Positions 1 through 64,000 of a stretch of DNA of 64,000 nucleotides are shown here, piece by piece. A program made the translations under genes and the position numbers. The notes beneath the pieces were generated by a model that was given only the letters and a program-made list of their open reading frames with translations, ran no database searches and was not told where the DNA came from. Source of the stretch: Solirubrobacterales bacterium (GTDB taxonomy: Bacteria > Actinomycetota > Thermoleophilia > Solirubrobacterales > JACPNS01); assembly GCA_047605325.1 (NCBI GenBank), contig JASGFX010000008.1, positions 6,100-70,099 on the forward strand. The letters are read 5' to 3'. Position 1 is the stretch's first letter, and every line of letters begins with the position of its first letter.

Positions 1-1
1 C

Positions 2-790
<789 letters not shown>

Positions 791-794
791 CGCG

Positions 795-2087
795 TCAGCG
801 CAGCCCGGCGATCGCTGCCGCGAGCCGGTCCTGCTGACCGTGGGCCGCGCTCGGAGAGACACGGTTCTGCAGGATCGAGAAGGCGATCAGGTCGCCGTCG
901 GCGCTGGTGCAGTAGCCCGATAGGGACGAGACGTTGCTGAGGGTGCCGGTCTTGGCTTGGCACATCTTGTAGGCGGCGCTGCCGCGCATGCGCGAGGCCA
1001 GTGTGCCGTCGACACCCGCGATCGGCAGCGAGGCACGGAAGTCGGTGAACTGGACGCGCTTCTGAACGCCGCGCAGTAGATCGACCACTTCGCGCGGTGC
1101 GGCGTGGTCGGAGCGTGAGAGGCCACTGCCGTCGATCATTCGGACCTTCGATCCGAGCTTCGCAGCGAACTTCTCTGCGACCGAGTAGCCGGCCTTCGTG
1201 GTGGCGCTTTTCGCGCCGAGCGGAACTTCGCCGCCGTCGCTGTCGTCGTCTGCAGAGCTGCTCGGCATCGCGAGGCTCTTGACCAGTGACTCGGCGAGGT
1301 AGTTGTTCGAGGGCTTGTCCATCTGCCGCACCAACGCGCTCATCGGGAGCGAGCGCACGCTTGCGATGCGCCTGGCATCGGTCGGCGCATTTGCCGCGGA
1401 CGTCTTCGAGCTGACTTTCACGCCCGCGCTGGAGAGCGCCGCACGCAGCCGCTGCGCGGCGAAGACCGGAGGGTTGCCTTGGTAGCGACCGCTGACGAAT
1501 CCCTTGTTGACGATCAGTCCTCCGAGCACGCCGCCGATGTCGCTGCTTCGCCCCCAGTTGGAGTAGGCCGTGCCGCGCTTGGCGTCCCATGCCGACTGGT
1601 CGCCGTAGATCGTTCCGGTGACCTGCTTGATCCCGGCGGACTTGACGTTTCTGGCAAGCGTCTCGAGCGTCGCGCCAGAGCCGAAGTTGGCAGTCACGTA
1701 GCTGGCGTTGCCGAACAAGGGGTCGCCTCCGCCGCGCAGATAGAGGTCACCGGTAAGAACGCCGTCGCTTAGCGTGCCGTCGTAGTAGACGCCGGTGGAG
1801 AAGCGCCCGCCAGTTCCGTAGCGGTCGAGTGCGGCAGCTGCGGTGAAGAGCTTGGTGTTGGAGGCGAGGATACGGGCGTAGCTCGCGTTGCGTCCGGCGA
1901 CCGCGTGGTTGTCGGTGATGTTCCATGCGTAGGCGCCGGCACCACCGCCCAGCGCGTTCATTGCGCGCTTGACATCGCTGCTGGTGGTCGCGCTGGCCGG
2001 CGTAGCTGCGGTCAGGCAGAGCGCCAGCGCCACCAGCATGGCTGCGCGCAGGGAAAATCGTGAGCTGCTCGGGAACATCAGTTGCAT
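795..2087 (-). CDS. dacB: D-alanyl-D-alanine carboxypeptidase/endopeptidase, PBP4 (peptidase S13) family, secreted
   Basis: 430 aa with an N-terminal signal peptide (LVALALCLTAATPASA). Carries the SxxK motif (SNTK), DGSGLS and KTGT motifs typical of PBP4/DacB. Confidence 0.8.
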   Translation of the reverse strand: MQLMFPSSSRFSLRAAMLVALALCLTAATPASATTSSDVKRAMNALGGGAGAYAWNITDNHAVAGRNASYARILASNTKLFTAAAALDRYGTGGRFSTGVYYDGTLSDGVLTGDLYLRGGGDPLFGNASYVTANFGSGATLETLARNVKSAGIKQVTGTIYGDQSAWDAKRGTAYSNWGRSSDIGGVLGGLIVNKGFVSGRYQGNPPVFAAQRLRAALSSAGVKVSSKTSAANAPTDARRIASVRSLPMSALVRQMDKPSNNYLAESLVKSLAMPSSSADDDSDGGEVPLGAKSATTKAGYSVAEKFAAKLGSKVRMIDGSGLSRSDHAAPREVVDLLRGVQKRVQFTDFRASLPIAGVDGTLASRMRGSAAYKMCQAKTGTLSNVSSLSGYCTSADGDLIAFSILQNRVSPSAAHGQQDRLAAAIAGLR

Positions 2088-2144
2088 GTTCGAACACCTA
2101 TTCGCCGTGACAGTCGCGGCACCCGCCGAGACACAGTCGAACTT

Positions 2145-2179
2145 CTGACAAGTCTGCGCTTCCGGCGCAGACTTGTCAG
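2145..2179 (-). terminator. Perfect 15-bp stem hairpin downstream of the acyl-CoA ligase gene
   Basis: CTGACAAGTCTGCGC-ttccg-GCGCAGACTTGTCAG lies between two same-strand genes. There is no clear U-tract. Confidence 0.45.
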
Positions 2180-2200
2180 CAGGCGAGGGGCGAGGGGTGA

Positions 2201-4068
2201 TTACGAGCTGTAGAGCGCGTCGTAGATGTCGGCGTAGGACTCGTGCACGACGTTGCGCTTGACCTTCATCGAGGGGGTGAGCTCGCCGGTCTCGATCGTG
2301 AGGTCGTGGTCGAGGATCGCGATCTTCTTGACCTGCTCGACCTGCGCGAACTTCTGGTTCACCTCGTCGTTGACCGACTCGATCAACTCGATGACCTTCG
2401 CGTTGTCGTGCAGCGTTGCTCCCTCGTCGAGCCCGAGCTCCGCGCGCAGAGCCGGCGCCTCTTCTGGGTCGAGCGTGATGATCGCCGTCGGGTACGGGCG
2501 ACGGTCGCCGTACATGACCGCCTGTGAGATCCAGCGGCTCTGCTTCATGGCGTTCTCCCAGTTGGCGGGAGTGAGGTTCTTGCCGCCGGCCGTGATGATG
2601 ATGTCCTTCTTGCGGCCGTTGATGAAGATGAAGCCGTCGGCGTCGATGTAGCCGAGGTCGCCGGTGTGCAGCCAGCCGTCGGCGTCGATCGTCTCGGCGG
2701 TTGCCTCGGCGTCCTTGTAGTAGCCCTGGAAGATGTTCTTGCCCTTGACCAGAATCTCGCCGTCGTCGGCGATGTGCACGGTCACGCCGCTCACCGGGCG
2801 ACCGATCGAGCCGAACTTGTGACCGTTGAGGCCGTTGTTGGCGCTGGTGAGTGTGGAGGTTTCGGTCATGCCGTAGCCCTCGTAGACCGGGATGCCGCAG
2901 GCGTAGAAGAACTCAAGGATCTCCTTGGCGATCGGGGCGGCGCCGGTCACGGCGCGCTTGAGATTGCCGCCGAAGAGCTGACGGACGTTGTTGTAGACCG
3001 TCTCGTCGGCGCGGTCGAAGATCTCCTGCAGGTCGGCGGGCACATCGGCGCCTTCGTCCTGCAGCGTGCGTACCTGCAACCGACCTCGATCGCCTTGTGG
3101 AAGAACTCCTGCTCCTCGGGCGACTTGCTGCCGGCGACGGTGTTGGCCAGCGCGTAGATCTTCTCGAAGATGCGGGGAACGGACGGCAGGGCGTCGGGCT
3201 TGACCTCGATCAGGTCGGGCACGATCAGCGCCGGGTCGCCGCGCCAGAAGGCGACGGTGCCGCCCATGTCGAGCACGACGAACTGGGTGAGCCGCGCGAA
3301 CACGTGCGCGAGCGGGAGGAAGAGATAGACCGTCTCGCCGTTCTCATCGTCAACGTTGGCGATCGTCGCCGCGCCCATCGTCGTGGTGTTGCGGAAATTC
3401 TCGTGGGTGATCATGCAGCCCTTCGGCGGGCCTGTGGTGCCGGAGGTGTAGACGATCGTGCAGAGATCCTCGGGCTTGATCGCCGCGATGCGCGCCTCGT
3501 AATCGGCGTCGGAGACCGTCTGGCCCTGCGACTTCAGCTCCTCGAGCGTGATTGCGTCGCCGAGGTCGTCGACGTCGGGGTCGATCACCACGACGATCTT
3601 GAGCGCCGGCGTGTTCGCGCGGATCGCGCCGATCTTCTCGAGCTGGGCGCCGTTCTCGACGAACAGCACCTTCGACTCGGCGTGATTGAGGACGTACTCG
3701 CACTCCTCGGCCGAGTTGGTCGGGTAGATCGGAGCGACCACGGCGCCGGTCGCGAGCGAACCGAAGTCGGCGTAGCTCCACTCGGCGCGGGTGTTCGAAA
3801 GGATCGAGACGAAGTCGCCGGCCTCGACACCGTTGGCGATCAGGCCCTTGGCGATCGACTTGACGGTCGCGCCGAGTTCGGCGTAGCTGACCTCGTGCCA
3901 AACGTCGTCTGCATGGAATTTGAGTGCGGTCTCCGTGCCGTGCTGCTCAGCGGCGATCGTGACCAGCTCGGCCATCGTCGACGAGTTTGTCGACAGCGGA
4001 TGCCCGGTGGCAGGGGGCGAGGAGTACTCCCGCAGGTTGGTCTCGGGTGCGGCGGTCGTGGCCTCCAT
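2201..4068 (-). pseudogene. fadD: Long-chain fatty acid-CoA ligase (AMP-forming), split by an apparent 1-nt frameshift near 3079-3086
   Basis: ORF 2947..4068 carries the N-terminal half with the AMP-binding motif YTSGTTGPPKG and stays family-like up to ...FFHKAIEVG. ORF 2201..3079 continues the same family in another frame (LQVRTLQDEG...GYGMTETS...TGDLGYIDADGFIFINGRKKD...KRN). The two halves join if one base is restored in GAGGTCGGTTGCAGG. Confidence 0.75.
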
Positions 4069-4164
4069 CAGTCAAATCTCCCCAATCGGCCGGCGCCCGA
4101 TGCGCACGGCGTTTCCGTCGGTAGAACCCGGATTCTAATCAGCGTTTTGGGGTAGGCGAGCGGT

Positions 4165-6144
4165 CTACCAGTAGACGCCGCGCATCACGTGCGCGAAGGC
4201 GATCGCCTCGGGGGTGATCTGATCACGGCTGCCCGCGGTGCCCTTGGCCGCCGCGCTCTCCGGGAAGAGGTTGTAGGCGGTGCCGAGGATGCGGTCTGCG
4301 AGCTCGGGTGAGACCGCGTGGATCACTTCGCCGGTGCGGCCGAGGTTGGTGGTGACCTTTCTCGGCGTTCCGATCATGCCCTTGATCACGAGGTCGCTCG
4401 CCTCGTGCGGGGTGATCATCGGGAAGGCCTTGTAGATCGTGGTCGGCGCCGTCATCGGCGTCTTGACCAACGGCATATACACGGTGGTGAAGATCACGCC
4501 ATCGCCGATCACCTCGGGCTGGGCGCAGCGGCTGAAGGCGTCGAGCGCAGACTTGCTGGCCACGTACGCGGAGAAGCGTGGCGGGTAGGCCTGGGCGCCG
4601 ATCGAAGAGATGTTGATGATTCGGCCGTACTTGCGGGCGCGCATGCCCGGAAGCACCGACATGATCATGCGCAGTGCTCCGAAGTAGTTCAACTGCATCG
4701 TGCGCTCGAAGTCGTGGAAGCGGTCGGCGCTGCTGGTGAGCGAGCGTCGGATCGAGCGGCCAGCATTGTTGACGAGGATGTCGATACGGCCGTGCTCGGC
4801 GAGGATGTCGTCGATCACGCGCTCGCAGTCCTTGACGTCGGAGAGGTCTGCGGTGAACACGTCGGCCTCGCCGCCGGCGTCGACGATCTCATCTCGGATC
4901 ACGTCGAGTTTCGACTTGGTGCGCGCGACGAGGATCACCGTGGCGCCGGCGCGGCCGATGCGATGGGCGACGACTTCGCCGATACCGCTGGATGCGCCGG
5001 TGATCACGACGACCTTGCCGTTGACCGACCGCTTGAGTTTGCGGTTCTCGGTCGCGGCCTCGCTGAAGTTGCGCTCCCAGTAGTCCCAGAGAGTCTTGGC
5101 GTACTGCTCGAGCGGCGGCACGTGCAGGCCGCTGCCCTCGAGCTCCTTGAGCGTCTCGGTGCAGTCGAAGCGGGTCGGGTTGTCGAGGTAGGCGACGAAC
5201 TGCTCGGGCAGGCCGATCGCCTTGACGATCTCCTTGGAGACGAGCCTGGCCGCTGGATTCAGCTCGCTGGCCTTGAGCAGCAGGCGTGGGGTCGACTGGA
5301 TCAGCGGGTTGCTCGTGCGCAGGCTGAAGGCCGGGGCGCCGGCCGCGCGCGCAAAGATCGAGATCGCCTCACCGATGCTTGGCGGGTAGGGGTCGACGAG
5401 GTGAAAGGCGCGGCCGTCGAGGCCGTCCTTGTGCATCAGGAAGTCGAGGGCGCCGGCGACGAAGTCGACCGGAACCATGTTGCCCTTGCCGCCGGTGATT
5501 CCCGGGGTGGGGAGCCAGGCGGGGAGGCGGTCACCCGCGCGCTTGATCCACTTGAAGAGCAGGTATGGGCCGTCGATCTTGTCGATTGCGCCGGTGCGGC
5601 TGTCGCCGACGACGACGGCCGGGCGGTAGACGCGCCAAGGACCAGAGATTTCGTCGCGAACGATCTGCTCGGACTCGAACTTCGTGCGGTCGTAGGGAAA
5701 CTCGAGCTGCTGACCGGCGTCGAACATGTCCTCGCGGAAGACACCGTTGTAGCGACCGGCGATCGCGATCGAGCTGACGAGGTGGAAGGTCGCGTGGTCG
5801 AGCGAGTTTGCGAGGCGCACCGCGTTGATCGTGCCGCCGACATTGATCTCGCGGTTCTGCTGGTCAGAGGCCGTGATGTCGTAGATCGCCCCGAGGTGGA
5901 GAAAGTGGTCGACGTTCTTGATCCGTTCGCGATCGGCCTGCGAGAGGCCGAGGTGCGGTTCGGTCAGATCGCCGGTGACCTGGACGATGCGGCCCTTCGG
6001 TGCGCCGAGGCGCTCGACGATTGCGTCCATGCGCTCCTTCGACTGCGGGCGCACGAGCACGTAGATCCTGCCCTTGCGCTCGAGCAGGCGCTCAAGGACG
6101 TAACGACCAATGAATCCTGTACCGCCGGTTACGAAGTACGACAA
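4165..6144 (-). CDS. Fused fatty acyl-CoA reductase: N-terminal NAD-dependent thioester-reductase/epimerase domain plus C-terminal SDR domain (mycobacterial AcrA1/FcrA-like architecture)
   Basis: 659 aa. The N-terminus has TGGTGFIGRYVLERLL. The C-terminal half has a second Rossmann motif TGASSGIGEVVA and the SDR catalytic YxxxK (YVASK). Confidence 0.7.
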   Translation of the reverse strand: MSYFVTGGTGFIGRYVLERLLERKGRIYVLVRPQSKERMDAIVERLGAPKGRIVQVTGDLTEPHLGLSQADRERIKNVDHFLHLGAIYDITASDQQNREINVGGTINAVRLANSLDHATFHLVSSIAIAGRYNGVFREDMFDAGQQLEFPYDRTKFESEQIVRDEISGPWRVYRPAVVVGDSRTGAIDKIDGPYLLFKWIKRAGDRLPAWLPTPGITGGKGNMVPVDFVAGALDFLMHKDGLDGRAFHLVDPYPPSIGEAISIFARAAGAPAFSLRTSNPLIQSTPRLLLKASELNPAARLVSKEIVKAIGLPEQFVAYLDNPTRFDCTETLKELEGSGLHVPPLEQYAKTLWDYWERNFSEAATENRKLKRSVNGKVVVITGASSGIGEVVAHRIGRAGATVILVARTKSKLDVIRDEIVDAGGEADVFTADLSDVKDCERVIDDILAEHGRIDILVNNAGRSIRRSLTSSADRFHDFERTMQLNYFGALRMIMSVLPGMRARKYGRIINISSIGAQAYPPRFSAYVASKSALDAFSRCAQPEVIGDGVIFTTVYMPLVKTPMTAPTTIYKAFPMITPHEASDLVIKGMIGTPRKVTTNLGRTGEVIHAVSPELADRILGTAYNLFPESAAAKGTAGSRDQITPEAIAFAHVMRGVYW

Positions 6145-6228
6145 GTGGTGCTCCTCAGGGGACGGGGCGAGAGCGTCAAGAATAGTTGGAATTCGCCGCG
6201 CTTCGTGTGCGCGCGGCCACCGATCGGC

Positions 6229-6981
6229 TCAGATCGGATTCGGGATGTCGATGAACTCGTGCTTCACATCGAACTCCGCCTCGAGCAGCTCGCCGAGTTT
6301 TTGGACCCCGAGCTTCTCTGTGGCATGGTGGCCGGCTGCGTAAAAATGCACGCCGAGTTCCTTGGCCAGAGCATTGACGCGCTCGGCGGGCTCTCCGGTG
6401 ATGAAGGCGTCGCAGCCGACTGCCGCGGCTTCCATGACGAAGTCGGGCGCGGAGCCCGCGATCACGCCGACCCGTTCGATCCGCTCCGGTCCATACGCAA
6501 GATGCAACGGCTCGCGGCCGAGCTTTTCGGTGATCGTCGACGCCAGCTCGCCGCCGCTGACACCGCCGCTGACGCCGACGAAGCCGATTGTCCGTCCCTT
6601 CGAGACGCCGAAGGCGTCGTCGACGACCATCCCCAGCTCTTCGATCAACAGCGCGTTGTTGCCGACATCGCGGTGCGCGTCCAACGGCAGGTGGTAGGCG
6701 ATCAGGTTCAGATCGTTCGCCAGCAGCGCACGCAGCCTGGCCGCCTGCACTTCGGGTAGCGCGCCGGTCTCCCCCCAGAAGAGACCGTGGTGCACGAGCA
6801 CAGCCTGCGCACCTCGCTCCAGCGCGAGTTCGAAAAGTTCGAGGGTCGCCGACACGCCTGTGACCACAGAAGTCACCTCGGGGGCGCCCGGGACCTGCAG
6901 TCCATTCGGCCCGTAGTCGGGAAAACCGGGCGAATCCAGCAGGTTGTCGAGGTATTCGACTATCTCTGAGCGCGCAGCCAT
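6229..6981 (-). CDS. Nif3-like dinuclear metal centre protein (GTP cyclohydrolase 1 type 2 family)
   Basis: 250 aa. The N-terminus (IVEYLDNLLDSPGFPDYGPNGLQV), the LVHHGLFW motif and the C-terminal HHATEKLG are typical of the NIF3/YbgI family. Confidence 0.8.
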   Translation of the reverse strand: MAARSEIVEYLDNLLDSPGFPDYGPNGLQVPGAPEVTSVVTGVSATLELFELALERGAQAVLVHHGLFWGETGALPEVQAARLRALLANDLNLIAYHLPLDAHRDVGNNALLIEELGMVVDDAFGVSKGRTIGFVGVSGGVSGGELASTITEKLGREPLHLAYGPERIERVGVIAGSAPDFVMEAAAVGCDAFITGEPAERVNALAKELGVHFYAAGHHATEKLGVQKLGELLEAEFDVKHEFIDIPNPI

Positions 6982-7019
6982 GCCGCGATCCTAATGATCG
7001 CCCGGTAACCTCGCCAGCA

Positions 7020-7298
7020 ATGGCAGCGCGCAAGAAGCCCGCCAAAGGGATCCAGAACTTCGAGGTCGACTACGCGAGCTTCGCGGAGTCGATGATGGAC
7101 ACGTCGCTCTACGGGGTCGGCGCCTACTTCTGCGATCAGCATCCGGACCTCGTCGACGACGTTCTCGCCGAGTCCGATTCGATCGAGGGCATCGGCCTCC
7201 AGGCCTACGCCGCCGCCAACGGCCTCGACTTCGACGAGTGCCTCCAGACCCTGCTCACAGGACTCGCAGTCCGCTACTACAAGGCGATAGTCGGCTAG
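7020..7298 (+). CDS. Hypothetical small acidic protein
   Basis: 92-aa ORF whose TAG stop directly abuts the ATG of the downstream dehydrogenase (7296-7301). I recognise no family. Confidence 0.35.
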   Translation: MAARKKPAKGIQNFEVDYASFAESMMDTSLYGVGAYFCDQHPDLVDDVLAESDSIEGIGLQAYAAANGLDFDECLQTLLTGLAVRYYKAIVG

Positions 7299-8345
7299 AT
7301 GCTCGCAGTCACCTCGCACGGCCCAAAGGTCATCAGTGTTGAAGATGTCCCCAAGCCGACCATTCAGGCGAACACGGACGCGATCGTGCGCGTCACCACC
7401 TCCGCGCTGTGCGGAACCGACCTGCACATCTACCACGGCAAGATTCCCAACGTGCCCGACGGATGGATCGTCGGTCACGAATTCTGCGGTGTGATCGATG
7501 ACATCGGCGACGCGATCACCGAGTTCAAGATCGGTGATCGCGTGGTCTCGGCGATGTACGTCGCCTGCGGGCGCTGCCCGGCCTGCGTGTCCGGCGACCA
7601 CCGTCGCTGCCCTGAGTTCAGGATGTTCGGCATGGGCGCCTCGTGGGGCAATCTGCCCGGCGGCCAGGCCGAGTACGTGCGCGTGCCGCTGGCCGACATG
7701 ACGCTGCGCGCGATCCCCGATCAGCTCAGCGACGAGTCGACGATCTTCACCGGCGACATCCTCGCCACCGCCTTCAGCGCGCTGCGCCAGTCGGGCATCG
7801 TCGAGGGCGACACCGTCGCGATCGTTGGCGCGGGTCCGCTCGGCCAGATGATCGCGATGTGTGCGCCGATCTTCGGCGCCGGTCTCGTGTTCGTGATCGA
7901 TGTCGTCGAGGAGCGCCTCGAAGAGGTCAAGCAGTTCGGCGCGATCACGATCGACCCGCGCGAGCAGGATCCGCGCAAGTTGATCAAGGAGGCGACGGGC
8001 GGCCTGATGTGCGACGCGATCTTCGAGGCGGCAGGAAACGAGGCCGCGATGAAGACCGCTTTCTCGCTGCCGCGCCCGAACGGCGCCGTTGTGCTGGTCG
8101 GCATTCTCGTCGACGAGCACTTCCCCCTGACAGCCGGCGATCTCTGGCTGCGCAACACCAAGGTGATCCCGGTTCTGGGCGCTCCCTACAGTCACCGCGA
8201 TGAGCTCCTGAGGCTGATCGCCGCCGGAAAGATCGATGCCGCTCAGCTGATTACCGACCGCCTGCCGCTTTCCGCCGCCACGGATGCATACGCTGCCTTT
8301 GATCGAAAGGAATTGCAGAAGGCGATCTTCGAGGTAGGGGCATGA
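7299..8345 (+). CDS. Zinc-dependent alcohol dehydrogenase (MDR superfamily)
   Basis: 348 aa with a catalytic-zinc motif (CGTDLH...GHEFCGVI), a structural zinc cluster (CGRCPACVSGDHRRC) and the GAGPLG Rossmann motif. Confidence 0.85.
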   Translation: MLAVTSHGPKVISVEDVPKPTIQANTDAIVRVTTSALCGTDLHIYHGKIPNVPDGWIVGHEFCGVIDDIGDAITEFKIGDRVVSAMYVACGRCPACVSGDHRRCPEFRMFGMGASWGNLPGGQAEYVRVPLADMTLRAIPDQLSDESTIFTGDILATAFSALRQSGIVEGDTVAIVGAGPLGQMIAMCAPIFGAGLVFVIDVVEERLEEVKQFGAITIDPREQDPRKLIKEATGGLMCDAIFEAAGNEAAMKTAFSLPRPNGAVVLVGILVDEHFPLTAGDLWLRNTKVIPVLGAPYSHRDELLRLIAAGKIDAAQLITDRLPLSAATDAYAAFDRKELQKAIFEVGA

Positions 8346-9037
8346 GTGAGCAGGACGCACACGACGCAGGATCCGACTCTCCGCCGCCGCGTAAGCGGCT
8401 CTCGCGCGGTGAGCGTTACGAACTGATCCTCGATCGCGCGATCGAGGTCTTCGGATCGCGCGGATACCACAACGTTTCGATGGACGACGTGGCCGAGGCG
8501 GCCGGCGTCTCCAAGGCGCTCGTCTATCAGCACTTTGAGAGCAAGGACGAGCTTTACCTCGAGGTGATGCGCAACTTCGCGCAGCAGATCACCGAGACGG
8601 TCCTGCCGGCCTGGTCCCAGGATCTTCCGCAGCAGGAGCGCTTCTGGCGCGGCTTCGTCGCGTTCTTCTCGTTCGTCGAGCAGAACAAGGAGGCCTGGGG
8701 CGTGCTCTACCGCGACGCGGTCGAGATCGACGACTCGATGGTCAAGGGCATCCACACGCTCAACGTCGAGATGGCCGAGGCGATCGCGGCGACCTTCGCG
8801 AAGGATCTCGAGGACCGCGACTCCGATCCGCTGCTCACGCAGTACTCCCTCGCCGCCGGCCACGCCGTCGTCGGCGCCTGCCACGCGCTCGCCGATTTCT
8901 GGCTCGACCATCCGGACGAGACGATCTTCCGCATTGCCGGCACCGCGATGGCGGTGCTCTGGAAGGGCTTCGGCGACCTGATCGACGACGGTCAGCCGTG
9001 GTTCCCGACCGAGCAGATGCTCAAGGGGCTGATCTAG
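8342..9037 (+). CDS. TetR/AcrR family transcriptional regulator
   Basis: ATGA overlap with the ADH stop. N-terminal HTH: ILDRAIEVFGSRGYHNVSMDDVAEAAGVSKALVYQHFESKDELY. Confidence 0.85.
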   Translation: MSEQDAHDAGSDSPPPRKRLSRGERYELILDRAIEVFGSRGYHNVSMDDVAEAAGVSKALVYQHFESKDELYLEVMRNFAQQITETVLPAWSQDLPQQERFWRGFVAFFSFVEQNKEAWGVLYRDAVEIDDSMVKGIHTLNVEMAEAIAATFAKDLEDRDSDPLLTQYSLAAGHAVVGACHALADFWLDHPDETIFRIAGTAMAVLWKGFGDLIDDGQPWFPTEQMLKGLI

Positions 9038-9047
9038 CTCCAGGCGG

Positions 9048-10181
9048 TCAGGAGTATGAGTCGCGCTTGGCGCCCTTCAGCGCCCCGTCGGCTCGGCTCA
9101 GCAGTTGCTCGGCGCTCTCGCCCGGCTGCCACTGCACTGCTCCGACGCTCGCCTCGGGGGTGACGTCGGGGCAGAGCCTTGTGCGCTCGCGGCGCACAAC
9201 CTCGCGCACGCGCCGGGCAAGATTTTCGCCTGACGCCGCATCGGCGCCGACCGCGATCACGGCGAACTCGTCGCCGCCTCGCCGCGCGAGCAGTTCGTTA
9301 GAGCGGACGATCTCGTCCATCGCGCGGGCGCTTGCCGCGAGCACCGCGTCGCCGAGCGTGTAGCTGTACTCGTCGTTGATCCGCTTGAAGTCGTCGAGGT
9401 CGATCATCAGCAGCGTCAGGGGATCGCCACTGCGCTCGGCGCGGCTGATCTCGCTGCGCAGGCGTTCGTTGAACTTGCGCAGGTTGGCGACGCCGGTCAG
9501 GGGATCACGCCCTGCGAGGGCGACGTTGTGGACGATTCCGTCCTGGATGCGCTTTCTGGCGACCATCAGCATCGCTGCGCCCATCAGCGTGAAGAAAAGG
9601 ACGTTGAGCGCCACCACCTGCCCGGTGGACGTGTCACAGGTGACGAAGGCGACGAGGAACGTGACGAGCGCGATCGCCGAGAGGTGCAGGCAGGCCTGCC
9701 TGAAAGGCATGTAGAACGCAGCCGCCATCGCCGGGGCCAGCAGATAGGGCAGCACGACTGGTCCGAAGTCTCCAGAGCTGAGCGCGACGATCGAGATCAG
9801 CAGCGTGCCGATTCCGATGATCGCGTTCATCCATGGCAACGCTGGTTCGTCGCGCGCGGCCATCGCCAACCAGAAGGCGGTCATCGCGAGGGCGGCGATC
9901 GAGATCGCGATTGCGGTCGTCGAGACGGCCTCGTCCGGCACCTTCAAGTCGGGCAGGTAGGCGTTGACCACGAGGCCGACGAGCGTGACCATCGCGGTGA
10001 TCCCGTAGATGAAGGCGGCCCCGAACCAGAAGACGTTGCGGCGCACGCGGAAGCGCTCGTCGGTCACGAGAATCGCGGGCTCGCCCGGGCGGCGCATCGG
10101 GCGGTACGCGTTGTGGGCTCCGTGGCGCATGCCGAAGTCGGCGAGCGCCTTGCGCCAGCCGTGTGGGTCGCGCATCGCCAT
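9048..10181 (-). CDS. Membrane-anchored diguanylate cyclase (multi-TM N-terminus plus GGDEF)
   Basis: GGDEF domain (DPLTGVANLRKF...DLDDFKRINDEYSYTLGD...RRGGDEFAVI). I chose the internal ATG at 10181, which forms a TGATG overlap with the upstream gene's stop. The ORF track extends to 10235. Confidence 0.8.
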   Translation of the reverse strand: MAMRDPHGWRKALADFGMRHGAHNAYRPMRRPGEPAILVTDERFRVRRNVFWFGAAFIYGITAMVTLVGLVVNAYLPDLKVPDEAVSTTAIAISIAALAMTAFWLAMAARDEPALPWMNAIIGIGTLLISIVALSSGDFGPVVLPYLLAPAMAAAFYMPFRQACLHLSAIALVTFLVAFVTCDTSTGQVVALNVLFFTLMGAAMLMVARKRIQDGIVHNVALAGRDPLTGVANLRKFNERLRSEISRAERSGDPLTLLMIDLDDFKRINDEYSYTLGDAVLAASARAMDEIVRSNELLARRGGDEFAVIAVGADAASGENLARRVREVVRRERTRLCPDVTPEASVGAVQWQPGESAEQLLSRADGALKGAKRDSYS

Positions 10182-11332
10182 CAGGCCTCGTCCTCGATGT
10201 CGTCGGCGATGTCCTGGAGACGGCGGGTGCGCCATGACCAGCGCTCGAGTCGGGCACGGTTCTTGGCGTCGTGGAGTTCGCGGTCGGCGCGGGCCAGCAG
10301 ACGCCCGACGCTGTCGCCTTCTCGATAGGTCGCGTGGCCGACGGTGACGCCCGAGCGCACACCCGGGAGCAGGTCGACGCGGGCATCGGAGACGTTGTGA
10401 CTGACGCGCCGGATCAGGGTCTGGATGTCGTCGGGGTCGGTCGCGCTCGTGACGATCGCGAACTCGTCGCCGCCGCGCCGCGCCACGAGCTCGTCGCGAC
10501 GGATCGTGTCGGTGATTGCTTGGGCCACCACGCGCAGGGTTTCGTCGCCGACGGAATGGGAGTACTCGTCATTGACGCGCTTGAAGCCCTCGAGGTCGAG
10601 CATGATCACGGTCAGTCCGGTGTGCCCGCGTTCGGCTTCGTGCACCCCGAGTTCGACGCGCTCATACAGCGGCCGCAGGTTCGCGAGGCCGGTCAGGGCG
10701 TCGCGGCCCGAAAGCTCGGCGGCCTGCCGTTCGATGCGGTTGAGCTCGAGCCGGACATAGAGCGTCAGCCCGGCGGTCGAGGCCAGTGCGACGATCGTCA
10801 TCAGCCCTGGGATCAATCCGTACGGGTCGTCGGCGTGACGCAGCGATGCCTGCAGGATCAGCGCGACCGAGAGCGCGATGTAGAAGAACAGCGCGCGCGA
10901 CGGCAGGAACAACGCGACATACACGAGCGGCACGAGATAGACGATCCCCAGCTCGGACTCGACACTCGGAGCGTTGGCGAACATCACGACGAGGATTCCG
11001 TATGACATCAGCACGCCGAGATGCAGCCAGCGCTCAGAGATGTCGAGGTCGCCCATCACCCACCACACGCAGCCCATCACGAGGGCGAAGATCGAGGTGC
11101 CGACGGTCAGCTCCGGGTAGGCGACCGGTGCGGCGATCAGCCCCGACCAGAGTTGGATCAGGGCGCCGGTGGCCGCGACCCAGAAGAGCACGGCGGCGGT
11201 GCGCCATGCCATCCACGGTCCGAGCGTGTCGTCTGCGTCACTCGTTCCGAACAGCTGAGCGCCGGCTTCGCTCTCCGGAGAGAACTCGCGGTCGTCGTCG
11301 CCGTCGGGATCCTTGAATGCGGTGTTCGCCAT
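10181..11332 (-). CDS. Membrane-anchored diguanylate cyclase, tandem paralog
   Basis: 383 aa with the same architecture (DALTGLANLRPL...DLEGFKRVNDEYSHSVGD...RRGGDEFAIV). Confidence 0.8.
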   Translation of the reverse strand: MANTAFKDPDGDDDREFSPESEAGAQLFGTSDADDTLGPWMAWRTAAVLFWVAATGALIQLWSGLIAAPVAYPELTVGTSIFALVMGCVWWVMGDLDISERWLHLGVLMSYGILVVMFANAPSVESELGIVYLVPLVYVALFLPSRALFFYIALSVALILQASLRHADDPYGLIPGLMTIVALASTAGLTLYVRLELNRIERQAAELSGRDALTGLANLRPLYERVELGVHEAERGHTGLTVIMLDLEGFKRVNDEYSHSVGDETLRVVAQAITDTIRRDELVARRGGDEFAIVTSATDPDDIQTLIRRVSHNVSDARVDLLPGVRSGVTVGHATYREGDSVGRLLARADRELHDAKNRARLERWSWRTRRLQDIADDIEDEA

Positions 11333-11654
11333 TTGCGTCGGTTATCGGATCCCGGGAGGGGCGCCGGCCACGGGGGTTCTGGCGAGCGGGCCCACGGGGT
11401 CCGAGGGTGAAGTCGCGAGGTGCCTGCCTGGCAGCGCGACATATTTCAAATTGTGTGACGCGGATGCCTCGGACCGTCCGACGATGGCTGAAAACCGATG
11501 TCGATCGGGGGCTCTTCCTCGGTCCGCAAGCGGCGGGGGAGCCGCTGCTGCGAGGTTACCCGATCGTATTGCGAACTAATCAGTATTTCGAACACCCGTT
11601 TAGGGTATGGAACCCAGCCGGAAGCTGGGTCCTCTAGGTGCTCTGAAAGAGGAA

Positions 11655-11889
11655 AACATCGGGGCGCCCAGATTTGAACTGGGGACCTCACCGACCCGAT
11701 CCGGCGCAGGGCGCTTCAGCGCGCACACTGCAAGCCAGAAGAGAAGAAGAACATCGGGGCGCCCAGATTTGAACTGGGGACCTCACCGACCCGATCCGGC
11801 GCAGGGCGCTTCAGCGCGCACACTGCAAGCCAGAAGAGAAGAAGAACATCGGGGCGCCCAGATTTGAACTGGGGACCTCACCGACCCGA
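11655..11889 (-). repeat. Tandem 95-bp repeat: two identical units plus a partial third. Each starts with 2 nt of flank plus the 3'-terminal 41 nt of tRNA-Pro
   Basis: Units 11655..11749 and 11750..11844 read identical by eye. The shared core CATCGGGGCGCCCAGATTTGAACTGGGGACCTCACCGACCCGA recurs at 11657, 11752 and 11847 (period 95). The third copy is the 3' part of the intact tRNA. Confidence 0.9.
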
Positions 11890-11922
11890 ACGGTGCGCGC
11901 TACCAGGCTGCGCCACGCCCCG
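11849..11922 (-). tRNA. tRNA-Pro (anticodon CGG), no encoded CCA
   Basis: Manual cloverleaf on the minus strand: CGGGGCG-UG-GCGC-AGCCUGGUA-GCGC-G-CACCG-UUCGGGU-CGGUG-AGGUC-CCCAG-UUCAAAU-CUGGG-CGCCCCG-A. This is 74 nt with all stems Watson-Crick paired. Confidence 0.92.
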
Positions 11923-11945
11923 AATGCGCGGGGATTATCGCAGAC

Positions 11946-12530
11946 TCACGGACGCATGCCCGCGAGCATGATCTTCACGTACCGGGCCTGCGCCGCTTCG
12001 GGGCTCTCAAGGCCTTCACGTACGACCACGCGCGCCGATTCGGCGGCGCCGGCCGCGAGTGCGTAGAGGTCGTCGGTGACGATGTCGTCGCGCAGAGCGC
12101 CGGCCTTCTTGGCCGCGGCGAACAACTCGTCGCTGCGGGTCAGCGCGCGCGCCTTGCACTCATGCAGTTCGGGCGCATCGATCACGCCCTCCTTGAAGGC
12201 CTCGAGCATGCCGCGGTTCTCGTAGTTGAACTGAACGGTCTGCGCGAAATAGTCGTCGAACGCGGCGGCCGTGTCGTCGGCTTCGAGTGCCTGCGCGATC
12301 ACCTCGGTCCACATGTCCAGATGCATCTCGACGATCGCGCGGATCAGGTCGTCCTTCGTGGGGAAGTTGCGGAAGAGCGTGCCGCTGCCGACTCCGGCAC
12401 GCCGCGCGATCTCGGCGACGCTGACGTCGAGGCCCTCCTGCTGGAAGGCCTCGACTGCAGCTTCGATGATGCGCTCGCGGTTGCGCTGCGCATCGGCGCG
12501 CGGACGGCGGGTTGCGGCGGCCTCGCTCAT
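11946..12530 (-). CDS. TetR family transcriptional regulator
   Basis: HTH IIEAAVEAFQQEGLDVSVAEIARRAGVGSGTLFRNFPTKDDL. ATGA overlap with the upstream MFS gene's stop. Confidence 0.85.
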   Translation of the reverse strand: MSEAAATRRPRADAQRNRERIIEAAVEAFQQEGLDVSVAEIARRAGVGSGTLFRNFPTKDDLIRAIVEMHLDMWTEVIAQALEADDTAAAFDDYFAQTVQFNYENRGMLEAFKEGVIDAPELHECKARALTRSDELFAAAKKAGALRDDIVTDDLYALAAGAAESARVVVREGLESPEAAQARYVKIMLAGMRP

Positions 12531-14032
12531 GCGGGGACGGGAACCCCCTCGGCGGCGAGGTGGATCTCGGAGACCTCGCGCTTGCGCAGCCCGAACGTGA
12601 CCGTCAGGAGACCGGCGATCATCAGGCCCGCGGCGACGATGAACGCCGCCTGGTAGCCGTCGACAGACTGCTGCGCTGTGGCGGTGAGCGGATTCGACGC
12701 GCCGCTCGCGGTGGTGGCGATCGTCGAGAGGATCGCGAGGCCCAGGGCTCCGCCGACCTGTTGCGAGGTGTTGAACAGTCCGGAGGCGAGACCGCCCTCC
12801 ATCGCTTCGACGCCGGCAGTGGCGACCAGCGTCATCGGGACGAAGGTCATGCCCATACCGATCGACATCGGGATCAGTCCGGCGAGCAACGCGAGGTAGC
12901 TGCCGCCGACGTCAGTGGTGATCGAGAGGATCACGAGTCCGAGCGAGGCCAGCGCCATGCCCGGAATCACGACCGGCTTGACCCCGACTCGACCGATCAG
13001 CTGCTGCGAGACGCCTGCGCCGATCATGATTCCGGCCGAGACCGGCAGGAACGCCGCGCCGGCTTGGAGTGGGTCATAACCGAGCAGCTTTGGATTCTGC
13101 ACGTACAGGGACGCGAAGTAGAACATTCCGAACATGCCGCCGGAGACGATCAACATCGTGAAGTTCGCAACGGTGATCCAGCGTTTGCGGAAGAACGACA
13201 ACCGCACCAGCGGCTCTGGCGAGCGCAGCTCGATCGCCACGAACGAGGCGAGCAGAATGATCGCGCCGGCGAACCAGAGGATCGTCTGCGCAGAGGCCCA
13301 GCCCCACGATTCGGCTTTCACGATCGCGTAGACCAACACCATCAGACCGCCGGTCACGGTGACCGCGCCGCCGATGTCGAAGTGGCGCTCCTCGGTCTCG
13401 TGACGAGATTCCGGCACGAGGCGCAGCGCGGCGAGGATCACCGCGATGCCCACCGGAACGTTGATGATGAAGTTCCAGCGCCAGTCGAGCAGATCGGTGA
13501 GGATGCCGCCGAGCAGCAGGCCGAAGGCGGCGCCGCCGGCTGCGATTGCGCCCCAGACGGCGAGCGCCTTTGTGCGGTCGGGTCCCTCGTCGAAGCTCGT
13601 CGTGATGATCGACAGAGCCGCCGGCGAGGTCAGCGCGGCGCCGAGGCCCTGGAAGCCGCGGGCGATGATCAGGACTTCACCGGACGGGGCGAGCGCGTTG
13701 ACAAGCGACGCCGTCGAGAAGATCACGGTGCCGATCACGAACAGACGCTTGCGGCCGAGCAGGTCGGCGAGGCGTCCACCGAGCAGCAGGAAGCCGCCGA
13801 AGACCAAGGTGTAGGAGTTGACGATCCACTGGAGGTTCTGAGCCGAGAGCTTGAGATCGAGCTGGATCGAGGGCAGGGCCACGTTCACGATCGTGGCGTC
13901 GAGCACGACCATGAACTGGGCGAAGCAGACGACGACGAGCACGAGCCATGGATTGACCCGGTGTCCGTGCGTGGTCGCCTCCATGTGGCCTTCGGGCGTT
14001 GTCGCCGCTGGCGCATCTTGAGCGGGAGTCAT
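12527..14032 (-). CDS. MFS transporter, DHA2 (EmrB/QacA-like, 14-TMS) drug:H+ antiporter family
   Basis: N-terminal signature FMVVLDATIVNVALPSI...GGRLADLLGRKRLF and many TM segments. I chose the ATG at 14032 (MTPAQD), which follows GGAAAGGAA. The ORF track extends to 14125. Confidence 0.85.
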   Translation of the reverse strand: MTPAQDAPAATTPEGHMEATTHGHRVNPWLVLVVVCFAQFMVVLDATIVNVALPSIQLDLKLSAQNLQWIVNSYTLVFGGFLLLGGRLADLLGRKRLFVIGTVIFSTASLVNALAPSGEVLIIARGFQGLGAALTSPAALSIITTSFDEGPDRTKALAVWGAIAAGGAAFGLLLGGILTDLLDWRWNFIINVPVGIAVILAALRLVPESRHETEERHFDIGGAVTVTGGLMVLVYAIVKAESWGWASAQTILWFAGAIILLASFVAIELRSPEPLVRLSFFRKRWITVANFTMLIVSGGMFGMFYFASLYVQNPKLLGYDPLQAGAAFLPVSAGIMIGAGVSQQLIGRVGVKPVVIPGMALASLGLVILSITTDVGGSYLALLAGLIPMSIGMGMTFVPMTLVATAGVEAMEGGLASGLFNTSQQVGGALGLAILSTIATTASGASNPLTATAQQSVDGYQAAFIVAAGLMIAGLLTVTFGLRKREVSEIHLAAEGVPVPA

Positions 14033-14437
14033 GCGGTGGGGTTCCTTTCCGCCGATCCGACAATTTGGGCAAGAGGGGAAAGTCTGGGGAAAGGTGTAAA
14101 CGGATCGACCACTCCACTTTAGCATGAAGCGGAGCGAGTGCTCCGGTTATGCGCCGATCCGCATCGGCCTTACGTCATCGGATCCCTGACGTCGCAGAAA
14201 AACGGACGAGCGGATCGGCGCAACCCGGTCCCGCGCCTGACCGCGTATCCGGCGATTCCGTCATCTGAAATCGCCGGGTCGTGAACCGGGGGGGGAAGGT
14301 CACACGACGGTCTGCGCAAGCTTTTGGTCGCCCCTGAGCTATGTGGCGAGTAGTCCCTGTCAAAACCTCGTACAACGGTACAAAGCGAATTGTTACCCGC
14401 AAGTCGCACAATAAAGCATCTCGGGGACGATTTGCGG

Positions 14438-14504
14438 AGTAACCTTTCAGTTACTTAGCTTCCGGCAAGAAGAGCGCAAATTGCACGTATTTTCGACTGT
14501 GCAA
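14438..14504. promoter_or_regulatory. Candidate TetR operator palindromes in the AT-rich region upstream of the 14510 TetR gene
   Basis: AGTAAC-ctttca-GTTACT (14438..14455) and TTGCAC-N12-GTGCAA (14481..14504). The second overlaps the AAGGAG Shine-Dalgarno just before the ATG at 14510. Confidence 0.3.
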
Positions 14505-14509
14505 GGAGC

Positions 14510-15166
14510 ATGATCATCGCCCCAGGAACACGAAAAAGAACAAGACTCTCTCCCGAAGCTCGACGCGAACAGCTGGTCGAGATCGGCGCGCAGCTCTTCG
14601 CGGAGCGGCCCTTCAACGACGTCTGGATCGAAGAGGTCGCCAAAGAGGCCGGTGTTTCGCGTGGTCTCGTCTACCACTACTTCCCGAACAAGCGCGACTT
14701 CTACTCCGCAATCGTCAGCCATGGGCTGAAGAACGCGTTCGAGCTTTCGGCCCCCGATCCCGAGGTTCCTCCGGAGCGCTGGCTGCTCGAGGGGATCGAG
14801 CACATCTTCGACTACGCGAAGCTCAACGAAAACGCCTTCCGGGCGGTCTACCTCAGCCGACACACCGTCGACGATGCCGTTCGCGAGGCGATCCGGGAAG
14901 GTCGCGAACTGCAGGTCGAGCGCATCTGCGAATTCGTCACCCCGGGCGAGCCGCCGTCGAAGACGATGCTGATCGCGATGGACAGCTGGAGTTCGATGCT
15001 CGACGCGATGATCCTCGAGTGGCTCGACGGCCGCGCGACCGATCGCGACAAGCTTGTCCGCCTCGCGGCGGGATCGCTCGCGGGAACGATCGTCACCACG
15101 TTGGTGATCGACGGCCGCGGCGAGCTGCTCGCCAAGCTCGGCCACCTGACCCCGGCGATCTTCTAG
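14510..15166 (+). CDS. TetR family transcriptional regulator
   Basis: HTH LVEIGAQLFAERPFNDVWIEEVAKEAGVSRGLVYHYFPNKRDFY, with a good SD (AAGGAG). Confidence 0.85.
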   Translation: MIIAPGTRKRTRLSPEARREQLVEIGAQLFAERPFNDVWIEEVAKEAGVSRGLVYHYFPNKRDFYSAIVSHGLKNAFELSAPDPEVPPERWLLEGIEHIFDYAKLNENAFRAVYLSRHTVDDAVREAIREGRELQVERICEFVTPGEPPSKTMLIAMDSWSSMLDAMILEWLDGRATDRDKLVRLAAGSLAGTIVTTLVIDGRGELLAKLGHLTPAIF

Positions 15167-15193
15167 GGCCGAACGAGGCATACTGCTGACCAG

Positions 15194-15955
15194 ATGTCGG
15201 CAGAGCAGACAGCCAGCAGGCTCACCCGGATTCATCCGCCCGCACCGGACGCGCCGACGATCGACGCGCGCGAGGCATACGCGCAGCTCGATTTCGCCGC
15301 GCGGGCGAGCGATGCGCGACCGTATGTGATTGTCAACATGGTCTCGACCGTCGACGGCCAGGGCCGCATCGGAAACGACACCGCCGAGCTGGGGGATGCG
15401 GCCGATGCGGCGATGTTCGCGACGCTGCGTGAGCGTGTCGACTGCGTGATGGCGGGCGTTCGCACGATCGGTATCGAGCAGTACAACGCGCCGGCCCGCG
15501 GCGAGGACGTCCAACAGCGCCGCGCCGACGCCGGTCTCGCCGACCGGCCGATCGTCACGACCCTGACGCGCAGCGGCGACCTGCCACTGGAAGCGCCGCT
15601 GTTCGCCGACCCGGGCCTGCGCGTGGTCGTCTTCAGCGGTCGACAGATCGACCTCACCGAGGTCGCGGCACAGGTCGAGGTCGTTGTCGAGACCGATCCC
15701 GCGGCGATGCTCAGGGTCCTTCGCGAGCGTTTCGGCGTACGCTCCCTGCTGCTCGAGGGCGGGCCGCACATCAACCAGCCGTTCCTCGCCGAGGAACTCG
15801 TTGATGAGTTCTTTCTCACCGTGGCTCCCGTGCTGACCGGGAGCGACATGCCGTTCCCGATCGTCGCCGGCGCGCTGCCGAGCCGCCAGAAACTCCACCT
15901 GATCGGCGCGCTCGTCGGGGACGAGCATCTCTTCCTGCGCTACCGGGTGGACTGA
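15194..15955 (+). CDS. RibD C-terminal domain / dihydrofolate-reductase-like pyrimidine reductase family protein
   Basis: PYVIVNMVSTVDGQGRI...LLLEGGPHINQPFLAEELVDEFFLTVAPVL matches the RibD_C fold signature. Confidence 0.7.
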   Translation: MSAEQTASRLTRIHPPAPDAPTIDAREAYAQLDFAARASDARPYVIVNMVSTVDGQGRIGNDTAELGDAADAAMFATLRERVDCVMAGVRTIGIEQYNAPARGEDVQQRRADAGLADRPIVTTLTRSGDLPLEAPLFADPGLRVVVFSGRQIDLTEVAAQVEVVVETDPAAMLRVLRERFGVRSLLLEGGPHINQPFLAEELVDEFFLTVAPVLTGSDMPFPIVAGALPSRQKLHLIGALVGDEHLFLRYRVD

Positions 15956-17536
15956 TTGGGCGAGCGCCCGCAGATTCCGCTGGCAGCGCGCCTGACCGAC
16001 GACGCCGACTGGAGCGCCGAGCCCGTCGACCTCTCGGCCGTGGGAAAACCGCTCGCAAAGTTCTCGTGGCTCAGCCCGCGCACGCTCTGGCGGTCGCGCA
16101 ACAACGTACTCGTCGCTTTCTCCGGTGACCCGACCGAGACCGCCCGTGCGGCGTGGGTGCACCAGCAGCTCGCGCGTGGGGTCGACCCCGAGTTCACGAT
16201 CGGCCGTCCGGAGCTGGACGACTTCAATTTCATGGTGATGGGCGACACTGGAGAAGGCGACCGCTCGCAGTACTCGGTCGTGCCGGCGTTTCTCGCGGCA
16301 TCATCGGACAGCGAGTTCACGGTGATTGCGAGCGACGTCGTCTATCCGGCCGGCGACATCAACGAGTACGTCGGCAAGTTCTTCGTGCCCTACGCGAAGT
16401 ATCCGAAGCCGATCTACGCGATCCCTGGAAACCACGACTGGCTCGACGGGCTGTCCGGGTTCATGCGCCACTTCTGCGAGGCCGCGCCGCCGGCCGAGAA
16501 GTTTCGGCCACCGCCCAGCGCGCGCTGGCGTCGGTCGGCGATGCTGCTGCACCGGGTCTTTTGGCGTCGTCCGCGCTCGCTCGATCCCGAGACGCTCGTG
16601 CGGCGGCACCAACTGCGGCCCGAGGCGCGCAGCGAAGGGCCGCCTCAGCCGAACATGTATTTCGCGATCGACACGCCAAAGCTGCGAATCATCTCGATCG
16701 ACACCGGGATCCTCGGCCGGCTCGACTTCGCGCAGGGCGAATGGCTGCGGCGCGTCTCGGCCGGGCCGAAGCCGAAGCTGCTGATCAGTGGCAAACCGAT
16801 CTATGCCGGTCCGACGATGAGCCCGCGCCGGATCCTCGCCGAGGATGGTTCGGAGAGCGGTCACGCCGGGCTGCTCTGGTCGATCGTGCGCGACCCTCAG
16901 AACAACTACGTTGCGATGATCAGCGGAGATGTGCACCACTATGAGCGTCACTCGGTGAAGCTGCCCGAGGGGCGGACCATGCAGTGCGTGATCTCCGGCG
17001 GCGGTGGGGCGTTCATGACGGCGACCCATCAGATCGAGAAAGTCGCCAGACCAGACGTAGACGAATCCTCATGGGTCGTCTACCCGACGCGCGCCGACTC
17101 GCTCCGCGCGTACTCGATCTCACTCCAGCGCAAGCTCTTTCGTTTTCTTCCGGGGCTTTCTGTCTTCCGGCCTCGTGGCATTCCCGCCGATCAGGCCGCG
17201 GCGATCGTGTCCCAGCGACACGGGCTCGATCCGGAGATCGAGTTCGCGCGCGGCGAAGGCTCCGCGGGCGGAGGTCCGGTGCACGTGTCGCTGCGCTCGC
17301 GCGTGCTCGCCTCGATCGTGTTTCCACGCCGCCGACTGCAGTGGCTGCCCAGCGAGAAGGCGTCAGAGGCGCTCGACTGGGACGCGCCTCCATTCTTCAA
17401 GAACTTCATGCGCGTCGAGGTGGTCGGAGACGAGCTGCGCCTGATCGCCTTCGGCGTGACCGGTCTGGCGCGCGATGCCGAATCGCCGGCAGTGATCGAT
17501 CGGGTCACGATCCCGCTCGACGGCGGTGAGCGATGA
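15956..17536 (+). CDS. Metallophosphoesterase (calcineurin-like), long form
   Basis: Motifs MGDTGEGD, ASDVVYPAG, GNHDW, SGDVHHYE and ISGGGGAF. The TTG start directly follows the upstream stop. Confidence 0.75.
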   Translation: MGERPQIPLAARLTDDADWSAEPVDLSAVGKPLAKFSWLSPRTLWRSRNNVLVAFSGDPTETARAAWVHQQLARGVDPEFTIGRPELDDFNFMVMGDTGEGDRSQYSVVPAFLAASSDSEFTVIASDVVYPAGDINEYVGKFFVPYAKYPKPIYAIPGNHDWLDGLSGFMRHFCEAAPPAEKFRPPPSARWRRSAMLLHRVFWRRPRSLDPETLVRRHQLRPEARSEGPPQPNMYFAIDTPKLRIISIDTGILGRLDFAQGEWLRRVSAGPKPKLLISGKPIYAGPTMSPRRILAEDGSESGHAGLLWSIVRDPQNNYVAMISGDVHHYERHSVKLPEGRTMQCVISGGGGAFMTATHQIEKVARPDVDESSWVVYPTRADSLRAYSISLQRKLFRFLPGLSVFRPRGIPADQAAAIVSQRHGLDPEIEFARGEGSAGGGPVHVSLRSRVLASIVFPRRRLQWLPSEKASEALDWDAPPFFKNFMRVEVVGDELRLIAFGVTGLARDAESPAVIDRVTIPLDGGER

Positions 17537-18018
17537 TCGCCGCCGAGGCGCCGGCACGCCGCGAGCACGAGGTCTCGATCGGGGCGCGGCGGAGCGTCCC
17601 CTTCGAGGTGCGGGCCGTCTATGAGCTGCTCAGCGATCTGACCAAACATTGGCCGCTGCTCGGCGGCGACCTCGTCGAGGCCGGGCTGGTCGATCCGAGC
17701 GAAGCGGATTCCGCAGAGCTGATCCTGCGCGGGCCGTTTCCCGGAGTGACGCGCCGCGTGGTCACCCGTGTGACCTACGCCGTTCCCGAGTCGGCCTTCG
17801 GCGGCGAGGCGGTCGCGGGTTCGACGCTCGCGTCGATCGACTGGCGTCTGGCCGCTGAGGGTGCGGGCGTGACGGTCGTCTCGTTCGACGTCGGAATCGA
17901 TCCCGGCGGGATGCGCGACCGGCTGCTGCTCGGGGCCGCGCGACCATGGCTCTCACGTCGCTGCCAGCAGGTGCTCGAGCGCCTCGAGCGCGAGCTTTCG
18001 GTGGAGGCAGGACGGTGA
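17533..18018 (+). CDS. Hypothetical protein, possibly SRPBCC/START-like
   Basis: 161 aa with ATGA overlap to the upstream gene. The fold assignment rests only on weak pattern resemblance. Confidence 0.4.
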   Translation: MIAAEAPARREHEVSIGARRSVPFEVRAVYELLSDLTKHWPLLGGDLVEAGLVDPSEADSAELILRGPFPGVTRRVVTRVTYAVPESAFGGEAVAGSTLASIDWRLAAEGAGVTVVSFDVGIDPGGMRDRLLLGAARPWLSRRCQQVLERLERELSVEAGR

Positions 18019-19094
18019 GCGCGCGTCCTGCCAAGCACCGCGCGCAGGCACTCGACCTGATCCGCGCGTTCGCTGCGATGGCGGTCCTGACCTACCACGT
18101 CTGGCTCTACAGGCTGCCCAATCCGAACAGCCCGCGGCGCGATGACTGGCTTGACCACGTGCTGTTCGAGTGGCGGATCGGTCTGGTCGTCTTTTTCGTG
18201 ATGTCGGGCTACCTGCTCTACCGGCCGCTTTTGAAGGGTCGACACGACGCCGCGCCGGAGGCGCTCGACACACGCACGTACTACTGGCGGCGCATCGTGC
18301 GCATCGTGCCGTCGTACTACCTCGCGATCGTCGGCTCGATCATCCTGCTCTGGTCGCTCGGAGATGTCCCCGGCGTGCGCCTGCCGCCGTCCGACGAGCT
18401 CTGGCGCTTCGCGTTCTTCCTGCAGAACTATTCGCGCGAGACGCTTCTCACGCTCGACGCGCCGACCTGGACGCTGGCCGTGCAGGCGGCCTTCTATCTG
18501 GTGTTCCCGCTGTTCATCTTCTTCGGGCGGAGGATGGGCCGGCGCGCGTGGATCGTTCCGGCGCTGCTCGTGGTCTTCGGCGTGGTCTTCAACTGGGTCG
18601 CCTACTCGAACGGCTGGGGTCCGATCGCCCGGCTCTCGCTTTTCGCGATGATGCCCTATCTCGCACTGGGAATGTTGATCGCGCACATCCCGCCGGTGCG
18701 GACGCGGAAGGCGGCGGTCTGGATGATCGTCGTCGGCGTGGCGCTGGCTCTGGGCGACTCGGTCTGGCATGCGCTCGGCGGCTGGGGCTTCGGTCTTGGC
18801 GTGCTGCGTGACGTGCCCGGCGCGATCGGCTACGGAATGATCATCGCCGCGTGTGCGCAGCCGGTGATCGGTTCGGCCGAGTGGCTGCGGCCGGGGGAGG
18901 CCTTCGGGCGCTGGTCATACGGGATCTTCCTCTGGCACCTGCCACTGCTGCTGTTCATGAAGGGGCATGGATTGATGCCGGCCTCGGGCTTTTTGACATG
19001 GGTGCTGCTGGTCGTGATCGCCTCGGCGGTGGCGGCTGCGAACTGGCGCTTCGTCGAGACGCCGCTGCTCGCGCGATCGCGCGGAAGTGGGTAG
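18015..19094 (+). CDS. Acyltransferase family 3 (OafA/YrhL-like) integral membrane protein
   Basis: ALDLIRAFAAMAVLTYHVW...FFVMSGYLL is the acyltransferase_3 N-terminal signature, with roughly 10 TM segments. I chose the GTG at 18015 (GTGA overlap). The ORF track starts at 17946. Confidence 0.75.
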   Translation: MSARPAKHRAQALDLIRAFAAMAVLTYHVWLYRLPNPNSPRRDDWLDHVLFEWRIGLVVFFVMSGYLLYRPLLKGRHDAAPEALDTRTYYWRRIVRIVPSYYLAIVGSIILLWSLGDVPGVRLPPSDELWRFAFFLQNYSRETLLTLDAPTWTLAVQAAFYLVFPLFIFFGRRMGRRAWIVPALLVVFGVVFNWVAYSNGWGPIARLSLFAMMPYLALGMLIAHIPPVRTRKAAVWMIVVGVALALGDSVWHALGGWGFGLGVLRDVPGAIGYGMIIAACAQPVIGSAEWLRPGEAFGRWSYGIFLWHLPLLLFMKGHGLMPASGFLTWVLLVVIASAVAAANWRFVETPLLARSRGSG

Positions 19095-19129
19095 TGCGCC
19101 GCGTCTCGGCCGAAGTAACCTTCCGGTCA

Positions 19130-19321
19130 ATGGAAGGCACCGCGACTGAAGCCGCGACGCAGAAGTTCATGTGCGTCACCTGCGGCTGGATCTATGACCC
19201 GGAGATCGGCGACCCCGACGGAGGCATCCCGCCGGGAACCCCGTTCAGCGAGATTCCCGCCGACTGGTTCTGTCCGGTCTGCGGCGCGCGGCCCAAGGAT
19301 TTCGAGCCCTACGAGGGCTAA
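19130..19321 (+). CDS. Rubredoxin
   Basis: 63 aa with two CxxCG knuckles (CVTCGWIYDP...WFCPVCGARPKDFE). Confidence 0.9.
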   Translation: MEGTATEAATQKFMCVTCGWIYDPEIGDPDGGIPPGTPFSEIPADWFCPVCGARPKDFEPYEG

Positions 19322-19357
19322 GACCCGATCGAGCAGTAGGCACAGTCAGGGGAGACG

Positions 19358-20374
19358 ATGCAGCCGCCGGAGACTCTTGTTCGCGAAGACGACCACTCGT
19401 TGACCGGTGACGCCAGTTCGATGCGCGAGGCGCCCCGCGATTCCGGGCCTGCGCTTGAGCTCGAACACACGAGCCGCGCGCACATGATCGGCACCCTTCT
19501 CGTGGTCGTGCTGCCGTTCCTGGCTTTTCTGCTGGCGATCGTGCTGCTGTGGGAGACCGCGGCCGTCGGCCCGATCGACATCGGACTGTTGATCGCCATG
19601 CACGTCGTCGCCGGCCTCGGGATCACGGTCGGCTTTCACCGTATGCTCACGCACCGCAGCTTCGAGGCCAAGCCATGGGTGCGCGGAATGTTCACCGCCT
19701 TTGGGTCTCTCGCGATCGAGGGGCGCCCGGTGCACTGGGTCGCCGATCATCGTCGCCATCACGCCTTCGCCGATGAGGACGGCGATCCGCACAGTCCGCA
19801 TGTCGACGATCACGGTGAGGACTACGAGGGCTTCTGGGGTGCGGTACGCGGTGCGTTCCATGCGCACATGGGCTGGTTCTTCTCCGAAGGGCAGACACCG
19901 GCCGCGCGCTTTGCGCCCGATCTTCTGAAGGATCGCGTCGTGATGGCGATCGACCGCCAGTTCGGCTGGTTCGTCGTGCTTGCGCTGGTGATCCCAGGCG
20001 CGCTCGGCTTCCTGCTGACCGGCGGTTCATGGTGGGGCGCGCTGACCGGGATGTTCTGGGGCGGCGCAGTGCGCATCTTCATCACCCACCACGTGACCTG
20101 GTCGGTCAACTCGATCTGCCACATGTTCGGCCGCCGCCCGTTCGAGAGCGGCGATCTTTCCACGAACAACTGGGTGCTCGCGATCCCCACGCTGGGCGAG
20201 GCCTGGCACCACAACCACCACGCCTTTCCGACCTCGGCCTTCCACGGCTTGAAGCGCTGGCAGAAGGCGATGGATCCCTCGGGCTGGGTCGTGTGGACGC
20301 TCGAGAAGACCGGGCTGGCCTGGAACGTGAAGCGGGTTTCCGAGGATCAGATGGCGGCGAAGGTTCGGGCTTAG
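19358..20374 (+). CDS. Membrane fatty acid (acyl-CoA/acyl-lipid delta-9 type) desaturase
   Basis: Three His boxes: HRMLTHRSF, HRRHHAFAD and HHNHHAFP. Confidence 0.85.
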   Translation: MQPPETLVREDDHSLTGDASSMREAPRDSGPALELEHTSRAHMIGTLLVVVLPFLAFLLAIVLLWETAAVGPIDIGLLIAMHVVAGLGITVGFHRMLTHRSFEAKPWVRGMFTAFGSLAIEGRPVHWVADHRRHHAFADEDGDPHSPHVDDHGEDYEGFWGAVRGAFHAHMGWFFSEGQTPAARFAPDLLKDRVVMAIDRQFGWFVVLALVIPGALGFLLTGGSWWGALTGMFWGGAVRIFITHHVTWSVNSICHMFGRRPFESGDLSTNNWVLAIPTLGEAWHHNHHAFPTSAFHGLKRWQKAMDPSGWVVWTLEKTGLAWNVKRVSEDQMAAKVRA

Positions 20375-20474
20375 TCGGGTGGGCTGACTGCCGTCGTGGG
20401 CGGTTGGCTTCGGGCTTCTGCTGGTGGAGTGCGGGCGGCTTCGCCGCCGGCGATGACGGACGAGGCCGCGCCGC

Positions 20475-20560
20475 GCGGTTGGCGTAGGCAAGCGGGAAAT
20501 CTTCCAAGGTCTCTCCCGTCGGGAGAGACCTTGGAGCAAAAGGCCCTTACCCAAGCGGGA
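20475..20560. repeat. Palindromic repeat element, copy A (degenerate), also a likely terminator of the desaturase gene
   Basis: 15-bp perfect stem TCCAAGGTCTCTCCC-gtc-GGGAGAGACCTTGGA (20503..20535). The left flank is homologous to copy B. 9-bp direct repeats CAAGCGGGA occur at 20489 and 20552. Confidence 0.8.
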
Positions 20561-20601
20561 CCCCTGGTCAAATCCAACCCTTGACAACGTCGTCCCCATA
20601 T

Positions 20602-20617
20602 GCGAACATACGTTCGT
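20602..20617. promoter_or_regulatory. LexA (SOS) box upstream of / overlapping the imuB start
   Basis: gCGAAC-ATAC-GTTCGt matches the actinobacterial consensus TCGAAC-N4-GTTCGA. A TTGACA -35-like hexamer lies at 20581..20586. Confidence 0.75.
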
Positions 20618-22094
20618 GTCTGTTGTCTGCGTCATGCTGCCCCGCTTCGAGCTTCTCGTTGCTGCCGCTCCGTCCGCCGCTGGGCGGGATGTGCGCGAGG
20701 CGCTGATGCGCGAGCCGATCGCGCTCGGGCCGCTGCCCGGCGGCCGGCCGGTGCTCGGGCAGGTCTCGGCGGCGGCCGAGGCGTTCGCCGTCACGCCGGG
20801 GCTGGCGGTCGGTGAGGCCTTCGCGCGCTGCCCCGAGCTGAAGCTCGTCACGCCGGATCCGGCGCGCGCGGGCAGCGCGTGGGAGTGGGTGCTGCAGGCG
20901 CTCGAGCGACTCGGCGCCGAGGTCGAGAGCGATCCCGAGAAGCCGGGCACGCTGTTCTTCGAGTCGGCCGGGCTTGAGCCGTTGCACCGCGGCTTCGACG
21001 GGGTGATCGCCGCCGTGCGCGACGCGATCCGCCGACCGGTCAGGATCGGCGCCGGCCCGACCCGCTTCATCGCCCAGGCCGCCGCGCGCACTGCGCGTCC
21101 GCGCAAGCCGCGCGTGATCCGCACCGATCTCGACCGCCGCGACTTCCTCGCCGGCGCGCCGGTCTCGTGGCTGGCCATGCACTCGCCGGCCTGCGCCGAG
21201 CTCGCCGCCACGCTCACCAAGCTCGGCATCGACACGCTCGGCGAGTACGCCGTGCTGCGCCGCGCGCAGATCTCCGAGCGCTTCGGGCGCACCGGCTTGA
21301 CGGCGCGCGATCTGATCCACGGCGTCGAGCCGCCGCTGCGTCCGCGCCGGCCGGCCGAGCGGTTGCGCGAGTCGATCGAGCTGATCGACGACGCCGAACC
21401 ACAGGGCGCCGAGCGCGGCGCGCTGACCGCCGATCTCGAGCGCGCGCTGGAGCTGCTGATCGAGCGCCTGCTCGCCCGCCCCGAGCGCGCCGGGCGCACG
21501 CTCCGCGGATTCACGCTGGCGGCGCGCTTCACCGAGGGCGGATCATGGAGCACGCGCGGGATCATGCGCGTGCCGACGGCCGACCCCGCGCGGATCCGCA
21601 GCGTCGCGCTGCAGAAGCTCGCCGATCTGCCCGAGCCGGCCGCGTCGCTGGAGCTGACCGCCGATGGCTTCGGACCGCTCGACCACGAGACGGCGACGCT
21701 GTTCGGGGGCGACTCGCCCGAGGAGCGCCGCGCGCGCCTGAAGGCGGCCTCCGAGCAGGCGCGCCAGGCGGCCGGCTCGCCCGAGAAGGTCGCGCGGGTG
21801 ATGCGGCTCGACGAGGGCTCGCGCATCCCCGAGCGCCGCGCCGCGCTCTCGCCGGGGCCGGTGCCGCTGATGCAGCCGCGCCCGGCGATCGTCAGCACCG
21901 GCGAGGACGGCCGCCCCCTGCGCGTGAAGAACGCGCGCGTCGAGTCCGAGCGCGAGCGTTGGGTGGTGGAGGACGCCTGGTGGACGCCGCGCCCGGTGCG
22001 CCGGCGCTACTTCGAGCTGGTGCTCGAGGGCGGCGTCAGCACGGTCGTCTTCCAGGATCTGGCGAGTCGGCGCTGGTATCAGCAGGCGGCCTGA
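20616..22094 (+). CDS. imuB: ImuB, Y-family-polymerase-like subunit of the SOS mutasome
   Basis: The N-terminus MSVVCVMLPRFELLVAAA resembles ImuB N-termini as I recall them. Length is 492 aa, a LexA box lies upstream and dnaE2 is nearby. The alternative start ATG 20634 cannot be excluded. Confidence 0.8.
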   Translation: MSVVCVMLPRFELLVAAAPSAAGRDVREALMREPIALGPLPGGRPVLGQVSAAAEAFAVTPGLAVGEAFARCPELKLVTPDPARAGSAWEWVLQALERLGAEVESDPEKPGTLFFESAGLEPLHRGFDGVIAAVRDAIRRPVRIGAGPTRFIAQAAARTARPRKPRVIRTDLDRRDFLAGAPVSWLAMHSPACAELAATLTKLGIDTLGEYAVLRRAQISERFGRTGLTARDLIHGVEPPLRPRRPAERLRESIELIDDAEPQGAERGALTADLERALELLIERLLARPERAGRTLRGFTLAARFTEGGSWSTRGIMRVPTADPARIRSVALQKLADLPEPAASLELTADGFGPLDHETATLFGGDSPEERRARLKAASEQARQAAGSPEKVARVMRLDEGSRIPERRAALSPGPVPLMQPRPAIVSTGEDGRPLRVKNARVESERERWVVEDAWWTPRPVRRRYFELVLEGGVSTVVFQDLASRRWYQQAA

Positions 22095-22104
22095 TGGATC
22101 CCTC

Positions 22105-22176
22105 GTAGACAAGGGCCAGATCTTCCAACGGGCGTCCCCGCGGGGTCGCCCGTTGGAAGATCTGGCCCTTGTCTAC
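22105..22176. repeat. Palindromic repeat element, copy B: near-perfect 72-bp palindrome in the convergent gap imuB / CDF
   Basis: GTAGACAAGGGCCAGATCTTCCAACGGGCG-tCCCCGCGGGGt-CGCCCGTTGGAAGATCTGGCCCTTGTCTAC. The 30-bp arms are perfect and the centre is itself palindromic. Confidence 0.9.
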
Positions 22177-22211
22177 GCCAACCGCCCGCGGACCTTCGAT
22201 GCCCATCGCCG

Positions 22212-23150
22212 TCAGGGCGCGGCGGTCTCGTCGCGGTCGAGCTCGGTGTCGGCGAAAGAGAGCGGGTCCTCGAGCGGCTCGAGATGGGTGAAGACCGTGC
22301 AGGTCTCGAACAGCTCGCGCAGGTCGGCCTCGATGTTCTCGGCGGTGTCGTGGCCCTGCTGGACCGACCAGTCGCCGGGAACCAGCACGTGCAGGGAGAC
22401 GAACGCGCGGTGCGCCGCGCGACGGGTGCGCAGCGCGTGGAACGACAGGCCGAGTTCGCGGTATCCGTCGAGCACGGCCTCGACGCGTTCGATCTCTTCG
22501 GGCTCGAGTGCGTGGTCGAGCAGGCCCGAGAGCGCGCCGCGCACGAGCAGCGCGCCGGTCACGACGATGTTCACGGCGACGATCAGGGCGATCACCGGGT
22601 CGAGCCGGTCGATGCCGGTGATCGCGACGAGCGCGACGCCGAGGATCACGCCGACCGAGGTGACGACGTCTGTCATCAGGTGGCGGCCGTCGGCCGTCAA
22701 GGTCATCGACTGCTCTTCACGCCCGGCGCGGATCAGCAGACGCGCGACGAGCAGGTTGATCACGGTCGCGACACCCGTCACGGCGAGACCGAGGCCGACC
22801 GACTCCAGTGGGATCGGATTGATCAGTCGCTCGATCGCGGGTACCGCGATCACCAGCGCGGCGACGATGATCATCGCGCCTTCGGCGCCGGCCGAGAGGT
22901 AGTCGGCCTTGTCGTGTCCGTAGGCGTGGTCCTCGTCGGCGGGCTGGCCGGCCCAGCGGATCACGACCAGCGCCATCACGGCGGCGGCGAGATTGACCAG
23001 CGACTCGGCAGCGTCTGCGAGCAGTCCGATCGAGCCGGTGATCAGCCAAGCCGCGGTCTTCAGGGCAATCGTCAGAACCGCGGCGGCGATCGCCAGATAG
23101 ATCAGTCGCAGCAGGCGGTGCTGGCGGGCTGTCGGTTCCCCGGTCGGCAT
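22212..23150 (-). CDS. Cation diffusion facilitator (CzcD/FieF-like) divalent metal efflux transporter
   Basis: TM signature ALKTAAWLITGSIGLLADAAESLVNL, HAYGHDKADY, and a C-terminal cytoplasmic domain (FHALRTRRAAHRAFVSLHVLVPG). I chose the ATG at 23150 (MPTGEP). The longer ORF-track version would run over the dnaE2 LexA box. Confidence 0.85.
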   Translation of the reverse strand: MPTGEPTARQHRLLRLIYLAIAAAVLTIALKTAAWLITGSIGLLADAAESLVNLAAAVMALVVIRWAGQPADEDHAYGHDKADYLSAGAEGAMIIVAALVIAVPAIERLINPIPLESVGLGLAVTGVATVINLLVARLLIRAGREEQSMTLTADGRHLMTDVVTSVGVILGVALVAITGIDRLDPVIALIVAVNIVVTGALLVRGALSGLLDHALEPEEIERVEAVLDGYRELGLSFHALRTRRAAHRAFVSLHVLVPGDWSVQQGHDTAENIEADLRELFETCTVFTHLEPLEDPLSFADTELDRDETAAP

Positions 23151-23235
23151 GGGCGTAAAGACTACGGATGTATCGCGTGTTCGGCTAGCCATACGGCGAG
23201 GGGCGCCATACCGCGTCGATCCTCCTGCGGTAGAA

Positions 23236-23251
23236 TCGAACATATGTTCGT
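23236..23251. promoter_or_regulatory. LexA (SOS) box with adjoining -10 element upstream of dnaE2
   Basis: TCGAAC-ATAT-GTTCGt is immediately preceded by TAGAAT (23231..23236), 49 nt upstream of the dnaE2 ATG. Confidence 0.8.
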
Positions 23252-23299
23252 GTTCAAGCACGGTATCTGCACCAGCAGCGGTAGGGAAGCCGCCTGCAA

Positions 23300-26200
23300 A
23301 TGGCCGAATACGTAGAGCTCCACGCCCACAGCGCGTATTCGTTTCACGATGGTGTGAGTCAACCGCATGAGCTTGCGGCGGCTGCGGCCGAGCGCGGGTA
23401 TGCCGCCTTTGCGCTGACCGATCACGACGCGGTGCACGGCAGCATGGAGTTCGCCCACGCGGCTGCGCCGCTGGGGGTCAAGGCGATCCACGGCACCGAA
23501 CTGACGCTCGACCGGGGCCATCACGTCACGTTGATCGCCGAAAACCAGCGCGGCTGGTCGACGCTCTGCCGGCTGCTGACCGCGGCCCACGCGAGCACTC
23601 GGAGCGCAGACGCGCAGCGCTCGCCGCAGCAGCCGTGCGTCTCGCTCGACCAGTTGCTCGCGCACGCCGAGGAGGGCGCTGGGGGCCTGATCTGCCTCTC
23701 TGGCTGCGCGGCGCGCGGAGTCCTCGCGGCGCGAATCGCGCGCGGCGAGGTCGGCGCGGCCGAAGGGATCGCACGCCGGCTGCTCGGTGCGTTCGGCCGT
23801 TCGCACTTCCGGGTCGAACTCCAGCGACCGTTCCAGCGCCATGACCGTCAGCTGAACCAGGCGCTGGAGAGGATCGCCGAAAATCTGAAAGTTCCCACTG
23901 TCGCCACCGGCAATGTCCACGCCCACGCGCGGGAGCGTGCCGCGCTGCAGGATGTCTTCGTCGCCGTCAAACACAACGCTTCGCTCGACGAAACCGAGCC
24001 GCTGCGCCGCGGAAACAGCTCACATGTGCTGGTCGCTCCGCGCGAGATGACGCGGCGTTTTGCCGAGCACCCGCGTGCGGTCGCCGAGACGGCCGAGATC
24101 GCCCGGAGAATCGACTTCGACCTGACCGCAGACCTCGGCTATCGCTACCCCGGAGCCGAGGATCCCGAGCAGGGGAAGCGACTGCGCGCCGTCTGCGAGC
24201 AGCGGCTGATCGAACGCTACGGCGATTCCGGGGATCGCGAGGGGAGCAGCGTCGGTCGCCGACGGGTCGGCATCAAGGAAGCACGTGCGCGACTCGAACA
24301 AGAGCTTCGCGTCATCGAGAAGCTGCGCCTGCCCGGTTTCTTCCTGATCCATCACGACCTGCTCGAGATGGCGCGCGAGGTTGCGTGTGAGGTGCGCGGC
24401 AGCAGCGACGCCCGCGGGGTGTTACCGCCAGGGCGGGGGCGCGGCTCATCGGTCTCGTCGATCGTCTGTTACCTGACCGGCCTCTCGCACGTCGATCCGC
24501 TGGAGGCCAACCTCTGCATCGGCCGCTTTCTGCACGAGGAGATCACTTCGCTCCCCGACATCGATCTCGACTTCCCGCGCGACATCCGCCAGGAATTGAT
24601 CCCGCGTGTCCACGAGCGCTACGGGCATGAACGCTCGGCGTTGGTTGCGGCCTTCCCGACCTATCGCACGCGCGGTGCGCTGCGTGCGCTGGCCAAGGCG
24701 CTGGCGCTTCCCACTCCGGAGATAGAGCGCATCCTGCGCACCGCCGACCGCAGCTACGGCGAAGGACTGACAGAGCGCGTCGAGGCGGCGATCCGCGAGT
24801 CGCCGGCCGGTTCGCGGATGCTCGCCTCATCGCGCTGGCAGGCGCTGCTCAGGCTGCTGCCACAGATCCACCGCCTGCCGCGCGGACTCTCGCAGCACTC
24901 GGGCGGAATGGTGATCAGCACCGATCCGCTGATCGACGTCTGTCCGGTGGCGCCGGCCGCGATGCCGCGCAGGCAGATCGTGCAGTGGGACAAGGATTCG
25001 TGTTCGGACGCCGGCTTCGCGAAGATCGACCTGCTCGGCCTGGGGATGCTCAGCGCGGTTGAGCGCATCGTGGACCTGATCGACGGCGCGCGCGATGAGC
25101 GCGTCGATCTCTCGCGCATCCCGCTCGACGACCCCGAGACCTTCCGTCAGATCCGTGGCGCCGAGACGACCGGTGTATTCCAGATCGAGAGTCGCGCGCA
25201 GATGCAGATGCTCGTGCGCTCGCGGCCGGAGACGCTGGGTGACATCTTCATCCAGGTCGCGATCGTGCGCCCGGGACCGATCACCGGCGGCGCAGTGCAT
25301 CCCTATCTCGAGCGGCGCAAGTTGCTGCGCGCCGATCCGAGCTACAAGGTGCCGATGCCGCACCCGTTGCTCGAGGACGTGCTCGGTGAGACGCTCGGCG
25401 CGATTGTCTTCCAGGACCAGGTGATCGAGGTCGCACGGGCACTGGCCGACTTCTCGCCGTCGGAGGGCGAGGGGTTGCGGCGAGCGATGAGCCGCAAGCG
25501 CAGCAAGGAGGCGCTGGTCGCGTATCACCGGCGGTTCGTCGACGGTGCGGCGCAGAACGGAGTCAGTGAAGGGATCGCCGAGGAAGTGTTTGCGCAGGTC
25601 GTCGGATTTTCGGGATTCGGATTCCCGAAGGCTCATGCCGCGGCGTTCGGGCTGCTCGCCTACCAGACCTCGTGGCTGCGCGCCCATTACCCGGCCGAGT
25701 TTCTCTGCGGCCTCATGAACGAGCAGCCGATGGGTTTTTACCTGCCCGACGCTCTGGCCCACGAGGCTCAGCGCCGCGGCCTGACCGTACTGCCGCCGGA
25801 TGTCAACGCGAGTGGGGTGGAGTGTTCGGTCGAGTGGATCGAGTCTGATCGGGGTGAATCAAGCGTGTCGCCACAGGCAAGCCAAAAAGTGCCCCAACCT
25901 ACGTCTTTGGAAGGAGCTCAAAGACGTAAGTTGGGGCAGAGAACTGCTTTGGAATCGCGAAGCTCGATGGAGCTGGCTGTGCGCATCGGGCTGGGCTATG
26001 TGAAAGGCGCCAAGGAGACAGGGCTGAGATCTCTGGTCGCTGCTCGTGCCGAGGGTGGCCTGTTCAAAACCGTCGAGGATCTCGCCAGCCGTTCCGGCGC
26101 CGACGGTTCCACCCTCGAGAAGCTCGCCTGGGCCGGGGCCTGTGACGACGTCGGCACAGACGGAGCGGCGCGCACCAGGAGGGAGGCGCTGTGGCTGCTC

Positions 26201-26875
26201 GGTGCCGCGCCGGCCGGAGAGACGAAGGCCGATGAATCGGCCCAGCTCGCCCTGCCGATCGCACCGTTGCCGGCGCCGCGTCTGAACAAGCTCGGCGATT
26301 GGGAAGAGATGGTGGCCGACTACGGCGCGACCGGCCTCACGGTCGGCACGCATCCCCTCGAGCTTCTGCGCGAGGGGCTCGACGGACAGAACGTCCTCCA
26401 GACCACGGCGATCGACCGCGCGCCCGAGGGAACATTTGTGAAGGTCTCGGGTCTGGTCGTCGCGCGCCAACGTCCTGGCACGGCCAAGGGGGTGGTGTTC
26501 GTCCTGCTCGAAGATGAGGTCGGTGTCGTCAACCTGATCCTGCCGCCGCCGATCTACGTCAAGCACCGCGTCGTGGTGCGCAGCGAGCCGCTGCTGACGG
26601 CGAGCGGCAAGGTCGAGCGCCGCACCGGCGCGACCAACGTGATCGTCACCCACATCAGCCCGTTGCTGGGCAAGGACGTCGAAGATGCCGTGCGTCAGAT
26701 CCGCCGCCCGGCCACCAGCGAGCAGGACGTACGCGGCAAGATGGGTATCGACACCGACACCGCACTGGCCGCGATGAACGGTGATTTCGATGCGGCGCGC
26801 AAGGTTATGGGCGAAGCTGCCGACATAAGGGCTGTCGCTCCGGTCGGAATCAACTTCGGCCGCAAGGGGCGCTGA
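23300..26875 (+). CDS. dnaE2: Error-prone DNA polymerase III alpha-like subunit DnaE2 (ImuC)
   Basis: 1191 aa with an N-terminal PHP domain (YVELHAHSAYSFHDGVS), a polymerase core (GVFQIESRAQM, VAIVRPGP, FPKAHAAAFGLLAYQTSWL) and a C-terminal OB fold. LexA box upstream. Confidence 0.9.
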   Translation: MAEYVELHAHSAYSFHDGVSQPHELAAAAAERGYAAFALTDHDAVHGSMEFAHAAAPLGVKAIHGTELTLDRGHHVTLIAENQRGWSTLCRLLTAAHASTRSADAQRSPQQPCVSLDQLLAHAEEGAGGLICLSGCAARGVLAARIARGEVGAAEGIARRLLGAFGRSHFRVELQRPFQRHDRQLNQALERIAENLKVPTVATGNVHAHARERAALQDVFVAVKHNASLDETEPLRRGNSSHVLVAPREMTRRFAEHPRAVAETAEIARRIDFDLTADLGYRYPGAEDPEQGKRLRAVCEQRLIERYGDSGDREGSSVGRRRVGIKEARARLEQELRVIEKLRLPGFFLIHHDLLEMAREVACEVRGSSDARGVLPPGRGRGSSVSSIVCYLTGLSHVDPLEANLCIGRFLHEEITSLPDIDLDFPRDIRQELIPRVHERYGHERSALVAAFPTYRTRGALRALAKALALPTPEIERILRTADRSYGEGLTERVEAAIRESPAGSRMLASSRWQALLRLLPQIHRLPRGLSQHSGGMVISTDPLIDVCPVAPAAMPRRQIVQWDKDSCSDAGFAKIDLLGLGMLSAVERIVDLIDGARDERVDLSRIPLDDPETFRQIRGAETTGVFQIESRAQMQMLVRSRPETLGDIFIQVAIVRPGPITGGAVHPYLERRKLLRADPSYKVPMPHPLLEDVLGETLGAIVFQDQVIEVARALADFSPSEGEGLRRAMSRKRSKEALVAYHRRFVDGAAQNGVSEGIAEEVFAQVVGFSGFGFPKAHAAAFGLLAYQTSWLRAHYPAEFLCGLMNEQPMGFYLPDALAHEAQRRGLTVLPPDVNASGVECSVEWIESDRGESSVSPQASQKVPQPTSLEGAQRRKLGQRTALESRSSMELAVRIGLGYVKGAKETGLRSLVAARAEGGLFKTVEDLASRSGADGSTLEKLAWAGACDDVGTDGAARTRREALWLLGAAPAGETKADESAQLALPIAPLPAPRLNKLGDWEEMVADYGATGLTVGTHPLELLREGLDGQNVLQTTAIDRAPEGTFVKVSGLVVARQRPGTAKGVVFVLLEDEVGVVNLILPPPIYVKHRVVVRSEPLLTASGKVERRTGATNVIVTHISPLLGKDVEDAVRQIRRPATSEQDVRGKMGIDTDTALAAMNGDFDAARKVMGEAADIRAVAPVGINFGRKGR
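25891..25937. repeat. Palindromic repeat element, copy E, embedded in-frame in dnaE2
   Basis: GCCCCAACCTACGTCTTTG-gaaggagct-CAAAGACGTAAGTTGGGGC (19-bp arms, 1 mismatch). The flank CAAGCCAAAAAGTGCCCC resembles copy D. Locally about 50% G+C. Confidence 0.8.
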
Positions 26876-26907
26876 CACGAAGCAGCTGCAGGTAGACACA
26901 CCACTCA

Positions 26908-27975
26908 ATGAGCCAAACCCGCGAAGCACCACGCGTAGTCGTGGCGGACGATTCCGCCTTCATGCGCAGGCTGATCTCTGACGTGCTCACGCGCGACGGC
27001 TTCGACGTCGTCGCCGAAGCCGCCAATGGCCGCGAGGCGATCGACGCCTGTCGCCGGCTCTCACCCGACGTTCTCTCGCTCGATCTCGCGATGCCCGAGG
27101 TCGACGGTCTCACCGTGCTGCGACAGCTGCGGCCGAACCGCAATCTCAAGATCGTCGTCGTCTCCTCGTTCTCCGAGCAGGGCGGTGTGCGTGCCGTCGA
27201 CGCGCTGGCCGAGGGGGCGTTTGAGCTCGTGCCCAAGCGCTCGGACGGCGGCAAACTCCAGGATTTCCTCGATGACCTGCTGACCAAGCTGCAGGCAGCG
27301 ATCTATGAGCGCCCTGAGCGCGCGAGCAACGGCCATGAGGGCCCACGCGCGCTGCCGCCGCAGCCGCCGTCCGCGCCGCGTCGCCCGCTGCGACGCGCGA
27401 AGGCGGATCCGTCGGCGAAGAAACTCGTGATGATCGCCTCGTCGACCGGGGGGCCCCGCGCGCTCACACGGGTTGCGGGAAACTTCGGCAGTGAGCTCGG
27501 CGAGGGCCTTGTGATCGTCCAGCACATGCCGGCCGGCTTCACCCGCTCGCTGGCGGCGCGGCTCGACTGCGAAGGCGGCCTCTCGATCGCCGAGGCCGAG
27601 GAGGGCGCAGAGATCGCGTCCGGCCGCGGCTGGGTCGCCCCGGGCGGACGTCACCTGCACATCGAGAAGAAGCGCCTGCGCCTGACCGACGAACCCCCGG
27701 TGACGGGACTGCGCCCGTGCGCCGACATCACGATCACCGATGCCGTCGCGAGCTTCGGCGGCGAGATAGTGCTCGCAGTGCTGACTGGAATGGGCCGCGA
27801 CGCCTGCAAGGGTGCGGCGCTCGTCAAGGAGGCCGGCGGCATCGTGATCGCCGAGCACGGCGACACCACGACGGTCAACGGAATGCCGCGCGCGATCACC
27901 GAGGCCGGCCTTGCCGACGCCGTTCTGCCGATCGACGAGATCGGCCCAGCCCTGAAGGAGGCCGCCGGTGTCTGA
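26908..27975 (+). CDS. cheB: Chemotaxis response regulator protein-glutamate methylesterase CheB
   Basis: REC domain (VVVADDSAFMRRLI...LDLAMPEVDG) plus a methylesterase domain (IASSTGGPRAL...VQHMPAGFT...GMGRDA). Confidence 0.9.
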   Translation: MSQTREAPRVVVADDSAFMRRLISDVLTRDGFDVVAEAANGREAIDACRRLSPDVLSLDLAMPEVDGLTVLRQLRPNRNLKIVVVSSFSEQGGVRAVDALAEGAFELVPKRSDGGKLQDFLDDLLTKLQAAIYERPERASNGHEGPRALPPQPPSAPRRPLRRAKADPSAKKLVMIASSTGGPRALTRVAGNFGSELGEGLVIVQHMPAGFTRSLAARLDCEGGLSIAEAEEGAEIASGRGWVAPGGRHLHIEKKRLRLTDEPPVTGLRPCADITITDAVASFGGEIVLAVLTGMGRDACKGAALVKEAGGIVIAEHGDTTTVNGMPRAITEAGLADAVLPIDEIGPALKEAAGV

Positions 27976-28843
27976 TCGATCTGTGGGAATCGGCGGGCGC
28001 CAGCTCTCGCCGTTGCCCGGACCGGCCGAACAGAAGCCGCTGCCGCCGGGCGACTTCGAACGCTTCTGCCGCGGCGTCAAGGACATGCTCGGCGTCGATC
28101 TCTCGACGTACAAGCGCAAGCAGATGGAGCGCCGCGCCCGCGGGATGGCCACGCGCAGCCATGCCGAGACCCTCACCGAGTACCTGCAGATGCTCAAGGA
28201 CGACCCCGTTCTGCTCGACCGCTTCATGGAACGGATGACGATCACCGTCAGTCAGCTCTGGCGCAACACCGACATCTTCGAGGCGATCGAGCAGATGATC
28301 CTGCCCGAGCTCGACGAGACTGCAGAAGGCCGCAAGCTGAAGCTCTGGTCGGCAGGCTGCTCGTACGGCGCCGAGCCCTACACGCTCGCGTCGATCTGCC
28401 TCGAGATGGGGCGCAAGCTCTCGCAGGTGCCCCAGATCAAGGGCACCGACATCAACCCACGGATGATCGAGCAGGCCAAGCGCGGTCACTTCACCGACGA
28501 GGACGCCCGCGACGCTCCGCCGCGACTGTTGCAGAAATACTTCGACCGCCCCCAGGGCGGCGGTTGGACGGCGAAGCCCGAGCTCAGGGCGATCACCCAA
28601 TTCAAGGTCGAGGATCTGTTCGCGTCGAAGAAGGAGCCTGTGGACCTGATCCTCTTCCGGAACGTCGCCATCCACTTCGAACGCGAGAAACGCGACGAAG
28701 TTCACGGCATCCTCGCGGACGCGCTGCGTCCGGGTGGAATCCTTGTGCTCGGATCGACCGAGATGATCATCGGTCCGGCCGAGATCGGGCTCGAGCGCGT
28801 ACGTCCCTTCGTCTTCCGCAAGTCAGCTCAAGGCGCGGCCTGA
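27968..28843 (+). CDS. cheR: Chemotaxis protein methyltransferase CheR
   Basis: FERFCRGVKDMLGVDLSTYKRKQMERR (CheR N-terminal domain) and a SAM-binding region LWSAGCSYGAEPYTLA...FRNVAIHF. Confidence 0.9.
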   Translation: MSDRSVGIGGRQLSPLPGPAEQKPLPPGDFERFCRGVKDMLGVDLSTYKRKQMERRARGMATRSHAETLTEYLQMLKDDPVLLDRFMERMTITVSQLWRNTDIFEAIEQMILPELDETAEGRKLKLWSAGCSYGAEPYTLASICLEMGRKLSQVPQIKGTDINPRMIEQAKRGHFTDEDARDAPPRLLQKYFDRPQGGGWTAKPELRAITQFKVEDLFASKKEPVDLILFRNVAIHFEREKRDEVHGILADALRPGGILVLGSTEMIIGPAEIGLERVRPFVFRKSAQGAA

Positions 28844-30711
28844 TGGCGATCGACAACTCTGAATACGTCGAACTCTTCCTCGCCGAGGCACGCGAGAACC
28901 TTGAAACGCTGAACAATGCGATCGTCGGCGTCGAGGCCGACCCGGGCGACCGCGCGAATCTCGACGCCGTCTTCCGCGTCGCCCACTCGGTCAAAGGGAT
29001 GGCCGCGACGATGGGCTACGACCAGGTCGCCGGCCTGACCCACGCGATGGAGGATGTCTTCGCGGCGCTGCGTGAACGCGGCGGAGAGATCGAACGCGAG
29101 GCGATCGACACGCTGTTTGCCTGCATGGACTCGCTGTCGGCGATGGTCGACGAGATCGCGGCGGGCGGCGAGAGCAAGACCGATCCGGCACCGCTCGAGG
29201 CCCGGCTGCGCGCGCTGCTCGAGGCGTCGAGCACCGCCAAGAAGCCTGCGCCGCGCAAGCCTGCCGCAAGGAAGCCTGCGGCGGCGAAGAAGCCGGTCGC
29301 CAAGGCGGCTCCCGCCAAGAAGCCCGCTGCTCGCAAGCCGGCCGCCAAATCTGTCGCCGCGAAGAAGCCGGCCGCCGCCAAGAAGCCGGCCGCGACGCGA
29401 AAGCCTGCCGCCAAGAAGCCTGCCGTTCGCAAGCCCGCAGCTGCGAAAGTCCCGACGCCGCCGACACCCGAGCCCGAACGGTCCGCAGAAGCGACTCAGC
29501 ACGATGTCGTCGACGCCGCCGTCCGCGACGCTCAGTCGCGCGCGACCGTGCGCGTCGAAGCCAAGCGCCTCGACACCCTGCTGCACATGATCGGCGAGCT
29601 CGTCGTCCGCCGCTCGGCCGTCGAGCAGCTCGCCGCGGAGAGCGGCGACGGTCGATTGACGGCGGCGGTCGGCGAGATGACCCGCGCCTCGCAGCAGGTC
29701 CAGGACATGGTCATGCGCGTGCGCATGGTCCCGATCGAGATGGCATTCGCCCGTCTGCCCAGACTCGTGCGAGATCTTTCGCACCAACTGGGCAAAGAAG
29801 TCAGCATGGACATCAAGGGCGGCGACACCGAGCTCGACCGCACCGCCGTCGACGCGCTCGTCGAGCCGCTGATGCACATCATCCGAAACGCGATCGACCA
29901 CGGCATCGAGACTCCGGACGTTCGTGAGCGCGCGGGCAAGTCGGCCGAGGGTGAGCTGACGATCTCTGCCCGCCACGAGGGCGGAGAGGTTGTCATCGCG
30001 ATCAGCGACGACGGCGCCGGGATCGATGCGGCGGCGGTGGTCGCCCGAGCCAGGGAGCGCGGCCTGATTGCGCCCGATGCCGAGCTCGAGGGCGATCAGG
30101 CCGTGGAGCTGCTGTTCGCGCCCGGTTTCTCGACTCGTGCGGAGGTCACCGACGTCTCCGGTCGCGGCGTGGGGATGGATGCGGTCAGATCGGCCGTGCG
30201 CGGCTTCGGCGGCGACGTCTCAGTGCGTTCGAAGCTAGGCGAAGGTACGACGACAGAAATGCGTATGCCGCTGACGCTCGCGATCCTTCCGGCGCTCGTC
30301 GTGCGCTCGTCTGGCGATCCGTACGCGTTGCAGCTCGACCGCGTCGATCGCACTTTCAAGCTTGAAGAAGTGAACCTCACGACCACGATGGGCCAGCCGG
30401 TCGTGGTCTTCGACGAGGGCGCGATGCCGGTGGTGAACCTCTCCGAGGCGTTCAACCGCGATCCTGCAGAAGACAGCGCCCAGTTCATGGTCACTGTGCG
30501 CTCTGCCGATAGACAACTAGCCCTTGTGGTGGATGAGATGGTCGGTCGCCGAGAGTTGGTGACGCGTCCTGTGCCCGAGAGAGTGCGCAGGGACTCGCCG
30601 GTTTCCGGCGGCGCGGTGCTTGCCAGCGGCGAGATCGCCTTCATCGTCGACTGCGAGGAGCTGATCCGAAGAACGCTTGTGGAGCCGGCTCGCAGCGGCT
30701 CCCGTCAGTAA
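28843..30711 (+). CDS. cheA: Chemotaxis histidine kinase CheA (P1-Hpt, basic A/K/P-rich linker, P3, P4, P5)
   Basis: Hpt FRVAHSVKGMAATMG; dimerisation/kinase regions (RVEAKRLDTLLHMIGELV, HIIRNAIDHGIE, DDGAGID, GRGVGMDAV); C-terminal CheW-like domain. The start at 28843 gives a TGATG overlap with cheR. The ORF track starts at 28564, inside cheR. Confidence 0.9.
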   Translation: MAIDNSEYVELFLAEARENLETLNNAIVGVEADPGDRANLDAVFRVAHSVKGMAATMGYDQVAGLTHAMEDVFAALRERGGEIEREAIDTLFACMDSLSAMVDEIAAGGESKTDPAPLEARLRALLEASSTAKKPAPRKPAARKPAAAKKPVAKAAPAKKPAARKPAAKSVAAKKPAAAKKPAATRKPAAKKPAVRKPAAAKVPTPPTPEPERSAEATQHDVVDAAVRDAQSRATVRVEAKRLDTLLHMIGELVVRRSAVEQLAAESGDGRLTAAVGEMTRASQQVQDMVMRVRMVPIEMAFARLPRLVRDLSHQLGKEVSMDIKGGDTELDRTAVDALVEPLMHIIRNAIDHGIETPDVRERAGKSAEGELTISARHEGGEVVIAISDDGAGIDAAAVVARARERGLIAPDAELEGDQAVELLFAPGFSTRAEVTDVSGRGVGMDAVRSAVRGFGGDVSVRSKLGEGTTTEMRMPLTLAILPALVVRSSGDPYALQLDRVDRTFKLEEVNLTTTMGQPVVVFDEGAMPVVNLSEAFNRDPAEDSAQFMVTVRSADRQLALVVDEMVGRRELVTRPVPERVRRDSPVSGGAVLASGEIAFIVDCEELIRRTLVEPARSGSRQ

Positions 30712-30728
30712 AGGTCACTCGCCACAAG

Positions 30729-31352
30729 ATGAACATGCTTATGCCACTGGGGGAGCCCGCCCCTCCGATCTCCGAAGAGCAGCAGGCCGCGCTCGGCAAG
30801 GTCGCTGAATCGATCTCCGAGAAGGCCACCGACGCGTTCTCCAAGCTGCTCGGCTCGAAGGTGACGGCGAAGGTCCCCGATCTTGAGGTTCTGCCGCTGA
30901 ACGAGGCCGTCGATCGCCTCGGCTCACCCGGTGATCAGATCACCGCCGCATGGCTGCCCGTCGTTGGCCAGTTGGAGGCGAGCGTGCTGCTGATCTTCGA
31001 TCCCGAGGGCGAGAAGCGCATCTACGACGTACTCGGACTTGAGCAGTACTCCGAGATGGCGCGCAGCGCGCTCCAGGAGATGGCCAACATCATCGGCACG
31101 CAGTATGTCTTCGGCATCGCTGAGTCGTGCGGCCTGACCTTCGAGCCGGAACCACCGGAAGTCTCTGAAGGCATGCTCGGCGCGGTGCTCTCGACCGTCC
31201 TGGCGATGTCCACGGTGGTCACCAACTACGCCGTGCTCGTCGACACGCAGCTGAAGGTCGAGACCGGTGACTGCACGGTGCGCTTCCTATTCATTCCGAG
31301 CGACTCCAGCGTCGAGGCGCTGATCGAGAACATCGGCGGAAGCGACGCATGA
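30729..31352 (+). CDS. cheC: CheC-like CheY-P phosphatase (CheC/CheX/FliY family)
   Basis: One canonical active-site motif S-x3-E-x2-N-x22-P (SALQEMANIIGTQYVFGIAESCGLTFEPEPP). It sits directly upstream of cheD, as in Bacillus-type clusters. Confidence 0.7.
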   Translation: MNMLMPLGEPAPPISEEQQAALGKVAESISEKATDAFSKLLGSKVTAKVPDLEVLPLNEAVDRLGSPGDQITAAWLPVVGQLEASVLLIFDPEGEKRIYDVLGLEQYSEMARSALQEMANIIGTQYVFGIAESCGLTFEPEPPEVSEGMLGAVLSTVLAMSTVVTNYAVLVDTQLKVETGDCTVRFLFIPSDSSVEALIENIGGSDA

Positions 31353-31975
31353 CCGGCCCCGCCGGATCCTCGGCGGTCAACCTGATTCCCGTGCGAATGG
31401 GTGAGATGACCGTCTCGCGCGACACGGGTGATGTGATCTCCGTCGTCGGACTCGGATCGTGTGTCGCGATCGTCCTCGTCGCGCCGTTGCAGCGCGCAGT
31501 CGGGCTTGCGCACGTCGTGTTGCCCGAATCTTCGATGACGGGCGGCCGCGAGGCCCCGGCCGGCAAGTTCGCCGACACCGCCGTGCCGGCGATGCTGAAG
31601 GCGTTGAAGGGTTATGGCGTCGAGGCGAAGGACACCTACGCGATCCTCGTCGGCGGATCAACGATGTTCGGCAGCACGCACTCGAGCAAGCTCGCGAAGG
31701 TCGGTGATCGCAATATCGAAGCCGCGCGTCGCGAACTCGCTCGCGCCGGCATCGGCATCGCGTCCGACGACGTCGGTGGCACGATCGGGCGCAGTGTCAA
31801 CGTGCCGGTGGAAGATCTCGAGGTTCACGTCCGCAGCGGCGCCGGCGACTGGGGAGTTTTGCCCGGGTCGAAACGTCCACTTGCCGTAAAGGTCTCGGAC
31901 ATCCCGGCCGATCTTGAACAAGAACCGTTTCCGGAGGACATCTGGAACTCGGACCCGGTCCAAACCACTCCGTAG
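31349..31975 (+). CDS. cheD: Chemoreceptor glutamine deamidase CheD
   Basis: VVGLGSCVAIVLVAP...GLAHVVLPES with the catalytic Cys/His context. ATGA overlap with cheC. Confidence 0.85.
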   Translation: MTGPAGSSAVNLIPVRMGEMTVSRDTGDVISVVGLGSCVAIVLVAPLQRAVGLAHVVLPESSMTGGREAPAGKFADTAVPAMLKALKGYGVEAKDTYAILVGGSTMFGSTHSSKLAKVGDRNIEAARRELARAGIGIASDDVGGTIGRSVNVPVEDLEVHVRSGAGDWGVLPGSKRPLAVKVSDIPADLEQEPFPEDIWNSDPVQTTP

Positions 31976-31991
31976 GAAGCTCCGACTCTCG

Positions 31992-32354
31992 ATGGCACGA
32001 ATTCTGATCGCAGACGACTCGATGTTCATGCGCAAGCGCCTGAACGACATCCTCACCGGCGAAGGCCACGAGGTGGTCGCCGAAGCCGAGGACGGCAACG
32101 AGGCGATCAATCTTTACGGATCGCTCCAGCCCGAGCTCGTGATGCTCGACATCACGATGCCCGAGCGCAACGGTATGGGCGCCCTGAACCACATCATGGC
32201 CACCAGCCCCGAAGCACGCGTGATCATGTGCAGCGCGCTCGGTGAGGAGACCGTGGTGCAGGAGTGCATCGACACTGGCGCCAAGGCCTTCGTGGTCAAG
32301 CCGTTCGACCCGGAAGAAGTCGTGTCGGCCGTCGGCGAAGCGCTCGCGGCCTGA
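31992..32354 (+). CDS. cheY: Chemotaxis response regulator CheY
   Basis: Single REC domain: [17 protein letters not shown]...[10 protein letters not shown]...AKAFVVKPF. Confidence 0.9.
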
Positions 32355-32442
32355 GTTCTTCGCAGGTAGGGGCTTGAGCGCTGCCCCCGAATCATCAAGT
32401 ACGTGGCCAGAGGCCGGCGACGGCCGTCCACGTTCAACTGCG

Positions 32443-33882
32443 ATGACTCAGCCCAATACACGCAAGTCGCAACAGTCCAGAGCGCAGCGGCTGCTTCCGC
32501 AATGGTTTCTCGACCTCGACGCCGCCAGGAAGCCATACGTGATCGTAGGTCTGGTGCTTGTCGGGATCGTCCCGCTGCTGGCGCTCGCGATCAATGCGGG
32601 CGCGGATCTGAAGAACGACACCGAGGCTCTCAACGAATTGCTCTCGCGTTCGCACCCCAACCCCGAGGCGCTGCAGGCCGCTGCCGAGACGATCCACAAC
32701 GACTGGGTTCGCTACGCGATCGGCATGATCGGCGCCGCCGTCTGGGCACTCGTGATCGCGGTCGGCGGCGCTCGCGTGACTGCCCATGTCGCGCATCTCT
32801 GGGTCAGGGATCTCACTGACTCCGCCCGCCGCATCGCTGCCGGCGACCTTTCGATCGCGATCGAGCGGGACAACGGCAGTCAGGTCGGCGACATCCAGGA
32901 GTCGATGGGCAAGATGATCGCCTCTTTCCGGGCGACCGTCACCCGCATTGAGCGCGCGGCATCCGAGCTGACCGAGGCGGCCGGCGAGATGGCCGAGACA
33001 TCCGAGAACTCCGGCCGCGCGATCGGAGAAGTCGCACAGTCGATCAGCGCGATCAGTGAAGGCGCCGCGCATCAAGTCTCACTGATCACCGACGCGTCGG
33101 GCGTGGTGGGGGAGATCGAACGCTCGGTCGTCGAGGCCGCGCGCAACGCCTCGGCTTCACAGCAGGAGAGCGCGCAGACGCAGCAGCTGACCGAGATCGG
33201 CGTCGAGCGCGCCACCGAGATCCAGTTGGCGATGCAGACTGTTCGCGACGCGACACATTCGACCGTGGAGATGGTGCGGTCGCTCAGCGAGACTTCCGCC
33301 GACATCGACGAGATCGTCCGTGCGATCACCGGGATCGCCGGCCAGACCAACCTCCTCGCGCTCAACGCCGCGATCGAGGCCGCACGCGCCGGCGAACAGG
33401 GCCGCGGTTTCGCGGTCGTCGCCGAAGAGGTGCGCAAGCTCGCCGAGGATTCCGAACGTTCGGCCTCTGGGATCGCTGAGCTGATCGACGCGATCCAGCT
33501 GCAGACCGAACAGGCTGTCGCAGCGATGGAGGAGGGGATGGGCACGGTCGATCGCGGCTTCGACGCCGTCTCGCGCAATCGCCAGCTCTTCTTCGACATC
33601 AGCGGCGCGGTGCGGCTCTTCCACGAGAGCTCCGTGGAGATCGCGCAGCTCTCGAGCACGATCGCGGGGGACGCCGGCCGCGTACGCGAGCGCATCGAAG
33701 AGGTCGCGTCCGTCGCGCAGGAATCGAGCGCATCGACCGAGCAGGTGTCGGCCTCGACCCAGCAGACTTCCGCCTCGTCGCAGGAGCTCACTGCCGCGGC
33801 CCAGCGCGTCTCGCAGACCGCTGTGGCGTTGAAGGAGCTCGCAGCGCGCTTCTCGACCGACAACAACGGGAGTGCGGCATGA
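32443..33882 (+). CDS. Methyl-accepting chemotaxis protein (type-A N-terminus)
   Basis: 2 TM plus HAMP plus a signalling domain with the highly conserved hairpin [36 protein letters not shown] chose the ATG at 32443 (MTQPNT). Confidence 0.9.
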
Positions 33883-35288
33883 TCCGCTGGATGCAGTCGG
33901 TGCCGCTCAAGCGCGCCTACTCGGTCTCGACGCTTTTCTACACGCTGCCGATCCTGCTGCTGGCGCTGCTGCTGACGCTCGTCGCGCACTGGACGGTCAG
34001 CGACGCAAACGACGCCGTCGCCGTCGCCGCCGAGGGCGGACGTCACGCCTCGATCTCGTTCACCGACTTCGCGCTCGAGTTTGCGGCGATCGTGTTGATC
34101 GTCGCGCTGGTCGGCGGGATCATCACCAAGCTGATGCTGACGAATGTGCTGATGCGCGAGACCTACAAGCTCGTTGACGCCACGCGCGCGGCAGCCGGCG
34201 GTGACCTCCGACCGGACATCGAGGTGACGCTCGCCAATGAGTACGGCCAGCTCCAGGATTCCGTGCGCGGGCTGTTCGGCGCCTTCCGCACCGCGGTGAC
34301 GCGGATCGACGCGGCGGCGCTCGAAATGCGCGCGGCAAGTGGTGAAATGACCCACACTTCTGACGAATCCGGCCGCGCGATCGGCGAGGTCGCCGTGGCC
34401 GTCGGGGCAATCAGCGAGGGCGCGGCCCACCAGTCGACACTCGTCACCGATGTCTCCGACGTGATGGCTGAGATCGAGCATGCGATCAACGACGCGGCCG
34501 AACACGCCAACGAGGCCCAGCGCCAGAGCGCCGACACCGAGCGGCTCGCCGAGAGTGGCGTGCAGGCGGCGTCCGACGTGCTCGAGGCGATGGAGACCGT
34601 GCGCACCGAGTCGCTCGCGACCGCCGCGGTGATCCGCGAGCTCGGCGAGAAGTCGCAGAGCATCGACCAGATCGTCGGCGCGATCACCGAGATCGCCCAG
34701 CAGACAAACATGCTTGCGCTCAACGCCGCGATCGAGGCGGCCCGTGCCGGCGAAGCCGGCCGCGGCTTCGGAAATGTTGCGGGTGAAGTCCGCGCACTGG
34801 CCGACGACGCGCAGAACTCCGCAGACCAGATCGACCGGCTCGTCGGTCAGATCCAGAACCAGACCGGTGCGGCGGTGCAGGCGATGGAAGAGGCCGTGAT
34901 CGCCGTCGAGGCCGGCTTCGCCACGATCGACTCCAATCGCGCGACGTTCTTCGACATCGGCACGGCGGTGCACAACCTGCACGAGAGCGCGGGCGAGGTC
35001 AGTGAGCTGGCCGCCGGAATCGCGCTTGGTGCGAGCCAGGTGCGCAAGCAGATCGAGGAGGTGGCGGCGGTCGCTGAGGAATCCTCGGCCTCGACCGAAG
35101 AGGTCTCGGCCGCCACCGAAGAGACTTCCGCCGGAGCGCACGAGGTTTCGGAAGCCGCGCAGCGCGTCGCCCAGACGGCCTACAACCTGTCGGAGCTGGC
35201 CGGACGATTCCAGCTGCCCGACGGCACAGCCGCATCCGGCGGTTCAACTCCTCCGGACGACGGGCCGATAGGAGATCTCAGGGACTGA
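33879..35288 (+). CDS. Methyl-accepting chemotaxis protein (type-B N-terminus)
   Basis: ATGA overlap with the preceding mcp. Signalling hairpin: [35 protein letters not shown]. Confidence 0.9.
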
Positions 35289-35294
35289 TCATCG

Positions 35295-35774
35295 ATGAAC
35301 TCCGCTGAGACCACAGTCACGCGCCAACTGGTTGTCTTCCGCCTCGGCAACGAGGAGTATGCGCTGCCGATCCAGACAGTGCAGGAAGTGATCCGTTTCC
35401 AACACCCGCGCACCGTGTCGAGCTCCGACGCGTCGTTGCTGGGTGTGATCAACCTGCGGGGCCGCATCGTGCCGGTTCACGATGTGCGCCCCCAGCTCAA
35501 CATCAAGCACGATCCGCTGCCGGAAGGCCCCTCCGGCACAGAGGATGACGACTCCGACTCCGAGAAGATCGTGCTCGTCAACATCGACGAGCGGATGGCC
35601 GGAGTGGTGGTCGACGATGTTTCCGAGGTCCTCACGGTCGAGGCCGAGGAGTTCGAGGATCTGCCGGCTGCGGGCGGCCCGATCGTCGATGGCGTCGTGA
35701 AGGCGGGCGACCGTCTGATCATCCTGCTTGAGCCCCGAGCGCTGACTGATCTCGCCGACGGCGAAACTGCCTGA
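35295..35774 (+). CDS. cheW: Chemotaxis coupling protein CheW
   Basis: QLVVFRLGNEEYALPIQTVQEVIRF...GVINLRGRIVPV...VVDDVSEVL. Confidence 0.9.
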   Translation: MNSAETTVTRQLVVFRLGNEEYALPIQTVQEVIRFQHPRTVSSSDASLLGVINLRGRIVPVHDVRPQLNIKHDPLPEGPSGTEDDDSDSEKIVLVNIDERMAGVVVDDVSEVLTVEAEEFEDLPAAGGPIVDGVVKAGDRLIILLEPRALTDLADGETA

Positions 35775-35886
35775 GCGGTCAGTTACTACGAAATTTTGAT
35801 TACCGCACTTATGGGATGGGCGCGGGCGGCCGACATCACCTGTAGGCCGGGCGCGACGGCAGACGGAGAGCGCCGGCCGGGACAAG

Positions 35887-37398
35887 ATGCACACACAATA
35901 TTCAAGCTCAGACGAGCTGCGCGCGGCGCGGCTCTTCCCCCAATGGTTCAAAGATCTTGACGCCAAGCTCAAGCCTGTCGTTTCCGCGCTGGTGCTGCTC
36001 GCGGTGGCGGCTCCGGTCGTCGTCTACACGGTCATTCAGTGGCGCCGCGCCTCGGACGTCAGCGCGCAGATCGGCGCACTGCTTGCCGATGGAGGCAAGA
36101 GCGCCCAGCTCGCGGAGCTGACGCACCAGTTCGAGCACTACAACACGCACGCGATGCTTGGCATCATGGTCAGCGGCCTGATCGCCGCGATCGGTGCGAT
36201 GTGGATCGCCTACGCGACTTCGAAGCTCGCAGCCGTCTGGTTGACTTCGCTCGCCGACCGCGTCGGGCGCGCAGCCGACGGGGACCTCACGACCGAGATC
36301 GTTCGCGACAACAAGAGCCAGATCGGCGACGTGCAGGAAGCTCTGGGCAAGATGATCGGCAGCTTCAACGCCACCGTCGCGCGAATAGACCGCGCCGCCG
36401 AGGATCTGCGCGAGGCCTCCTCCGAGATGAGCGGGATCACCGACGAGGCCGGGCACGCGGTCGGAGAGGTTGCCCACTCGGTGGCGATCATCAGCATCGG
36501 CGCCGGCAATCAGGTCGAACTGATCGCCGAGACTTCCGCCGAGGTCGGGGCGATCGAGATCGCCGTGAGCGATGCCGCCCGCCACGCTGAGCGCGTCAGC
36601 GAGCAGAGCCTCGCCACCGTCGCGCTCACTGAAGAGGGCGTCAGGCGCGCCGCCGAGATCGAGGACGCGATCGGGCACGTGCGTGACACGGGCATGGCGA
36701 TGGCCAAGCTGATCCACGAGCTCGGTGAGAAGTCGACTGACATCGACCTGATCGTCGGGTCGATCGCTGACATCGCCGAGCAGACGAATCTTCTCGCGCT
36801 CAACGCCGCGATCGAGGCTGCCCGCGCCGGCGAACAGGGCCGTGGTTTCGCGGTCGTCGCCGAAGAGGTGCGCAAGCTCGCCGAGGAGGCCCAGGTCCGC
36901 GCGGACGAGATCGCCGGCATGACCGACGGAATTCGCGAGAACACGGAGCGCGCGATCGGTGCCGTCAAGGACGGATCGCCGACTGTGATCGACAGTCTCA
37001 AGGCGGTCGGTGAGAACCGCAAGGCGTTCGCCGAGATCAGCGGCGCAGCGGCAGCCCTCAACGATGCGACCGAGAAGATCGCGACGCTGGCCGCCACGAT
37101 CGCGAACGATGCTTCGCAGGTGCGCGCCGAGATCGAAGACATCGCGTCTGTCGCCGAGGAGTCTTCCGCGTCGACCGAGCAGGTCAGCGCTGCGACCGAG
37201 GAATCCTCAGCGTCGGCCGAGGAGGTCACCGCTTCTGCCGGCCGGGTCGCGGCCACGGCCGGCGATCTGGCGCGCATGGTCACCGAGTTCAAACTTGCGC
37301 CGTCGAGTGATCCGAAGGTGCGCAGGCTGGTGCCGCGCTCGGAGCGCGACGCTCCGGAAGCCGAGAGCGACAGCCGCGCGAAGGAGCTGCGCGCATGA
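35887..37398 (+). CDS. Methyl-accepting chemotaxis protein (type-A N-terminus, paralog of 32443..33882)
   Basis: Shares the N-terminal motif [16 protein letters not shown] and the signalling hairpin [35 protein letters not shown]. Confidence 0.9.
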
Positions 37399-38771
37399 CC
37401 CGCAGACTTCTGAACATGCCACTGACCAGGGCGTACATGATCACGACGATCGTCGCCGTGATCCCTGCGCTCGGCTTCGGTCTCTACTACGTGGTCGCGA
37501 TGATCGGCGCCAACGGCAACGCCTCGAGTCTTCGCGATCAGGCCACCGGGGCAGGCGCGAAGATCGACGCCGGTCAGCTCGCCGGTGTGGGCCTGGAGCA
37601 CAGCGTCTGGGTCTGGGTCGCCGGACTGGTGATCACGTTCCTCTTCGCCGGAGCGGCGATTCGCATCGTGCTCGGCAACATCACCCTGAAGACTGTCGAT
37701 GAGATGGTCGTGGAGATGCGCGCGGCTGCGCGCGGTGACCTCTCGGTCAAGCTGGAGGTCACGATGAACAACGAATACGGCGATCTCCAGCGTGAGTTCG
37801 CCCGGCTTGTCGGCAACTTCCGCGGCACGATCGAGCGAATCGATGTCGCAGCTCGCGAACTGCGTTCGGCGTCGATGGACATGTCGCACACCTCCGACGA
37901 GGCCGGCGGCGCGATCGGTGAGGTCGCCCAGGCGATCGGAGCGATCAGCGAGGGTGCGGCTCATCAGGTGGAGCTCGTCGGTCGCTCGGCCGCGCACATC
38001 GACTCGATCGACCAGTCGGTCCGTGACGCGCACGAGCACGTCGATGAGGTCCGTCGTCAGAGCGCCGACGCAGGCGCCCTGGCAGACGCCGGACTCACAC
38101 GTGCGCACGCGGTCGAGAGCGCGATGCAGATCACGCGCGACGCCGCCTATTCGACGGCCGCAATCGTCCGCGAGTTGGGCGATCGCTCAGGGGACATCGA
38201 CTTGATCGTCCAGTCGATCGCCGAGATCGCCAACCAGACAAACATGCTTGCGCTCAACGCCTCGATCGAGGCCGCTCGCGCCGGAGATCAGGGCAGAGGC
38301 TTTGCCAACGTGGCCGATGAGGTGCGCGTGCTCGCCGAGGACGCGCAGCGCGCCGTCGCAGAGATCGGCGATGTCGTCGGCGAGATCGGTCGCCAGACGT
38401 CTGGAGCCGTCGAGGCGATGGAGGCCGGAATCGCTCGGGTCGAGGACAGCACCGAGACCGTTGCGCGCAACCGCCAGATATTCACCGATATCAGCGCCTC
38501 GATCCACAGCCTCGGAGAGCGTTCTGCCGAGATCGGCGAGCTGACCGCGGAGATCGTCAAGTCAGCGGAACGCGCCCGCACGCATGTGGGCGAGGTCGCG
38601 GCCGTGGCCCAGCAGTCGAGCGCCTCGACCGAAGAGGTCAGCGCTTCGACTGAAGAGACCTCGGCGGCCTCCGAGGAGGTCAGCGCCTCCGCGCAGCACG
38701 TGGCTGATACTGCGGCTGTCCTGGCCGAGCTCTCCGGACGTTTCACGTTGCCCGAGCGCTCCGCGGCCTGA
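37395..38771 (+). CDS. Methyl-accepting chemotaxis protein (type-B N-terminus, paralog of 33879..35288)
   Basis: ATGA overlap with the preceding mcp. N-terminus [16 protein letters not shown] parallels [16 protein letters not shown]. Signalling hairpin: [35 protein letters not shown]. Confidence 0.9.
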
Positions 38772-38806
38772 GCGCCCCGCGACACGCGGACACGCGCAGG
38801 AGTAGC

Positions 38807-39202
38807 GTGGGCCGCATGAGCATTTCGGAAGGCAGTGTGTTCGCGACCGTCGCGGTCAGCAGCTTTGACGTCGCGCGCGACTTCTACGGCGGCACGCTCG
38901 GTCTCACGCAGGCTGAGGAGAACGTCGGCGGGATCGGCTACGAGTGCGGCGGTGGGCGACTGTTCGTCTACATCTCTGACACCGGCGGCACAGGTCAGGC
39001 GACCTGCGCGATGTGGAAGGTCGACGACGTCTCGGCCGTGGCGGCGGAGCTGACGGCCAAGGGCGTCGAGTTCATCGAGTACGACATGCCCGGCACTGAG
39101 TACGTGGACGGTGTCCACGTCTTCGGCGACGGGTCGTTCAAGAACGCATGGTTCAACGACCCCGACGGCAACATCCTCGGGGTCGTCAGTGGCGAGATGT
39201 AG
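38807..39202 (+). CDS. VOC (glyoxalase/bleomycin-resistance/dioxygenase) family protein
   Basis: 131 aa: FATVAVSSFDVARDFYGGTLGL...FNDPDGNILGV. The start could instead be ATG 38816. Confidence 0.7.
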   Translation: MGRMSISEGSVFATVAVSSFDVARDFYGGTLGLTQAEENVGGIGYECGGGRLFVYISDTGGTGQATCAMWKVDDVSAVAAELTAKGVEFIEYDMPGTEYVDGVHVFGDGSFKNAWFNDPDGNILGVVSGEM

Positions 39203-39208
39203 CCGCAG

Positions 39209-40777
39209 TTATTTGACGACCACCGTCGACACGGGCGCCGGGCCCTTCGACGACTTGCAGATCGTGCTGACGCCACCACCTGCCGTGCCGGGCTGATCTC
39301 CATTGCTGGCCGGGAGCGTGCTGCCGCCCGTCGTACCGCCGGTGCTCGTGCCGCCGCCGGATGAAGGGCCGGGCGTCGGTACCGGCGGACTGCCGCCCGC
39401 GCAGAGGGTCGGCGTCACGTGGTACGTGCCGGTGGGCAGCGGGCTGTTGTTCCACCTGCCATTGAAGTAGACGCTGGTGGCCCCGGCCGCGACCGGCACG
39501 ACGTAGCTGCCCTTGAGCTGCTTCGTGATCTTGCAGGACTTCTTCGTCTTGTTCTTCGAGGTCTGCTTGACGCAGCGCTTGCCGCTCTTGCGCCCCTTCG
39601 TGACGCGCTCGATCACGAGCACGAACTGGCCGGGATTGTCGGCGCTGAAGCTCATCACCGAGCCCACGGCGGTCTTGCCGCGCTTGGGCTTCTTGAAGTT
39701 CTTGGCCACCTGCCAGGTCGCGCCGCGCTTGGCGGGCTTGAACTTCGAGGGCTTGAACTTGAAACCGCTCAGCCGCGGCGCGATCGGCTGGCTGGCTGTG
39801 GCCGGAGCGAACTCGAAGGCTCCGATGTCGGTCTTCACGCCCTGGATCCGGCTTGCGCCGTCGAGGTCGGTCGCGCCGTTGTCGGCGCTGTCAGCGCCCG
39901 CGTCGATCGTCGGGGAGCCTGCCGCCTGACGGAAATCGCCGTCGGCGGCGTTGACGAACAGTGGGTCCGCCGACTGGTTGGCGGTCGGGTTGAAGTGGAT
40001 CGTCGCGCCTCCCGACGGGCTGCCGACGTACTCGCGATAGTTCGAGTTCGAGACGTTCAGGTTCACGGTCGGCGTGTTGGCGGCGTAAAGCGTGATGTCC
40101 GTCTCCGAGGATTGGAAGATCGAGTTGAAGACGTTCACGGTCACGCCATAGTTGGTGAACGCGAGGTCGTAGGCCGAACCGCCACCGGTTGCGATTGCCG
40201 TGACATTGCGGACGTTGATGTCGGGGCCGGTAGAGCCACCCGCGCCGATCGCGGTGGCCATCGCCGCGTCTGGGCCGGTGCTGATGCAGAGCGCGTCTCG
40301 GAACGTTCCGCCGGGCGAGCAGGCGCTTCCGGCCGTCGCAACCGACTTCACGCGTTCGACGACCGCGCCGTCGCTCGCAACGATTCCGAAGGCACCGCCG
40401 ACCTTGCGCAGCTCGATGTCGGAGAGAGTCGGACCGGGCGAGGATCCGTTCTGTGGCCAGATTCCCCAATACGCCGACGAGTAGATCACCGGCCGCGCGG
40501 CCCCGACCTGGCCGTGCACGTTGATGTCCGTGCCGCCGAAGAGCGGATTTGTGATCGGCGAGGCCTCGCTGCCGTAGGCTCCCGGGCCGATGATCACCTC
40601 TGATTGCACGGGCGCGGAGTTGATTCCCGTGACGATGTCGCAGGGCGTGAGCGCGGAGCAGTCGGCGGCGGAGCTGCCGAGCGGCGAGACGTAGCGCGTC
40701 GCAGCCGAGGCGCTTGCGGCGCAGAAGGCGAGGACGAGCAGTACGAGCGGGAGCGAGGTCAGGCGGCGAGTTTTCAT
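39209..40777 (-). CDS. Secreted right-handed beta-helix protein with Lys-rich central region and Gly/Thr-rich C-terminal tail
   Basis: Signal peptide MKTRRLTSLPLVLLVLAFCAASASA. The segment DPLFVNAADGDFRQAAGSPTIDAG...DIGAFEF is typical of beta-helix / choice-of-anchor-type domains. The ORF track extends to 40825. Confidence 0.6.
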   Translation of the reverse strand: MKTRRLTSLPLVLLVLAFCAASASAATRYVSPLGSSAADCSALTPCDIVTGINSAPVQSEVIIGPGAYGSEASPITNPLFGGTDINVHGQVGAARPVIYSSAYWGIWPQNGSSPGPTLSDIELRKVGGAFGIVASDGAVVERVKSVATAGSACSPGGTFRDALCISTGPDAAMATAIGAGGSTGPDINVRNVTAIATGGGSAYDLAFTNYGVTVNVFNSIFQSSETDITLYAANTPTVNLNVSNSNYREYVGSPSGGATIHFNPTANQSADPLFVNAADGDFRQAAGSPTIDAGADSADNGATDLDGASRIQGVKTDIGAFEFAPATASQPIAPRLSGFKFKPSKFKPAKRGATWQVAKNFKKPKRGKTAVGSVMSFSADNPGQFVLVIERVTKGRKSGKRCVKQTSKNKTKKSCKITKQLKGSYVVPVAAGATSVYFNGRWNNSPLPTGTYHVTPTLCAGGSPPVPTPGPSSGGGTSTGGTTGGSTLPASNGDQPGTAGGGVSTICKSSKGPAPVSTVVVK

Positions 40778-40825
40778 CTTGCCATTATCGGCTGGGGCCG
40801 GACGTCCGGTTCGCCGGAAGTCCAT

Positions 40826-40861
40826 CCGAGTGCTCCGCGATCGCGCCCGCGGAGCACTCGG
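40826..40861 (-). terminator. Perfect 14-bp stem hairpin downstream of the 40877..41539 membrane-protein gene
   Basis: CCGAGTGCTCCGCG-atcgcgcc-CGCGGAGCACTCGG. Confidence 0.55.
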
Positions 40862-40876
40862 GTCGATTCGGACCGC

Positions 40877-41539
40877 CTAGGCCGCGGCTGCTGCCGGGCT
40901 GGCGACTGGGGCGCGGGCGCCGCTGGGCCTGCGCATCAGCACGATCGACGTCGCGATCAGCCAGATCGGGAAGAGGAAGAACGCGAGGATTCCGCCCGGT
41001 CCGGCCAAGCACAGCACGCCGAGGACGACCGAGAACCACGCGAGAGGTTTCGGCAGAGAGGCGGTGCGCAGCCCGCCGAGGCCGACGGCCCACTGCGTGA
41101 TTGCCATTCCGACGACCCACGGCATCCACGTGTAGTCGACGATCGCGGCGAGGGTGAGGACGCCTTCGCCGGGCACGCCGACGTCGGCGGCGTTTGCGGT
41201 CACGGTGGTGAACATCGCCATCAGCGCCGTCATCGCGACGAGGATCGTCCCGCCGATCAGGAACAGCGTCGAGTAGATGCTCTCGCCGGCCTCGCCGGAG
41301 CGCAGCGTCGCGCGCAGCTCGGTCAGCAGCGGGGCGAGGAAGAAACACGCGAGCAGGCCGCAGATGATGTTGATGATCCCGATCTTCGCCGAGTTGTCGA
41401 CGTAGTAGGCGATCACCTTGGCGTGGTTGTCGTCGGCGATCTGCGGTCCGGACGAGGCGTAGAAGAATGACGCGGCGAAGAGCAGCGCCGCGATGATCCC
41501 GGAGAACGGGAGGAGTTTGCGAAACGTGTCGGTCTGCAT
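40877..41539 (-). CDS. Hypothetical integral membrane protein (about 6 TM)
   Basis: I chose the start MQTDTFRKLLPFSGIIAALLF. Hydrophobic segments run throughout. No family recognised with confidence. Confidence 0.5.
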   Translation of the reverse strand: MQTDTFRKLLPFSGIIAALLFAASFFYASSGPQIADDNHAKVIAYYVDNSAKIGIINIICGLLACFFLAPLLTELRATLRSGEAGESIYSTLFLIGGTILVAMTALMAMFTTVTANAADVGVPGEGVLTLAAIVDYTWMPWVVGMAITQWAVGLGGLRTASLPKPLAWFSVVLGVLCLAGPGGILAFFLFPIWLIATSIVLMRRPSGARAPVASPAAAAA

Positions 41540-41670
41540 TTGGCTTGGTTTCCTTTGGGTCAAGAGGTTGTCTTGGGCTTTGACTCGCTCACGATCCCTG
41601 CCCGCGTTCCCGCCCACAAGGGGCGGCGTTCCCGAGTCGACCGGGAACTTCGCGGGAACAATTCGCCGAC

Positions 41671-43764
41671 GTGGCAGAAAGCGGTCAGAATGTCGGCATG
41701 TCGCTCGGCTCGGAAACTGCGCTCGCGGATCGCGAGACGCCGCTCGTCGGCAGGGCCGGGAGTGAGGTCTGGCGACGAGCGGCAGCCTGGTCGCTGACGC
41801 TCCTGACCATCGTGGCTCTCGCGCTGGCCTGGTTCGTCGCCGACGCCGCCGATGATGCGGTGATCGAGAACGCGCTTGTCACTTCGATCGTGATCCTGCC
41901 GCTCGCGATCGGGCACTTGGTGGTGCGCGCCCAGCCGCGCAACGCGGTCGGCTGGCTGCTCTTCGGGATCGGCTTGGTGCTGGCGATGATGGCGTTGACC
42001 GATCAGGTGGCGGCCAACGCTGCGGCGCACCCCGACACTGCGAGCCTCGGCGAACGGCTCGGCGTGATGTACGCGCAGAACTACTGGCCGTTGTTGTTCG
42101 TCGGCTTCGCCGGAATCGCCTACGTCTTCCCCGACGGACGCTTCTTCAATCGCCGGTATCGCCGCTGGGCGCTTGCCGGCGGAGCGATGACGCTGCTGAT
42201 CATCACGCTCGCCACCTTCTCGCTGCCGTCCTACGAGGAGCCCTACGTCGGCATCGCGAATCCGCTCGCGGTACTGGACTTCGCGATTTCGGATGCCGTC
42301 GCAACACCGATCCTGCTCCTTTGTCTTGCGGCGTTGTTTGCGGCCGCGTTCTCGGTGCGAGCGCGGCTGAAGGCCTCGGCTGGCGATCGCCGGCTGCAGA
42401 TGCTCTGGCTCGCCTGGGCAGCGGTCTGGATCCCCGGCACGCTGGTGCTCTGCCTGATCGATGGCGTCGTCTTCTCCAAGACCGGCGGCGAGGGGATCCT
42501 GACGGTCTGCGCGCTGGTGATCATGGCGACGATGATGCCGGTCGCGATCGGCATCGGGATCCTGCGCTACCGCCTCTTCGACATCGAGCTGGTGATCAAC
42601 CGAACACTCGTCTACGGCGCGCTCACGGTGATCGTCGCCGCGGTGTACGCCGGCGTGGTGGCGGGCTTCGGCGCGATCGTCGGCAGCACGACCGCGGCCG
42701 GCGTGCTCGGCGCGGGCGTCGTGGCGGTGATCGTTCAGCCGATCCACGCGCGCATCCAGCGGCGCGTCGACCGCTGGGTCTACGGCGATCGCTCTGATCC
42801 CTACGCCGCGCTCCAGCGACTCGACGCCCGTTTGCAGGAGACACAGGCGCCTGACGACGTCGTACAGGCCGTCGTCGACTCGGTCTCGGAATCGCTGCGG
42901 CTGCCGTGGTCTGCCGTCGAGTTCGATCGCGACGGCGAGGGGATGACGATCGCCGCCCATGGTGTGCGCGGACGCGGTGAGCTCGAGCGGCGCGAACTCT
43001 TCCACCGTGGCCAGTCGGTCGGCGCGCTCGCCGTCGAGGTGCCGCGCGGGCGCCCGCTCTCGGAATCCGACCGCCGCCTGCTCGATCAGCTCGCCAGCCA
43101 CGTCGGTCCGGCGGTGCAGTCGGTCCGGCTTACGACCGAGCTGCAGCAGTCGCGGAAGGAGCTTGTCACGGCACGCGAAGAGGAGCGTCGCCGTCTGCGC
43201 CGTGATCTGCACGACGGAGTCGGCCCGTCGCTGGCGGCGATGTCGCTCCAGCTCGATTTGCTGCGCGACCGCGTCGGCGACGGCGACGCCGCTCTCGTCG
43301 AGCAGCTTGGCGGACAGGTGCAGGAGGCGATCGTCGACATTCGCCGGCTCGTCTACGAATTGCGGCCGCCCGCTCTCGACCAGTACGGCCTGGTCAGCGC
43401 GCTCTCCGAGCAAGCCAGCCGGATGTCGACGCGTTCGGCGAAGTTCACCGTCGACGCCCCGGAGGCGATGCCCGGGCTGCCGGCGGCGGTCGAGGTGGCG
43501 GTCTACCGCATCGCGCTCGAGGGCATGACCAACGCCGCGCGCCACGCGGGCTCGAGCAACTGCAACGTGACGATCTCGGCGGCCGACGCGGTTGTCGTCA
43601 GCGTCGAGGACGACGGGGTCGGGATCGACGGCGAAGTCGCCCACGGCGTCGGACTGCGCTCGATGCGCGAGCGGACGGCCGAGCTCGGCGGCGATTTCCA
43701 GATCGCCGCGCGCGCTGCCGGTGGCACGACCCTCAGCGCGAGCTTCCCGTTGGAGCGTCTGTGA
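41671..43764 (+). CDS. Membrane sensor histidine kinase, HisKA_3 (NarX/LiaS-type) family
   Basis: Multi-TM N-terminal half, then EEERRRLRRDLHDGVGPSLAA (HisKA_3 H-box) and HATPase_c (NAARHAG...VEDDGVGI...GVGLRSMRERTAELGG). The start could be ATG 41698. Confidence 0.85.
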   Translation: MAESGQNVGMSLGSETALADRETPLVGRAGSEVWRRAAAWSLTLLTIVALALAWFVADAADDAVIENALVTSIVILPLAIGHLVVRAQPRNAVGWLLFGIGLVLAMMALTDQVAANAAAHPDTASLGERLGVMYAQNYWPLLFVGFAGIAYVFPDGRFFNRRYRRWALAGGAMTLLIITLATFSLPSYEEPYVGIANPLAVLDFAISDAVATPILLLCLAALFAAAFSVRARLKASAGDRRLQMLWLAWAAVWIPGTLVLCLIDGVVFSKTGGEGILTVCALVIMATMMPVAIGIGILRYRLFDIELVINRTLVYGALTVIVAAVYAGVVAGFGAIVGSTTAAGVLGAGVVAVIVQPIHARIQRRVDRWVYGDRSDPYAALQRLDARLQETQAPDDVVQAVVDSVSESLRLPWSAVEFDRDGEGMTIAAHGVRGRGELERRELFHRGQSVGALAVEVPRGRPLSESDRRLLDQLASHVGPAVQSVRLTTELQQSRKELVTAREEERRRLRRDLHDGVGPSLAAMSLQLDLLRDRVGDGDAALVEQLGGQVQEAIVDIRRLVYELRPPALDQYGLVSALSEQASRMSTRSAKFTVDAPEAMPGLPAAVEVAVYRIALEGMTNAARHAGSSNCNVTISAADAVVVSVEDDGVGIDGEVAHGVGLRSMRERTAELGGDFQIAARAAGGTTLSASFPLERL

Positions 43765-44414
43765 GCGAGGTCATGTTGCGCGTGCTGATCGCCGACGACC
43801 ACCCGGCGTTTCGCGACGGGCTGAGGATGATGCTCGAGGCGTCGGGCGAGATCGAGGTCGTCGGCGAGGCGGGAGATGGCTCCGAGGCGCTCGATCTCGC
43901 CGAGCGATCCGACTTTGACGTCGTGCTGATGGACCTGAGGATGCCCGGGATCAACGGCATCGACGCGACGCGCAAGATCACCGCGGCCGATCCGGACGCC
44001 AAGGTGATCGTCCTGACGATGTTCGAGGACGACGACTCGGTGTTCGCCGCGATGCGCGCCGGCGCGCGGGGCTACCTGCTCAAGGGCGCCGAGCGCGAGG
44101 ACATCCTGCGCGCGGTGCGGGCCGTCGGCAGCGGCGACGCGGTGTTCGGGCCGACGATCGCCAGCAAGCTGATGGACTTCTTCGCCGCCGCGCCGCGCAC
44201 GGTCTTCCCCGAGCTGACCGATCGCGAGCGCGAGATCCTCGAGCTGATCGCCCAGGGCAAGAGCAACGTCCAGATCGCAGATCGTCTGGCGCTGAGTCTC
44301 AAGACGATCCGCAACCACGTGAGCAACATCTTCAACAAGCTCCAGGTCGCAGATCGCGCCGCGGCGATCGCGAAGGCACGTGACGCCGGACTCGGTCCGG
44401 CCGCGCTCGACTGA
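43761..44414 (+). CDS. NarL/LuxR family response regulator
   Basis: REC (RVLIADDHPAFRDGL...VLMDLRMPGING) plus a LuxR HTH (LTDREREILELIAQGKSNVQIADRLALSLKTIRNHVSNIFNKL). Overlaps the kinase stop. Confidence 0.9.
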   Translation: MSEVMLRVLIADDHPAFRDGLRMMLEASGEIEVVGEAGDGSEALDLAERSDFDVVLMDLRMPGINGIDATRKITAADPDAKVIVLTMFEDDDSVFAAMRAGARGYLLKGAEREDILRAVRAVGSGDAVFGPTIASKLMDFFAAAPRTVFPELTDREREILELIAQGKSNVQIADRLALSLKTIRNHVSNIFNKLQVADRAAAIAKARDAGLGPAALD

Positions 44415-44441
44415 CGGCGGCGTTTTACCGCGGAGGCGGGT

Positions 44442-45905
44442 TTAGAAGTCCATCCCGACGTACTTCGTGTCGAGGTACTCCTCGATCCCCTCGAATCCGC
44501 CTTCGCGGCCGAAACCGCTCTGCTTTATGCCGCCGAACGGGGCGGCGGGGTTGCTGATGACGCCGCGATTGAGTCCGACCATTCCGGTCTCGAGGCCTTC
44601 GATCGTGCGGAAGGCGCGGCCGAGATCCCGGGTGTAGACGTATGCGGCGAGGCCGTACTCGGTCGCGTTCGCGCTGGCGAGCGCCTCTTCCTCGGTACTG
44701 AACGACTTGACCGGGGCGACGGGGCCGAACACCTCATCGACGAGAATGTTCGCGTCGGGCGTGAGGTCGCCGATCACGGTCGGCGGGAAGTAGTAGCCCG
44801 GTCCGTCGGGGCGCTCACCGCCGGTCAGCAGTTTGCCCCCCTTTGCGGTCGCGTCTTCGACGAGTCCTTCGACGATCTCACGCTGGGCCTCGTTGATCAA
44901 CGGTCCGACCTGGCTGTCTTCGAGCGTGCCGCGGCCGACCTTCATCGCGCCGAGGCGTTCGGCGAGTTTCTCGGAGAACTGCTGGGCGATCGACTCGTGT
45001 GCGTGGAAGCGGTTGGCGGCGGTGCAGGCCTCGCCGTTGTTGCGCATCTTCGCGAGGATCGCGCCTTCGACCGCGGCGTCGAGGTCGGCGTCTTCGTGGA
45101 CGATGAACGGAGCGTTGCCGCCGAGCTCCATCGAGACCTTCAGGACGTTGTCGGCCGACTGCTTGATCAGCTCGCGGCCGACCTCGGTGCTGCCGGTGAA
45201 GGAGAGCTTGCGCGTGCGCGGATCCTTCAGCAGCGGGCCGACGATCTGGCTGGCGCTGCTGCCGACCACGACGTTGACGACACCGTCTGGCAGGCCGGCG
45301 TCGATCAGGGCCTGGGCGAGGGCGAAGCTCGAGAGGGGCGTCTCCTTGGCCGGCTTCATCACGACGGTGCAGCCGGCGGCGAGCGCCGGGCCGATTTTGC
45401 GCGTGCCCATCGCGGCGGGGAAGTTCCAGGGAGTGACGAAGACGCAGGGTCCGATCGGCTGCTTCATCGTCAGGATGCGGCCGACGCCGTTGGTCATCGT
45501 GCTGTAGCGGCCGGCGATCCGCACTGCCTCTTCGGAGAACCACCGGAAGAAATCTGCGGCGTAGGCGATTTCGGCCTTCGACTCTGAGACCGGCTTGCCC
45601 ATCTCGAGCGTCATCAGCAGCGCGAGCTCGTCCTGACGGGCCATCATCGACTCATAGACGGCGCGGAGGATCTCGCCGCGGTCGCGCGGGGCGGTCTTGG
45701 CCCACGCTTCCTGCGCGCTTGCGGCGGCGTCGAGCGCGGCCAGCGCTTCGGTCTCACCGGCGTCGGTGATCTCGCAGAGCGCCTCGCCGGTCGAGGGATC
45801 GATCACTTCGAGGGTCTTGCCGTTCTCGACCCAGTTGCCGCCGATCAGCGCCCCCTTGGGGACATTTTCGACAACTTGATTCTCGAGCGCGGCTGTGATC
45901 GTCAT
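44442..45905 (-). CDS. gabD: NAD(P)-dependent succinate-semialdehyde dehydrogenase / aldehyde dehydrogenase family
   Basis: 487 aa with ALDH motifs VSMELGGNAP and EACTAANR (catalytic Cys) plus the EEVFGPV region. The overall pattern is GabD-like. Confidence 0.8.
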   Translation of the reverse strand: MTITAALENQVVENVPKGALIGGNWVENGKTLEVIDPSTGEALCEITDAGETEALAALDAAASAQEAWAKTAPRDRGEILRAVYESMMARQDELALLMTLEMGKPVSESKAEIAYAADFFRWFSEEAVRIAGRYSTMTNGVGRILTMKQPIGPCVFVTPWNFPAAMGTRKIGPALAAGCTVVMKPAKETPLSSFALAQALIDAGLPDGVVNVVVGSSASQIVGPLLKDPRTRKLSFTGSTEVGRELIKQSADNVLKVSMELGGNAPFIVHEDADLDAAVEGAILAKMRNNGEACTAANRFHAHESIAQQFSEKLAERLGAMKVGRGTLEDSQVGPLINEAQREIVEGLVEDATAKGGKLLTGGERPDGPGYYFPPTVIGDLTPDANILVDEVFGPVAPVKSFSTEEEALASANATEYGLAAYVYTRDLGRAFRTIEGLETGMVGLNRGVISNPAAPFGGIKQSGFGREGGFEGIEEYLDTKYVGMDF

Positions 45906-45999
45906 GCGCCTGATCGTATTACGCGGGATCGGGCGCGCGTCCGCAATCGGCCGGGGCGGGGCGCCCTCCCAGCGCCCCGTGTTCGGCCGTCGCTCCCCG

Positions 46000-46431
46000 T
46001 CAGGAAGAGCTGTCGCGCGGATCCGGTCCGACGCCGGCCGTCACGCCCAGGACGCCGATGGCGGCGTAGAGGATCGCGGTCATGTCGTTGACCGGGAAAA
46101 TCCCGATCACGCTGGCCGTGAAGAGGCTCCAGACGGTCACGACGAGGTAGACCACGCCCACCGCGAGCGAGACCGGTCGTGCCATTGCATTGGAGCGGCT
46201 CCCGATCAGCAGCGCAACACCTGTGAGCAGCATCAGCAGGCCGCTCCAGCCGTTGACGTCGAGGAACAGCAACTTCTCTGTGACGATCCCTCCGCCGGTC
46301 GAGAAGTCGAAGTTGACGACCAGACTCACCACTCCCGCGATCGTGAGAATCACTCCCGCGGCGACTGCGAACATCTGAGCCATCGACTTGTCTGCGATGC
46401 CGGATCCAATGTCCTTGAATCCGTCCTTCAT
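46000..46431 (-). CDS. Small hypothetical membrane protein (4 TM)
   Basis: I chose the 143-aa version starting MKDGFKDIGSG. The upstream part of ORF 46000..46896 is Arg/Pro-rich and looks noncoding. Confidence 0.5.
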   Translation of the reverse strand: MKDGFKDIGSGIADKSMAQMFAVAAGVILTIAGVVSLVVNFDFSTGGGIVTEKLLFLDVNGWSGLLMLLTGVALLIGSRSNAMARPVSLAVGVVYLVVTVWSLFTASVIGIFPVNDMTAILYAAIGVLGVTAGVGPDPRDSSS

Positions 46432-46562
46432 GCCATGTGCTTCCACCGTAACCACCTCTTTCAGAAATCGACGGTGAATGTATCCGGCGACCCGGAATGG
46501 GCCGTCTGCTTCAAATACACCGTGACGATGCATCCAGTAACAATCGTGACAAGGAATTTGTC

Positions 46563-47351
46563 GTGCGACTGATCGAGACAGGGGTGGAGGACGTGCGCGT
46601 CGCACTCGTGCGCGCGGACAACCCGTCGCCGATGACGCTTGGCGGAACCAACACCTGGGTCGTCGCGGCCGGTGGCGACAGCTGGGTGATCGATCCGGGC
46701 CCGGACGACCACGAACACATCGCGGCGGTGGGGGCGGCGGCGCGTGAACTTGGCGACCCGCGCGCGGTGCTGCTGACGCACGACCACCTCGATCACAGCG
46801 CCGGCTTGCAATCGATGGCGCGTGAGCTCGGCGGGGTGCCGATCCTGCGCAAGGGCGATGTCTTCGAAGGGCTGCCTGTTCAGGCGCTGTACACACCGGG
46901 GCACGCCGATGATCACCTCGTGTTCTTCTTCGGCGATGAATCGCGGGTGGTGCTCTTCAGCGGTGATCTGATCCTCGGCCAGTCTTCGACGATCGTCCCG
47001 CCCGGCGGAGGGACGCTGATCGCCTACCTCGAGTCGCTGCAGAAGCTGCTGGATCTTCGCCCCGACCTGATCCTGCCCGGCCACGGAGAGCCGATCGAAG
47101 ATGCCCGCGCCGCCGTCGCCGACCAGCGTGAGCACCGGCTGAGGCGCGAGCGTGACCTCGTGGCGGCGCTGGAATGGGGCGTGTACGACCGCGAGAAGCT
47201 GCTGGACACTGTGTGGGGCGACGTCGGCCCAGAGCTGCGGATCGCTGCCCACGTCACGATGCAGACCAATCTCGAGAAGCTCGACCTCGAAGGCCGTCTA
47301 CCCGACGATTTCGAGACCGAGGGCAGAAAGAGCTGGCAGCACCGCGGCTAG
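46563..47351 (+). CDS. MBL-fold metallo-hydrolase
   Basis: LLTHDHLDHSAG (HxHxDH) and TPGHADDH. GTG 46563 is a tentative start; the ORF track begins at 46497. Confidence 0.7.
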   Translation: MRLIETGVEDVRVALVRADNPSPMTLGGTNTWVVAAGGDSWVIDPGPDDHEHIAAVGAAARELGDPRAVLLTHDHLDHSAGLQSMARELGGVPILRKGDVFEGLPVQALYTPGHADDHLVFFFGDESRVVLFSGDLILGQSSTIVPPGGGTLIAYLESLQKLLDLRPDLILPGHGEPIEDARAAVADQREHRLRRERDLVAALEWGVYDREKLLDTVWGDVGPELRIAAHVTMQTNLEKLDLEGRLPDDFETEGRKSWQHRG

Positions 47352-49291
47352 TTCTTGAACGGCGGGGTGGCCTTGAACTCGCGGGCCACGACCTCTTCAG
47401 CCGGCTTGGCCGTGCCGTCGGCCTCGAACAGGCCCTTGCGCGAGAACGGCGGCGTCGGATCGGGGTTGCCGCCGGTCCACTGCGGGCGCACCCAGTAGTC
47501 GCGCAGCGCCCACGCAAACAGTCCGTTGAGATACGGGATGCCGCGCAGAATGCTGAGTTGCGCGGTGAAGAAGTTGGTCTGGAACTCGTAGGTGCCGAAC
47601 TCGTCGGCGCTGCCGTGTCGGTTGGCCTCGGCGCCGAACTCGGTGATGAACAGCGCCTGCTTCGCGTAGATGCGGTGCAGGTAGGCGATGTAGGGCGCCA
47701 TGTCGCTCATGCTCATCGTCGTGCCGAACTGGCCGGGGTACCAGCCGAAGTACTCATTGAGCCCGAGAATGTCAACGCGGCGATAGGCGGGCTGTTGCTT
47801 TGAGTCGGTTGGCGAGGCGGCGTAGTCGGCGCTGGTGAGGCCCTGTGGGTCGAGCGCCTTGGCGGCCTTGACCTGCGCGCTCGTCATCAGGTCGAGGTAC
47901 TTGGTGTCCGACGGGACGGCTTCGTTCGAGAGGCTCCAGGTCAGGACAGAGGCGTAGCCGCGATAGCGCTGGACGATCTCCTTGGTGTACTTGACGACGG
48001 TCCTGCGGTAGGTCGCCGAGCGCAACTGGGTGTTGCGCGGGCGGAACGCCGGCACCTGCTCCCAGACGAACACGCCGTGGGCGTCGGCCCACTCCATCTG
48101 CTGCGGCGCGACGGGATAGTGGGTTCGGATCATGTTCACGCCGAGTTTGAGGAACAGCTGGTTGTTCTCTTCGCGCTGAGTCGGTGTCCAGGCCGCGCCG
48201 GTGGAGGTGCTCGACTCGTGGAAGCTGACGCCGCGCAACTGGACCGGCAGTCCATTGAGCGAGAGGATCCCCTTGCTCGAAACCGCGAGCTTGCGAATGC
48301 CGGCTTTGGAGCTCCAGGTCACGCCGGGCGCGCTGACCTTCACCTTGTAGAGATTGGCCGCGAGCGGCGACCAGAGCTTCGGCTTCTTCACGGTTGCGGT
48401 ACCGACGAGCTGAGCCGATGCGCCCTTCTTCAGAAGGGTGCGGCGAAACTTGATTTTCGCGCTGCCGTATCTGCCGGTCAGTTTGAGGCGAGCCTTCTTG
48501 CCGTAGTTTCGAACCTTCGCGAGCACGGTGATGCGGGCGGAGCCCTTCGCCTTGCCCTTGGAGGCTGTGAAGTACGACCGCGTATCCACCGACGAGACGT
48601 CGAACTTGCCGACTCGGCGCAGCACGACCTCGCGGAGCATCCCGCCGAAGTTCCACCAGCCGCCGGTCAGCTGGTCGCTGCGTTCCTCGACCGACGGGAC
48701 CGAGCTTTCGGTCAACTTGCTGTCGGTACGGACGATCAGCGTGTTCGTTCCGGCCCTGAGCTTGCTCGCCTGAATCTCGAAAGGGATGTAACCGCCGGTG
48801 TGCGTGCCGATCAGGCGGCCGTTCAGATAGATCCGCGCGCGCAGGTTGACCCCGTTGAACTGGAGGATCCAGTTTGAACCGCTCGGCGCCGACGGTCGCT
48901 TGAACTGCGTCGCATACCAAGCGGTGTAGCCGGTGTAGGAGGCCTCGGAGGCGTCGCCGGCGTTGAAGGCGTTGGGGATGCTGACCTTCTGCCAAGAGGC
49001 GAAGTTGGTCGTCGCCTGCCAGTTGAACTTCAGGCCCAGGTTCGTGAGATCGCGCTTGAGATACCACGATCCGCCGAGCGTGTAGCGCCCGCTCTGGCCG
49101 TAGCTGAAGGCGCCGCCTTTGCTCGGTGTTTCGGCCGCGCTGCTCGTCGCAGGGGCGATCAGCGCCGCCGCGGCGGACACGACAACGGCCGCTAGAGCGG
49201 CCGTGCGAGAGATTTGAGTGCGGCGAATGCGGAGCACCACTGGCAACAAACCATATTGAGCGCGGATGTTGCGTTGCCGGACGGCGTTCAT
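47348..49291 (-). CDS. Secreted glycoside hydrolase family 2 protein
   Basis: Signal peptide, a sugar-binding domain (YLNGRLIGTHTGGYIPFEI) and a TIM-barrel region (NMIRTHYPVAPQQMEWADAHGVFVWEQ, WSLSNE). Confidence 0.8.
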   Translation of the reverse strand: MNAVRQRNIRAQYGLLPVVLRIRRTQISRTAALAAVVVSAAAALIAPATSSAAETPSKGGAFSYGQSGRYTLGGSWYLKRDLTNLGLKFNWQATTNFASWQKVSIPNAFNAGDASEASYTGYTAWYATQFKRPSAPSGSNWILQFNGVNLRARIYLNGRLIGTHTGGYIPFEIQASKLRAGTNTLIVRTDSKLTESSVPSVEERSDQLTGGWWNFGGMLREVVLRRVGKFDVSSVDTRSYFTASKGKAKGSARITVLAKVRNYGKKARLKLTGRYGSAKIKFRRTLLKKGASAQLVGTATVKKPKLWSPLAANLYKVKVSAPGVTWSSKAGIRKLAVSSKGILSLNGLPVQLRGVSFHESSTSTGAAWTPTQREENNQLFLKLGVNMIRTHYPVAPQQMEWADAHGVFVWEQVPAFRPRNTQLRSATYRRTVVKYTKEIVQRYRGYASVLTWSLSNEAVPSDTKYLDLMTSAQVKAAKALDPQGLTSADYAASPTDSKQQPAYRRVDILGLNEYFGWYPGQFGTTMSMSDMAPYIAYLHRIYAKQALFITEFGAEANRHGSADEFGTYEFQTNFFTAQLSILRGIPYLNGLFAWALRDYWVRPQWTGGNPDPTPPFSRKGLFEADGTAKPAEEVVAREFKATPPFKN

Positions 49292-49306
49292 CGAGGAACG
49301 GCACGG

Positions 49307-50686
49307 ATGACCGCAATTCTGCGTAGAGTGGCCGGAATGGTTGCGCGCTCCGCCGACACTGTGTCCGCCGCCGATCGCTCGGCGGATCAGATCCGCGCTC
49401 TGGCGGACGCTCGCGACCGCACTCTCGCGCTGGTGGCAGGGCTTTCAGATGACGACCTGGCGCGCGTCGTCGATCCGTTGCTCTCGCCGCTGCTCTGGGA
49501 TCTCGGTCACATCGCGAACTTCGAGCAGCGCTGGCTGCTGGGTGAGGATGACGGCGATCTCGACGGCATCTACAACCCATTCGACCACCCGCGCGCCGAG
49601 CGCGGCGGGTTGCCGGTCCTGAACGGCGACCAGTGCTTCACCTACATGGGTGCGGTGCGCGAGCGCGTGTTGGCGCGTGAGAGCGAATTCGATCCCGTGC
49701 TGCTCGAGCTCGTGATCCAGCACGAGCAGCAGCACAACGAGACGATCCTCCAACTGCTGCGGCAGATGGACGGATACGTGCCTCCGCCGGCACTGCGCGC
49801 CGACTTCACGCCGCCGCCGTCCTCGGCCCAGCACATCAGGTTGCGTGAAGCTGCCTCGCGTGCGTATCGCCCGGTCTCACGCGACAAGGACTGGATCGGA
49901 TTTCCGGCCGGCGAGTACGCGATCGGCAGCGCCGCCGGAGAGAAGACGCTCGTGTACGACAACGAGATCGAGCGCCACACCGTGCCGCTGGGCGAGTTCG
50001 AGATCGCCGCGCGTCCCGTCACCGCTGGCGACTTCGCCGAGTGGATTGATCTGGGCGGGTATGAGCGCCCGGAATGGTGGTCGCGTGAGGGCTGGTACTG
50101 GCTGCGCGAGCAGGGCGAAGATTTCACGCGCGCGCCGCTCGGTTGGCGGGCCGCGGGCGACCTGTGGCTGACCAGTGACTTCGGTGAGGAGCGCGAGGTC
50201 GAGATGGAGGCCCCCGTCTGCCATGTGAACTGGTTCGAGGCCGACGCCTATGCGCGCGCCCACGCCGCGCGACTGCCGACCGAATTCGAATGGGAGGTCG
50301 CTGCTTCGTGTGATCCACGTGCCGGAGCGAGCGGACCGAGCCGGCTGCACTCCTGGGGTGATCACGGCTGGTCTCCCGGTGCCGCGAACCTCGACCAGCT
50401 TGCCTTCGGGGTGCTTCGGGTCGGCGCGGCTGACCACGGCTTCGGACCGATCGACATGAATGGGCAGGTCTGGGAGTGGACTTCGTCGGAGTTCGGCGCA
50501 TACCCCGGATTCACGCCGTTCGCCTACAAGGACTACTCGGCGCCGTTCTTCGATCAGGGCTACCGCGTGCTGCGCGGCGGCTCCTGGGCGACTCGCGCGC
50601 GCAGCGTCGACAATCGTTTTCGTAACTGGGATCACCCTGAGCGCCGGCAGATTTTTTCCGGCCTGCGGCTTGCGCGCAGCCTCTAG
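49307..50686 (+). CDS. egtB: Ergothioneine biosynthesis sulfoxide synthase EgtB (DinB_2 plus FGE-sulfatase domains)
   Basis: PLLWDLGHIANFEQRWLL, QHEQQHNETILQ, the C-terminal RVLRGGSWAT motif, and position directly upstream of egtD. I chose the ATG at 49307; the ORF track starts at 49214, overlapping the divergent GH2 gene. Confidence 0.8.
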   Translation: MTAILRRVAGMVARSADTVSAADRSADQIRALADARDRTLALVAGLSDDDLARVVDPLLSPLLWDLGHIANFEQRWLLGEDDGDLDGIYNPFDHPRAERGGLPVLNGDQCFTYMGAVRERVLARESEFDPVLLELVIQHEQQHNETILQLLRQMDGYVPPPALRADFTPPPSSAQHIRLREAASRAYRPVSRDKDWIGFPAGEYAIGSAAGEKTLVYDNEIERHTVPLGEFEIAARPVTAGDFAEWIDLGGYERPEWWSREGWYWLREQGEDFTRAPLGWRAAGDLWLTSDFGEEREVEMEAPVCHVNWFEADAYARAHAARLPTEFEWEVAASCDPRAGASGPSRLHSWGDHGWSPGAANLDQLAFGVLRVGAADHGFGPIDMNGQVWEWTSSEFGAYPGFTPFAYKDYSAPFFDQGYRVLRGGSWATRARSVDNRFRNWDHPERRQIFSGLRLARSL

Positions 50687-50707
50687 CGGGAAAGATCCAG
50701 AATCGTG

Positions 50708-51727
50708 ATGAACTCCGTGCAGCAACTCGCCGAACTCGAATTCGCCGCCGTCCGCCCGGACGTGCGACTCGACATCTACCGCGGTGAAGAGTGGATCACC
50801 TCGTTCGCCAACGACGTCGGCGACGGTCTCACGGCCGATCCGCCCGCGCTGCATCCGAAATACTTTTATGACGCAGCCGGCTCGGAGCTGTTCGATCGCA
50901 TCTGCGAGCTGCCCGAGTACTACCCGACACGCACCGAGCGATCGATCCTTGAAGCGCGCGGCGCCGACATCGTCGATACGGCGGCGGCCGGCGCGCTGGT
51001 CGAGCTCGGGTCGGGGTCGTCGCTCAAGACCGAGCATCTGCTGCGCCCGTTGCTCGCAAGTCTCGGCGAGGCACTTTACGTGCCGATCGATTTCTCCGAG
51101 GTCGCCGTGCGTGAGGCGTCCGTGCGGCTGATCACCGACTATCCCGGGCTGCGTGTGCACGGCGTGATCGGTGATTTCGAGAAGCACCTCGGCGGTCTGC
51201 CCGAGGCCGACGCGCGCCTGATCGCCTTCCTCGGAGGCACGATCGGAAACTTCACTCCCGACCGTATGCGCTTCTTTCTGCGCCGCCTCGAGCTGCTGAT
51301 GGGCCCGAGCGACACGTTGCTGATCGGCATGGACCTCGTCAAGGACCGCGACGAGCTGGAGGCTGCATACAACGACAGCGCCGGCGTCACCGCCGAGTTC
51401 AACAAGAACGTCCTCGCGTCGATCAATCGCAATCTCAGCGGCGACTTCGACCTCTCCGCCTGGGAGCACGTCGCCTTTTTCGACGAGCAGAACTCGTGGA
51501 TCGAGATGCGTCTGCGCGCGCTGCGCGATCAGGTAGTGCGCGTCGGCGCGATTGATCTGACGGTCGGCTTCCAGGCGGGCGACGAGATCCGCACGGAGAT
51601 CTCACGCAAGTTCACGCGCGAACGCTTCGTCGCCGACGCCGAGGATTCCGGCTTTCAACTGCGCGAGTGGTACACCGACGAACGTGAGCGCTTTGCGCTC
51701 GCGCTGCTTGCGCCGGCCGGCGCCTGA
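50708..51727 (+). CDS. egtD: L-histidine N-alpha-methyltransferase EgtD
   Basis: KYFYDAAGSELFDRICELPEYYPTRTERSIL...LVELGSGSSLKT...FLGGTIGNF. Confidence 0.85.
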   Translation: MNSVQQLAELEFAAVRPDVRLDIYRGEEWITSFANDVGDGLTADPPALHPKYFYDAAGSELFDRICELPEYYPTRTERSILEARGADIVDTAAAGALVELGSGSSLKTEHLLRPLLASLGEALYVPIDFSEVAVREASVRLITDYPGLRVHGVIGDFEKHLGGLPEADARLIAFLGGTIGNFTPDRMRFFLRRLELLMGPSDTLLIGMDLVKDRDELEAAYNDSAGVTAEFNKNVLASINRNLSGDFDLSAWEHVAFFDEQNSWIEMRLRALRDQVVRVGAIDLTVGFQAGDEIRTEISRKFTRERFVADAEDSGFQLREWYTDERERFALALLAPAGA

Positions 51728-51730
51728 GCG

Positions 51731-52327
51731 CTACTTCGCGTCTTCGTAGCCGGGATCGCCCGGCAGCAGGATCTCGAAGCCCTCTTCTCCGGCCGCGACG
51801 CGGGGGAGGATCGTGACGATCTCCTGACCTCTGTGGGCCTCGATCGCGGACTCGGCCGTCTCGAACTCGGCGATCTTCTCGACCTGCTTGATCGTCGGGA
51901 AGTGGAGGTCGGCTTCGTCGGTCACGAATAGGTGGAGCGCCTTGGCCGGTGTCCACCACTCGGCGCGGTCGACCTCGCGACGGTCGGGCGCGGGTTCGGC
52001 GCCGTCGGGGCAGGTCGCGAGGTAGAAGCGCGTGTCGAAGCGCATCGGCGCGAGCTCCGGCGTGATCCAGCGCGAGAACGGAATGAGTTCGGCCGGTTCG
52101 GACAGGCGGATTCGCGCCTCTTCGTAGGTCTCGCGCGCGCCGGCGTTCTTCCAGGCGATGTCATCTTCCGGGTCGCCGTCGATCGGCAGCAGCGTGCCGC
52201 CGGGAAAGACCCAGGCGCCGCCCATGAACTTGAGCTCCGGCGAGCGTCGCACGAACAGCAATTCGACGCCGTCCGCGCCGTTGCGCAGGACGAGCACCGA
52301 GGAGGCCTGGCGCGGCTCGACGCCCAT
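51731..52327 (-). CDS. NUDIX hydrolase
   Basis: Nudix-box-like segment GGTLLP...ARETYEEARI. TGATG overlap with the bioA stop. Confidence 0.7.
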   Translation of the reverse strand: MGVEPRQASSVLVLRNGADGVELLFVRRSPELKFMGGAWVFPGGTLLPIDGDPEDDIAWKNAGARETYEEARIRLSEPAELIPFSRWITPELAPMRFDTRFYLATCPDGAEPAPDRREVDRAEWWTPAKALHLFVTDEADLHFPTIKQVEKIAEFETAESAIEAHRGQEIVTILPRVAAGEEGFEILLPGDPGYEDAK

Positions 52328-53652
52328 CAGACGAAGATCTTTCCTCTTGAGACGATCGGCTCCTGGCGCGATGCGGCGTCGGCCGAGACCTCGGCGATCG
52401 CTTCGCCGGTGATGTCGACGAGGCGTCTGAGTTGCTTGGAATCGATTGCGAGCGGCGGCATGAGGACGACAGTGTCACCGAGCGGTCGGATGATCGCTCC
52501 GCGACGTCTGGCGGCGAGTGTGACCTGGTGACCTGAACGCGCCTCGACCGGGAAGCCCTCGAGTTCGATCCCGATCATCAGTCCTCGGCGCCGGACCTCC
52601 TTGACGCGCGGAAGCTCGGCGATCGGGGCGAGCAGCTCGCCGGCGAGGACCGAGAGATCTGCGACGTGGTCGAGCGTCTCCTCGGCCTCGAAGACATCCA
52701 GCGTCGCCAGGGCGGCGGCACAGGCGAGCGGGTTGCCGGTGTAGGTGTGGCCGTGGAAGAAGGTCTTGAACTCGTCGTGGCGGCCGAGGAAACTGGTGTA
52801 GATGTCTTCGCTGGCCAGTGTCGCGGCGAGCGGCAGATAACCGCCGGTGATGCCCTTGGCGAGGCAGAGAATGTCGGGCTCGACGGCCTCCTGCTGGCAG
52901 GCGAACATCGTGCCGGTGCGGCCGAAGCCGGTCGCCACCTCGTCGAGGATCAGCAGCACGTCGTGTGCGTCGCAGAGTTCGCGCACGCGGCGCAGATAGC
53001 CGGAAGGGTGCACGATGATTCCGGCCGCGCCCTGGACGAGCGGCTCCATCATCACGGCGGCAAGCTCCGCGCCGTGCTGCTCGAAGACTTTCTCGAGTTC
53101 CTCGATGTCGCCGGGCGTGGTCTTGAGCGTTTCGAACAGCAGCGGGCGGTAGGTCTCGTGGAAGAGGTCGATGCCTCCGGCCGAGACCGCCCCGATCGTG
53201 TCGCCGTGGTAGGCCTCGTGCATCGTCAGGAACTTTGTCCGCTCGGGTGAGCCCGACTGCTGGTGGTGCTGGAAGGCGATCTTCAGCGCGATCTCGGTCG
53301 CGGTCGATCCGGAGTCGGAGTAGAAGACCCGGGTCAGGCGCTCGGGCGCGAGTTCGACGAGTCGCTGCGCGAGTGTGATGGCCGGCTCGTGCGAGAGGCC
53401 CAGCATCGTGCTGTGGGCGACGCGGCCGAGCTGGTCCTTGATCGCCTTGTCGATCGTCGGGTGCTGGTGGCCGTGGACGTTGCACCAGAGCGAAGAGACG
53501 CCGTCGATGTAGTTGCGTCCCTCGACGTCGGTGAGAATGCAGCCCTTGCCCGACTCGATGATCGGCGCATCCTCGGCGATCCAGCCCTGCTGCTGCGTGA
53601 ACGGGTGCCAGACGTACCGCCGGTCCAGCTGAGCCAGGTCTTCCGCAGACAT
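52327..53652 (-). CDS. bioA: Adenosylmethionine-8-amino-7-oxononanoate aminotransferase BioA
   Basis: YVWHPFTQ, class-III aminotransferase core (YHGDT, DEVATGFGRTG, LCLAKGITGGYLP). I chose the ATG at 53652 (MSAEDL). Confidence 0.9.
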   Translation of the reverse strand: MSAEDLAQLDRRYVWHPFTQQQGWIAEDAPIIESGKGCILTDVEGRNYIDGVSSLWCNVHGHQHPTIDKAIKDQLGRVAHSTMLGLSHEPAITLAQRLVELAPERLTRVFYSDSGSTATEIALKIAFQHHQQSGSPERTKFLTMHEAYHGDTIGAVSAGGIDLFHETYRPLLFETLKTTPGDIEELEKVFEQHGAELAAVMMEPLVQGAAGIIVHPSGYLRRVRELCDAHDVLLILDEVATGFGRTGTMFACQQEAVEPDILCLAKGITGGYLPLAATLASEDIYTSFLGRHDEFKTFFHGHTYTGNPLACAAALATLDVFEAEETLDHVADLSVLAGELLAPIAELPRVKEVRRRGLMIGIELEGFPVEARSGHQVTLAARRRGAIIRPLGDTVVLMPPLAIDSKQLRRLVDITGEAIAEVSADAASRQEPIVSRGKIFV

Positions 53653-53670
53653 GGCGCAGATCCTAGGCAA

Positions 53671-54363
53671 TCAGGCGCGTGCGCGCAGCCAGCGTTCGGC
53701 CGGCAGACCCTTGGCGTCCTCGGCCAGGCGGTCGGGCGCGGTGACGGGCAGCGTGGCGACATCGACGCCCAGCAGGCGGGCGAGCGTGTCGAGGTTCGAG
53801 CGTTCGATCTCGTTCGGCTCGGCGGGCCACCCGGAGATCACCACGGCTGCGACTGCAAGCCCTTCCTGATCGAGTCGATCGACGGTGAGGCGGGTGTCGC
53901 TGATCGTGCCGAGGCCGGGGTGGGTCGCGACCACGACGGGCAGTGCGATCGCCTTGACGAAGTCGAGGACGGAGAGGTCGGGATCATCCGAGAGCGGCAC
54001 GAGCAGGCCGCCGACGCCTTCGACGATCGCCGCGTCGGTGCCCTCGGTGGCAGCGCTGTAGGCGGTGATCAGCTGGTCGAGCGTGATCGTCGTGCCGATC
54101 TGTGCGGCGGCGAGATGCGGCGAGACCGGCGGGCCGAAGGTGTGCGGCGTGACCTGCTCGGGAGCCTGCCAGCCGGTCGCCTGAGCGAGCAGCTCATGAT
54201 CCATCGGCCAGCCGGGGGTCGGCTCATCGAGCCCGCTGACGGCTGGCTTGAAGGCGGCGACTCTGTGGCCCTTGGCGGTGAGCGAGGCGGCGATCGCCGC
54301 TGCGACCACGGATTTGCCGACGCCCGTGCCGGTGCCGGTGATGAAGAGACCCTTGCTTGCCAT
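53671..54363 (-). CDS. bioD: Dethiobiotin synthase BioD
   Basis: MASKGLFITGTGTGVGKSVVAAAI P-loop with bioA downstream. The ORF track extends to 54450 across the hairpin element. Confidence 0.85.
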   Translation of the reverse strand: MASKGLFITGTGTGVGKSVVAAAIAASLTAKGHRVAAFKPAVSGLDEPTPGWPMDHELLAQATGWQAPEQVTPHTFGPPVSPHLAAAQIGTTITLDQLITAYSAATEGTDAAIVEGVGGLLVPLSDDPDLSVLDFVKAIALPVVVATHPGLGTISDTRLTVDRLDQEGLAVAAVVISGWPAEPNEIERSNLDTLARLLGVDVATLPVTAPDRLAEDAKGLPAERWLRARA

Positions 54364-54403
54364 CGGCGGCACGCTAGCCGGGCGACCCGCGCAGCCAAGC
54401 CAA

Positions 54404-54448
54404 GTTCTTGGACAAACCTGTCCCTGAGGGAGAGGTTTGTCCAAGAAC
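54404..54448. repeat. Palindromic repeat element, copy C, in the bioF-bioD spacer
   Basis: GTTCTTGGACAAACCTgtccc-tga-gggagAGGTTTGTCCAAGAAC. The inner loop region resembles copy A. The right flank reads CCGTAGATAAGCGG on the opposite strand (compare CGTAGGCAAGCGG in A). Confidence 0.8.
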
Positions 54449-54589
54449 ACCGCTTATCTACGGGGCGCCCAAACTCATGAGCTTCGAACGAGCCTCGGGG
54501 ACCAACCCACCCATCACCGCCAGCGGCGAAGCCGCCCGCACTCAACAACCATCAGCCCGAGACCGACCGCCACTACGGCAGTCAACCGA

Positions 54590-55864
54590 TCAGGCGACGG
54601 CCAGCCCTTCGGCACCTTCGTCGTAGATCCGGCTCGCCGGCCCCGCCGCGCGCGGCGGACCGAACTCGCCGGGCATCTGGTGTCCGGGTTCGAAGCCCAC
54701 GGCGATCGCGGCCTTCTGGAGAACCTTGGCTGCGGCGGTCAGCTCGTCGGGCTTGTGTGACGCCATCACCGCGCAGCGGATGCGGCTCATGCCGTCCGGC
54801 ACGGTCGGCGGGCGGATCGCCTGCGCGAAGACGCCGCGCTCGAGAGCCTCGGTGGACATCTTCATCGCCAGCTCGGGCTCGCCGATCACCAGCGGGACGA
54901 TGTGGGCGGCGGCCGGATCGCGGCGCTCGGTCTCGACGTCGAAGCCGCGGCGCGAGAGCTCACGGCGGAAGAATTCTGCGTTCTGGCGCAGGCGGGTGAC
55001 GCGACGAGGCTGCTCGGAGAGGATGTCGAGCGCTTCGGCAGCCGCGGCGACGACCGGCGGTGCCGGCGCGGTGCTGTAGATGAAGCTGCGGGCGGAGTTC
55101 ACGAGGTAGCGGGCCATCTGCGTGTCGCAGGCGGCGAATGCTCCGTAGGCTCCCAGCGCTTTGCTCAACGTGCCGACGATGACGTCGACCTCGCCGGTGA
55201 GGCCGAGCGCGGCGACCGCACCGCGGCCCTCTGGACCGACGCAGCCGGTGCCGTGGGCCTCGTCGACCATCACCCGCACGTCGTGGCTGTTGGCGAGCTG
55301 GACGATTCCCTCAAGCGGTGCGATGTCGCCATCCATCGAGAAGACCGAGTCGGTCACGATCAGACTCGCGCGGCCACGTGCCTGGCGCAGACCCCAGGCG
55401 AGGTGCTCGAGGTCGCCGTGGTCATAAATGAAGGTCTCGGCGCGCGAGAGGCGGCAGCCGTCGACGATCGAGGCATGGTTGAGCTCGTCGGAGAAGATCA
55501 CCTCGCCCTCCTGGGAGAGCGCGGGGATGATGCCGGCGTTTGCCATGTAGCCGCTGCCGAAGAGCAGGGCCGCCTCGGTGCCCTTGAATTCGGCGAGTTG
55601 CGACTCGAGGCGCCGGTGGACGGTCATGTTTCCGCTGATCAACCGCGATCCAGAGGAGCCCACGCCCCAGCGACGAGCGGCATCAGCGGACGCCTCACGA
55701 ACCCGGGGGTGATCCGCAAGACCGAGATAGTTGTTCGAGCACATCACGAGGACGGGCTTTCCGTCGAGCAGGACGCGCGCGCCCTGCGGCCCGGAAATCA
55801 GGCGCATGCGGCGGTAGAGGCCCTGGTCCTCGAGCGCGCTCAGATGCTGTTCGAGATCGGTCAT
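54590..55864 (-). CDS. bioF: 8-amino-7-oxononanoate synthase BioF (with low-complexity C-terminal extension)
   Basis: NNYLGLADHPRV, DEAHGTG and GTLSKALG (PLP lysine). The roughly 35-40 C-terminal residues (GHQMPGEFGPPRAAGPASRIYDEGAEGLAVA) look non-conserved. Confidence 0.85.
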   Translation of the reverse strand: MTDLEQHLSALEDQGLYRRMRLISGPQGARVLLDGKPVLVMCSNNYLGLADHPRVREASADAARRWGVGSSGSRLISGNMTVHRRLESQLAEFKGTEAALLFGSGYMANAGIIPALSQEGEVIFSDELNHASIVDGCRLSRAETFIYDHGDLEHLAWGLRQARGRASLIVTDSVFSMDGDIAPLEGIVQLANSHDVRVMVDEAHGTGCVGPEGRGAVAALGLTGEVDVIVGTLSKALGAYGAFAACDTQMARYLVNSARSFIYSTAPAPPVVAAAAEALDILSEQPRRVTRLRQNAEFFRRELSRRGFDVETERRDPAAAHIVPLVIGEPELAMKMSTEALERGVFAQAIRPPTVPDGMSRIRCAVMASHKPDELTAAAKVLQKAAIAVGFEPGHQMPGEFGPPRAAGPASRIYDEGAEGLAVA

Positions 55865-55972
55865 TGATGAGTCCCCGCTCCGGTGACCTCCGAGGCCCCC
55901 AGATGAGGCATAACTTAGGCGGTCCGCCGGACGCCAATCCCGCTTGTCAAGCGGAATCGAGTGACTTCGGTG

Positions 55973-56794
55973 TCAGGTGCCCGTCCACTCGGGCGGACGT
56001 TTCTCGCCGAATGCGCGGACGCCCTCGTGAAAGTCGTTCGAGAGGAAGCACGCGCGGCGGAGCTCGACGAGCTCTTCGCGGACCGTCGGGTCGATCGGCG
56101 CGTGGGCGAGAAGCGTGTTGATCACGCGCTTGTTGCCCTCGAGCGAGAGTGGTGCGTTGGCGGCGATCGATTCGGCCATCACGATCGAATCCGGGCCGAT
56201 CGCCTCCGCTTGACGGACGTAGTTGACCAGACCCCACTTGAGTGCTCGGTCGGCGCTGATGTTCTGCGCCGTGAAGAACAGCTCGCGAGTTCGCGCGGGG
56301 CCGATCGTCTGGATGAACTTGTCGAGACCGTCATAGCTGTAGACAAGGCCGAGCTTTGCCGGGGGCATCCCCAGCTTGGCCCCCTCGGCGACGATACGGA
56401 TGTCGGTCGAGAGCGCGAGCTCGAGCCCGCCGCCGATCGTGTGCCCGTTGAGCGCGCCGATCGTGGGGAAGGGGAAGTCGGTGACCGCCTCGATCGCTTC
56501 AGTGAAGGGATGCGCCACGAGCTTCTCTGCTTCTTCAGCGAAGCGGTCATCGGGCAGCCCACCGATGTCGTATCCGGCCGAAAAGACGCTGCCGCTTCCG
56601 GTGATGATCAGGCAGCGGGCCTCGATCTCAGGGACGGTCTGCGCGATCGCATCGAGGATCTCCTGGTCGAGCGCTCCGCGCTTGTCCGGATTTGCGATTC
56701 GCAGACGCGCGACATGCGGCGCGGGTTCGTCGTAGACCAGCTTTCCGCTGGCCAGCTGCTTCTCGTTGATCGCCTCGGGCAGGTCGTTGGACAT
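55973..56794 (-). CDS. Enoyl-CoA hydratase/isomerase (crotonase) family protein
   Basis: FSAGYDIGG...ALNGHTIGGGLELALSTDIRIV. Confidence 0.85.
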   Translation of the reverse strand: MSNDLPEAINEKQLASGKLVYDEPAPHVARLRIANPDKRGALDQEILDAIAQTVPEIEARCLIITGSGSVFSAGYDIGGLPDDRFAEEAEKLVAHPFTEAIEAVTDFPFPTIGALNGHTIGGGLELALSTDIRIVAEGAKLGMPPAKLGLVYSYDGLDKFIQTIGPARTRELFFTAQNISADRALKWGLVNYVRQAEAIGPDSIVMAESIAANAPLSLEGNKRVINTLLAHAPIDPTVREELVELRRACFLSNDFHEGVRAFGEKRPPEWTGT

Positions 56795-56818
56795 GACCCG
56801 AGAGTAGTTCGCCTTGCG

Positions 56819-57031
56819 CTACTCGAGGACTACGAGAATGTCGCCTTCAGAAACCGAATCGCCCTCGGCGCACTTGATCTCCTTGACCACGCCATCGTCC
56901 TCGGCCTCGACCGGCATCTCCATTTTCATCGACTCGAGGATCACGACGGTGTCGCCGTCAGCGACCTCATCGCCGGGCTTGACTTCGATCTTCCAAACGG
57001 TTCCGGTGATGTGGGCTTCGATGTCGCTCAT
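56819..57031 (-). CDS. Stand-alone biotinyl/lipoyl attachment domain protein (BCCP-like, 70 aa)
   Basis: MSDIEAHITGTVWKIEVKPGDEVADGDTVVILESMKMEMPVEA carries the (A/S)MKM biotinylation motif. The upstream part of ORF 56819..57334 is Arg-rich noise. Confidence 0.8.
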   Translation of the reverse strand: MSDIEAHITGTVWKIEVKPGDEVADGDTVVILESMKMEMPVEAEDDGVVKEIKCAEGDSVSEGDILVVLE

Positions 57032-57078
57032 TGGGCCTCTCGCTTGCGTCGTGGACGCCTGACAACATACCGATCCAC

Positions 57079-57783
57079 ATGGCGGAGCGAGCAAGCACAG
57101 TTGGGCACGTGATCGTGGCCGCGCGCAACGAGGCAGACCGCATCGGCGAGACCGTCGCTGCGCTGCACGAAGTCTTTGACGGCGTGACGGTGATCGTCGC
57201 CGATGACGGCTCGGAAGATTCGACCGGGGCCGTCGCCGCCGAGGCCGGCGCGACCGTCGTCGGCGGCCCCCGGCACTTGGGCAAGGGCGGCGCAGCGACC
57301 CTCGGCGCGGAGCGCGCACTGGCCGACGGACCACCGTTCGAAGGCGCGGTGGTGTTGCTCGCCGACGCCGATCTTGCGCGATCGGCCGCGAAGCTCGCGC
57401 CGCTCGCCGATGCGGTCGCGGCCGGCGACGCCGACCTCACGGTCGCGATGTTCGCGAGCCGAGTTGGCGGCGGGTTCGGGCTCGCGCTCGGATTCGCTCA
57501 CTGGGCGATCGAGAAGCGTTGCGGGCTCGACACCGAGGCGCCGATCTCAGGTCAACGCGCGCTCAGCTACGAGGCGCTGAAAGCCGTGACTCCATTTCAC
57601 GGGAAGTTCGGCATGGAGATCGGCATGACCGTCGACGCGGTTCGCGCGGGACTCACGGTCAAGGAGATCGAACTCGACCTCGCCCATCGCGCAACCGGCA
57701 AATCGCTCCGCGGCTTTCTACATCGCGGCCGCCAGCTCAAGGATTTCACCCGGGTGTATTTTGAGCTCGGTAGCGGCAAATGA
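57079..57783 (+). CDS. Glycosyltransferase family 2
   Basis: VIVAARNEADRIGETVAAL...VIVADDGSEDSTG (GT-A DxD context). I chose the ATG at 57079. Confidence 0.7.
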   Translation: MAERASTVGHVIVAARNEADRIGETVAALHEVFDGVTVIVADDGSEDSTGAVAAEAGATVVGGPRHLGKGGAATLGAERALADGPPFEGAVVLLADADLARSAAKLAPLADAVAAGDADLTVAMFASRVGGGFGLALGFAHWAIEKRCGLDTEAPISGQRALSYEALKAVTPFHGKFGMEIGMTVDAVRAGLTVKEIELDLAHRATGKSLRGFLHRGRQLKDFTRVYFELGSGK

Positions 57784-59261
57784 TTCTCGCGCTAGACGAA
57801 GGCACGACCGGCAGCAAGGCGCTCCTCCTCGGCGAGGACGGTCGCATCGTCGCCACCCGTCAACACGAGTTCACGCAGTACTTCCCGCATCCCGGCTGGG
57901 TGGAGCACGACGCAAATGAGATCTGGCAGATCACCAGCGGGGTCGCCGCCGAGGTGCTCGCGGCGGCCGGGGCGCGAGCGAGCGATCTGAAGGGCGTGGG
58001 GATCACGAACCAGCGTGAGACGGTCGTCGTCTGGGATCGCGCAAGCGGCGAGCCACTGCACCATGCAATCGTCTGGCAGGACCGTCGAACGGCAGACCGT
58101 TGCCGGGAACTTGTCGCAGCCGGCCACACGGAGCTCGTTCGAGCACAGACCGGGCTGACGATCGACCCGTACTTCTCGGCGTCGAAGATCGAGTGGCTGC
58201 TGCGGAATGTCGAGGGGCTCAGTGCGCGCCCTGCGGCCGAGATCTGTTTCGGCACGATCGATGCCTGGCTCGCGTTCAAGCTCACCGGCCGCCACGTGAC
58301 CGACTACTCGAACGCGGCCCGCACGATGCTGTTCGACATCAACCGGCTCGAGTGGTCGCAGGAGCTGTGCGAGATCTTCTCGATTGACCCGGTCTCGCTG
58401 CCTGAAGTGCAGCCGTCGTTGAGCGTGTTCGGCGAGACCGACCCGGGGCTGCTCGGCGGCGCAGCGATCCCCCTCGGCGGCATCGCGGGCGACCAGCAGG
58501 CCGCGCTCTTCGGCCAGGCGTGCTTCGCGCCGGGCAAGGCCAAGAACACCTACGGCACCGGCAGCTTCGTGCTGATGAACGTCGGCGACGCCGCGCCGGC
58601 GCCGGCCGAAGGGCTCGTCGGGACGCTGGCCTGGGGTACCGAGGTGGATGCCACCTACGCATACGAGGCGAGCGTGTTCGTTTCCGGCGCTGCGGTGCAG
58701 TGGCTGCGCGACGGACTCGGGCTGTTCGAGAATGCGGCCGAGACCGAGCGTCTCGCGCGATCACTCGACTCGAATGACGGCGTCTACTTCGTTCCGGCGC
58801 TCACTGGCCTTGGCTCGCCGTATTGGGATCCAGATGCGCGCGGCGCGCTGATGGGTCTCACCCGCGGCACGACGCGCGCACACTTCGCCCGCGCCGCGCT
58901 GGAGGCGATGGCCTACCAAACGGTCGACGCCGTGCGCGCGATGGAAGCCGCAGCGGGCCTACCGCTCGGCGAACTCCATGCCGATGGCGGCGCGGTCGCC
59001 AATCACTGGCTGATGCAGTTCCAGGCCGACGTGCTCGGCGCGCCGGTTGTGGTTCCGGAGATAACGGAGACGACAGGCTTCGGCGCGGGGATGATGGCCG
59101 GAATCACCGCCGGAAGCTGGACCGCTGCAGAGGTCGAGGGGCTCTGGCGGGAAGAGTTTCGCTTCGAGCCGCAGATGCAGCAGAGCCGCCGCGAGGAATT
59201 GCTCGCCGAGTGGTCGGCTACGGTCGCGTCCGTGCGCGAACGCGGGACACCGGAGTCCTAG
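57780..59261 (+). CDS. glpK: Glycerol kinase
   Basis: ILALDEGTTGSKALL...GITNQRETVVVWD...DPYFSASKIEWLL...GIAGDQQAALFGQ. ATGA overlap with the GT2 gene. Confidence 0.92.
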   Translation: MILALDEGTTGSKALLLGEDGRIVATRQHEFTQYFPHPGWVEHDANEIWQITSGVAAEVLAAAGARASDLKGVGITNQRETVVVWDRASGEPLHHAIVWQDRRTADRCRELVAAGHTELVRAQTGLTIDPYFSASKIEWLLRNVEGLSARPAAEICFGTIDAWLAFKLTGRHVTDYSNAARTMLFDINRLEWSQELCEIFSIDPVSLPEVQPSLSVFGETDPGLLGGAAIPLGGIAGDQQAALFGQACFAPGKAKNTYGTGSFVLMNVGDAAPAPAEGLVGTLAWGTEVDATYAYEASVFVSGAAVQWLRDGLGLFENAAETERLARSLDSNDGVYFVPALTGLGSPYWDPDARGALMGLTRGTTRAHFARAALEAMAYQTVDAVRAMEAAAGLPLGELHADGGAVANHWLMQFQADVLGAPVVVPEITETTGFGAGMMAGITAGSWTAAEVEGLWREEFRFEPQMQQSRREELLAEWSATVASVRERGTPES

Positions 59262-59271
59262 GAGACTTTTG

Positions 59272-60051
59272 ATGGCGAAGATGAAGGAACAGGTCTACGT
59301 CGACGACCGCGGCGCCGACCGTATGGAGGTCTATCACCGGCGCGTGCGCGAGCACAAACCGAGCGCGATGTACGACCTCGTGCGTGTGCTGATGACTGGC
59401 AGTTACGGCTGGCTCAGCCGGGTGTCGGCCATCGACGTCCAGAACGTGCCTCGTGCGGGCGGGACGATCTTCGTGCCCAACCACTTCAGCTTCATCGATC
59501 ACTTCTACACCGGCATCCACCTGCGTCGCAAGCTGCAGTTCATGGCCAAGTCGCAGATCTTCAAGCCGCCGCTCGACTTCGTGTTCAGCCACGGCGGAGT
59601 ATTTCCAGTGATGCGCGGGAAAGGCGACGACGAGGCTTTCATCACCGCGCGCGCGATTCTCGAGCGCGGTGGAGTGGTCCAGATGTACGCCGAGGGCGGG
59701 CGCTCACGCGACTACTACCCGACCGTCGCCAAGCGCGGAGCGGGGCTGCTCGCACTGCAGAGCGGCGCGCCGGTTGTGCCCGTCGCGATCTACGGCTCGC
59801 AGTTCCTGCGCGACACCAAGCGCAAGGGCTTCCCGAAGGTCACGATCCAATACGGCCGTCCGGTGCAGTTTTCGCAGATCGATGATCCGACCCGCGAACA
59901 GCAGCAGGCTGTGTCGGATGAGATCTTCTCCCGCGTGACAAAGATGTGGTGGGGCCTGGACGCCGAGCTTGAGCCGAAGTGGCGCCGCGCAGAGCGCGAG
60001 CGCACGGGGGAACAGCCGCGCACGACCCCGCCGGAGAAGCTGCCGCAGTAG
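59272..60051 (+). CDS. plsC: 1-acyl-sn-glycerol-3-phosphate acyltransferase (PlsC family)
   Basis: The HX4D motif appears as PNHFSFIDH, with EGGRSRD and PVVPVAIYG blocks. GGAG lies 7 nt upstream of the ATG. Confidence 0.8.
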   Translation: MAKMKEQVYVDDRGADRMEVYHRRVREHKPSAMYDLVRVLMTGSYGWLSRVSAIDVQNVPRAGGTIFVPNHFSFIDHFYTGIHLRRKLQFMAKSQIFKPPLDFVFSHGGVFPVMRGKGDDEAFITARAILERGGVVQMYAEGGRSRDYYPTVAKRGAGLLALQSGAPVVPVAIYGSQFLRDTKRKGFPKVTIQYGRPVQFSQIDDPTREQQQAVSDEIFSRVTKMWWGLDAELEPKWRRAERERTGEQPRTTPPEKLPQ

Positions 60052-60091
60052 TTCGATCGCGCGGCCGAATCCGCGCGTTCAAGCGAGAAAT

Positions 60092-60141
60092 CGCCCCGAT
60101 GAACGGTCATTGGGGCGCCCCAAAGGACACTCTTTGGGGCG
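60092..60141. terminator. Twin hairpin in the convergent gap (palindromic repeat element, copy D)
   Basis: CGCCCCGATGA-acgg-TCATTGGGGCG overlaps CGCCCCAAAG-gacact-CTTTGGGGCG. It is flanked by 10-bp direct repeats GTTCAAGCGA (60077 and 60153). Confidence 0.6.
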
Positions 60142-60178
60142 GGAAAGCGCTTGTTCAAGCGATCCCGCGCCCGCGCGT

Positions 60179-61078
60179 TCAGTAACTCTCTTCGAGCCCC
60201 GCGAAGAACTCGCGGTCGTGGCCAGGGATTACGAGGGCGCTCGGGGTCATCTGTTTGTAGGCGCGGATCTCGCGCACCGAGCGCTTGTAGTTGTGCTCGT
60301 CGGCCAGTACCAGCGGGACCTCACCGGCGTCGAGCGAATTGCGCGTGTAGATGGCGTCGCCGGCGATCAGGCACTCGCGGTCGGCAAGTCGCACCACAAC
60401 CGACATGTGCCCATAGGTGTGGCCCGGCGTGGAAACCAGCACGATCGAGCCGTCGCCAAATAAATCGAACGAGCGCCCGAAGGTCGCGAATGAGTTGATC
60501 GAGTCGGCCGAGAAATCGACCATGCGCACGTCGTGGCCGAGGTCGTACTGGCGGCGTACGTACCCGCGCGCGAGGAGCTTCTTGCCGTGGGCGCTGCGCC
60601 ACTCGTCGCGCGAGACGACGACAGTGCAGTCTTCGATCTCATTGAGCGCGCCGGCATGGTCGACGTGGAGATGCGTCATCACGACGGTGCCGATGCCGCC
60701 GCGCGGGATGCCGAGCTCGCGCAGGCGCGCCGGGAGCGGCTGGGATTCGTCGGCGCGCAGGCCGTACATCGCTGCTGCGGCTCGCCCGACTGCGGCCCTC
60801 ACGTCGTGGACGACCGCGGCGGGTAGGCCGGTGTCGATCAGCACCCAGCCGGCCGTCGGGTGCAGGGCGAAGAAGATCGGGCAGGGCGTCCAGTGATCGA
60901 ATTTGTGCCGCATTCCGCGCACGATCGCCCGGGGCTTGGCGAGTGGCTGATCGATCCGCGCAAGGAAGCCGCGCGGTACGCCCATCTCACCGGTCGAAAA
61001 TGGGTGCAGCGCGACCGTCGCACCGGCCGAGCCGCCGTGGAGCGGGCCGTCCAAGACCCGCGATTCGCTCTCCTCCAT
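60179..61078 (-). CDS. MBL-fold metallo-hydrolase (lactonase-like)
   Basis: VVMTHLHVDHAGAL and STPGHTYGH motifs. Confidence 0.75.
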   Translation of the reverse strand: MEESESRVLDGPLHGGSAGATVALHPFSTGEMGVPRGFLARIDQPLAKPRAIVRGMRHKFDHWTPCPIFFALHPTAGWVLIDTGLPAAVVHDVRAAVGRAAAAMYGLRADESQPLPARLRELGIPRGGIGTVVMTHLHVDHAGALNEIEDCTVVVSRDEWRSAHGKKLLARGYVRRQYDLGHDVRMVDFSADSINSFATFGRSFDLFGDGSIVLVSTPGHTYGHMSVVVRLADRECLIAGDAIYTRNSLDAGEVPLVLADEHNYKRSVREIRAYKQMTPSALVIPGHDREFFAGLEESY

Positions 61079-61110
61079 GGCCGAAACCTATTGCCTGGGC
61101 CGGAGGGCAC

Positions 61111-61146
61111 AAAAAAGCCCTCCCGCGGCTTGCGGAAGGGCTTTTT
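61111..61146 (-). terminator. Rho-independent terminator downstream of the SDR gene, potentially bidirectional
   Basis: AAAAAA-GCCCTCCCGC-ggctt-GCGGAAGGGC-TTTTT: a GC-rich stem flanked by A and T runs. Confidence 0.75.
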
Positions 61147-61173
61147 CGTTACTTCGGAGTAGTTGGCGTGGAC

Positions 61174-62019
61174 CTAGAAGGCCATACCGCCGAACATGCC
61201 GCCGGTGATGTTGAGCACCTGGCCGTGCACGTAGTTCGAGAGCGGCGAGGCGAGGAAGAAGATCGGCGCGGCGGCCTCTTCCGGCGTTGCCGGGCGACCC
61301 AGCGGGATCAGCATGTTGGCCATCTGACGCATCTGCTCGGGGATGCCGAGCTGGATCTGCTCGCCGTCCTTCTCGATCGTCTCGGCGTTCTCCTTGGCGG
61401 CGGTCAGACGCGTCTCGACGAAGCCGAAGGCGACGGCGTTGACGTTGACCTTGAACTGGCCCCACTCCTTGGCGACGGTCTTGGTCAGACCGACGACACC
61501 GAGCTTGCCGGCGCTGTAGTTGGCCTGGCCGGCGTTGCCGAACATGCCCGAGGTGCTGGAGACGTTGACGATCTTGCGGAAGACCTCCTTGCCCTCTGCG
61601 CGCTCGGCCTTGGCCGGCTCACGGAAGTACGGGGCGGCTTCGCGGATCAGCTGGAACGGCGCCTTGACGTGGACGTTGAGCATGGCGTCCCACTGCTCGT
61701 CGGTGATCTTGTGCACCGGGGCGTCCCATGTGTAGCCGGCGTTGTTGATCAGGATGTCGATCTGACCGAACTCGTCGATCGTCTTCTTGACGACCGCGGC
61801 GGGCGAGCCGTCGGCGGTGATGTCGCCGCCGATCGAGACGGTGTTGCCCTCGATCTCGTTGGAGGCCTGCTCGGCGATGTCGCCGTCGAGGTCGGTGATT
61901 ACGACGTTGGCGCCGGAGCCGGCGAGCTGCTCGGCGACGGCGCGGCCGATGCCGCGGGCGGAGCCGGTGACGATGGCGGTCTTGCCTTCAAGCAGACCGG
62001 GGATCGCGAGGTCACTCAT
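61174..62019 (-). CDS. SDR family oxidoreductase (FabG-like 3-oxoacyl reductase)
   Basis: TGSARGIGRAVA, NNAG and the YSAGK catalytic motif. Confidence 0.85.
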   Translation of the reverse strand: MSDLAIPGLLEGKTAIVTGSARGIGRAVAEQLAGSGANVVITDLDGDIAEQASNEIEGNTVSIGGDITADGSPAAVVKKTIDEFGQIDILINNAGYTWDAPVHKITDEQWDAMLNVHVKAPFQLIREAAPYFREPAKAERAEGKEVFRKIVNVSSTSGMFGNAGQANYSAGKLGVVGLTKTVAKEWGQFKVNVNAVAFGFVETRLTAAKENAETIEKDGEQIQLGIPEQMRQMANMLIPLGRPATPEEAAAPIFFLASPLSNYVHGQVLNITGGMFGGMAF

Positions 62020-62118
62020 GGTGATTTGGATCTCTTTCTGGTGGTTGGAGGGGCGGTCTGAAATCCGCGCGGGATGTTAGTCAGACCGAACGTTCGTTTT
62101 GCAAGGTCCAGAAAAGGT

Positions 62119-63300
62119 CTAGAACCCGTACGACCGGCCGATCACGTCGAGCATGATCTCGTCGGTGCCCGCGCCGATGCGGTTGAGACGCATGTCGCGC
62201 CACGCGCGCTCGATGCCGTACTCCTTCATGTAGCCCCAGCCGCCGTGGATCTGGAGGCACTCGTCCATCACCTCGAAGCCGATCTGCGAGGAGTAGAGCT
62301 TGGCCTGCGAGATCTCGCGCACCGGGTAGCGCCCCTGGTCGACGAGCCACGCGGTGTAGTAGTTGAGCTGGCGGGAGGCCTCGAGCTTGGTGCTCATGTC
62401 GGCGATTTTGTGGCGGATCGCCTGGAACTTGCCGATCGAGCGGCCGAAGGCCTGACGCTCCTTGGCGTACTCCATCGTCATGTCGAGCGCGCGCTGGGCG
62501 CCGGCGACGCAGGCGCAGGCGGCGACCATGCGCTCGCTCTGCAGCTCCCACATGATGTTGTAGAAGCCCTTTCCGACCTCGCCGAGGCGGTTTGCGTCGG
62601 GCACGCGCATGTCGGTGAATGAAAGCTCCGCGGTGTCAGAGGCGTTCATGCCGAGCTTTTCAAGCTTGCGCGAGACCTCAAAGCCGGGCGTGTCGGTCTC
62701 GACCAGGAAGAGCGTGAAGCCGTCAAAGCCGGCCGAGTCGTCGGTCTTCGTCACGAGCACGATCAGGTCGGCGCGGATGCCGTTGGTGATGAAGACCTTC
62801 GATCCGTTGATCACCCACTCGTCGCCGTCGCGTACCGCGCGGGTCTTGATGCCCGCCACGTCGGAGCCGGCGTCCGGCTCGGTGATGCCGAGCGAGAGGA
62901 TGTAGTCGCCGGCGATCGCGCCGCGCAGGTACTTGTCCTTGATCTCCTCGCTGCCGAACTTCTCGATCGGCGGCATCGCCATGTCGGTCTGCACGGCGAT
63001 GCCCATGTTCAGACCGCCGCTGTTGGAGTAGGCCATCGACTCGGCGCGCACGACGCTGGTGAAGTAGTCGCCGCCCTGGCCGCCGTACTGCTCGGGCATC
63101 GTGAGACCGAGGAAGCCCAGCTCGCCCATGCGCTTGATCACCGAGTCTGGGAAAGTTGTCTCTTCCCACTCATCGGCGTGGGGGGCGAGCTCGGTCTTGG
63201 CGAAGCGCTCGATCGTCTCGCGCAGCTGCTCGTGCTCATCGTTGAAGATGAAGTGCCGAGTGCTGCTCTTGTGATCGGGCTTGATCGTGCCTGATTCCAT
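62119..63300 (-). CDS. Acyl-CoA dehydrogenase
   Basis: ITEPDAGSD...QIHGGWGYMKEYGIERAWRD...IGAGTDEIM. I chose the ATG at 63300 (MESGTIKP). Confidence 0.9.
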   Translation of the reverse strand: MESGTIKPDHKSSTRHFIFNDEHEQLRETIERFAKTELAPHADEWEETTFPDSVIKRMGELGFLGLTMPEQYGGQGGDYFTSVVRAESMAYSNSGGLNMGIAVQTDMAMPPIEKFGSEEIKDKYLRGAIAGDYILSLGITEPDAGSDVAGIKTRAVRDGDEWVINGSKVFITNGIRADLIVLVTKTDDSAGFDGFTLFLVETDTPGFEVSRKLEKLGMNASDTAELSFTDMRVPDANRLGEVGKGFYNIMWELQSERMVAACACVAGAQRALDMTMEYAKERQAFGRSIGKFQAIRHKIADMSTKLEASRQLNYYTAWLVDQGRYPVREISQAKLYSSQIGFEVMDECLQIHGGWGYMKEYGIERAWRDMRLNRIGAGTDEIMLDVIGRSYGF

Positions 63301-63417
63301 CGTGGGTCCTCCGTCGGCGCGAGCCGGTGAAAGTGGAAAGTAGGAAGTTCTAGTTCTTACTCTACCGCAGCCGGAGCGGAAGCGCGCGCCGCCATCGCGT
63401 TTAGGCTCGGCGCGCAC

Positions 63418-64000
63418 GTGAACGAGAACTTTTCACAATGGCGCAGCGACGCCCGCGAGTGGATCCGCGAGCGCGGACTCGAGATCTGGATAATCACCGG
63501 AATCTGGGCGCTGCTGACGCTCGTGATCTACCTGCTTGCGACCGGCCATGAGTCGCCGCGTCGCTATCAGGACGAGTTTCTTTTCTGGGGGCTCGCAAAG
63601 AGCTTCGCCCACGGCGACGGATTGACATGGCGCGGGGTGGGGATCGGCATGCGCAGCTGGCTCTATCCGGTGCTGCTCGCCCCGGCCTTCTGGGTGGCGA
63701 GCACGGTCCCGGGCGAGTACACGCTGGTCCACCTGATCAATTCGCTGATGATCGGCGCGACGATTTTCCCCGGCTATCTGATGGCGCGCATGTTCATGGA
63801 TCGCTGGCGCGCGCTGGTGGTGGCGTTGCTCGTGGTCTCGGTCCCTGCGATGAACTACGCAGGCGTGATCGGGACCGAAAATCTCGGCTATCCGACGTTC
63901 ACTGCGGCCTGCGGGGCGATTCTGCTCGCGATCGCCCGGCCGCGATTGCGAAATACGATCCTCGCCTTCGTGCTGATCGGCGTCGCGTTGCTGACGCGCA
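63418..64000 (+). CDS. Integral membrane protein, possibly GT-C fold (ArnT/PMT-like) glycosyltransferase; 3' end outside window
   Basis: My own translation from GTG 63418 stays open to the window end: VNENFSQWRSDAREWIRERGLEIWIITGIWALLTLVIYLL...YQDEFLFWGLAKSF...YPVLLAPAFW. It has several TM segments and an early DE-containing loop. It is absent from the ORF track because no stop falls inside the window. Confidence 0.45.
   Translation, partial: MNENFSQWRSDAREWIRERGLEIWIITGIWALLTLVIYLLATGHESPRRYQDEFLFWGLAKSFAHGDGLTWRGVGIGMRSWLYPVLLAPAFWVASTVPGEYTLVHLINSLMIGATIFPGYLMARMFMDRWRALVVALLVVSVPAMNYAGVIGTENLGYPTFTAACGAILLAIARPRLRNTILAFVLIGVALLTR

Follow-up and report, generated by a model that had tools for sequence, protein, structure and literature searches.

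A low-copy family of REPIN-like palindromic elements around imuB and bioF in a Solirubrobacterales genome, probably cognate to RAYT-type transposases

Three homologous palindromic elements (A, B and C) and a fourth, D, that is probably a degenerate relative, occur in the window, i.e., the whole 64-kb stretch of Solirubrobacterales DNA analyzed here. We consider it probable, though by no means certain, that they are members of a lineage-restricted, low-copy and diversified family of REPIN/REP-like non-autonomous elements that is cognate to RAYT transposases. REP/REPIN-RAYT systems have been studied almost entirely in Proteobacteria, and our literature search found no description of one for Solirubrobacterales or Thermoleophilia. 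The best reading is that we are dealing with a known kind of bacterial selfish DNA, newly seen in Thermoleophilia. The gene imuB, which lies between A and B, is resident and syntenic and is not cargo. The original prediction, that these repeats are a dispersed REP/MITE-like family and not independently evolved terminators, is borne out by homologous copies at unrelated loci, both within the window and in other genomes, by the absence of B and C at the orthologous sites of relatives, and by copies that adjoin a RAYT-like gene. The features discussed below are listed in Table 1.

Table 1. Positions of the palindromic elements, their parts and neighboring features in the window
Feature	Position	Strand	Remarks
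Element A (composite)	20375..20556	+	Begins right behind desaturase stop codon (TAG, 20372-20374)
A, 5' module	20382-20459	+	Common to C; small hairpin GGCGGC-TTC-GCCGCC inside
A, head GCGGTTGG	20475-20482	+	
A, imperfect palindrome	20483-20556	+	Perfect inner stem 20503-20535
LexA (Cheo-type) box CGAACATACGTTCG	20603..20616	+	With imuB promoter, -35 CTTGACA at ~20582
imuB (Y-family IMS domains)	20634..22094	+	100% identical to NCBI protein QM648_04115, Solirubrobacterales MAG
Element B	22098..22211	-	Begins right behind CDF stop codon (22212-22214); short tail reaches imuB stop
B, near-perfect palindrome, 74 nt	22104-22177	-	
B, truncated 5' module, ~34 nt	22178-22211	-	Includes head CCAACC/GGTTGG 22178-22185
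In-frame palindrome in dnaE2	25890..25938	+	20-nt arms; part of ~42-codon insert
Element C	54387..54589	-	Begins right behind bioF stop; within bioF-bioD-bioA operon
C, palindrome	54387-54465	-	
C, extra linker	54466-54510	-	
C, 5' module	54511-54587	-	
Element D (probable degenerate relative)	60068..60169	-	Outer modules GAACAAGCG, CGCTTGAAC around two small hairpins

The family is built around a palindrome of approximately 75-90 nt with the motif CGTAG-RY-AAG at its two feet. A non-coding 5' module of approximately 100 nt, which is optional, stands in front of the palindrome in this genome. The two arms abut without a spacer and are not hairpins themselves (the unit is 74-90 nt). CGTAG is present on the left arm of A, on both arms of B, on the right arm of C, on both arms of the copy in genome L038 and on one arm of that in L110, and its GTAG is base-paired at both feet with no unpaired tail. 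In copies next to a RAYT-like gene, CGGAA replaces CGTAG on the left arm. The almost perfect palindrome that had been noted in B has 37-nt arms that are 97% complementary, and the distinct, fully paired inner stem noted in A consists of 16+16 nt. The related module that had been placed on the opposite strand near 54404..54463 turns out to be the third copy, C, whose arms (39 nt, with CCCGTAGATAAGCGG on the minus strand) are 79% complementary.

The count of 29 matches in 35 positions between 20475-20509 and the reverse complement of 22151-22185 was reproduced; aligned over 36 nt, 20472-20507 of A and the reverse complement of 22153-22188 in B are 83% identical. This similarity survives proper statistics. 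Ungapped local alignment of the two intergenic spacers on either side of imuB gives a best score of 18, a value reached by none of 2000 dinucleotide shuffles (mean 8.5, sd 1.1, maximum 13). A and C are also similar over another 78 nt, with 82% identity (20382-20459 against 54587-54511 on the minus strand, E-value 9e-16); this part of the 5' module had been overlooked earlier. It is non-coding, with a 1-nt indel in the A/C alignment. A covariance model made from five copies matches exactly A (71 bits), B (100 bits) and C (64 bits) in the 64-kb window and nothing else.

The description of the copies as having conserved flanks and variable stems is right only in outline, since conserved and variable patches alternate along the element: mean pairwise identity is 0.77-0.83 in the head, the ATCTTCCA block and the tip, and 0.42-0.57 in the intervening patches. 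Compared pairwise, the palindromes in the window reach an identity of only 48-64% (A and B, 64%), which argues against a recent burst from one master copy. For A and C, identity falls from 82% in the 5' module to only 53% in the palindrome. Covariation among the five MAFFT-aligned copies is marginal (34-76 of 500 shuffles reach it) because indels shift A and C out of register. We also considered whether the variable inner stems are nested insertions of other hairpins, and rejected this, as the arms align over their full length with scattered substitutions.

The copy number of the family looks low. There are 3-4 copies in the 64 kb of the window, and none in approximately 140 kb that was searched in relatives beyond the RAYT locus. 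A scan of genome contigs with the pattern CGTAGRYAAGSGSN{3,4}TCTTSSA gave 110 single matches, against approximately 140 estimated by chance, almost all of them in coding DNA of unrelated taxa. The only real ones are those in L038, behind a fabI-like gene, and L110, upstream of miaB. Among GTDB representatives no genome had more than one match to the strict pattern, the source MAG itself being outside the scanned collections. A stricter pattern found 32 matches in 241 million metagenome records and no true copy; all 32 are coincidences in coding sequence, mostly in one marine low-GC gene. The viral sequence scan gave 0 matches.

The link to a transposase comes from other genomes. L152 and L153 have a 212 amino acid gene that matches the Y1_Tnp domain (PF01797) at 27-28 bits (cutoff 23); a copy of the family (69-71 bits) overlaps its 3' end, and motifs resembling half of the module lie upstream. 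This gene occupies exactly the locus, between an acyltransferase and an MBL gene, where the window has element D, and contig L151 ends inside a copy at the same locus. In L154, a homologue with 55% identity has a related palindrome (28.8 bits) approximately 95 nt upstream of it. Copies thus flank or overlap the RAYT-like gene in three other genomes and at two different loci, as expected of repeats that belong to such a gene. The syntenic gene is absent from the window, and the window's MAG has a homologue (P0261; QM648_01700) on another contig that is 57% identical to the element-associated one. D itself, the copy predicted at 60073-60092, is weak, scoring 7.2 bits with the covariance model; its position and short matches suggest that it probably belongs to the family.

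The RAYT-like protein has the features that distinguish REP-associated transposases: a Y1/HUH fold, HUH and catalytic Tyr residues, and a closer resemblance to TnpA_REP than to IS200 TnpA. The HUH (THFHL) and YVHxNH motifs are conserved across 33 homologues, and a profile of the protein reaches 20,725 relatives. The best NCBIfam match is REP_Tyr_transpos at 22.7 bits, far under the 80-bit cutoff, and a sequence search against PDB found no match. An AF2 model of P0261 (pLDDT 91) has as its top Foldseek match in PDB 4er8_A (E-value 1.3e-5), which is the E. coli TnpA_REP bound to a REP hairpin; the TnpA proteins of IS608, ISDra2 and IS200 rank next. Two homologues are named RayT in the JGI annotation. 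These findings suggest that the cognate enzymes are a Solirubrobacterales clade of RAYT-type (TnpA_REP-like) Y1/HUH tyrosine transposases, which may mobilize the elements.

The position of A and B in inverted orientation, with 28 of 33 to 30 of 36 nt shared, had led to the suggestion that the 1.7-kb piece between them, comprising the LexA box, the promoter and imuB, is a cassette, either mobile or invertible. The base composition seems to agree, as GC and GC3 are 0.76 and 0.94 in imuB and approximately 0.67 and 0.81-0.86 in its neighbors. However, the GC of imuB is also raised in relatives and is thus a property of the gene, and we regard a cassette as extremely improbable. The order desaturase - imuB - CDF - dnaE2 - cheB is found in every relative examined, and the LexA box and promoter, which lie outside element A, are kept in all relatives, whether an element is present or not; these relatives lack A and B. 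In the closest one, L001 (ImuB 91% identical), the B site is devoid of intergenic DNA. There, as in L002 and L005, the stop codon of imuB overlaps that of CDF (CTAG), while in the window they are separated by 117 nt. Similarly, bioF and bioD lie 9-32 nt apart in L151-L153, compared with 227 nt in the window. The absence of B and C at orthologous sites of close relatives marks both as lineage-specific insertions, and a search for the head motif at loci L001-L008 gave no match. A has a full 5' module, whereas that of B is truncated, and the palindromes have diverged as described above. A scan of 50 ORFs of the window revealed no recombinase, transposase or integrase. An attC/integron cassette was rejected (GTTGGCG does not fit GTTRRRY, the 50 ORFs yielded no integrase, and imuB is syntenic in relatives), as was an invertible switch. 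The spacers flanking imuB hold different insertions in different lineages. In our reading A and B were inserted independently, each into a spacer that is a hot spot for insertion in this clade, and the bracket around imuB is coincidental.

Two other explanations concern the nature of the elements. They might be non-mobile, cis-acting hairpins (terminators, insulators or 3' stabilizers) that are under selection and were spread by duplication or recombination, the Y1 link being incidental. Folding energies are -44 kcal/mol (z -4.2) for A, -73.9 (z -11.9) for B and -54.6 (z -7.8) for C, and range from -35 to -74 kcal/mol when the copies in L038, L110, L152, L153 and L154 are included. All eight copies are intergenic or overlap only the 3' end of a gene, in 3' UTR or intercistronic positions right behind stop codons or between convergent genes; their pairing is maintained despite sequence change, and the low copy number would also fit. 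Against this, none of the copies has a U-tract behind it, and a terminator scan calls neither A nor B, although the genome uses canonical A-tract/T-tract terminators elsewhere (e.g., 61112-61146); an intrinsic (Rho-independent) terminator was rejected on these grounds. Moreover, the homology covers 78 nt of unstructured flank, close relatives do without the elements at the same sites, and copies are tied to a transposase gene in three genomes. We therefore judge selected cis-acting hairpins unlikely. The 5' module alone has no significant fold (z -1.65 and -0.94); this and its indel also led us to reject the idea that it represents a structured RNA or the remnant of a coding sequence. None of the elements reaches the gathering score of any Rfam family, the sub-threshold matches being to miRNA-precursor models, as for any generic long hairpin. 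The palindromic, MITE-like shape would equally suit miniature derivatives of a conventional DDE insertion sequence, or elements moved by another enzyme, with the long palindrome representing fused terminal inverted repeats, and IS1595-family elements are active in exactly these imuB-flanking spacers in relatives (L003, L005). But A, B and C have no similarity to the ends of those IS1595 elements, the clean junction of C with respect to the empty sites has no evident target-site duplication, and no transposase gene other than the Y1/HUH one was found in contact with a copy, all of which makes this origin quite improbable.

How close are these elements to known REP systems? They are repeated, extragenic and palindromic, and are predicted to form hairpins as single strands. 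Their size is not that of a REP (20-40 nt) or of two REPs with a spacer, while overall length and conservation pattern fit a REPIN. The REPINs of Pseudomonas fluorescens SBW25 have conserved ends and a less conserved interior that still pairs through compensatory changes (Bertels and Rainey 2011; PMC3116915). Like them, our elements are symmetric, extragenic hairpin units of approximately 70-110 nt with highly conserved inverted ends and a less conserved interior, tied to a Y1/HUH RAYT gene; neither group is expected to cause target-site duplications. They differ in their abutting arms, which lack a spacer and are not small palindromes, in a copy number that is apparently units to tens and not hundreds, in the low identity (48-64%) of copies in one genome, in the approximately 100-nt 5' module that travels with two copies, and in the host, which belongs to Thermoleophilia (Actinomycetota) and not Proteobacteria.

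In REPtrons and TIRtrons, the 3' end of a transposase gene overlaps with its own repeat (Di Nocera et al. 2013; PMC3733652), as in L152 and L153. With these and other GTAG-tagged REPs (Messing et al. 2012, structure 4ER8; Corneloup et al. 2021, PMC8266576) our elements share GTAG at the foot of the hairpin in several copies, a layout like that of a head-to-head dimer with GTAG outermost, locations downstream of genes and between convergent genes, and a protein model resembling TnpA_REP; TIRtron repeats are likewise moderately abundant and sometimes self-complementary. However, classical REPs are 20-40 nt long, their stems measure 5-13 bp and their GTAG tail is unpaired, whereas here the stem is approximately 35 bp and GTAG is paired; the CGGAA of the RAYT-adjacent copies and the low REP_Tyr_transpos score are further differences. 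Miniature elements derived from IS200/IS605 (PATE-like, TnpA-Y1) also go with an HUH/Y1-fold transposase, contain several hairpins and insert beside a short fixed context without target duplication. In contrast to them, we see no full-length IS with a tnpB partner, the ends are not two distinct sub-terminal hairpins, and the best structural match is TnpA_REP and not an IS transposase.

If the REPIN/REP-like reading is right, the RAYT-like enzyme would bind the folded single-stranded hairpin together with its GTAG-type foot and would move the element by HUH cut-and-paste or copy without target-site duplication. The elements may have landed immediately after stop codons, where the spacers are very short, because no other non-coding space is tolerated. 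Any effect on the host would be a side effect: as RNA, the elements would form hairpins of great stability within the 3' UTRs of transcripts from the desaturase, CDF, imuB and bioF genes, where they might act as read-through barriers or exonuclease blocks, i.e., as terminators or stabilizers. The spacers around the LexA-regulated imuB and dnaE2 are insertion hot spots, and insertions there could alter read-through into SOS genes. The inverted repeats around imuB should not be taken for a mobile mutasome cassette.

A bolder version, which we offer tentatively as possible but less than probable, is that Thermoleophilia have an undescribed and still active REPIN-RAYT system that places composites of approximately 200 nt precisely behind stop codons. 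Such composites may consist of a 5' module and a long GTAG-footed palindrome inserted without target duplication, and the hairpin interiors may turn over much faster than the flanks while self-complementarity is kept. The fast interior turnover, indicated by the A/C contrast between module and palindrome and by a palindrome tip in dnaE2 that differs between genomes, would point to hairpin-templated mutation or repair near the SOS mutasome. With its low copy number, strong diversification, very long perfect palindrome and divergent RAYT clade, such a family would offer a useful comparison point, and the clean insertion polymorphisms between close relatives would bear on how vertically inherited, "domesticated" transposon systems persist.

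The palindrome inside dnaE2 had been listed as a related module. The hairpin is real, but its membership in the family of A, B and C does not hold: its match (9 bits) is that of a generic hairpin, and it is of a different family. As with Rickettsia palindromic elements and intragenic REPs, many of the latter being located in replication and repair genes (Di Nocera et al. 2013; PMC3733652), it is an in-frame palindrome in a replication/repair gene that is translated as an extra loop. It differs from them in being known here from one site only, and from a canonical REP in its reversed motif order, CTAC-hairpin-GTAG.

The original prediction, made from the sequence alone, placed a palindromic repeat on either side of imuB and related modules elsewhere, and three copies bear this out: A and B, flanking imuB, and C, between bioF and bioD. 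B is indeed an almost perfect palindrome (74 nt, 97% complementary), and the inner stem of A is fully paired, with 16+16 nt matching perfectly. The flank of A agrees with the reverse complement of B at the 29 of 35 positions originally counted by hand, and 20472-20507 aligned with the reverse complement of 22153-22188 gives 83% identity over 36 nt. This similarity is beyond chance: the best local score between the spacers flanking imuB is 18, compared with 8.5 ± 1.1 (maximum 13) in 2,000 dinucleotide shuffles. The related module predicted near 54404 is the long palindrome C, which bears CGTAGATAAGCGG. Scanned over the 64 kb, a covariance model of five copies (the family model) scores A, B and C at 64-100 bits and finds no further copy there. 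The folding z-scores of the copies are -4 to -12 against shuffled controls. Conservation along the arm is patchy: the head CGTAGRYAAG (0.83), the ATCTTCCA block (0.78) and the tip (0.77) are separated by segments of 0.42-0.57. Pairing is mostly retained along the whole arm, with both-side changes in 11 of 35 pairs, which only marginally exceeds shuffles in these five sequences.

Coordinates of genes, repeat elements and related features in the window
Feature	Position	Strand	Remark
Fatty-acid desaturase gene	19358-20374	plus	stop codon TAG precedes A
5' module of A	20382-20459		
Palindrome of A	20483-20556		
LexA box, Cheo-type	20603-20616		perfect; 5' of imuB
imuB	20616/20634-22094	plus	
Palindrome of B	22104-22177		
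CDF cation-efflux gene	22212-23261	minus	stop codon TGA precedes B
LexA box, Cheo-type	23237-23250		perfect; 5' of dnaE2
dnaE2	23300-26875	plus	
In-frame palindromic insert of dnaE2	25865-25960		codons ~855-897; HhH region; translated
Hairpin of dnaE2 insert	25890-25938		
cheB			after dnaE2
Palindrome of C	54387-54465		
5' module of C	54587-54511	minus	bioF stop codon TGA precedes C
Degenerate double hairpin D	60068-60169		

The repeat unit extends beyond what was described originally. A and C share 78 nt more, upstream of the palindrome (82% identity, E = 9e-16), and of this 5' module B retains the proximal ~34 nt alone. The A/C alignment contains a 1-nt indel, so the module is non-coding; folded alone, it has no significant structure. 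Read with the 5' module first, A, B and C each start right behind the stop codon of a co-oriented upstream gene. While their modules are 82% identical, the palindromes of A and C are only 53% identical, and each is still self-complementary. This means that evolution is much quicker in the hairpins than in the flank, or that hairpins were exchanged.

Outside the window, 185,579 representative genomes scanned with a degenerate pattern gave 110 single matches, against ~140 estimated by chance, and no genome with two. Only two of the 110 have a hairpin context: L038, which in an Actinomycetes-labelled MAG follows immediately on a fabI-like gene's stop codon, and L110, upstream of miaB on contig CAZRAA010000069, from the same MAG as the imuB locus L003. 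With a stricter pattern, 241 million metagenome records yielded no true copy, and the viral contigs scanned contained none. The palindromes inside the window have a pairwise identity of just 48-64%, against 81% between B and L038; together with the rarity of matches, this suggests that the family is low-copy, old and diversified, with no recent burst.

A transposase gene accompanies family copies in relatives, as their bioF-anchored loci show. Between MBL-fold and acyltransferase genes, exactly where the window holds D, a probable relative of A, B and C, two relatives (L152 on JAEYBE010000048, the contig of L038, and L153 in CAZRAA01) carry a 212-aa gene that matches Pfam Y1_Tnp at 27-28 bits (cutoff 23). 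A family copy (69-71 bits) overlaps its 3' end, providing the last codons and the stop codon, and GGGCTTGTCACG and GGTCTTGTTTCGTTACG, which resemble the right-arm tail, lie upstream. These motifs appear again upstream of a 55%-identical homologue at a different locus, L154, where a related palindrome (28.8 bits) lies ~95 nt before the start codon. At the locus where L152 and L153 carry the 212-aa gene, the contig of the closest relative (L151) breaks within a B-like copy, and the window has no syntenic RAYT: D stands alone, at just 7.2 bits with the family model. The best NCBIfam match of the 212-aa protein is REP_Tyr_transpos, at 22.7 bits far under the 80-bit cutoff. Only 35 close homologues occur in an index of 5.8 billion proteins; the few with a named source are from Solirubrobacterales, and two are called RayT in JGI annotation. 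One homologue, P0261 (QM648_01700), comes from a different contig of the window's own MAG and is 57% identical to the element-associated RAYT. HUH (THFHL) and YVHxNH are kept across 33 homologue sequences. The AlphaFold model of P0261 (pLDDT 91) has as its best PDB match 4ER8, the E. coli REP-associated tyrosine transposase with REP hairpin (E = 1.3e-5), followed by IS608, ISDra2 and IS200 TnpA proteins. At E ≤ 0.001, a profile of the clade retrieves 20,725 proteins, which makes the clade one branch of the large RayT/IS200-like superfamily.

The dispersed REP/MITE-like family originally proposed is thus supported, and can be specified further as a Thermoleophilia system of the REPIN/RAYT type. 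REPINs are symmetric hairpins with strongly conserved inverted ends and a compensated, less-conserved interior, extragenic and RAYT-associated (Bertels & Rainey, PMC3116915); the family agrees in its symmetric hairpin, conserved ends, paired interior, extragenic position and RAYT association. It also agrees with REPtron/TIRtron layouts, including the repeat that overlaps the 3' end of the transposase gene (Di Nocera et al., PMC3733652). By analogy with TnpA_REP and IS608 (PMC8266576), the transposase would likely recognise the folded single strand and a GTAG-type foot; HUH/Tyr cleavage and strand transfer would then follow, without target duplication. Unlike classical REPs, the family has a stem of ~35 bp, a paired GTAG (CGGAA in RAYT-adjacent copies), arms without a spacer, a low copy number and an attached 5' module.

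Between bioF and bioD the window has 227 nt, against 32, 9 and 10 nt in L151, L152 and L153; the BioF of L151 is 93% identical to that of the window. At the C site, the alignment contains a clean additional segment of ~215 nt beginning right behind the bioF stop codon. A target-site duplication, for which the original prediction proposed to scan the copies, is not evident there in the alignment with the relatives' short gaps. C, like B, is an insertion that only the window's lineage has.

The segment between A and B had been proposed to be a cassette carrying imuB, and this we reject, since relatives keep the synteny and the promoter/LexA box and B is a lineage-specific insertion. All relatives' contigs retrieved through ImuB proteins 83-91% identical to that of the window have the order desaturase, imuB, CDF, (Fic/MazE in some), dnaE2, cheB. 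The Fic/MazE-antitoxin-domain gene pair lies between CDF and dnaE2 in L001 (11004-11662) and L005 (12437-13089); the window does not have it (22212-23299). Conservation of the imuB promoter and LexA box starts at the -35 element, and upstream of it the sequence differs lineage by lineage: L001 and L007 have unrelated hairpins, and L003 (7139-9864) and L005 (7350-9810) have an IS1595-family transposase segment just 5' of the LexA box. The inverted ends GGCAACTATGTCATCAAGACACGTAC of this segment replace the native -35 region, and a SocA/Panacea-domain gene comes with the insertion, in L003 at least. Also 5' of imuB, L007 (9790-9960) contains a tandem array of three units that share a conserved head, GGAATTTGCGCAWTTTGCGTG, followed in units 1 and 2 by a different perfect hairpin each; this is another repeat family of conserved head and variable hairpin in the clade. 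At the imuB/CDF junction, the stop codons overlap as CTAG in L001, L002 and L005, an unrelated palindrome (A)CTGCGCACCAAAGGTGCGCAG(T) is present in four copies in L003 (11490-11750) and one in L004 (4590-4620), and the L007 contig stops inside an apparent IS. This comparison indicates that B is specific to the window's lineage; since L003 and L004 are near-identical contigs, the CTGCGCACCAAAGGTGCGCAG array is itself polymorphic. The imuB/CDF spacer is thus a hot spot in which many elements occur.

With no U-tract, the elements cannot be classed as canonical terminators, which the genome does use elsewhere, e.g., at 61112-61146. A search of Rfam with the elements matched no family. A putative role as an RNA 3' hairpin is plausible, either shielding imuB from desaturase read-through or stabilising the intercistronic bioF-bioD mRNA.

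The module inside dnaE2, originally counted as a relative of A and B, is matched by the family model only as a generic hairpin, and so belongs to a different family. The insert measures ~42 aa in the window and ~29 aa in L005 (15695-15790); the outer stem GCCCCAACCTACGTCTT/AAGACGTAGGTTGGGGC is common to both, and the apical hairpin is entirely different. It is missing from L001, a closer relative than L005. On this pattern, either the L001 lineage lost the insert precisely, or insertion at one site happened more than once. The insert resembles intragenic REPs and Rickettsia palindromic elements, which occur in replication/repair genes (Di Nocera et al., PMC3733652).

The window ImuB is 100% identical to QM648_04115 (NCBI; Solirubrobacterales MAG, 76,673-bp contig). 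The convergent CDF gene separates imuB from dnaE2, each with its own perfect LexA box; no imuA' gene is found near them in the window, and no transposase or integrase among the 50 window ORFs scanned. The G+C content of the window is 66.6%. Window imuB (20634-22094) has a GC of 0.76 and a GC3 of 0.94, against ~0.66-0.70 and 0.81-0.86 in its neighbours. L001 and L005 share the excess in GC but not that in GC3, so part of it is confined to the window's lineage. In the spacer behind the D-Ala-D-Ala carboxypeptidase gene, a LexA-like box (CGAACACCTATTCG, 2091-2104; one mismatch) adjoins a perfect 15-bp hairpin (2145-2179). A tandem repeat at 11648-11889 (95-nt unit, 2.6 copies, 98% identity) has a unit that takes in the neighbouring tRNA-Pro(CGG) gene's 3' half (gene at 11848-11923, minus) and ~53 nt downstream, and may be a footprint of repeated tRNA-site integration/excision or of slippage.

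Follow-up and report, generated by a model that had tools for sequence, protein, structure and literature searches.

The locus studied here raises the question of whether a palindromic repeat can settle within the coding sequence of a mutagenic DNA polymerase, and, if so, where it comes from and what becomes of the protein. The window, i.e. the whole stretch of DNA that was analysed, comprises 64,000 nucleotides of a Solirubrobacterales bacterium, and all coordinates refer to it. A sequence-only reading had noticed a hairpin-forming segment of low GC content that is translated in-frame within dnaE2. From the analyses described below we conclude that positions 25878-25957 are probably a copy of a dispersed, structured palindromic repeat of the Thermoleophilia (REP/REPIN-like or MITE-like), which lies in-frame in dnaE2, in a loop that was probably refilled repeatedly.

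The host gene and its SOS context

The gene and the box in front of it are located as follows:

23300..26875, plus strand: dnaE2 (error-prone DNA polymerase, ImuC type), an intact ORF of 1191 aa
23237..23250, plus strand: perfect LexA (Cheo-type) box CGAACATATGTTCG, 50 nt 5' of the dnaE2 ATG and adjoined by TAGAAT

The ORF list, the translation, Pfam and the orthologs were used to assign the gene. Five of five Pfam families (PHP, DNA_pol3_alpha, DNA_pol3_finger, HHH_6, OB) were matched, four of them above the curated cut-offs, and the OB fold (tRNA_anti-codon) scored 25.6 versus a cut-off of 27. The top PDB matches were Pol III alpha chains (E 1e-114), the orthologs carry the name error-prone DNA polymerase, and the protein is a 100% match to an NCBI protein of a Solirubrobacterales MAG. 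At all loci examined, synteny was kept and an IMS-family gene (imuB-like, Y-family) was found two genes upstream of dnaE2. Sequence matching revealed perfect CGAACATAYGTTCG boxes at both 23237-23250 and 20603-20616, and the latter box marks the start of the imuB-like gene. As judged from these boxes, dnaE2 of the window is a putative SOS-regulated (LexA-boxed) gene for a mutagenic polymerase.

An intact palindromic element within dnaE2

The insertion and its parts are the following:

25841..25969, plus strand: whole insertion in comparison with the closest ortholog, residues 848-890, GC 0.535, delimited by codon-level comparison with L006/P0002
25841..25877, plus strand: probable remnant of a second, upstream copy, with trailer-like TCTGATCGGGGTGAATCAAGCG
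25878..25957, plus strand: intact 80-nt palindromic element, a full-length match to covariance model R1
25878..25890, plus strand: leader CAAGCCAAAAAGT, i.e. the conserved AAGC(S) followed by an unpaired A-rich run
25891..25909, plus strand: left hairpin arm GCCCCAACCTACGTCTTTG, 19 nt
25910..25918, plus strand: hairpin loop GAAGGAGCT, 9 nt
25919..25937, plus strand: right hairpin arm CAAAGACGTAAGTTGGGGC, 19 nt, with a single C/A mismatch to the left arm
25938..25957, plus strand: trailer AGAGAACTGCTTTGGAATCG, i.e. an unpaired A-rich run, then GCTT, which can pair with AAGC of the leader, then TGGAATCG

The claimed hairpin with 19-bp arms, one mismatch and a 9-nt loop was thus recovered, and inclusion of the flanking T/A extends the arms to 20 nt at 95%. 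When up to three mismatches were allowed, the arm sequence occurred in the window at these two places only, versus 0.01 expected. RNA folding of 25870-25965 yielded -42.3 kcal/mol (z = -5.5), DNA folding yielded -24 kcal/mol (z = -5.25), and 0 of 200 shuffles folded as well. The sequence-only reading had counted 35 G+C among the 70 nucleotides of 25881-25950, which is exact; the fraction is 0.666 for the window and 0.673 for dnaE2, and 0.4% of the 70-nt segments have a G+C of 0.50 or less. Its two further sequence claims were equally accurate: the leader CAAGCCAAAAAGTGCCCC at 25878 equals CAAGCGAGAAATCGCCCC of the intergenic copy D at 60080 at 14 of 18 positions, and the element stretch is translated without a stop as SPQASQKVPQPTSLEGAQRRKLGQRTALESRS, residues 857-888 of the ORF. 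With R1, cmsearch assigned 85.3-85.4 bits to 25878-25957 (E ~1e-19, model positions 1-80), a score obtained for a copy that is itself a training member of the model.

At the same site, the nearest ortholog P0002/L006 (84% identity) reads TGG ATC GAC GAC GAA CTG, corresponding to WIDDELAV. As 43 window codons stand in place of two L006 codons, the difference is a 41-codon insertion. The Pfam HHH_6 match in the window protein spans 128 residues over 86 profile positions. The upstream part of the insertion, 25841..25877, is a probable decayed second copy that has kept its trailer alone, as suggested by a comparison with the L009 trailer GGCTGATCGGAATCAAGGGCG that was made by eye and carries no model score.

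The insert as a predicted loop of the protein

Structural mapping, which had been proposed together with the hairpin, was performed with an AlphaFold2 model. In this model, the inserted residues appear as a loop of low confidence that caps a beta-hairpin where the helix-hairpin-helix domain begins. The strands at residues 843-848 and 890-895 have pLDDT values of 83-89, residues 851-888 are below 50, and a helix is predicted with low confidence at residues 874-888. Alignments to solved Pol III alpha structures end at query residues 838-844. Judging from the open reading frame and the structure model, the insert is most likely translated and forms a disordered, hydrophilic surface loop that is tolerated by the enzyme. 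In-frame palindromes of this kind show selfish or structural DNA remodelling proteins without destroying them, and those who annotate or model DnaE2/ImuC proteins should be prepared for an insert in this loop that varies and is probably disordered.

The same loop in orthologous DnaE2 proteins

The statement that other DnaE2 proteins have only a short linker at this position was borne out: 43 residues of the window DnaE2 face 2-8 in the closest orthologs, and the loop is short in P0002 as well as in P0003-P0007. The ortholog alignment did not reveal a homologous segment of normal GC content. Instead, orthologs with a long segment at the site carry a low-GC palindromic element of the same kind and not ordinary coding sequence.

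At least six other orthologs hold related elements in this loop, and neither orientation nor frame differs from that in the window. Eight dnaE2 copies from seven orthologs could be aligned, and loop, orientation and reading frame are identical in all of them. About ten further orthologs have other palindromic or low-complexity inserts in the same loop, and an insert of at least 12 aa follows the position of P0002 residue 848 in 17 of 34 orthologs. The content of the loop is diverse, as dnaE2 of L003 has two intact tandem copies, L019 has four hairpins of a composite type, and L020 has GC-rich palindromes. L016 resembles L007 minus the hairpin, with a deletion between GAAAC direct repeats and the trailer kept. 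One dnaE2 site therewith offers a clean natural series of filled, doubly filled, decayed and empty states. In the examined dnaE2 genes, long palindromes were found at the insert site only, and a codon-level comparison of the empty sites revealed no conserved target motif. The peptides encoded by different stem subtypes are entirely different. Invariant among the carriers are Ser and Lys at the start of the peptide and Ser at its end, and these residues are encoded where the nucleotides AAGC, AAA and GGAATC are invariant.

A dispersed repeat family with conserved pairing

An alignment of the eight dnaE2 copies covers about 80 nt, in which AAGC, AAA, CA/TG and GTC/GAC never vary. RNAalifold predicted 20 pairs for them, 14 of which have compensatory changes. 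For 11 copies, including three intergenic ones, 98.2% of the cells were paired, 52 cells had double changes, and AAGC and AAA were invariant throughout (11/11). None of 500 shuffles was as good, and slid alignments were paired in 32-39%. The stem subtypes thus differ in sequence and keep the pairing, with a stem of about 20 bp, a loop of 3-19 nt and a unit of about 80 nt. The motif (C/T/A)GTC at stem positions 12-15 is conserved and paired with GAC(G/A/T). On one strand, the unit consists of a (C/T/A)AAGC(C/G) leader, an A-rich run, the hairpin of about 20 bp, another A-rich run, and (S)GCTT, which is often followed by TGGAATC. Leader and trailer are conserved across all copies compared. The outer AAGC/GCTT pairing was also predicted on an intergenic-only alignment, in which the stems were too badly registered for a reciprocal covariance model.

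Model R1 was trained on the eight dnaE2-internal copies only. Its chance level is 14-22 bits for chance sequences pre-selected for the invariant bases, and the calibration set consisted of three viral-contig chance matches (14-16 bits) and of the Rothia and SAR324 matches from the genome scan. The window contains the following intergenic palindromes:

20489..20557, plus strand: intergenic copy with the desaturase and imuB-like genes as neighbours and a direct CAAGCG repeat on either side, R1 29.8 bits, E 3e-5 to 1e-4
60080..60160, plus strand: intergenic copy D between convergent genes, R1 25.8 bits, E 4e-4 to 1e-3
54396..54463, plus strand: weak intergenic candidate copy, R1 17.3 bits, E 0.06, i.e. 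within the chance range
22104..22177, no strand assigned: palindrome that is almost perfect over arms of 37 nt, flanked by the imuB-like and cation-efflux genes, R1 15 bits only

Copy D contains two inner hairpins and has direct TTCAAGCG repeats on both sides. In the weak candidate, a 17-bp hairpin stands between CAAGCC as leader and CCGCTT as trailer. The palindrome at 22104..22177 may also belong to the family, with its internal loop (AGATCT) paired; at its orthologous spot, R1 matched L002 (8900-8968, 22 bits) and L017 (8903-8971, 34.8 bits). The R1 scores of the window's own intergenic copies are modest (17-30 bits) and their stems are unrelated to that of the dnaE2 copy; leader, architecture and trailer are common. 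The kinship to intergenic copies that had been postulated was supported by model scoring for copy D and 20489-20557, but the likeness is modest and the stems differ.

In other Thermoleophilia genomes, R1 found intergenic matches with 81 bits (L009), 69 bits (L013) and 66 bits (L008), and weaker ones with 35 bits (L017), 32 bits (L019) and 25 bits (L012). The GCTTTGGAAT trailer is also present in the intergenic copies L019 1313-1379 and L009 2890-2970. Besides its dnaE2 copies, the MAG CAKZMQ01 contains L012 7685 and the intergenic copy L009, which lies on a different contig and has the identical stem; L019 contains dnaE2 copies and one intergenic copy. According to our own reading, 8 of 9 intergenic copies follow the end of a gene or separate convergent genes, and we estimate a density of about one intergenic copy per 40 kb in the DNA sampled. 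About 5 of 18 copies have direct AAGC(S) repeats on both sides (20489, 60080 and the dnaE2 copy of the window, L003a, and L005). A strict-pattern scan of 185,579 species genomes yielded four real matches only. Taken together, the copies form a repeat family of the Thermoleophilia (Solirubrobacterales, Thermoleophilaceae) that has not been described before and that stands out by its repeated use of a single loop. An undescribed, structurally conserved family is thereby added in under-studied soil actinobacteria, and the covariance model is a means to census it.

In about 450 kb scanned, no in-frame copies were found in genes other than dnaE2. Such a restriction to dnaE2 is odd for a randomly inserting selfish element.

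Probable gain, replacement and loss of the loop occupant

In a neighbour-joining tree of the 34 orthologs, the carriers are scattered, and each of them has an empty-site sister. L001 and L002 have genes that are 90% identical and stems in which 7 of 20 pairs differ, each with compensation. The genes of the window and L001 are only 76% identical (56% at third codon positions), yet 17 of 17 basal stem bases are common and the flanks of the element are nearly identical. Sliding-window identity gave no signal in the flanking 75 nt for an import by recombination together with flanking dnaE2 sequence. L003b and L009 belong to one MAG, and the dnaE2 stem of the former does not differ from the intergenic stem of the latter. 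In L019, 12 of 13 positions agree between the dnaE2 hairpins and the intergenic copy. These are the two genomes in which dnaE2 and intergenic copies could be compared. Because the gene tree is not mirrored by the stem subtypes, which in these two genomes match the intergenic copies, we infer that the loop occupant was repeatedly inserted or replaced. The sequence comparisons speak for a loop shaped by insertion or gene conversion on several occasions and by deletions. One ancient insertion followed by later conversion and many deletions is an alternative history.

The explanation that we prefer comprises several steps. A family copy would have landed in-frame in dnaE2, the SOS-regulated gene of a mutagenic polymerase, and the intact unit plus the apparent trailer of a decayed second unit would account for the 41 added codons. 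The insert would be read through and is likely tolerated as a surface loop. Its occupant may be renewed by transposition or gene conversion from other copies, and deletion would remove it, while scraps of leader or trailer would stay. Recognition of the element as a single-stranded hairpin (DNA or RNA) by a trans-acting factor is suggested because the pairing is conserved and the unpaired A-rich flanks are found on one strand only. The constant sense orientation in dnaE2 is perhaps due to selection against the reverse orientation, which may be disfavoured because a hairpin followed by a T-run would then enter the dnaE2 mRNA.

Alternative explanations

The dnaE2 loop could instead be a specific target, recognised by the machinery as a site, or a positively selected home of the family, in which an mRNA or DNA hairpin could damp or time polymerase expression, e.g. 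as a double-strand RNase site or an antisense transcription block. The agreement of 8 of 8 aligned copies from seven orthologs in loop, orientation and frame is in favour of this alternative, as are the presence of different subfamilies at one site in different clades (the four composite hairpins of L019, the GC-rich palindromes of L020), the 12 or more inserted aa that 17 of the 34 orthologs have there, the absence of in-ORF copies elsewhere in the roughly 450 kb, the strong covariation, and the strand-specific A-rich asymmetry. In addition, REP-carrying repair genes are sometimes the sole REP-modified ORFs of a genome (PMC3733652). However, many close orthologs are seemingly fine without an element, the empty sites lack a conserved target motif, the same elements are present in ordinary intergenic positions, the peptides of the subtypes are completely unlike, and the REP sites in dnaE2 of other phyla differ (residues 166-246; 934-971). 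We therefore do not consider a target or selected home very likely. A more far-reaching version, i.e. that the loop is a dedicated landing site or selected home for class-wide single-strand hairpin elements of the Thermoleophilia, whose subfamilies would reinstall themselves in one orientation and frame and whose hairpin might act in cis, appears unlikely. If true, the cis hairpin might limit or time mutasome expression, or couple element mobility to DNA damage, and the locus would be a concrete case for the unexplained cross-phylum excess of palindromic repeats in repair genes.

The segment could also be an old, vertically inherited and functional extension of DnaE2, for example a partner-binding loop, with the palindrome being incidental. 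Site and frame common to several orthologs, the invariant residues of the peptide (an initial Ser and Lys, a final Ser), and the low-confidence helix at residues 874-888 would fit, but this view is very improbable in the light of the patchy spread, with an empty-site sister beside each carrier, and of the fact that the invariant residues fall on the invariant nucleotides AAGC, AAA and GGAATC. Moreover, between subtypes the pairing is conserved (98%; 14 of 20 pairs compensated) and the amino acids are not, identical stems occur in non-coding intergenic copies, the GC content is 0.50 versus 0.67 for the gene, and the pLDDT at residues 851-888 is below 50. Even less credence is given to a local origin of the hairpin by template switching or inverted duplication in a fast-evolving loop, which would make the likeness to the other hairpins of the window a coincidence. 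The loop is hypervariable in length and composition, and the other hairpins have unrelated stems and modest R1 scores; nevertheless, the basal 17 stem bases and both flanks are common with L001, although the gene is only 76% identical, same-type stems are found in the intergenic copies L013 and L008 (other genomes, other contigs), and leader and trailer are conserved in all copies. A derivation of the arms from adjacent dnaE2 sequence and an absence of copies elsewhere are both contradicted. The source of the window is a MAG, and the insert might in principle be an artefact of assembly or binning; the probability of this is practically negligible, as related elements are present at the identical site in independent NCBI, ENA, JGI and Logan assemblies, with intact frames and conserved synteny.

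Comparison with known palindromic elements

REP insertions in dnaE2 and other repair genes of other phyla are on record (Di Nocera, De Gregorio & Rocco 2013, PMC3733652). REP-bearing genes include dnaE2 of O. terrae (Oter_4053) and S. wittichii (Swit_1119) and also dnaE of R. conorii, where the REP corresponds to residues 853-861 of 1181 (PMC3733652). A minority of REPs lie in-frame within genes, and an excess was found in genes for DNA synthesis and repair; Rickettsia palindromic elements (RPEs) are also mentioned (PMC3733652). The sequence-only reading had called an in-frame palindrome in this polymerase unusual. The in-frame insert is real, but REPs in dnaE2 had been published earlier, and because palindromic inserts in repair genes were already described in other bacteria, the present case is a new example and not a new kind. 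A tie of hairpin repeats to the SOS mutagenesis machinery is possible and would echo the published, unexplained REP excess in repair genes. Actinomycetota (class Thermoleophilia) are not among the phyla named in the REP survey (PMC3733652).

Like REPs, the Thermoleophilia elements are short palindromes that are mostly found 3' of genes or between convergent genes, have subfamilies with different stems, occur as dimers and clusters, and have in-frame copies in the repair gene dnaE2. REPs tagged with GTAG/CGTC are units of 20-40 bp with a stem of 8-9 bp, a loop of 4-5 nt, a GTAG or CGTC head that is terminal and unpaired, and a short tail resembling CCA (PMC3733652). In contrast, the Thermoleophilia element has a stem of about 20 bp and a length of about 80 nt, it lacks an unpaired GTAG/CGTC head, as its (C/T/A)GTC sits inside the paired stem, and its ends are AAGC(S) and (S)GCTT without a CCA-like tail. 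It also differs in the A-rich unpaired runs on both sides of the stem and in the outer AAGC/GCTT clamp. Whereas the sites in the published REP-bearing dnaE2 genes differ, the Thermoleophilia elements reuse one loop. REPINs, which are attributed to Bertels and Rainey (2011), are reportedly REP dimers.

RPE-1 and its relatives are said to have been described by Ogata et al. in 2000. RPEs are AT-rich elements of about 100-150 bp that occur in many different genes of reduced intracellular genomes. Compared by description, they share with the Thermoleophilia elements the in-frame presence of palindromes in protein genes, the extra peptide at presumed exposed and tolerated sites, and intergenic copies; in contrast, the present host is free-living with 67% GC, and in-frame copies were seen in dnaE2 only. 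MITEs have terminal inverted repeats from a parent IS and target-site duplications, and in-frame bacterial examples are Correia, Nezha and the Coxiella QMITEs. The Thermoleophilia elements are likewise small, non-autonomous, dispersed, hairpin-forming and now and then in-frame, but the whole unit is one hairpin, palindromic end to end, no parent IS is known, and flanking direct repeats (AAGCS) are present in a minority of copies. A likeness to intrinsic terminators also exists, since the minus strand has a GC-containing hairpin followed by ACTTTTTGG and the intergenic copies lie at gene 3' ends. However, relative to dnaE2 and to most of the upstream genes, the sense-strand flanks are rich in A and not in T, and terminators lack a conserved leader and trailer and an outer stem of this kind.

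Further searches and rejected candidates

An attC-like site, suggested by the similarity of GCCCCAAC...GTTGGGGC to RYYYAAC/GTTRRRY, was rejected because other subtypes have CCGCATG...CATGCGG in place of the core-like bases. Programmed bypassing and splicing were also rejected, as all copies are open and in-frame; this holds for copies that were found via intact proteins, which is a bias against disrupted alleles. An Rfam 15 scan of 25700-26100 yielded only sub-threshold hairpins of the miRNA type (best 22 bits versus a gathering threshold of 98). A consensus scan for terminators and promoters on both strands of 25500-26300 found none, and its 8-nt loop limit excludes the 9-nt loop of the dnaE2 hairpin.

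The pattern scan of metagenome_contigs gave two matches, both non-palindromic and due to chance, and no real copy; the three matches of 14-16 bits in viral_contigs were also chance. A peptide profile (44-aa first row) found nothing in a set of 5.8 billion proteins; as known carriers score 47-58 bits locally, this search is uninformative about other genes. Among 1.84 billion cluster representatives, the 43-aa insert matched only P0121, a tandem-repeat protein of 2446 aa with a chance PPPTSL...RLLG likeness. At the loci fetched, the sole transposase noticed was an IS1595 DDE gene in L001.

A palindromic repeat within the dnaE2 coding sequence

The ORF at 23300-26875 (+) encodes a protein of 1191 aa with the Pol III alpha/DnaE2 domain set, identical to a protein from an NCBI Solirubrobacterales MAG and with homologs annotated as error-prone DNA polymerase. 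Its neighbourhood was the same in every related locus fetched, with an imuB-like Y-family gene and a cation-efflux gene upstream and cheB-cheR-cheA downstream; a Fic/MazE pair was found in some of the upstream neighbourhoods. Two perfect Cheo-type LexA boxes (CGAACATAYGTTCG) were found:

20603-20616, LexA box at the start of the imuB-like gene
23237-23250, LexA box 50 nt upstream of the dnaE2 start

Their sequences are CGAACATACGTTCG and CGAACATATGTTCG, respectively, and no other site in the 64-kb window matched CGAACNNNNGTTCG perfectly. The region with the promoter and LexA box 5' of the imuB-like gene was retained in three related loci (L006, L016, and L017). Judged from these boxes, with which the domain set, homolog annotation, and synteny agree, the host gene is the SOS mutagenic polymerase, as the sequence-only reading had assumed.

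That reading had also described a hairpin with 19-nt arms and a single mismatch within dnaE2. The left arm GCCCCAACCTACGTCTTTG (25891-25909) and the right arm CAAAGACGTAAGTTGGGGC (25919-25937) were found to be complementary as claimed, and they enclose a 9-nt loop, GAAGGAGCT. No further occurrence of the arms was detected in the window at up to 3 mismatches (0.01 expected). Folding of 25870-25965 yielded -42.3 kcal/mol as RNA (z = -5.5) and -24 kcal/mol as DNA (z = -5.25), and none of 200 shuffled sequences reached the folding energy. The other sequence features claimed were reproduced as well: the G+C content of 25881-25950 was 35/70 in a window of 66.6% GC, a value as low as this being found in only 0.4% of 70-nt windows; 14 of the 18 leader positions were identical to those of the intergenic copy at 60080; and the stretch was translated without a stop codon, as residues 857-888 of the ORF.

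The repeat is part of an insertion into a DnaE2 loop

When the 60 best orthologs were aligned, the claim that other DnaE2 proteins have only a short linker at this position was borne out. The segment from CSVEW to LAVRIGLGYVKG comprised 43 residues in the window protein, but only 2-8 residues in its nearest relatives P0002-P0007 (77-84% identity). The empty site in the sister gene L006 reads TGG ATC GAC GAC GAA CTG GCC. In the window, 129 nt (25841-25969) replace GACGAC of L006, a net gain of 41 codons, and this was the only length difference of at least 12 residues between the two proteins. These results showed that 25841-25969 is an insertion. The Pfam HHH_6 match was stretched in length, with 128 residues for 86 profile positions, and sequence alignments with Pol III alpha chains of known structure ended at query residues 838-844. 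In an AlphaFold2 model of the window DnaE2 built from 45 sequences, two strands (843-848 and 890-895) had pLDDT values of 83-89, while the intervening residues 851-888 were below 50. On this model, the insert lies at the tip of a beta-hairpin and is probably a flexible surface loop.

Related elements occupy the same loop in other orthologs

The DNA of six more long-loop orthologs was retrieved, and all six contained an element about 80 nt long that followed one common plan: a leader (C/T/A)AAGC(C/G)...AAA, a hairpin with a stem of about 20 bp, and a trailer CA(A/G)AA...GC.T.GGAATC(G/A). Because L003 carries two copies in tandem (L003a and L003b), eight copies were available in total, all in one orientation and one frame, with the leader AGC read as Ser in all of them. 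The stems fell into several subtypes. The window and L001 shared CCCCAACCTACGTC, of which L007 had the variant CATCAACATACGTC; L002, L004, and L003b shared CCGCATGC(T/C)C(C/T)GTCCATGC; and L003a and L005 had stems of other subtypes. RNAalifold predicted 20 pairs, and compensatory double changes were present at 14 of these. Across 11 copies, 98.2% of the cells were paired, with double changes in 52 cells; none of 500 shuffles reached this value, and pairing fell to 32-39% when the partner was displaced by 1-3 columns. Thus, pairing is kept, while the sequence and the encoded peptide are not, and the hairpin is preserved by compensatory changes. No matching Rfam family was found for the element.

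In dnaE2 of GCA_040960765.1 (L019), four perfect hairpins are located in the same loop (12731-13117), which represent a related composite subtype. They form two units, each consisting of X-loop-X', a 29-nt spacer, and X'-loop-X, and the units differ through compensating changes (CCACGGGTCGGCA versus CCAACGTCCGGCA). The spacer, AAAGAATTTGGCTTGG, is akin to the family trailer, and the intergenic copy of this locus (1313-1379) shares the second stem. A Thermoleophilaceae dnaE2 gene (L020 12455-12718; P0042) contains a strongly self-complementary insert with 73% GC in the same loop, which appears to be a different palindromic family at the same site. Its peptide motif PRPAGPVGC.PSPS.GR is common to P0034, P0039, P0040 (partly), P0042, and P0046.

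The element belongs to a dispersed family

R1, a covariance model trained solely on the eight dnaE2 copies, matched three intergenic sequences within the window:

20489-20557, +, R1 match, 29.8 bits
60080-60160, +, R1 match, copy D of the sequence-only reading, 25.8 bits
54396-54463, +, weak R1 match, 17.3 bits

Chance sequences pre-selected for the invariant bases scored 14-22 bits with R1; therefore, the matches at 20489 and 60080 exceed the background, but the one at 54396 does not. Model scoring supported the claimed kinship with intergenic copies. A strict pattern scan, which covered one genome per species, yielded six matches, of which four were real, all from Thermoleophilia. One was the dnaE2 copy of the CAKZMQ01 MAG, and another (L009) was an intergenic copy on a different contig of this MAG with an identical stem. 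The remaining two (L013 and L008) were intergenic and had window-type stems. The three intergenic copies scored 66-81 bits with R1. Four more intergenic copies were found in flanking DNA:

L017 8903-8971, intergenic copy, 34.8 bits
L002 8900-8968, intergenic copy, 22 bits
L019 1313-1379, intergenic copy, 32.2 bits
L012 7685-7752, intergenic copy, 25 bits

Side by side, the copies share the AAGC(S) leader and, on both sides of the stem, A-rich unpaired stretches. As both stretches are on the same strand, the palindrome is not symmetrical and a strand is defined. They also share a (S)GCTT trailer that is able to pair with the leader, often followed by TGGAAT(C). This outer stem was also recovered from an alignment of the intergenic copies alone, and in L012 it appears by eye to be kept by compensating changes (ATGGGG/CCCCAT). 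By our reading, 8 of 9 intergenic copies directly follow the end of a gene, and their A-rich strand is the sense strand of this gene. We estimate a density of about one intergenic copy per 40 kb, from about 290 kb unselected by pattern. Together, these findings show that the element is a member of a dispersed family with a defined strand. No in-frame copies in genes other than dnaE2 were seen in the roughly 450 kb scanned.

Between the 3' ends of the imuB-like and cation-efflux genes, the window contains a near-perfect palindrome (22104-22177; 37-nt arms, 97% complementary, no spacer) that scored only 15 bits with R1. The orthologous spot holds family copies in L002 (8900-8968) and L017 (8903-8971), and the palindrome may be a family member with an internal loop (AGATCT) that turned self-complementary.

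The site is a hot spot with a changing occupant

Inserts of at least 12 aa were present at this site in 17 of 34 orthologs, and long palindromes in the dnaE2 genes examined were found at this site only; the loop is a hot spot. On a neighbour-joining tree of the 34 orthologs, the carriers were scattered, each with a short-loop close relative beside it. The genes of the nearest sisters L001 and L002 were 90% identical, yet differences, each of them compensated, were found at 7 of 20 stem pairs. Between the window and L001, gene identity was only 76% (56% at third positions), yet 17 basal stem bases were common and the flanks near-identical. In two cases the dnaE2 copy resembled an intergenic copy of its own genome (L003b and L009; in L019, the loop hairpins and the intergenic copy). 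These results showed that the occupant turns over independently of the gene.

Import of the element together with dnaE2 flanks was ruled out, because the 75 nt on each side of the insert agree with the gene tree. Losses have also occurred. L016 equals L007 without the hairpin, through a deletion between GAAAC direct repeats that left the trailer behind. In the window, the 37 nt 5' of the element are by eye akin to a solitary trailer (TCTGATCGGGGTGAATCAAGCG versus GGCTGATCGGAATCAAGGGCG in L009), which would imply a former pair of tandem copies in the window, an arrangement still present in L003. Repeated insertion or replacement, plus deletions, explains this history best. A single ancient insertion may instead have been followed by gene conversion and many deletions. 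On a minority reading, which we regard as improbable, the element truly targets the DnaE2 loop, or its presence there is selected.

The unit is probably recognised as a single-stranded hairpin, of DNA or RNA, by a trans-acting factor. Direct AAGC(S) repeats beside about 5 of 18 copies make target-site duplication possible. The insert is probably translated as a tolerated, disordered loop. The sense orientation could be kept because the reverse would put a hairpin followed by a T-run (ACTTTTTGG, minus strand) into the mRNA. A simple terminator scan made no call; its loop limit of 8 nt shuts out the 9-nt loop of the window hairpin. By our reading, at least one frame stays open in the reverse orientation, so stop codons alone fall short of explaining the orientation bias. 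The only transposase gene seen in the fetched loci is of the IS1595 family (DDE) and lies near the imuB-like gene in GCA_021731605.1 (L001 5086-6018).

Comparison with known palindromic elements

Palindromic repeats located in-frame in genes are a known phenomenon, and the closest published description is that of REP elements (Di Nocera et al. 2013, PMC3733652). REPs are mainly found downstream of genes; some are in-frame insertions, and genes for DNA synthesis and repair are over-represented among the hosts of these. Named examples include dnaE2 of O. terrae (residues 934-971 of 1116) and S. wittichii (166-246 of 1196) and dnaE of R. conorii (853-861 of 1181), and some REP-bearing genes are the sole REP-modified ORFs of their genome. 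Actinobacteria are absent from that survey (PMC3733652).

The Thermoleophilia family works like these REPs and like the Rickettsia palindromic elements. In contrast to the GTAG and CGTC superfamilies, it lacks an unpaired tetranucleotide head, and it has a stem of about 20 bp rather than 8-9 bp and a unit of about 80 nt rather than 20-40 nt, which places it outside both. A literature search for Solirubrobacterales and palindromic repeats found nothing relevant. The observation made from sequence alone is confirmed and its reading as an in-frame palindromic insertion supported. What appears to be undescribed is the family, its architecture, and the fact that one DnaE2 loop is used repeatedly throughout a bacterial class.

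Other features of the window

Besides the dnaE2 insert, the main patches with at most 50% GC (70-nt windows) were 14061-14491 and 46401-46511. At 11650-11934, a tRNA-Pro(CGG) gene (11848-11923, minus strand) is accompanied by two tandem 95-nt duplicates with 98% mutual identity that repeat part of the tRNA region; they look like the footprint of integrase attachment sites from an integrative element. Four paralogous copies at 32986-38725, with spacings of 1358, 2080, and 1454 nt, share 61-77% identity in segments as long as 271 nt. By synteny with related loci, they correspond to methyl-accepting chemotaxis protein genes arranged in tandem downstream of the che operon. The cheA-like ORF (28564-30711) contains short degenerate AAGCCTGC(C/G)-rich tandem repeats (29242-29447) that, by our reading, encode a Lys/Ala/Pro-rich stretch, and its ortholog in L006 has a Pfam HC2 match.
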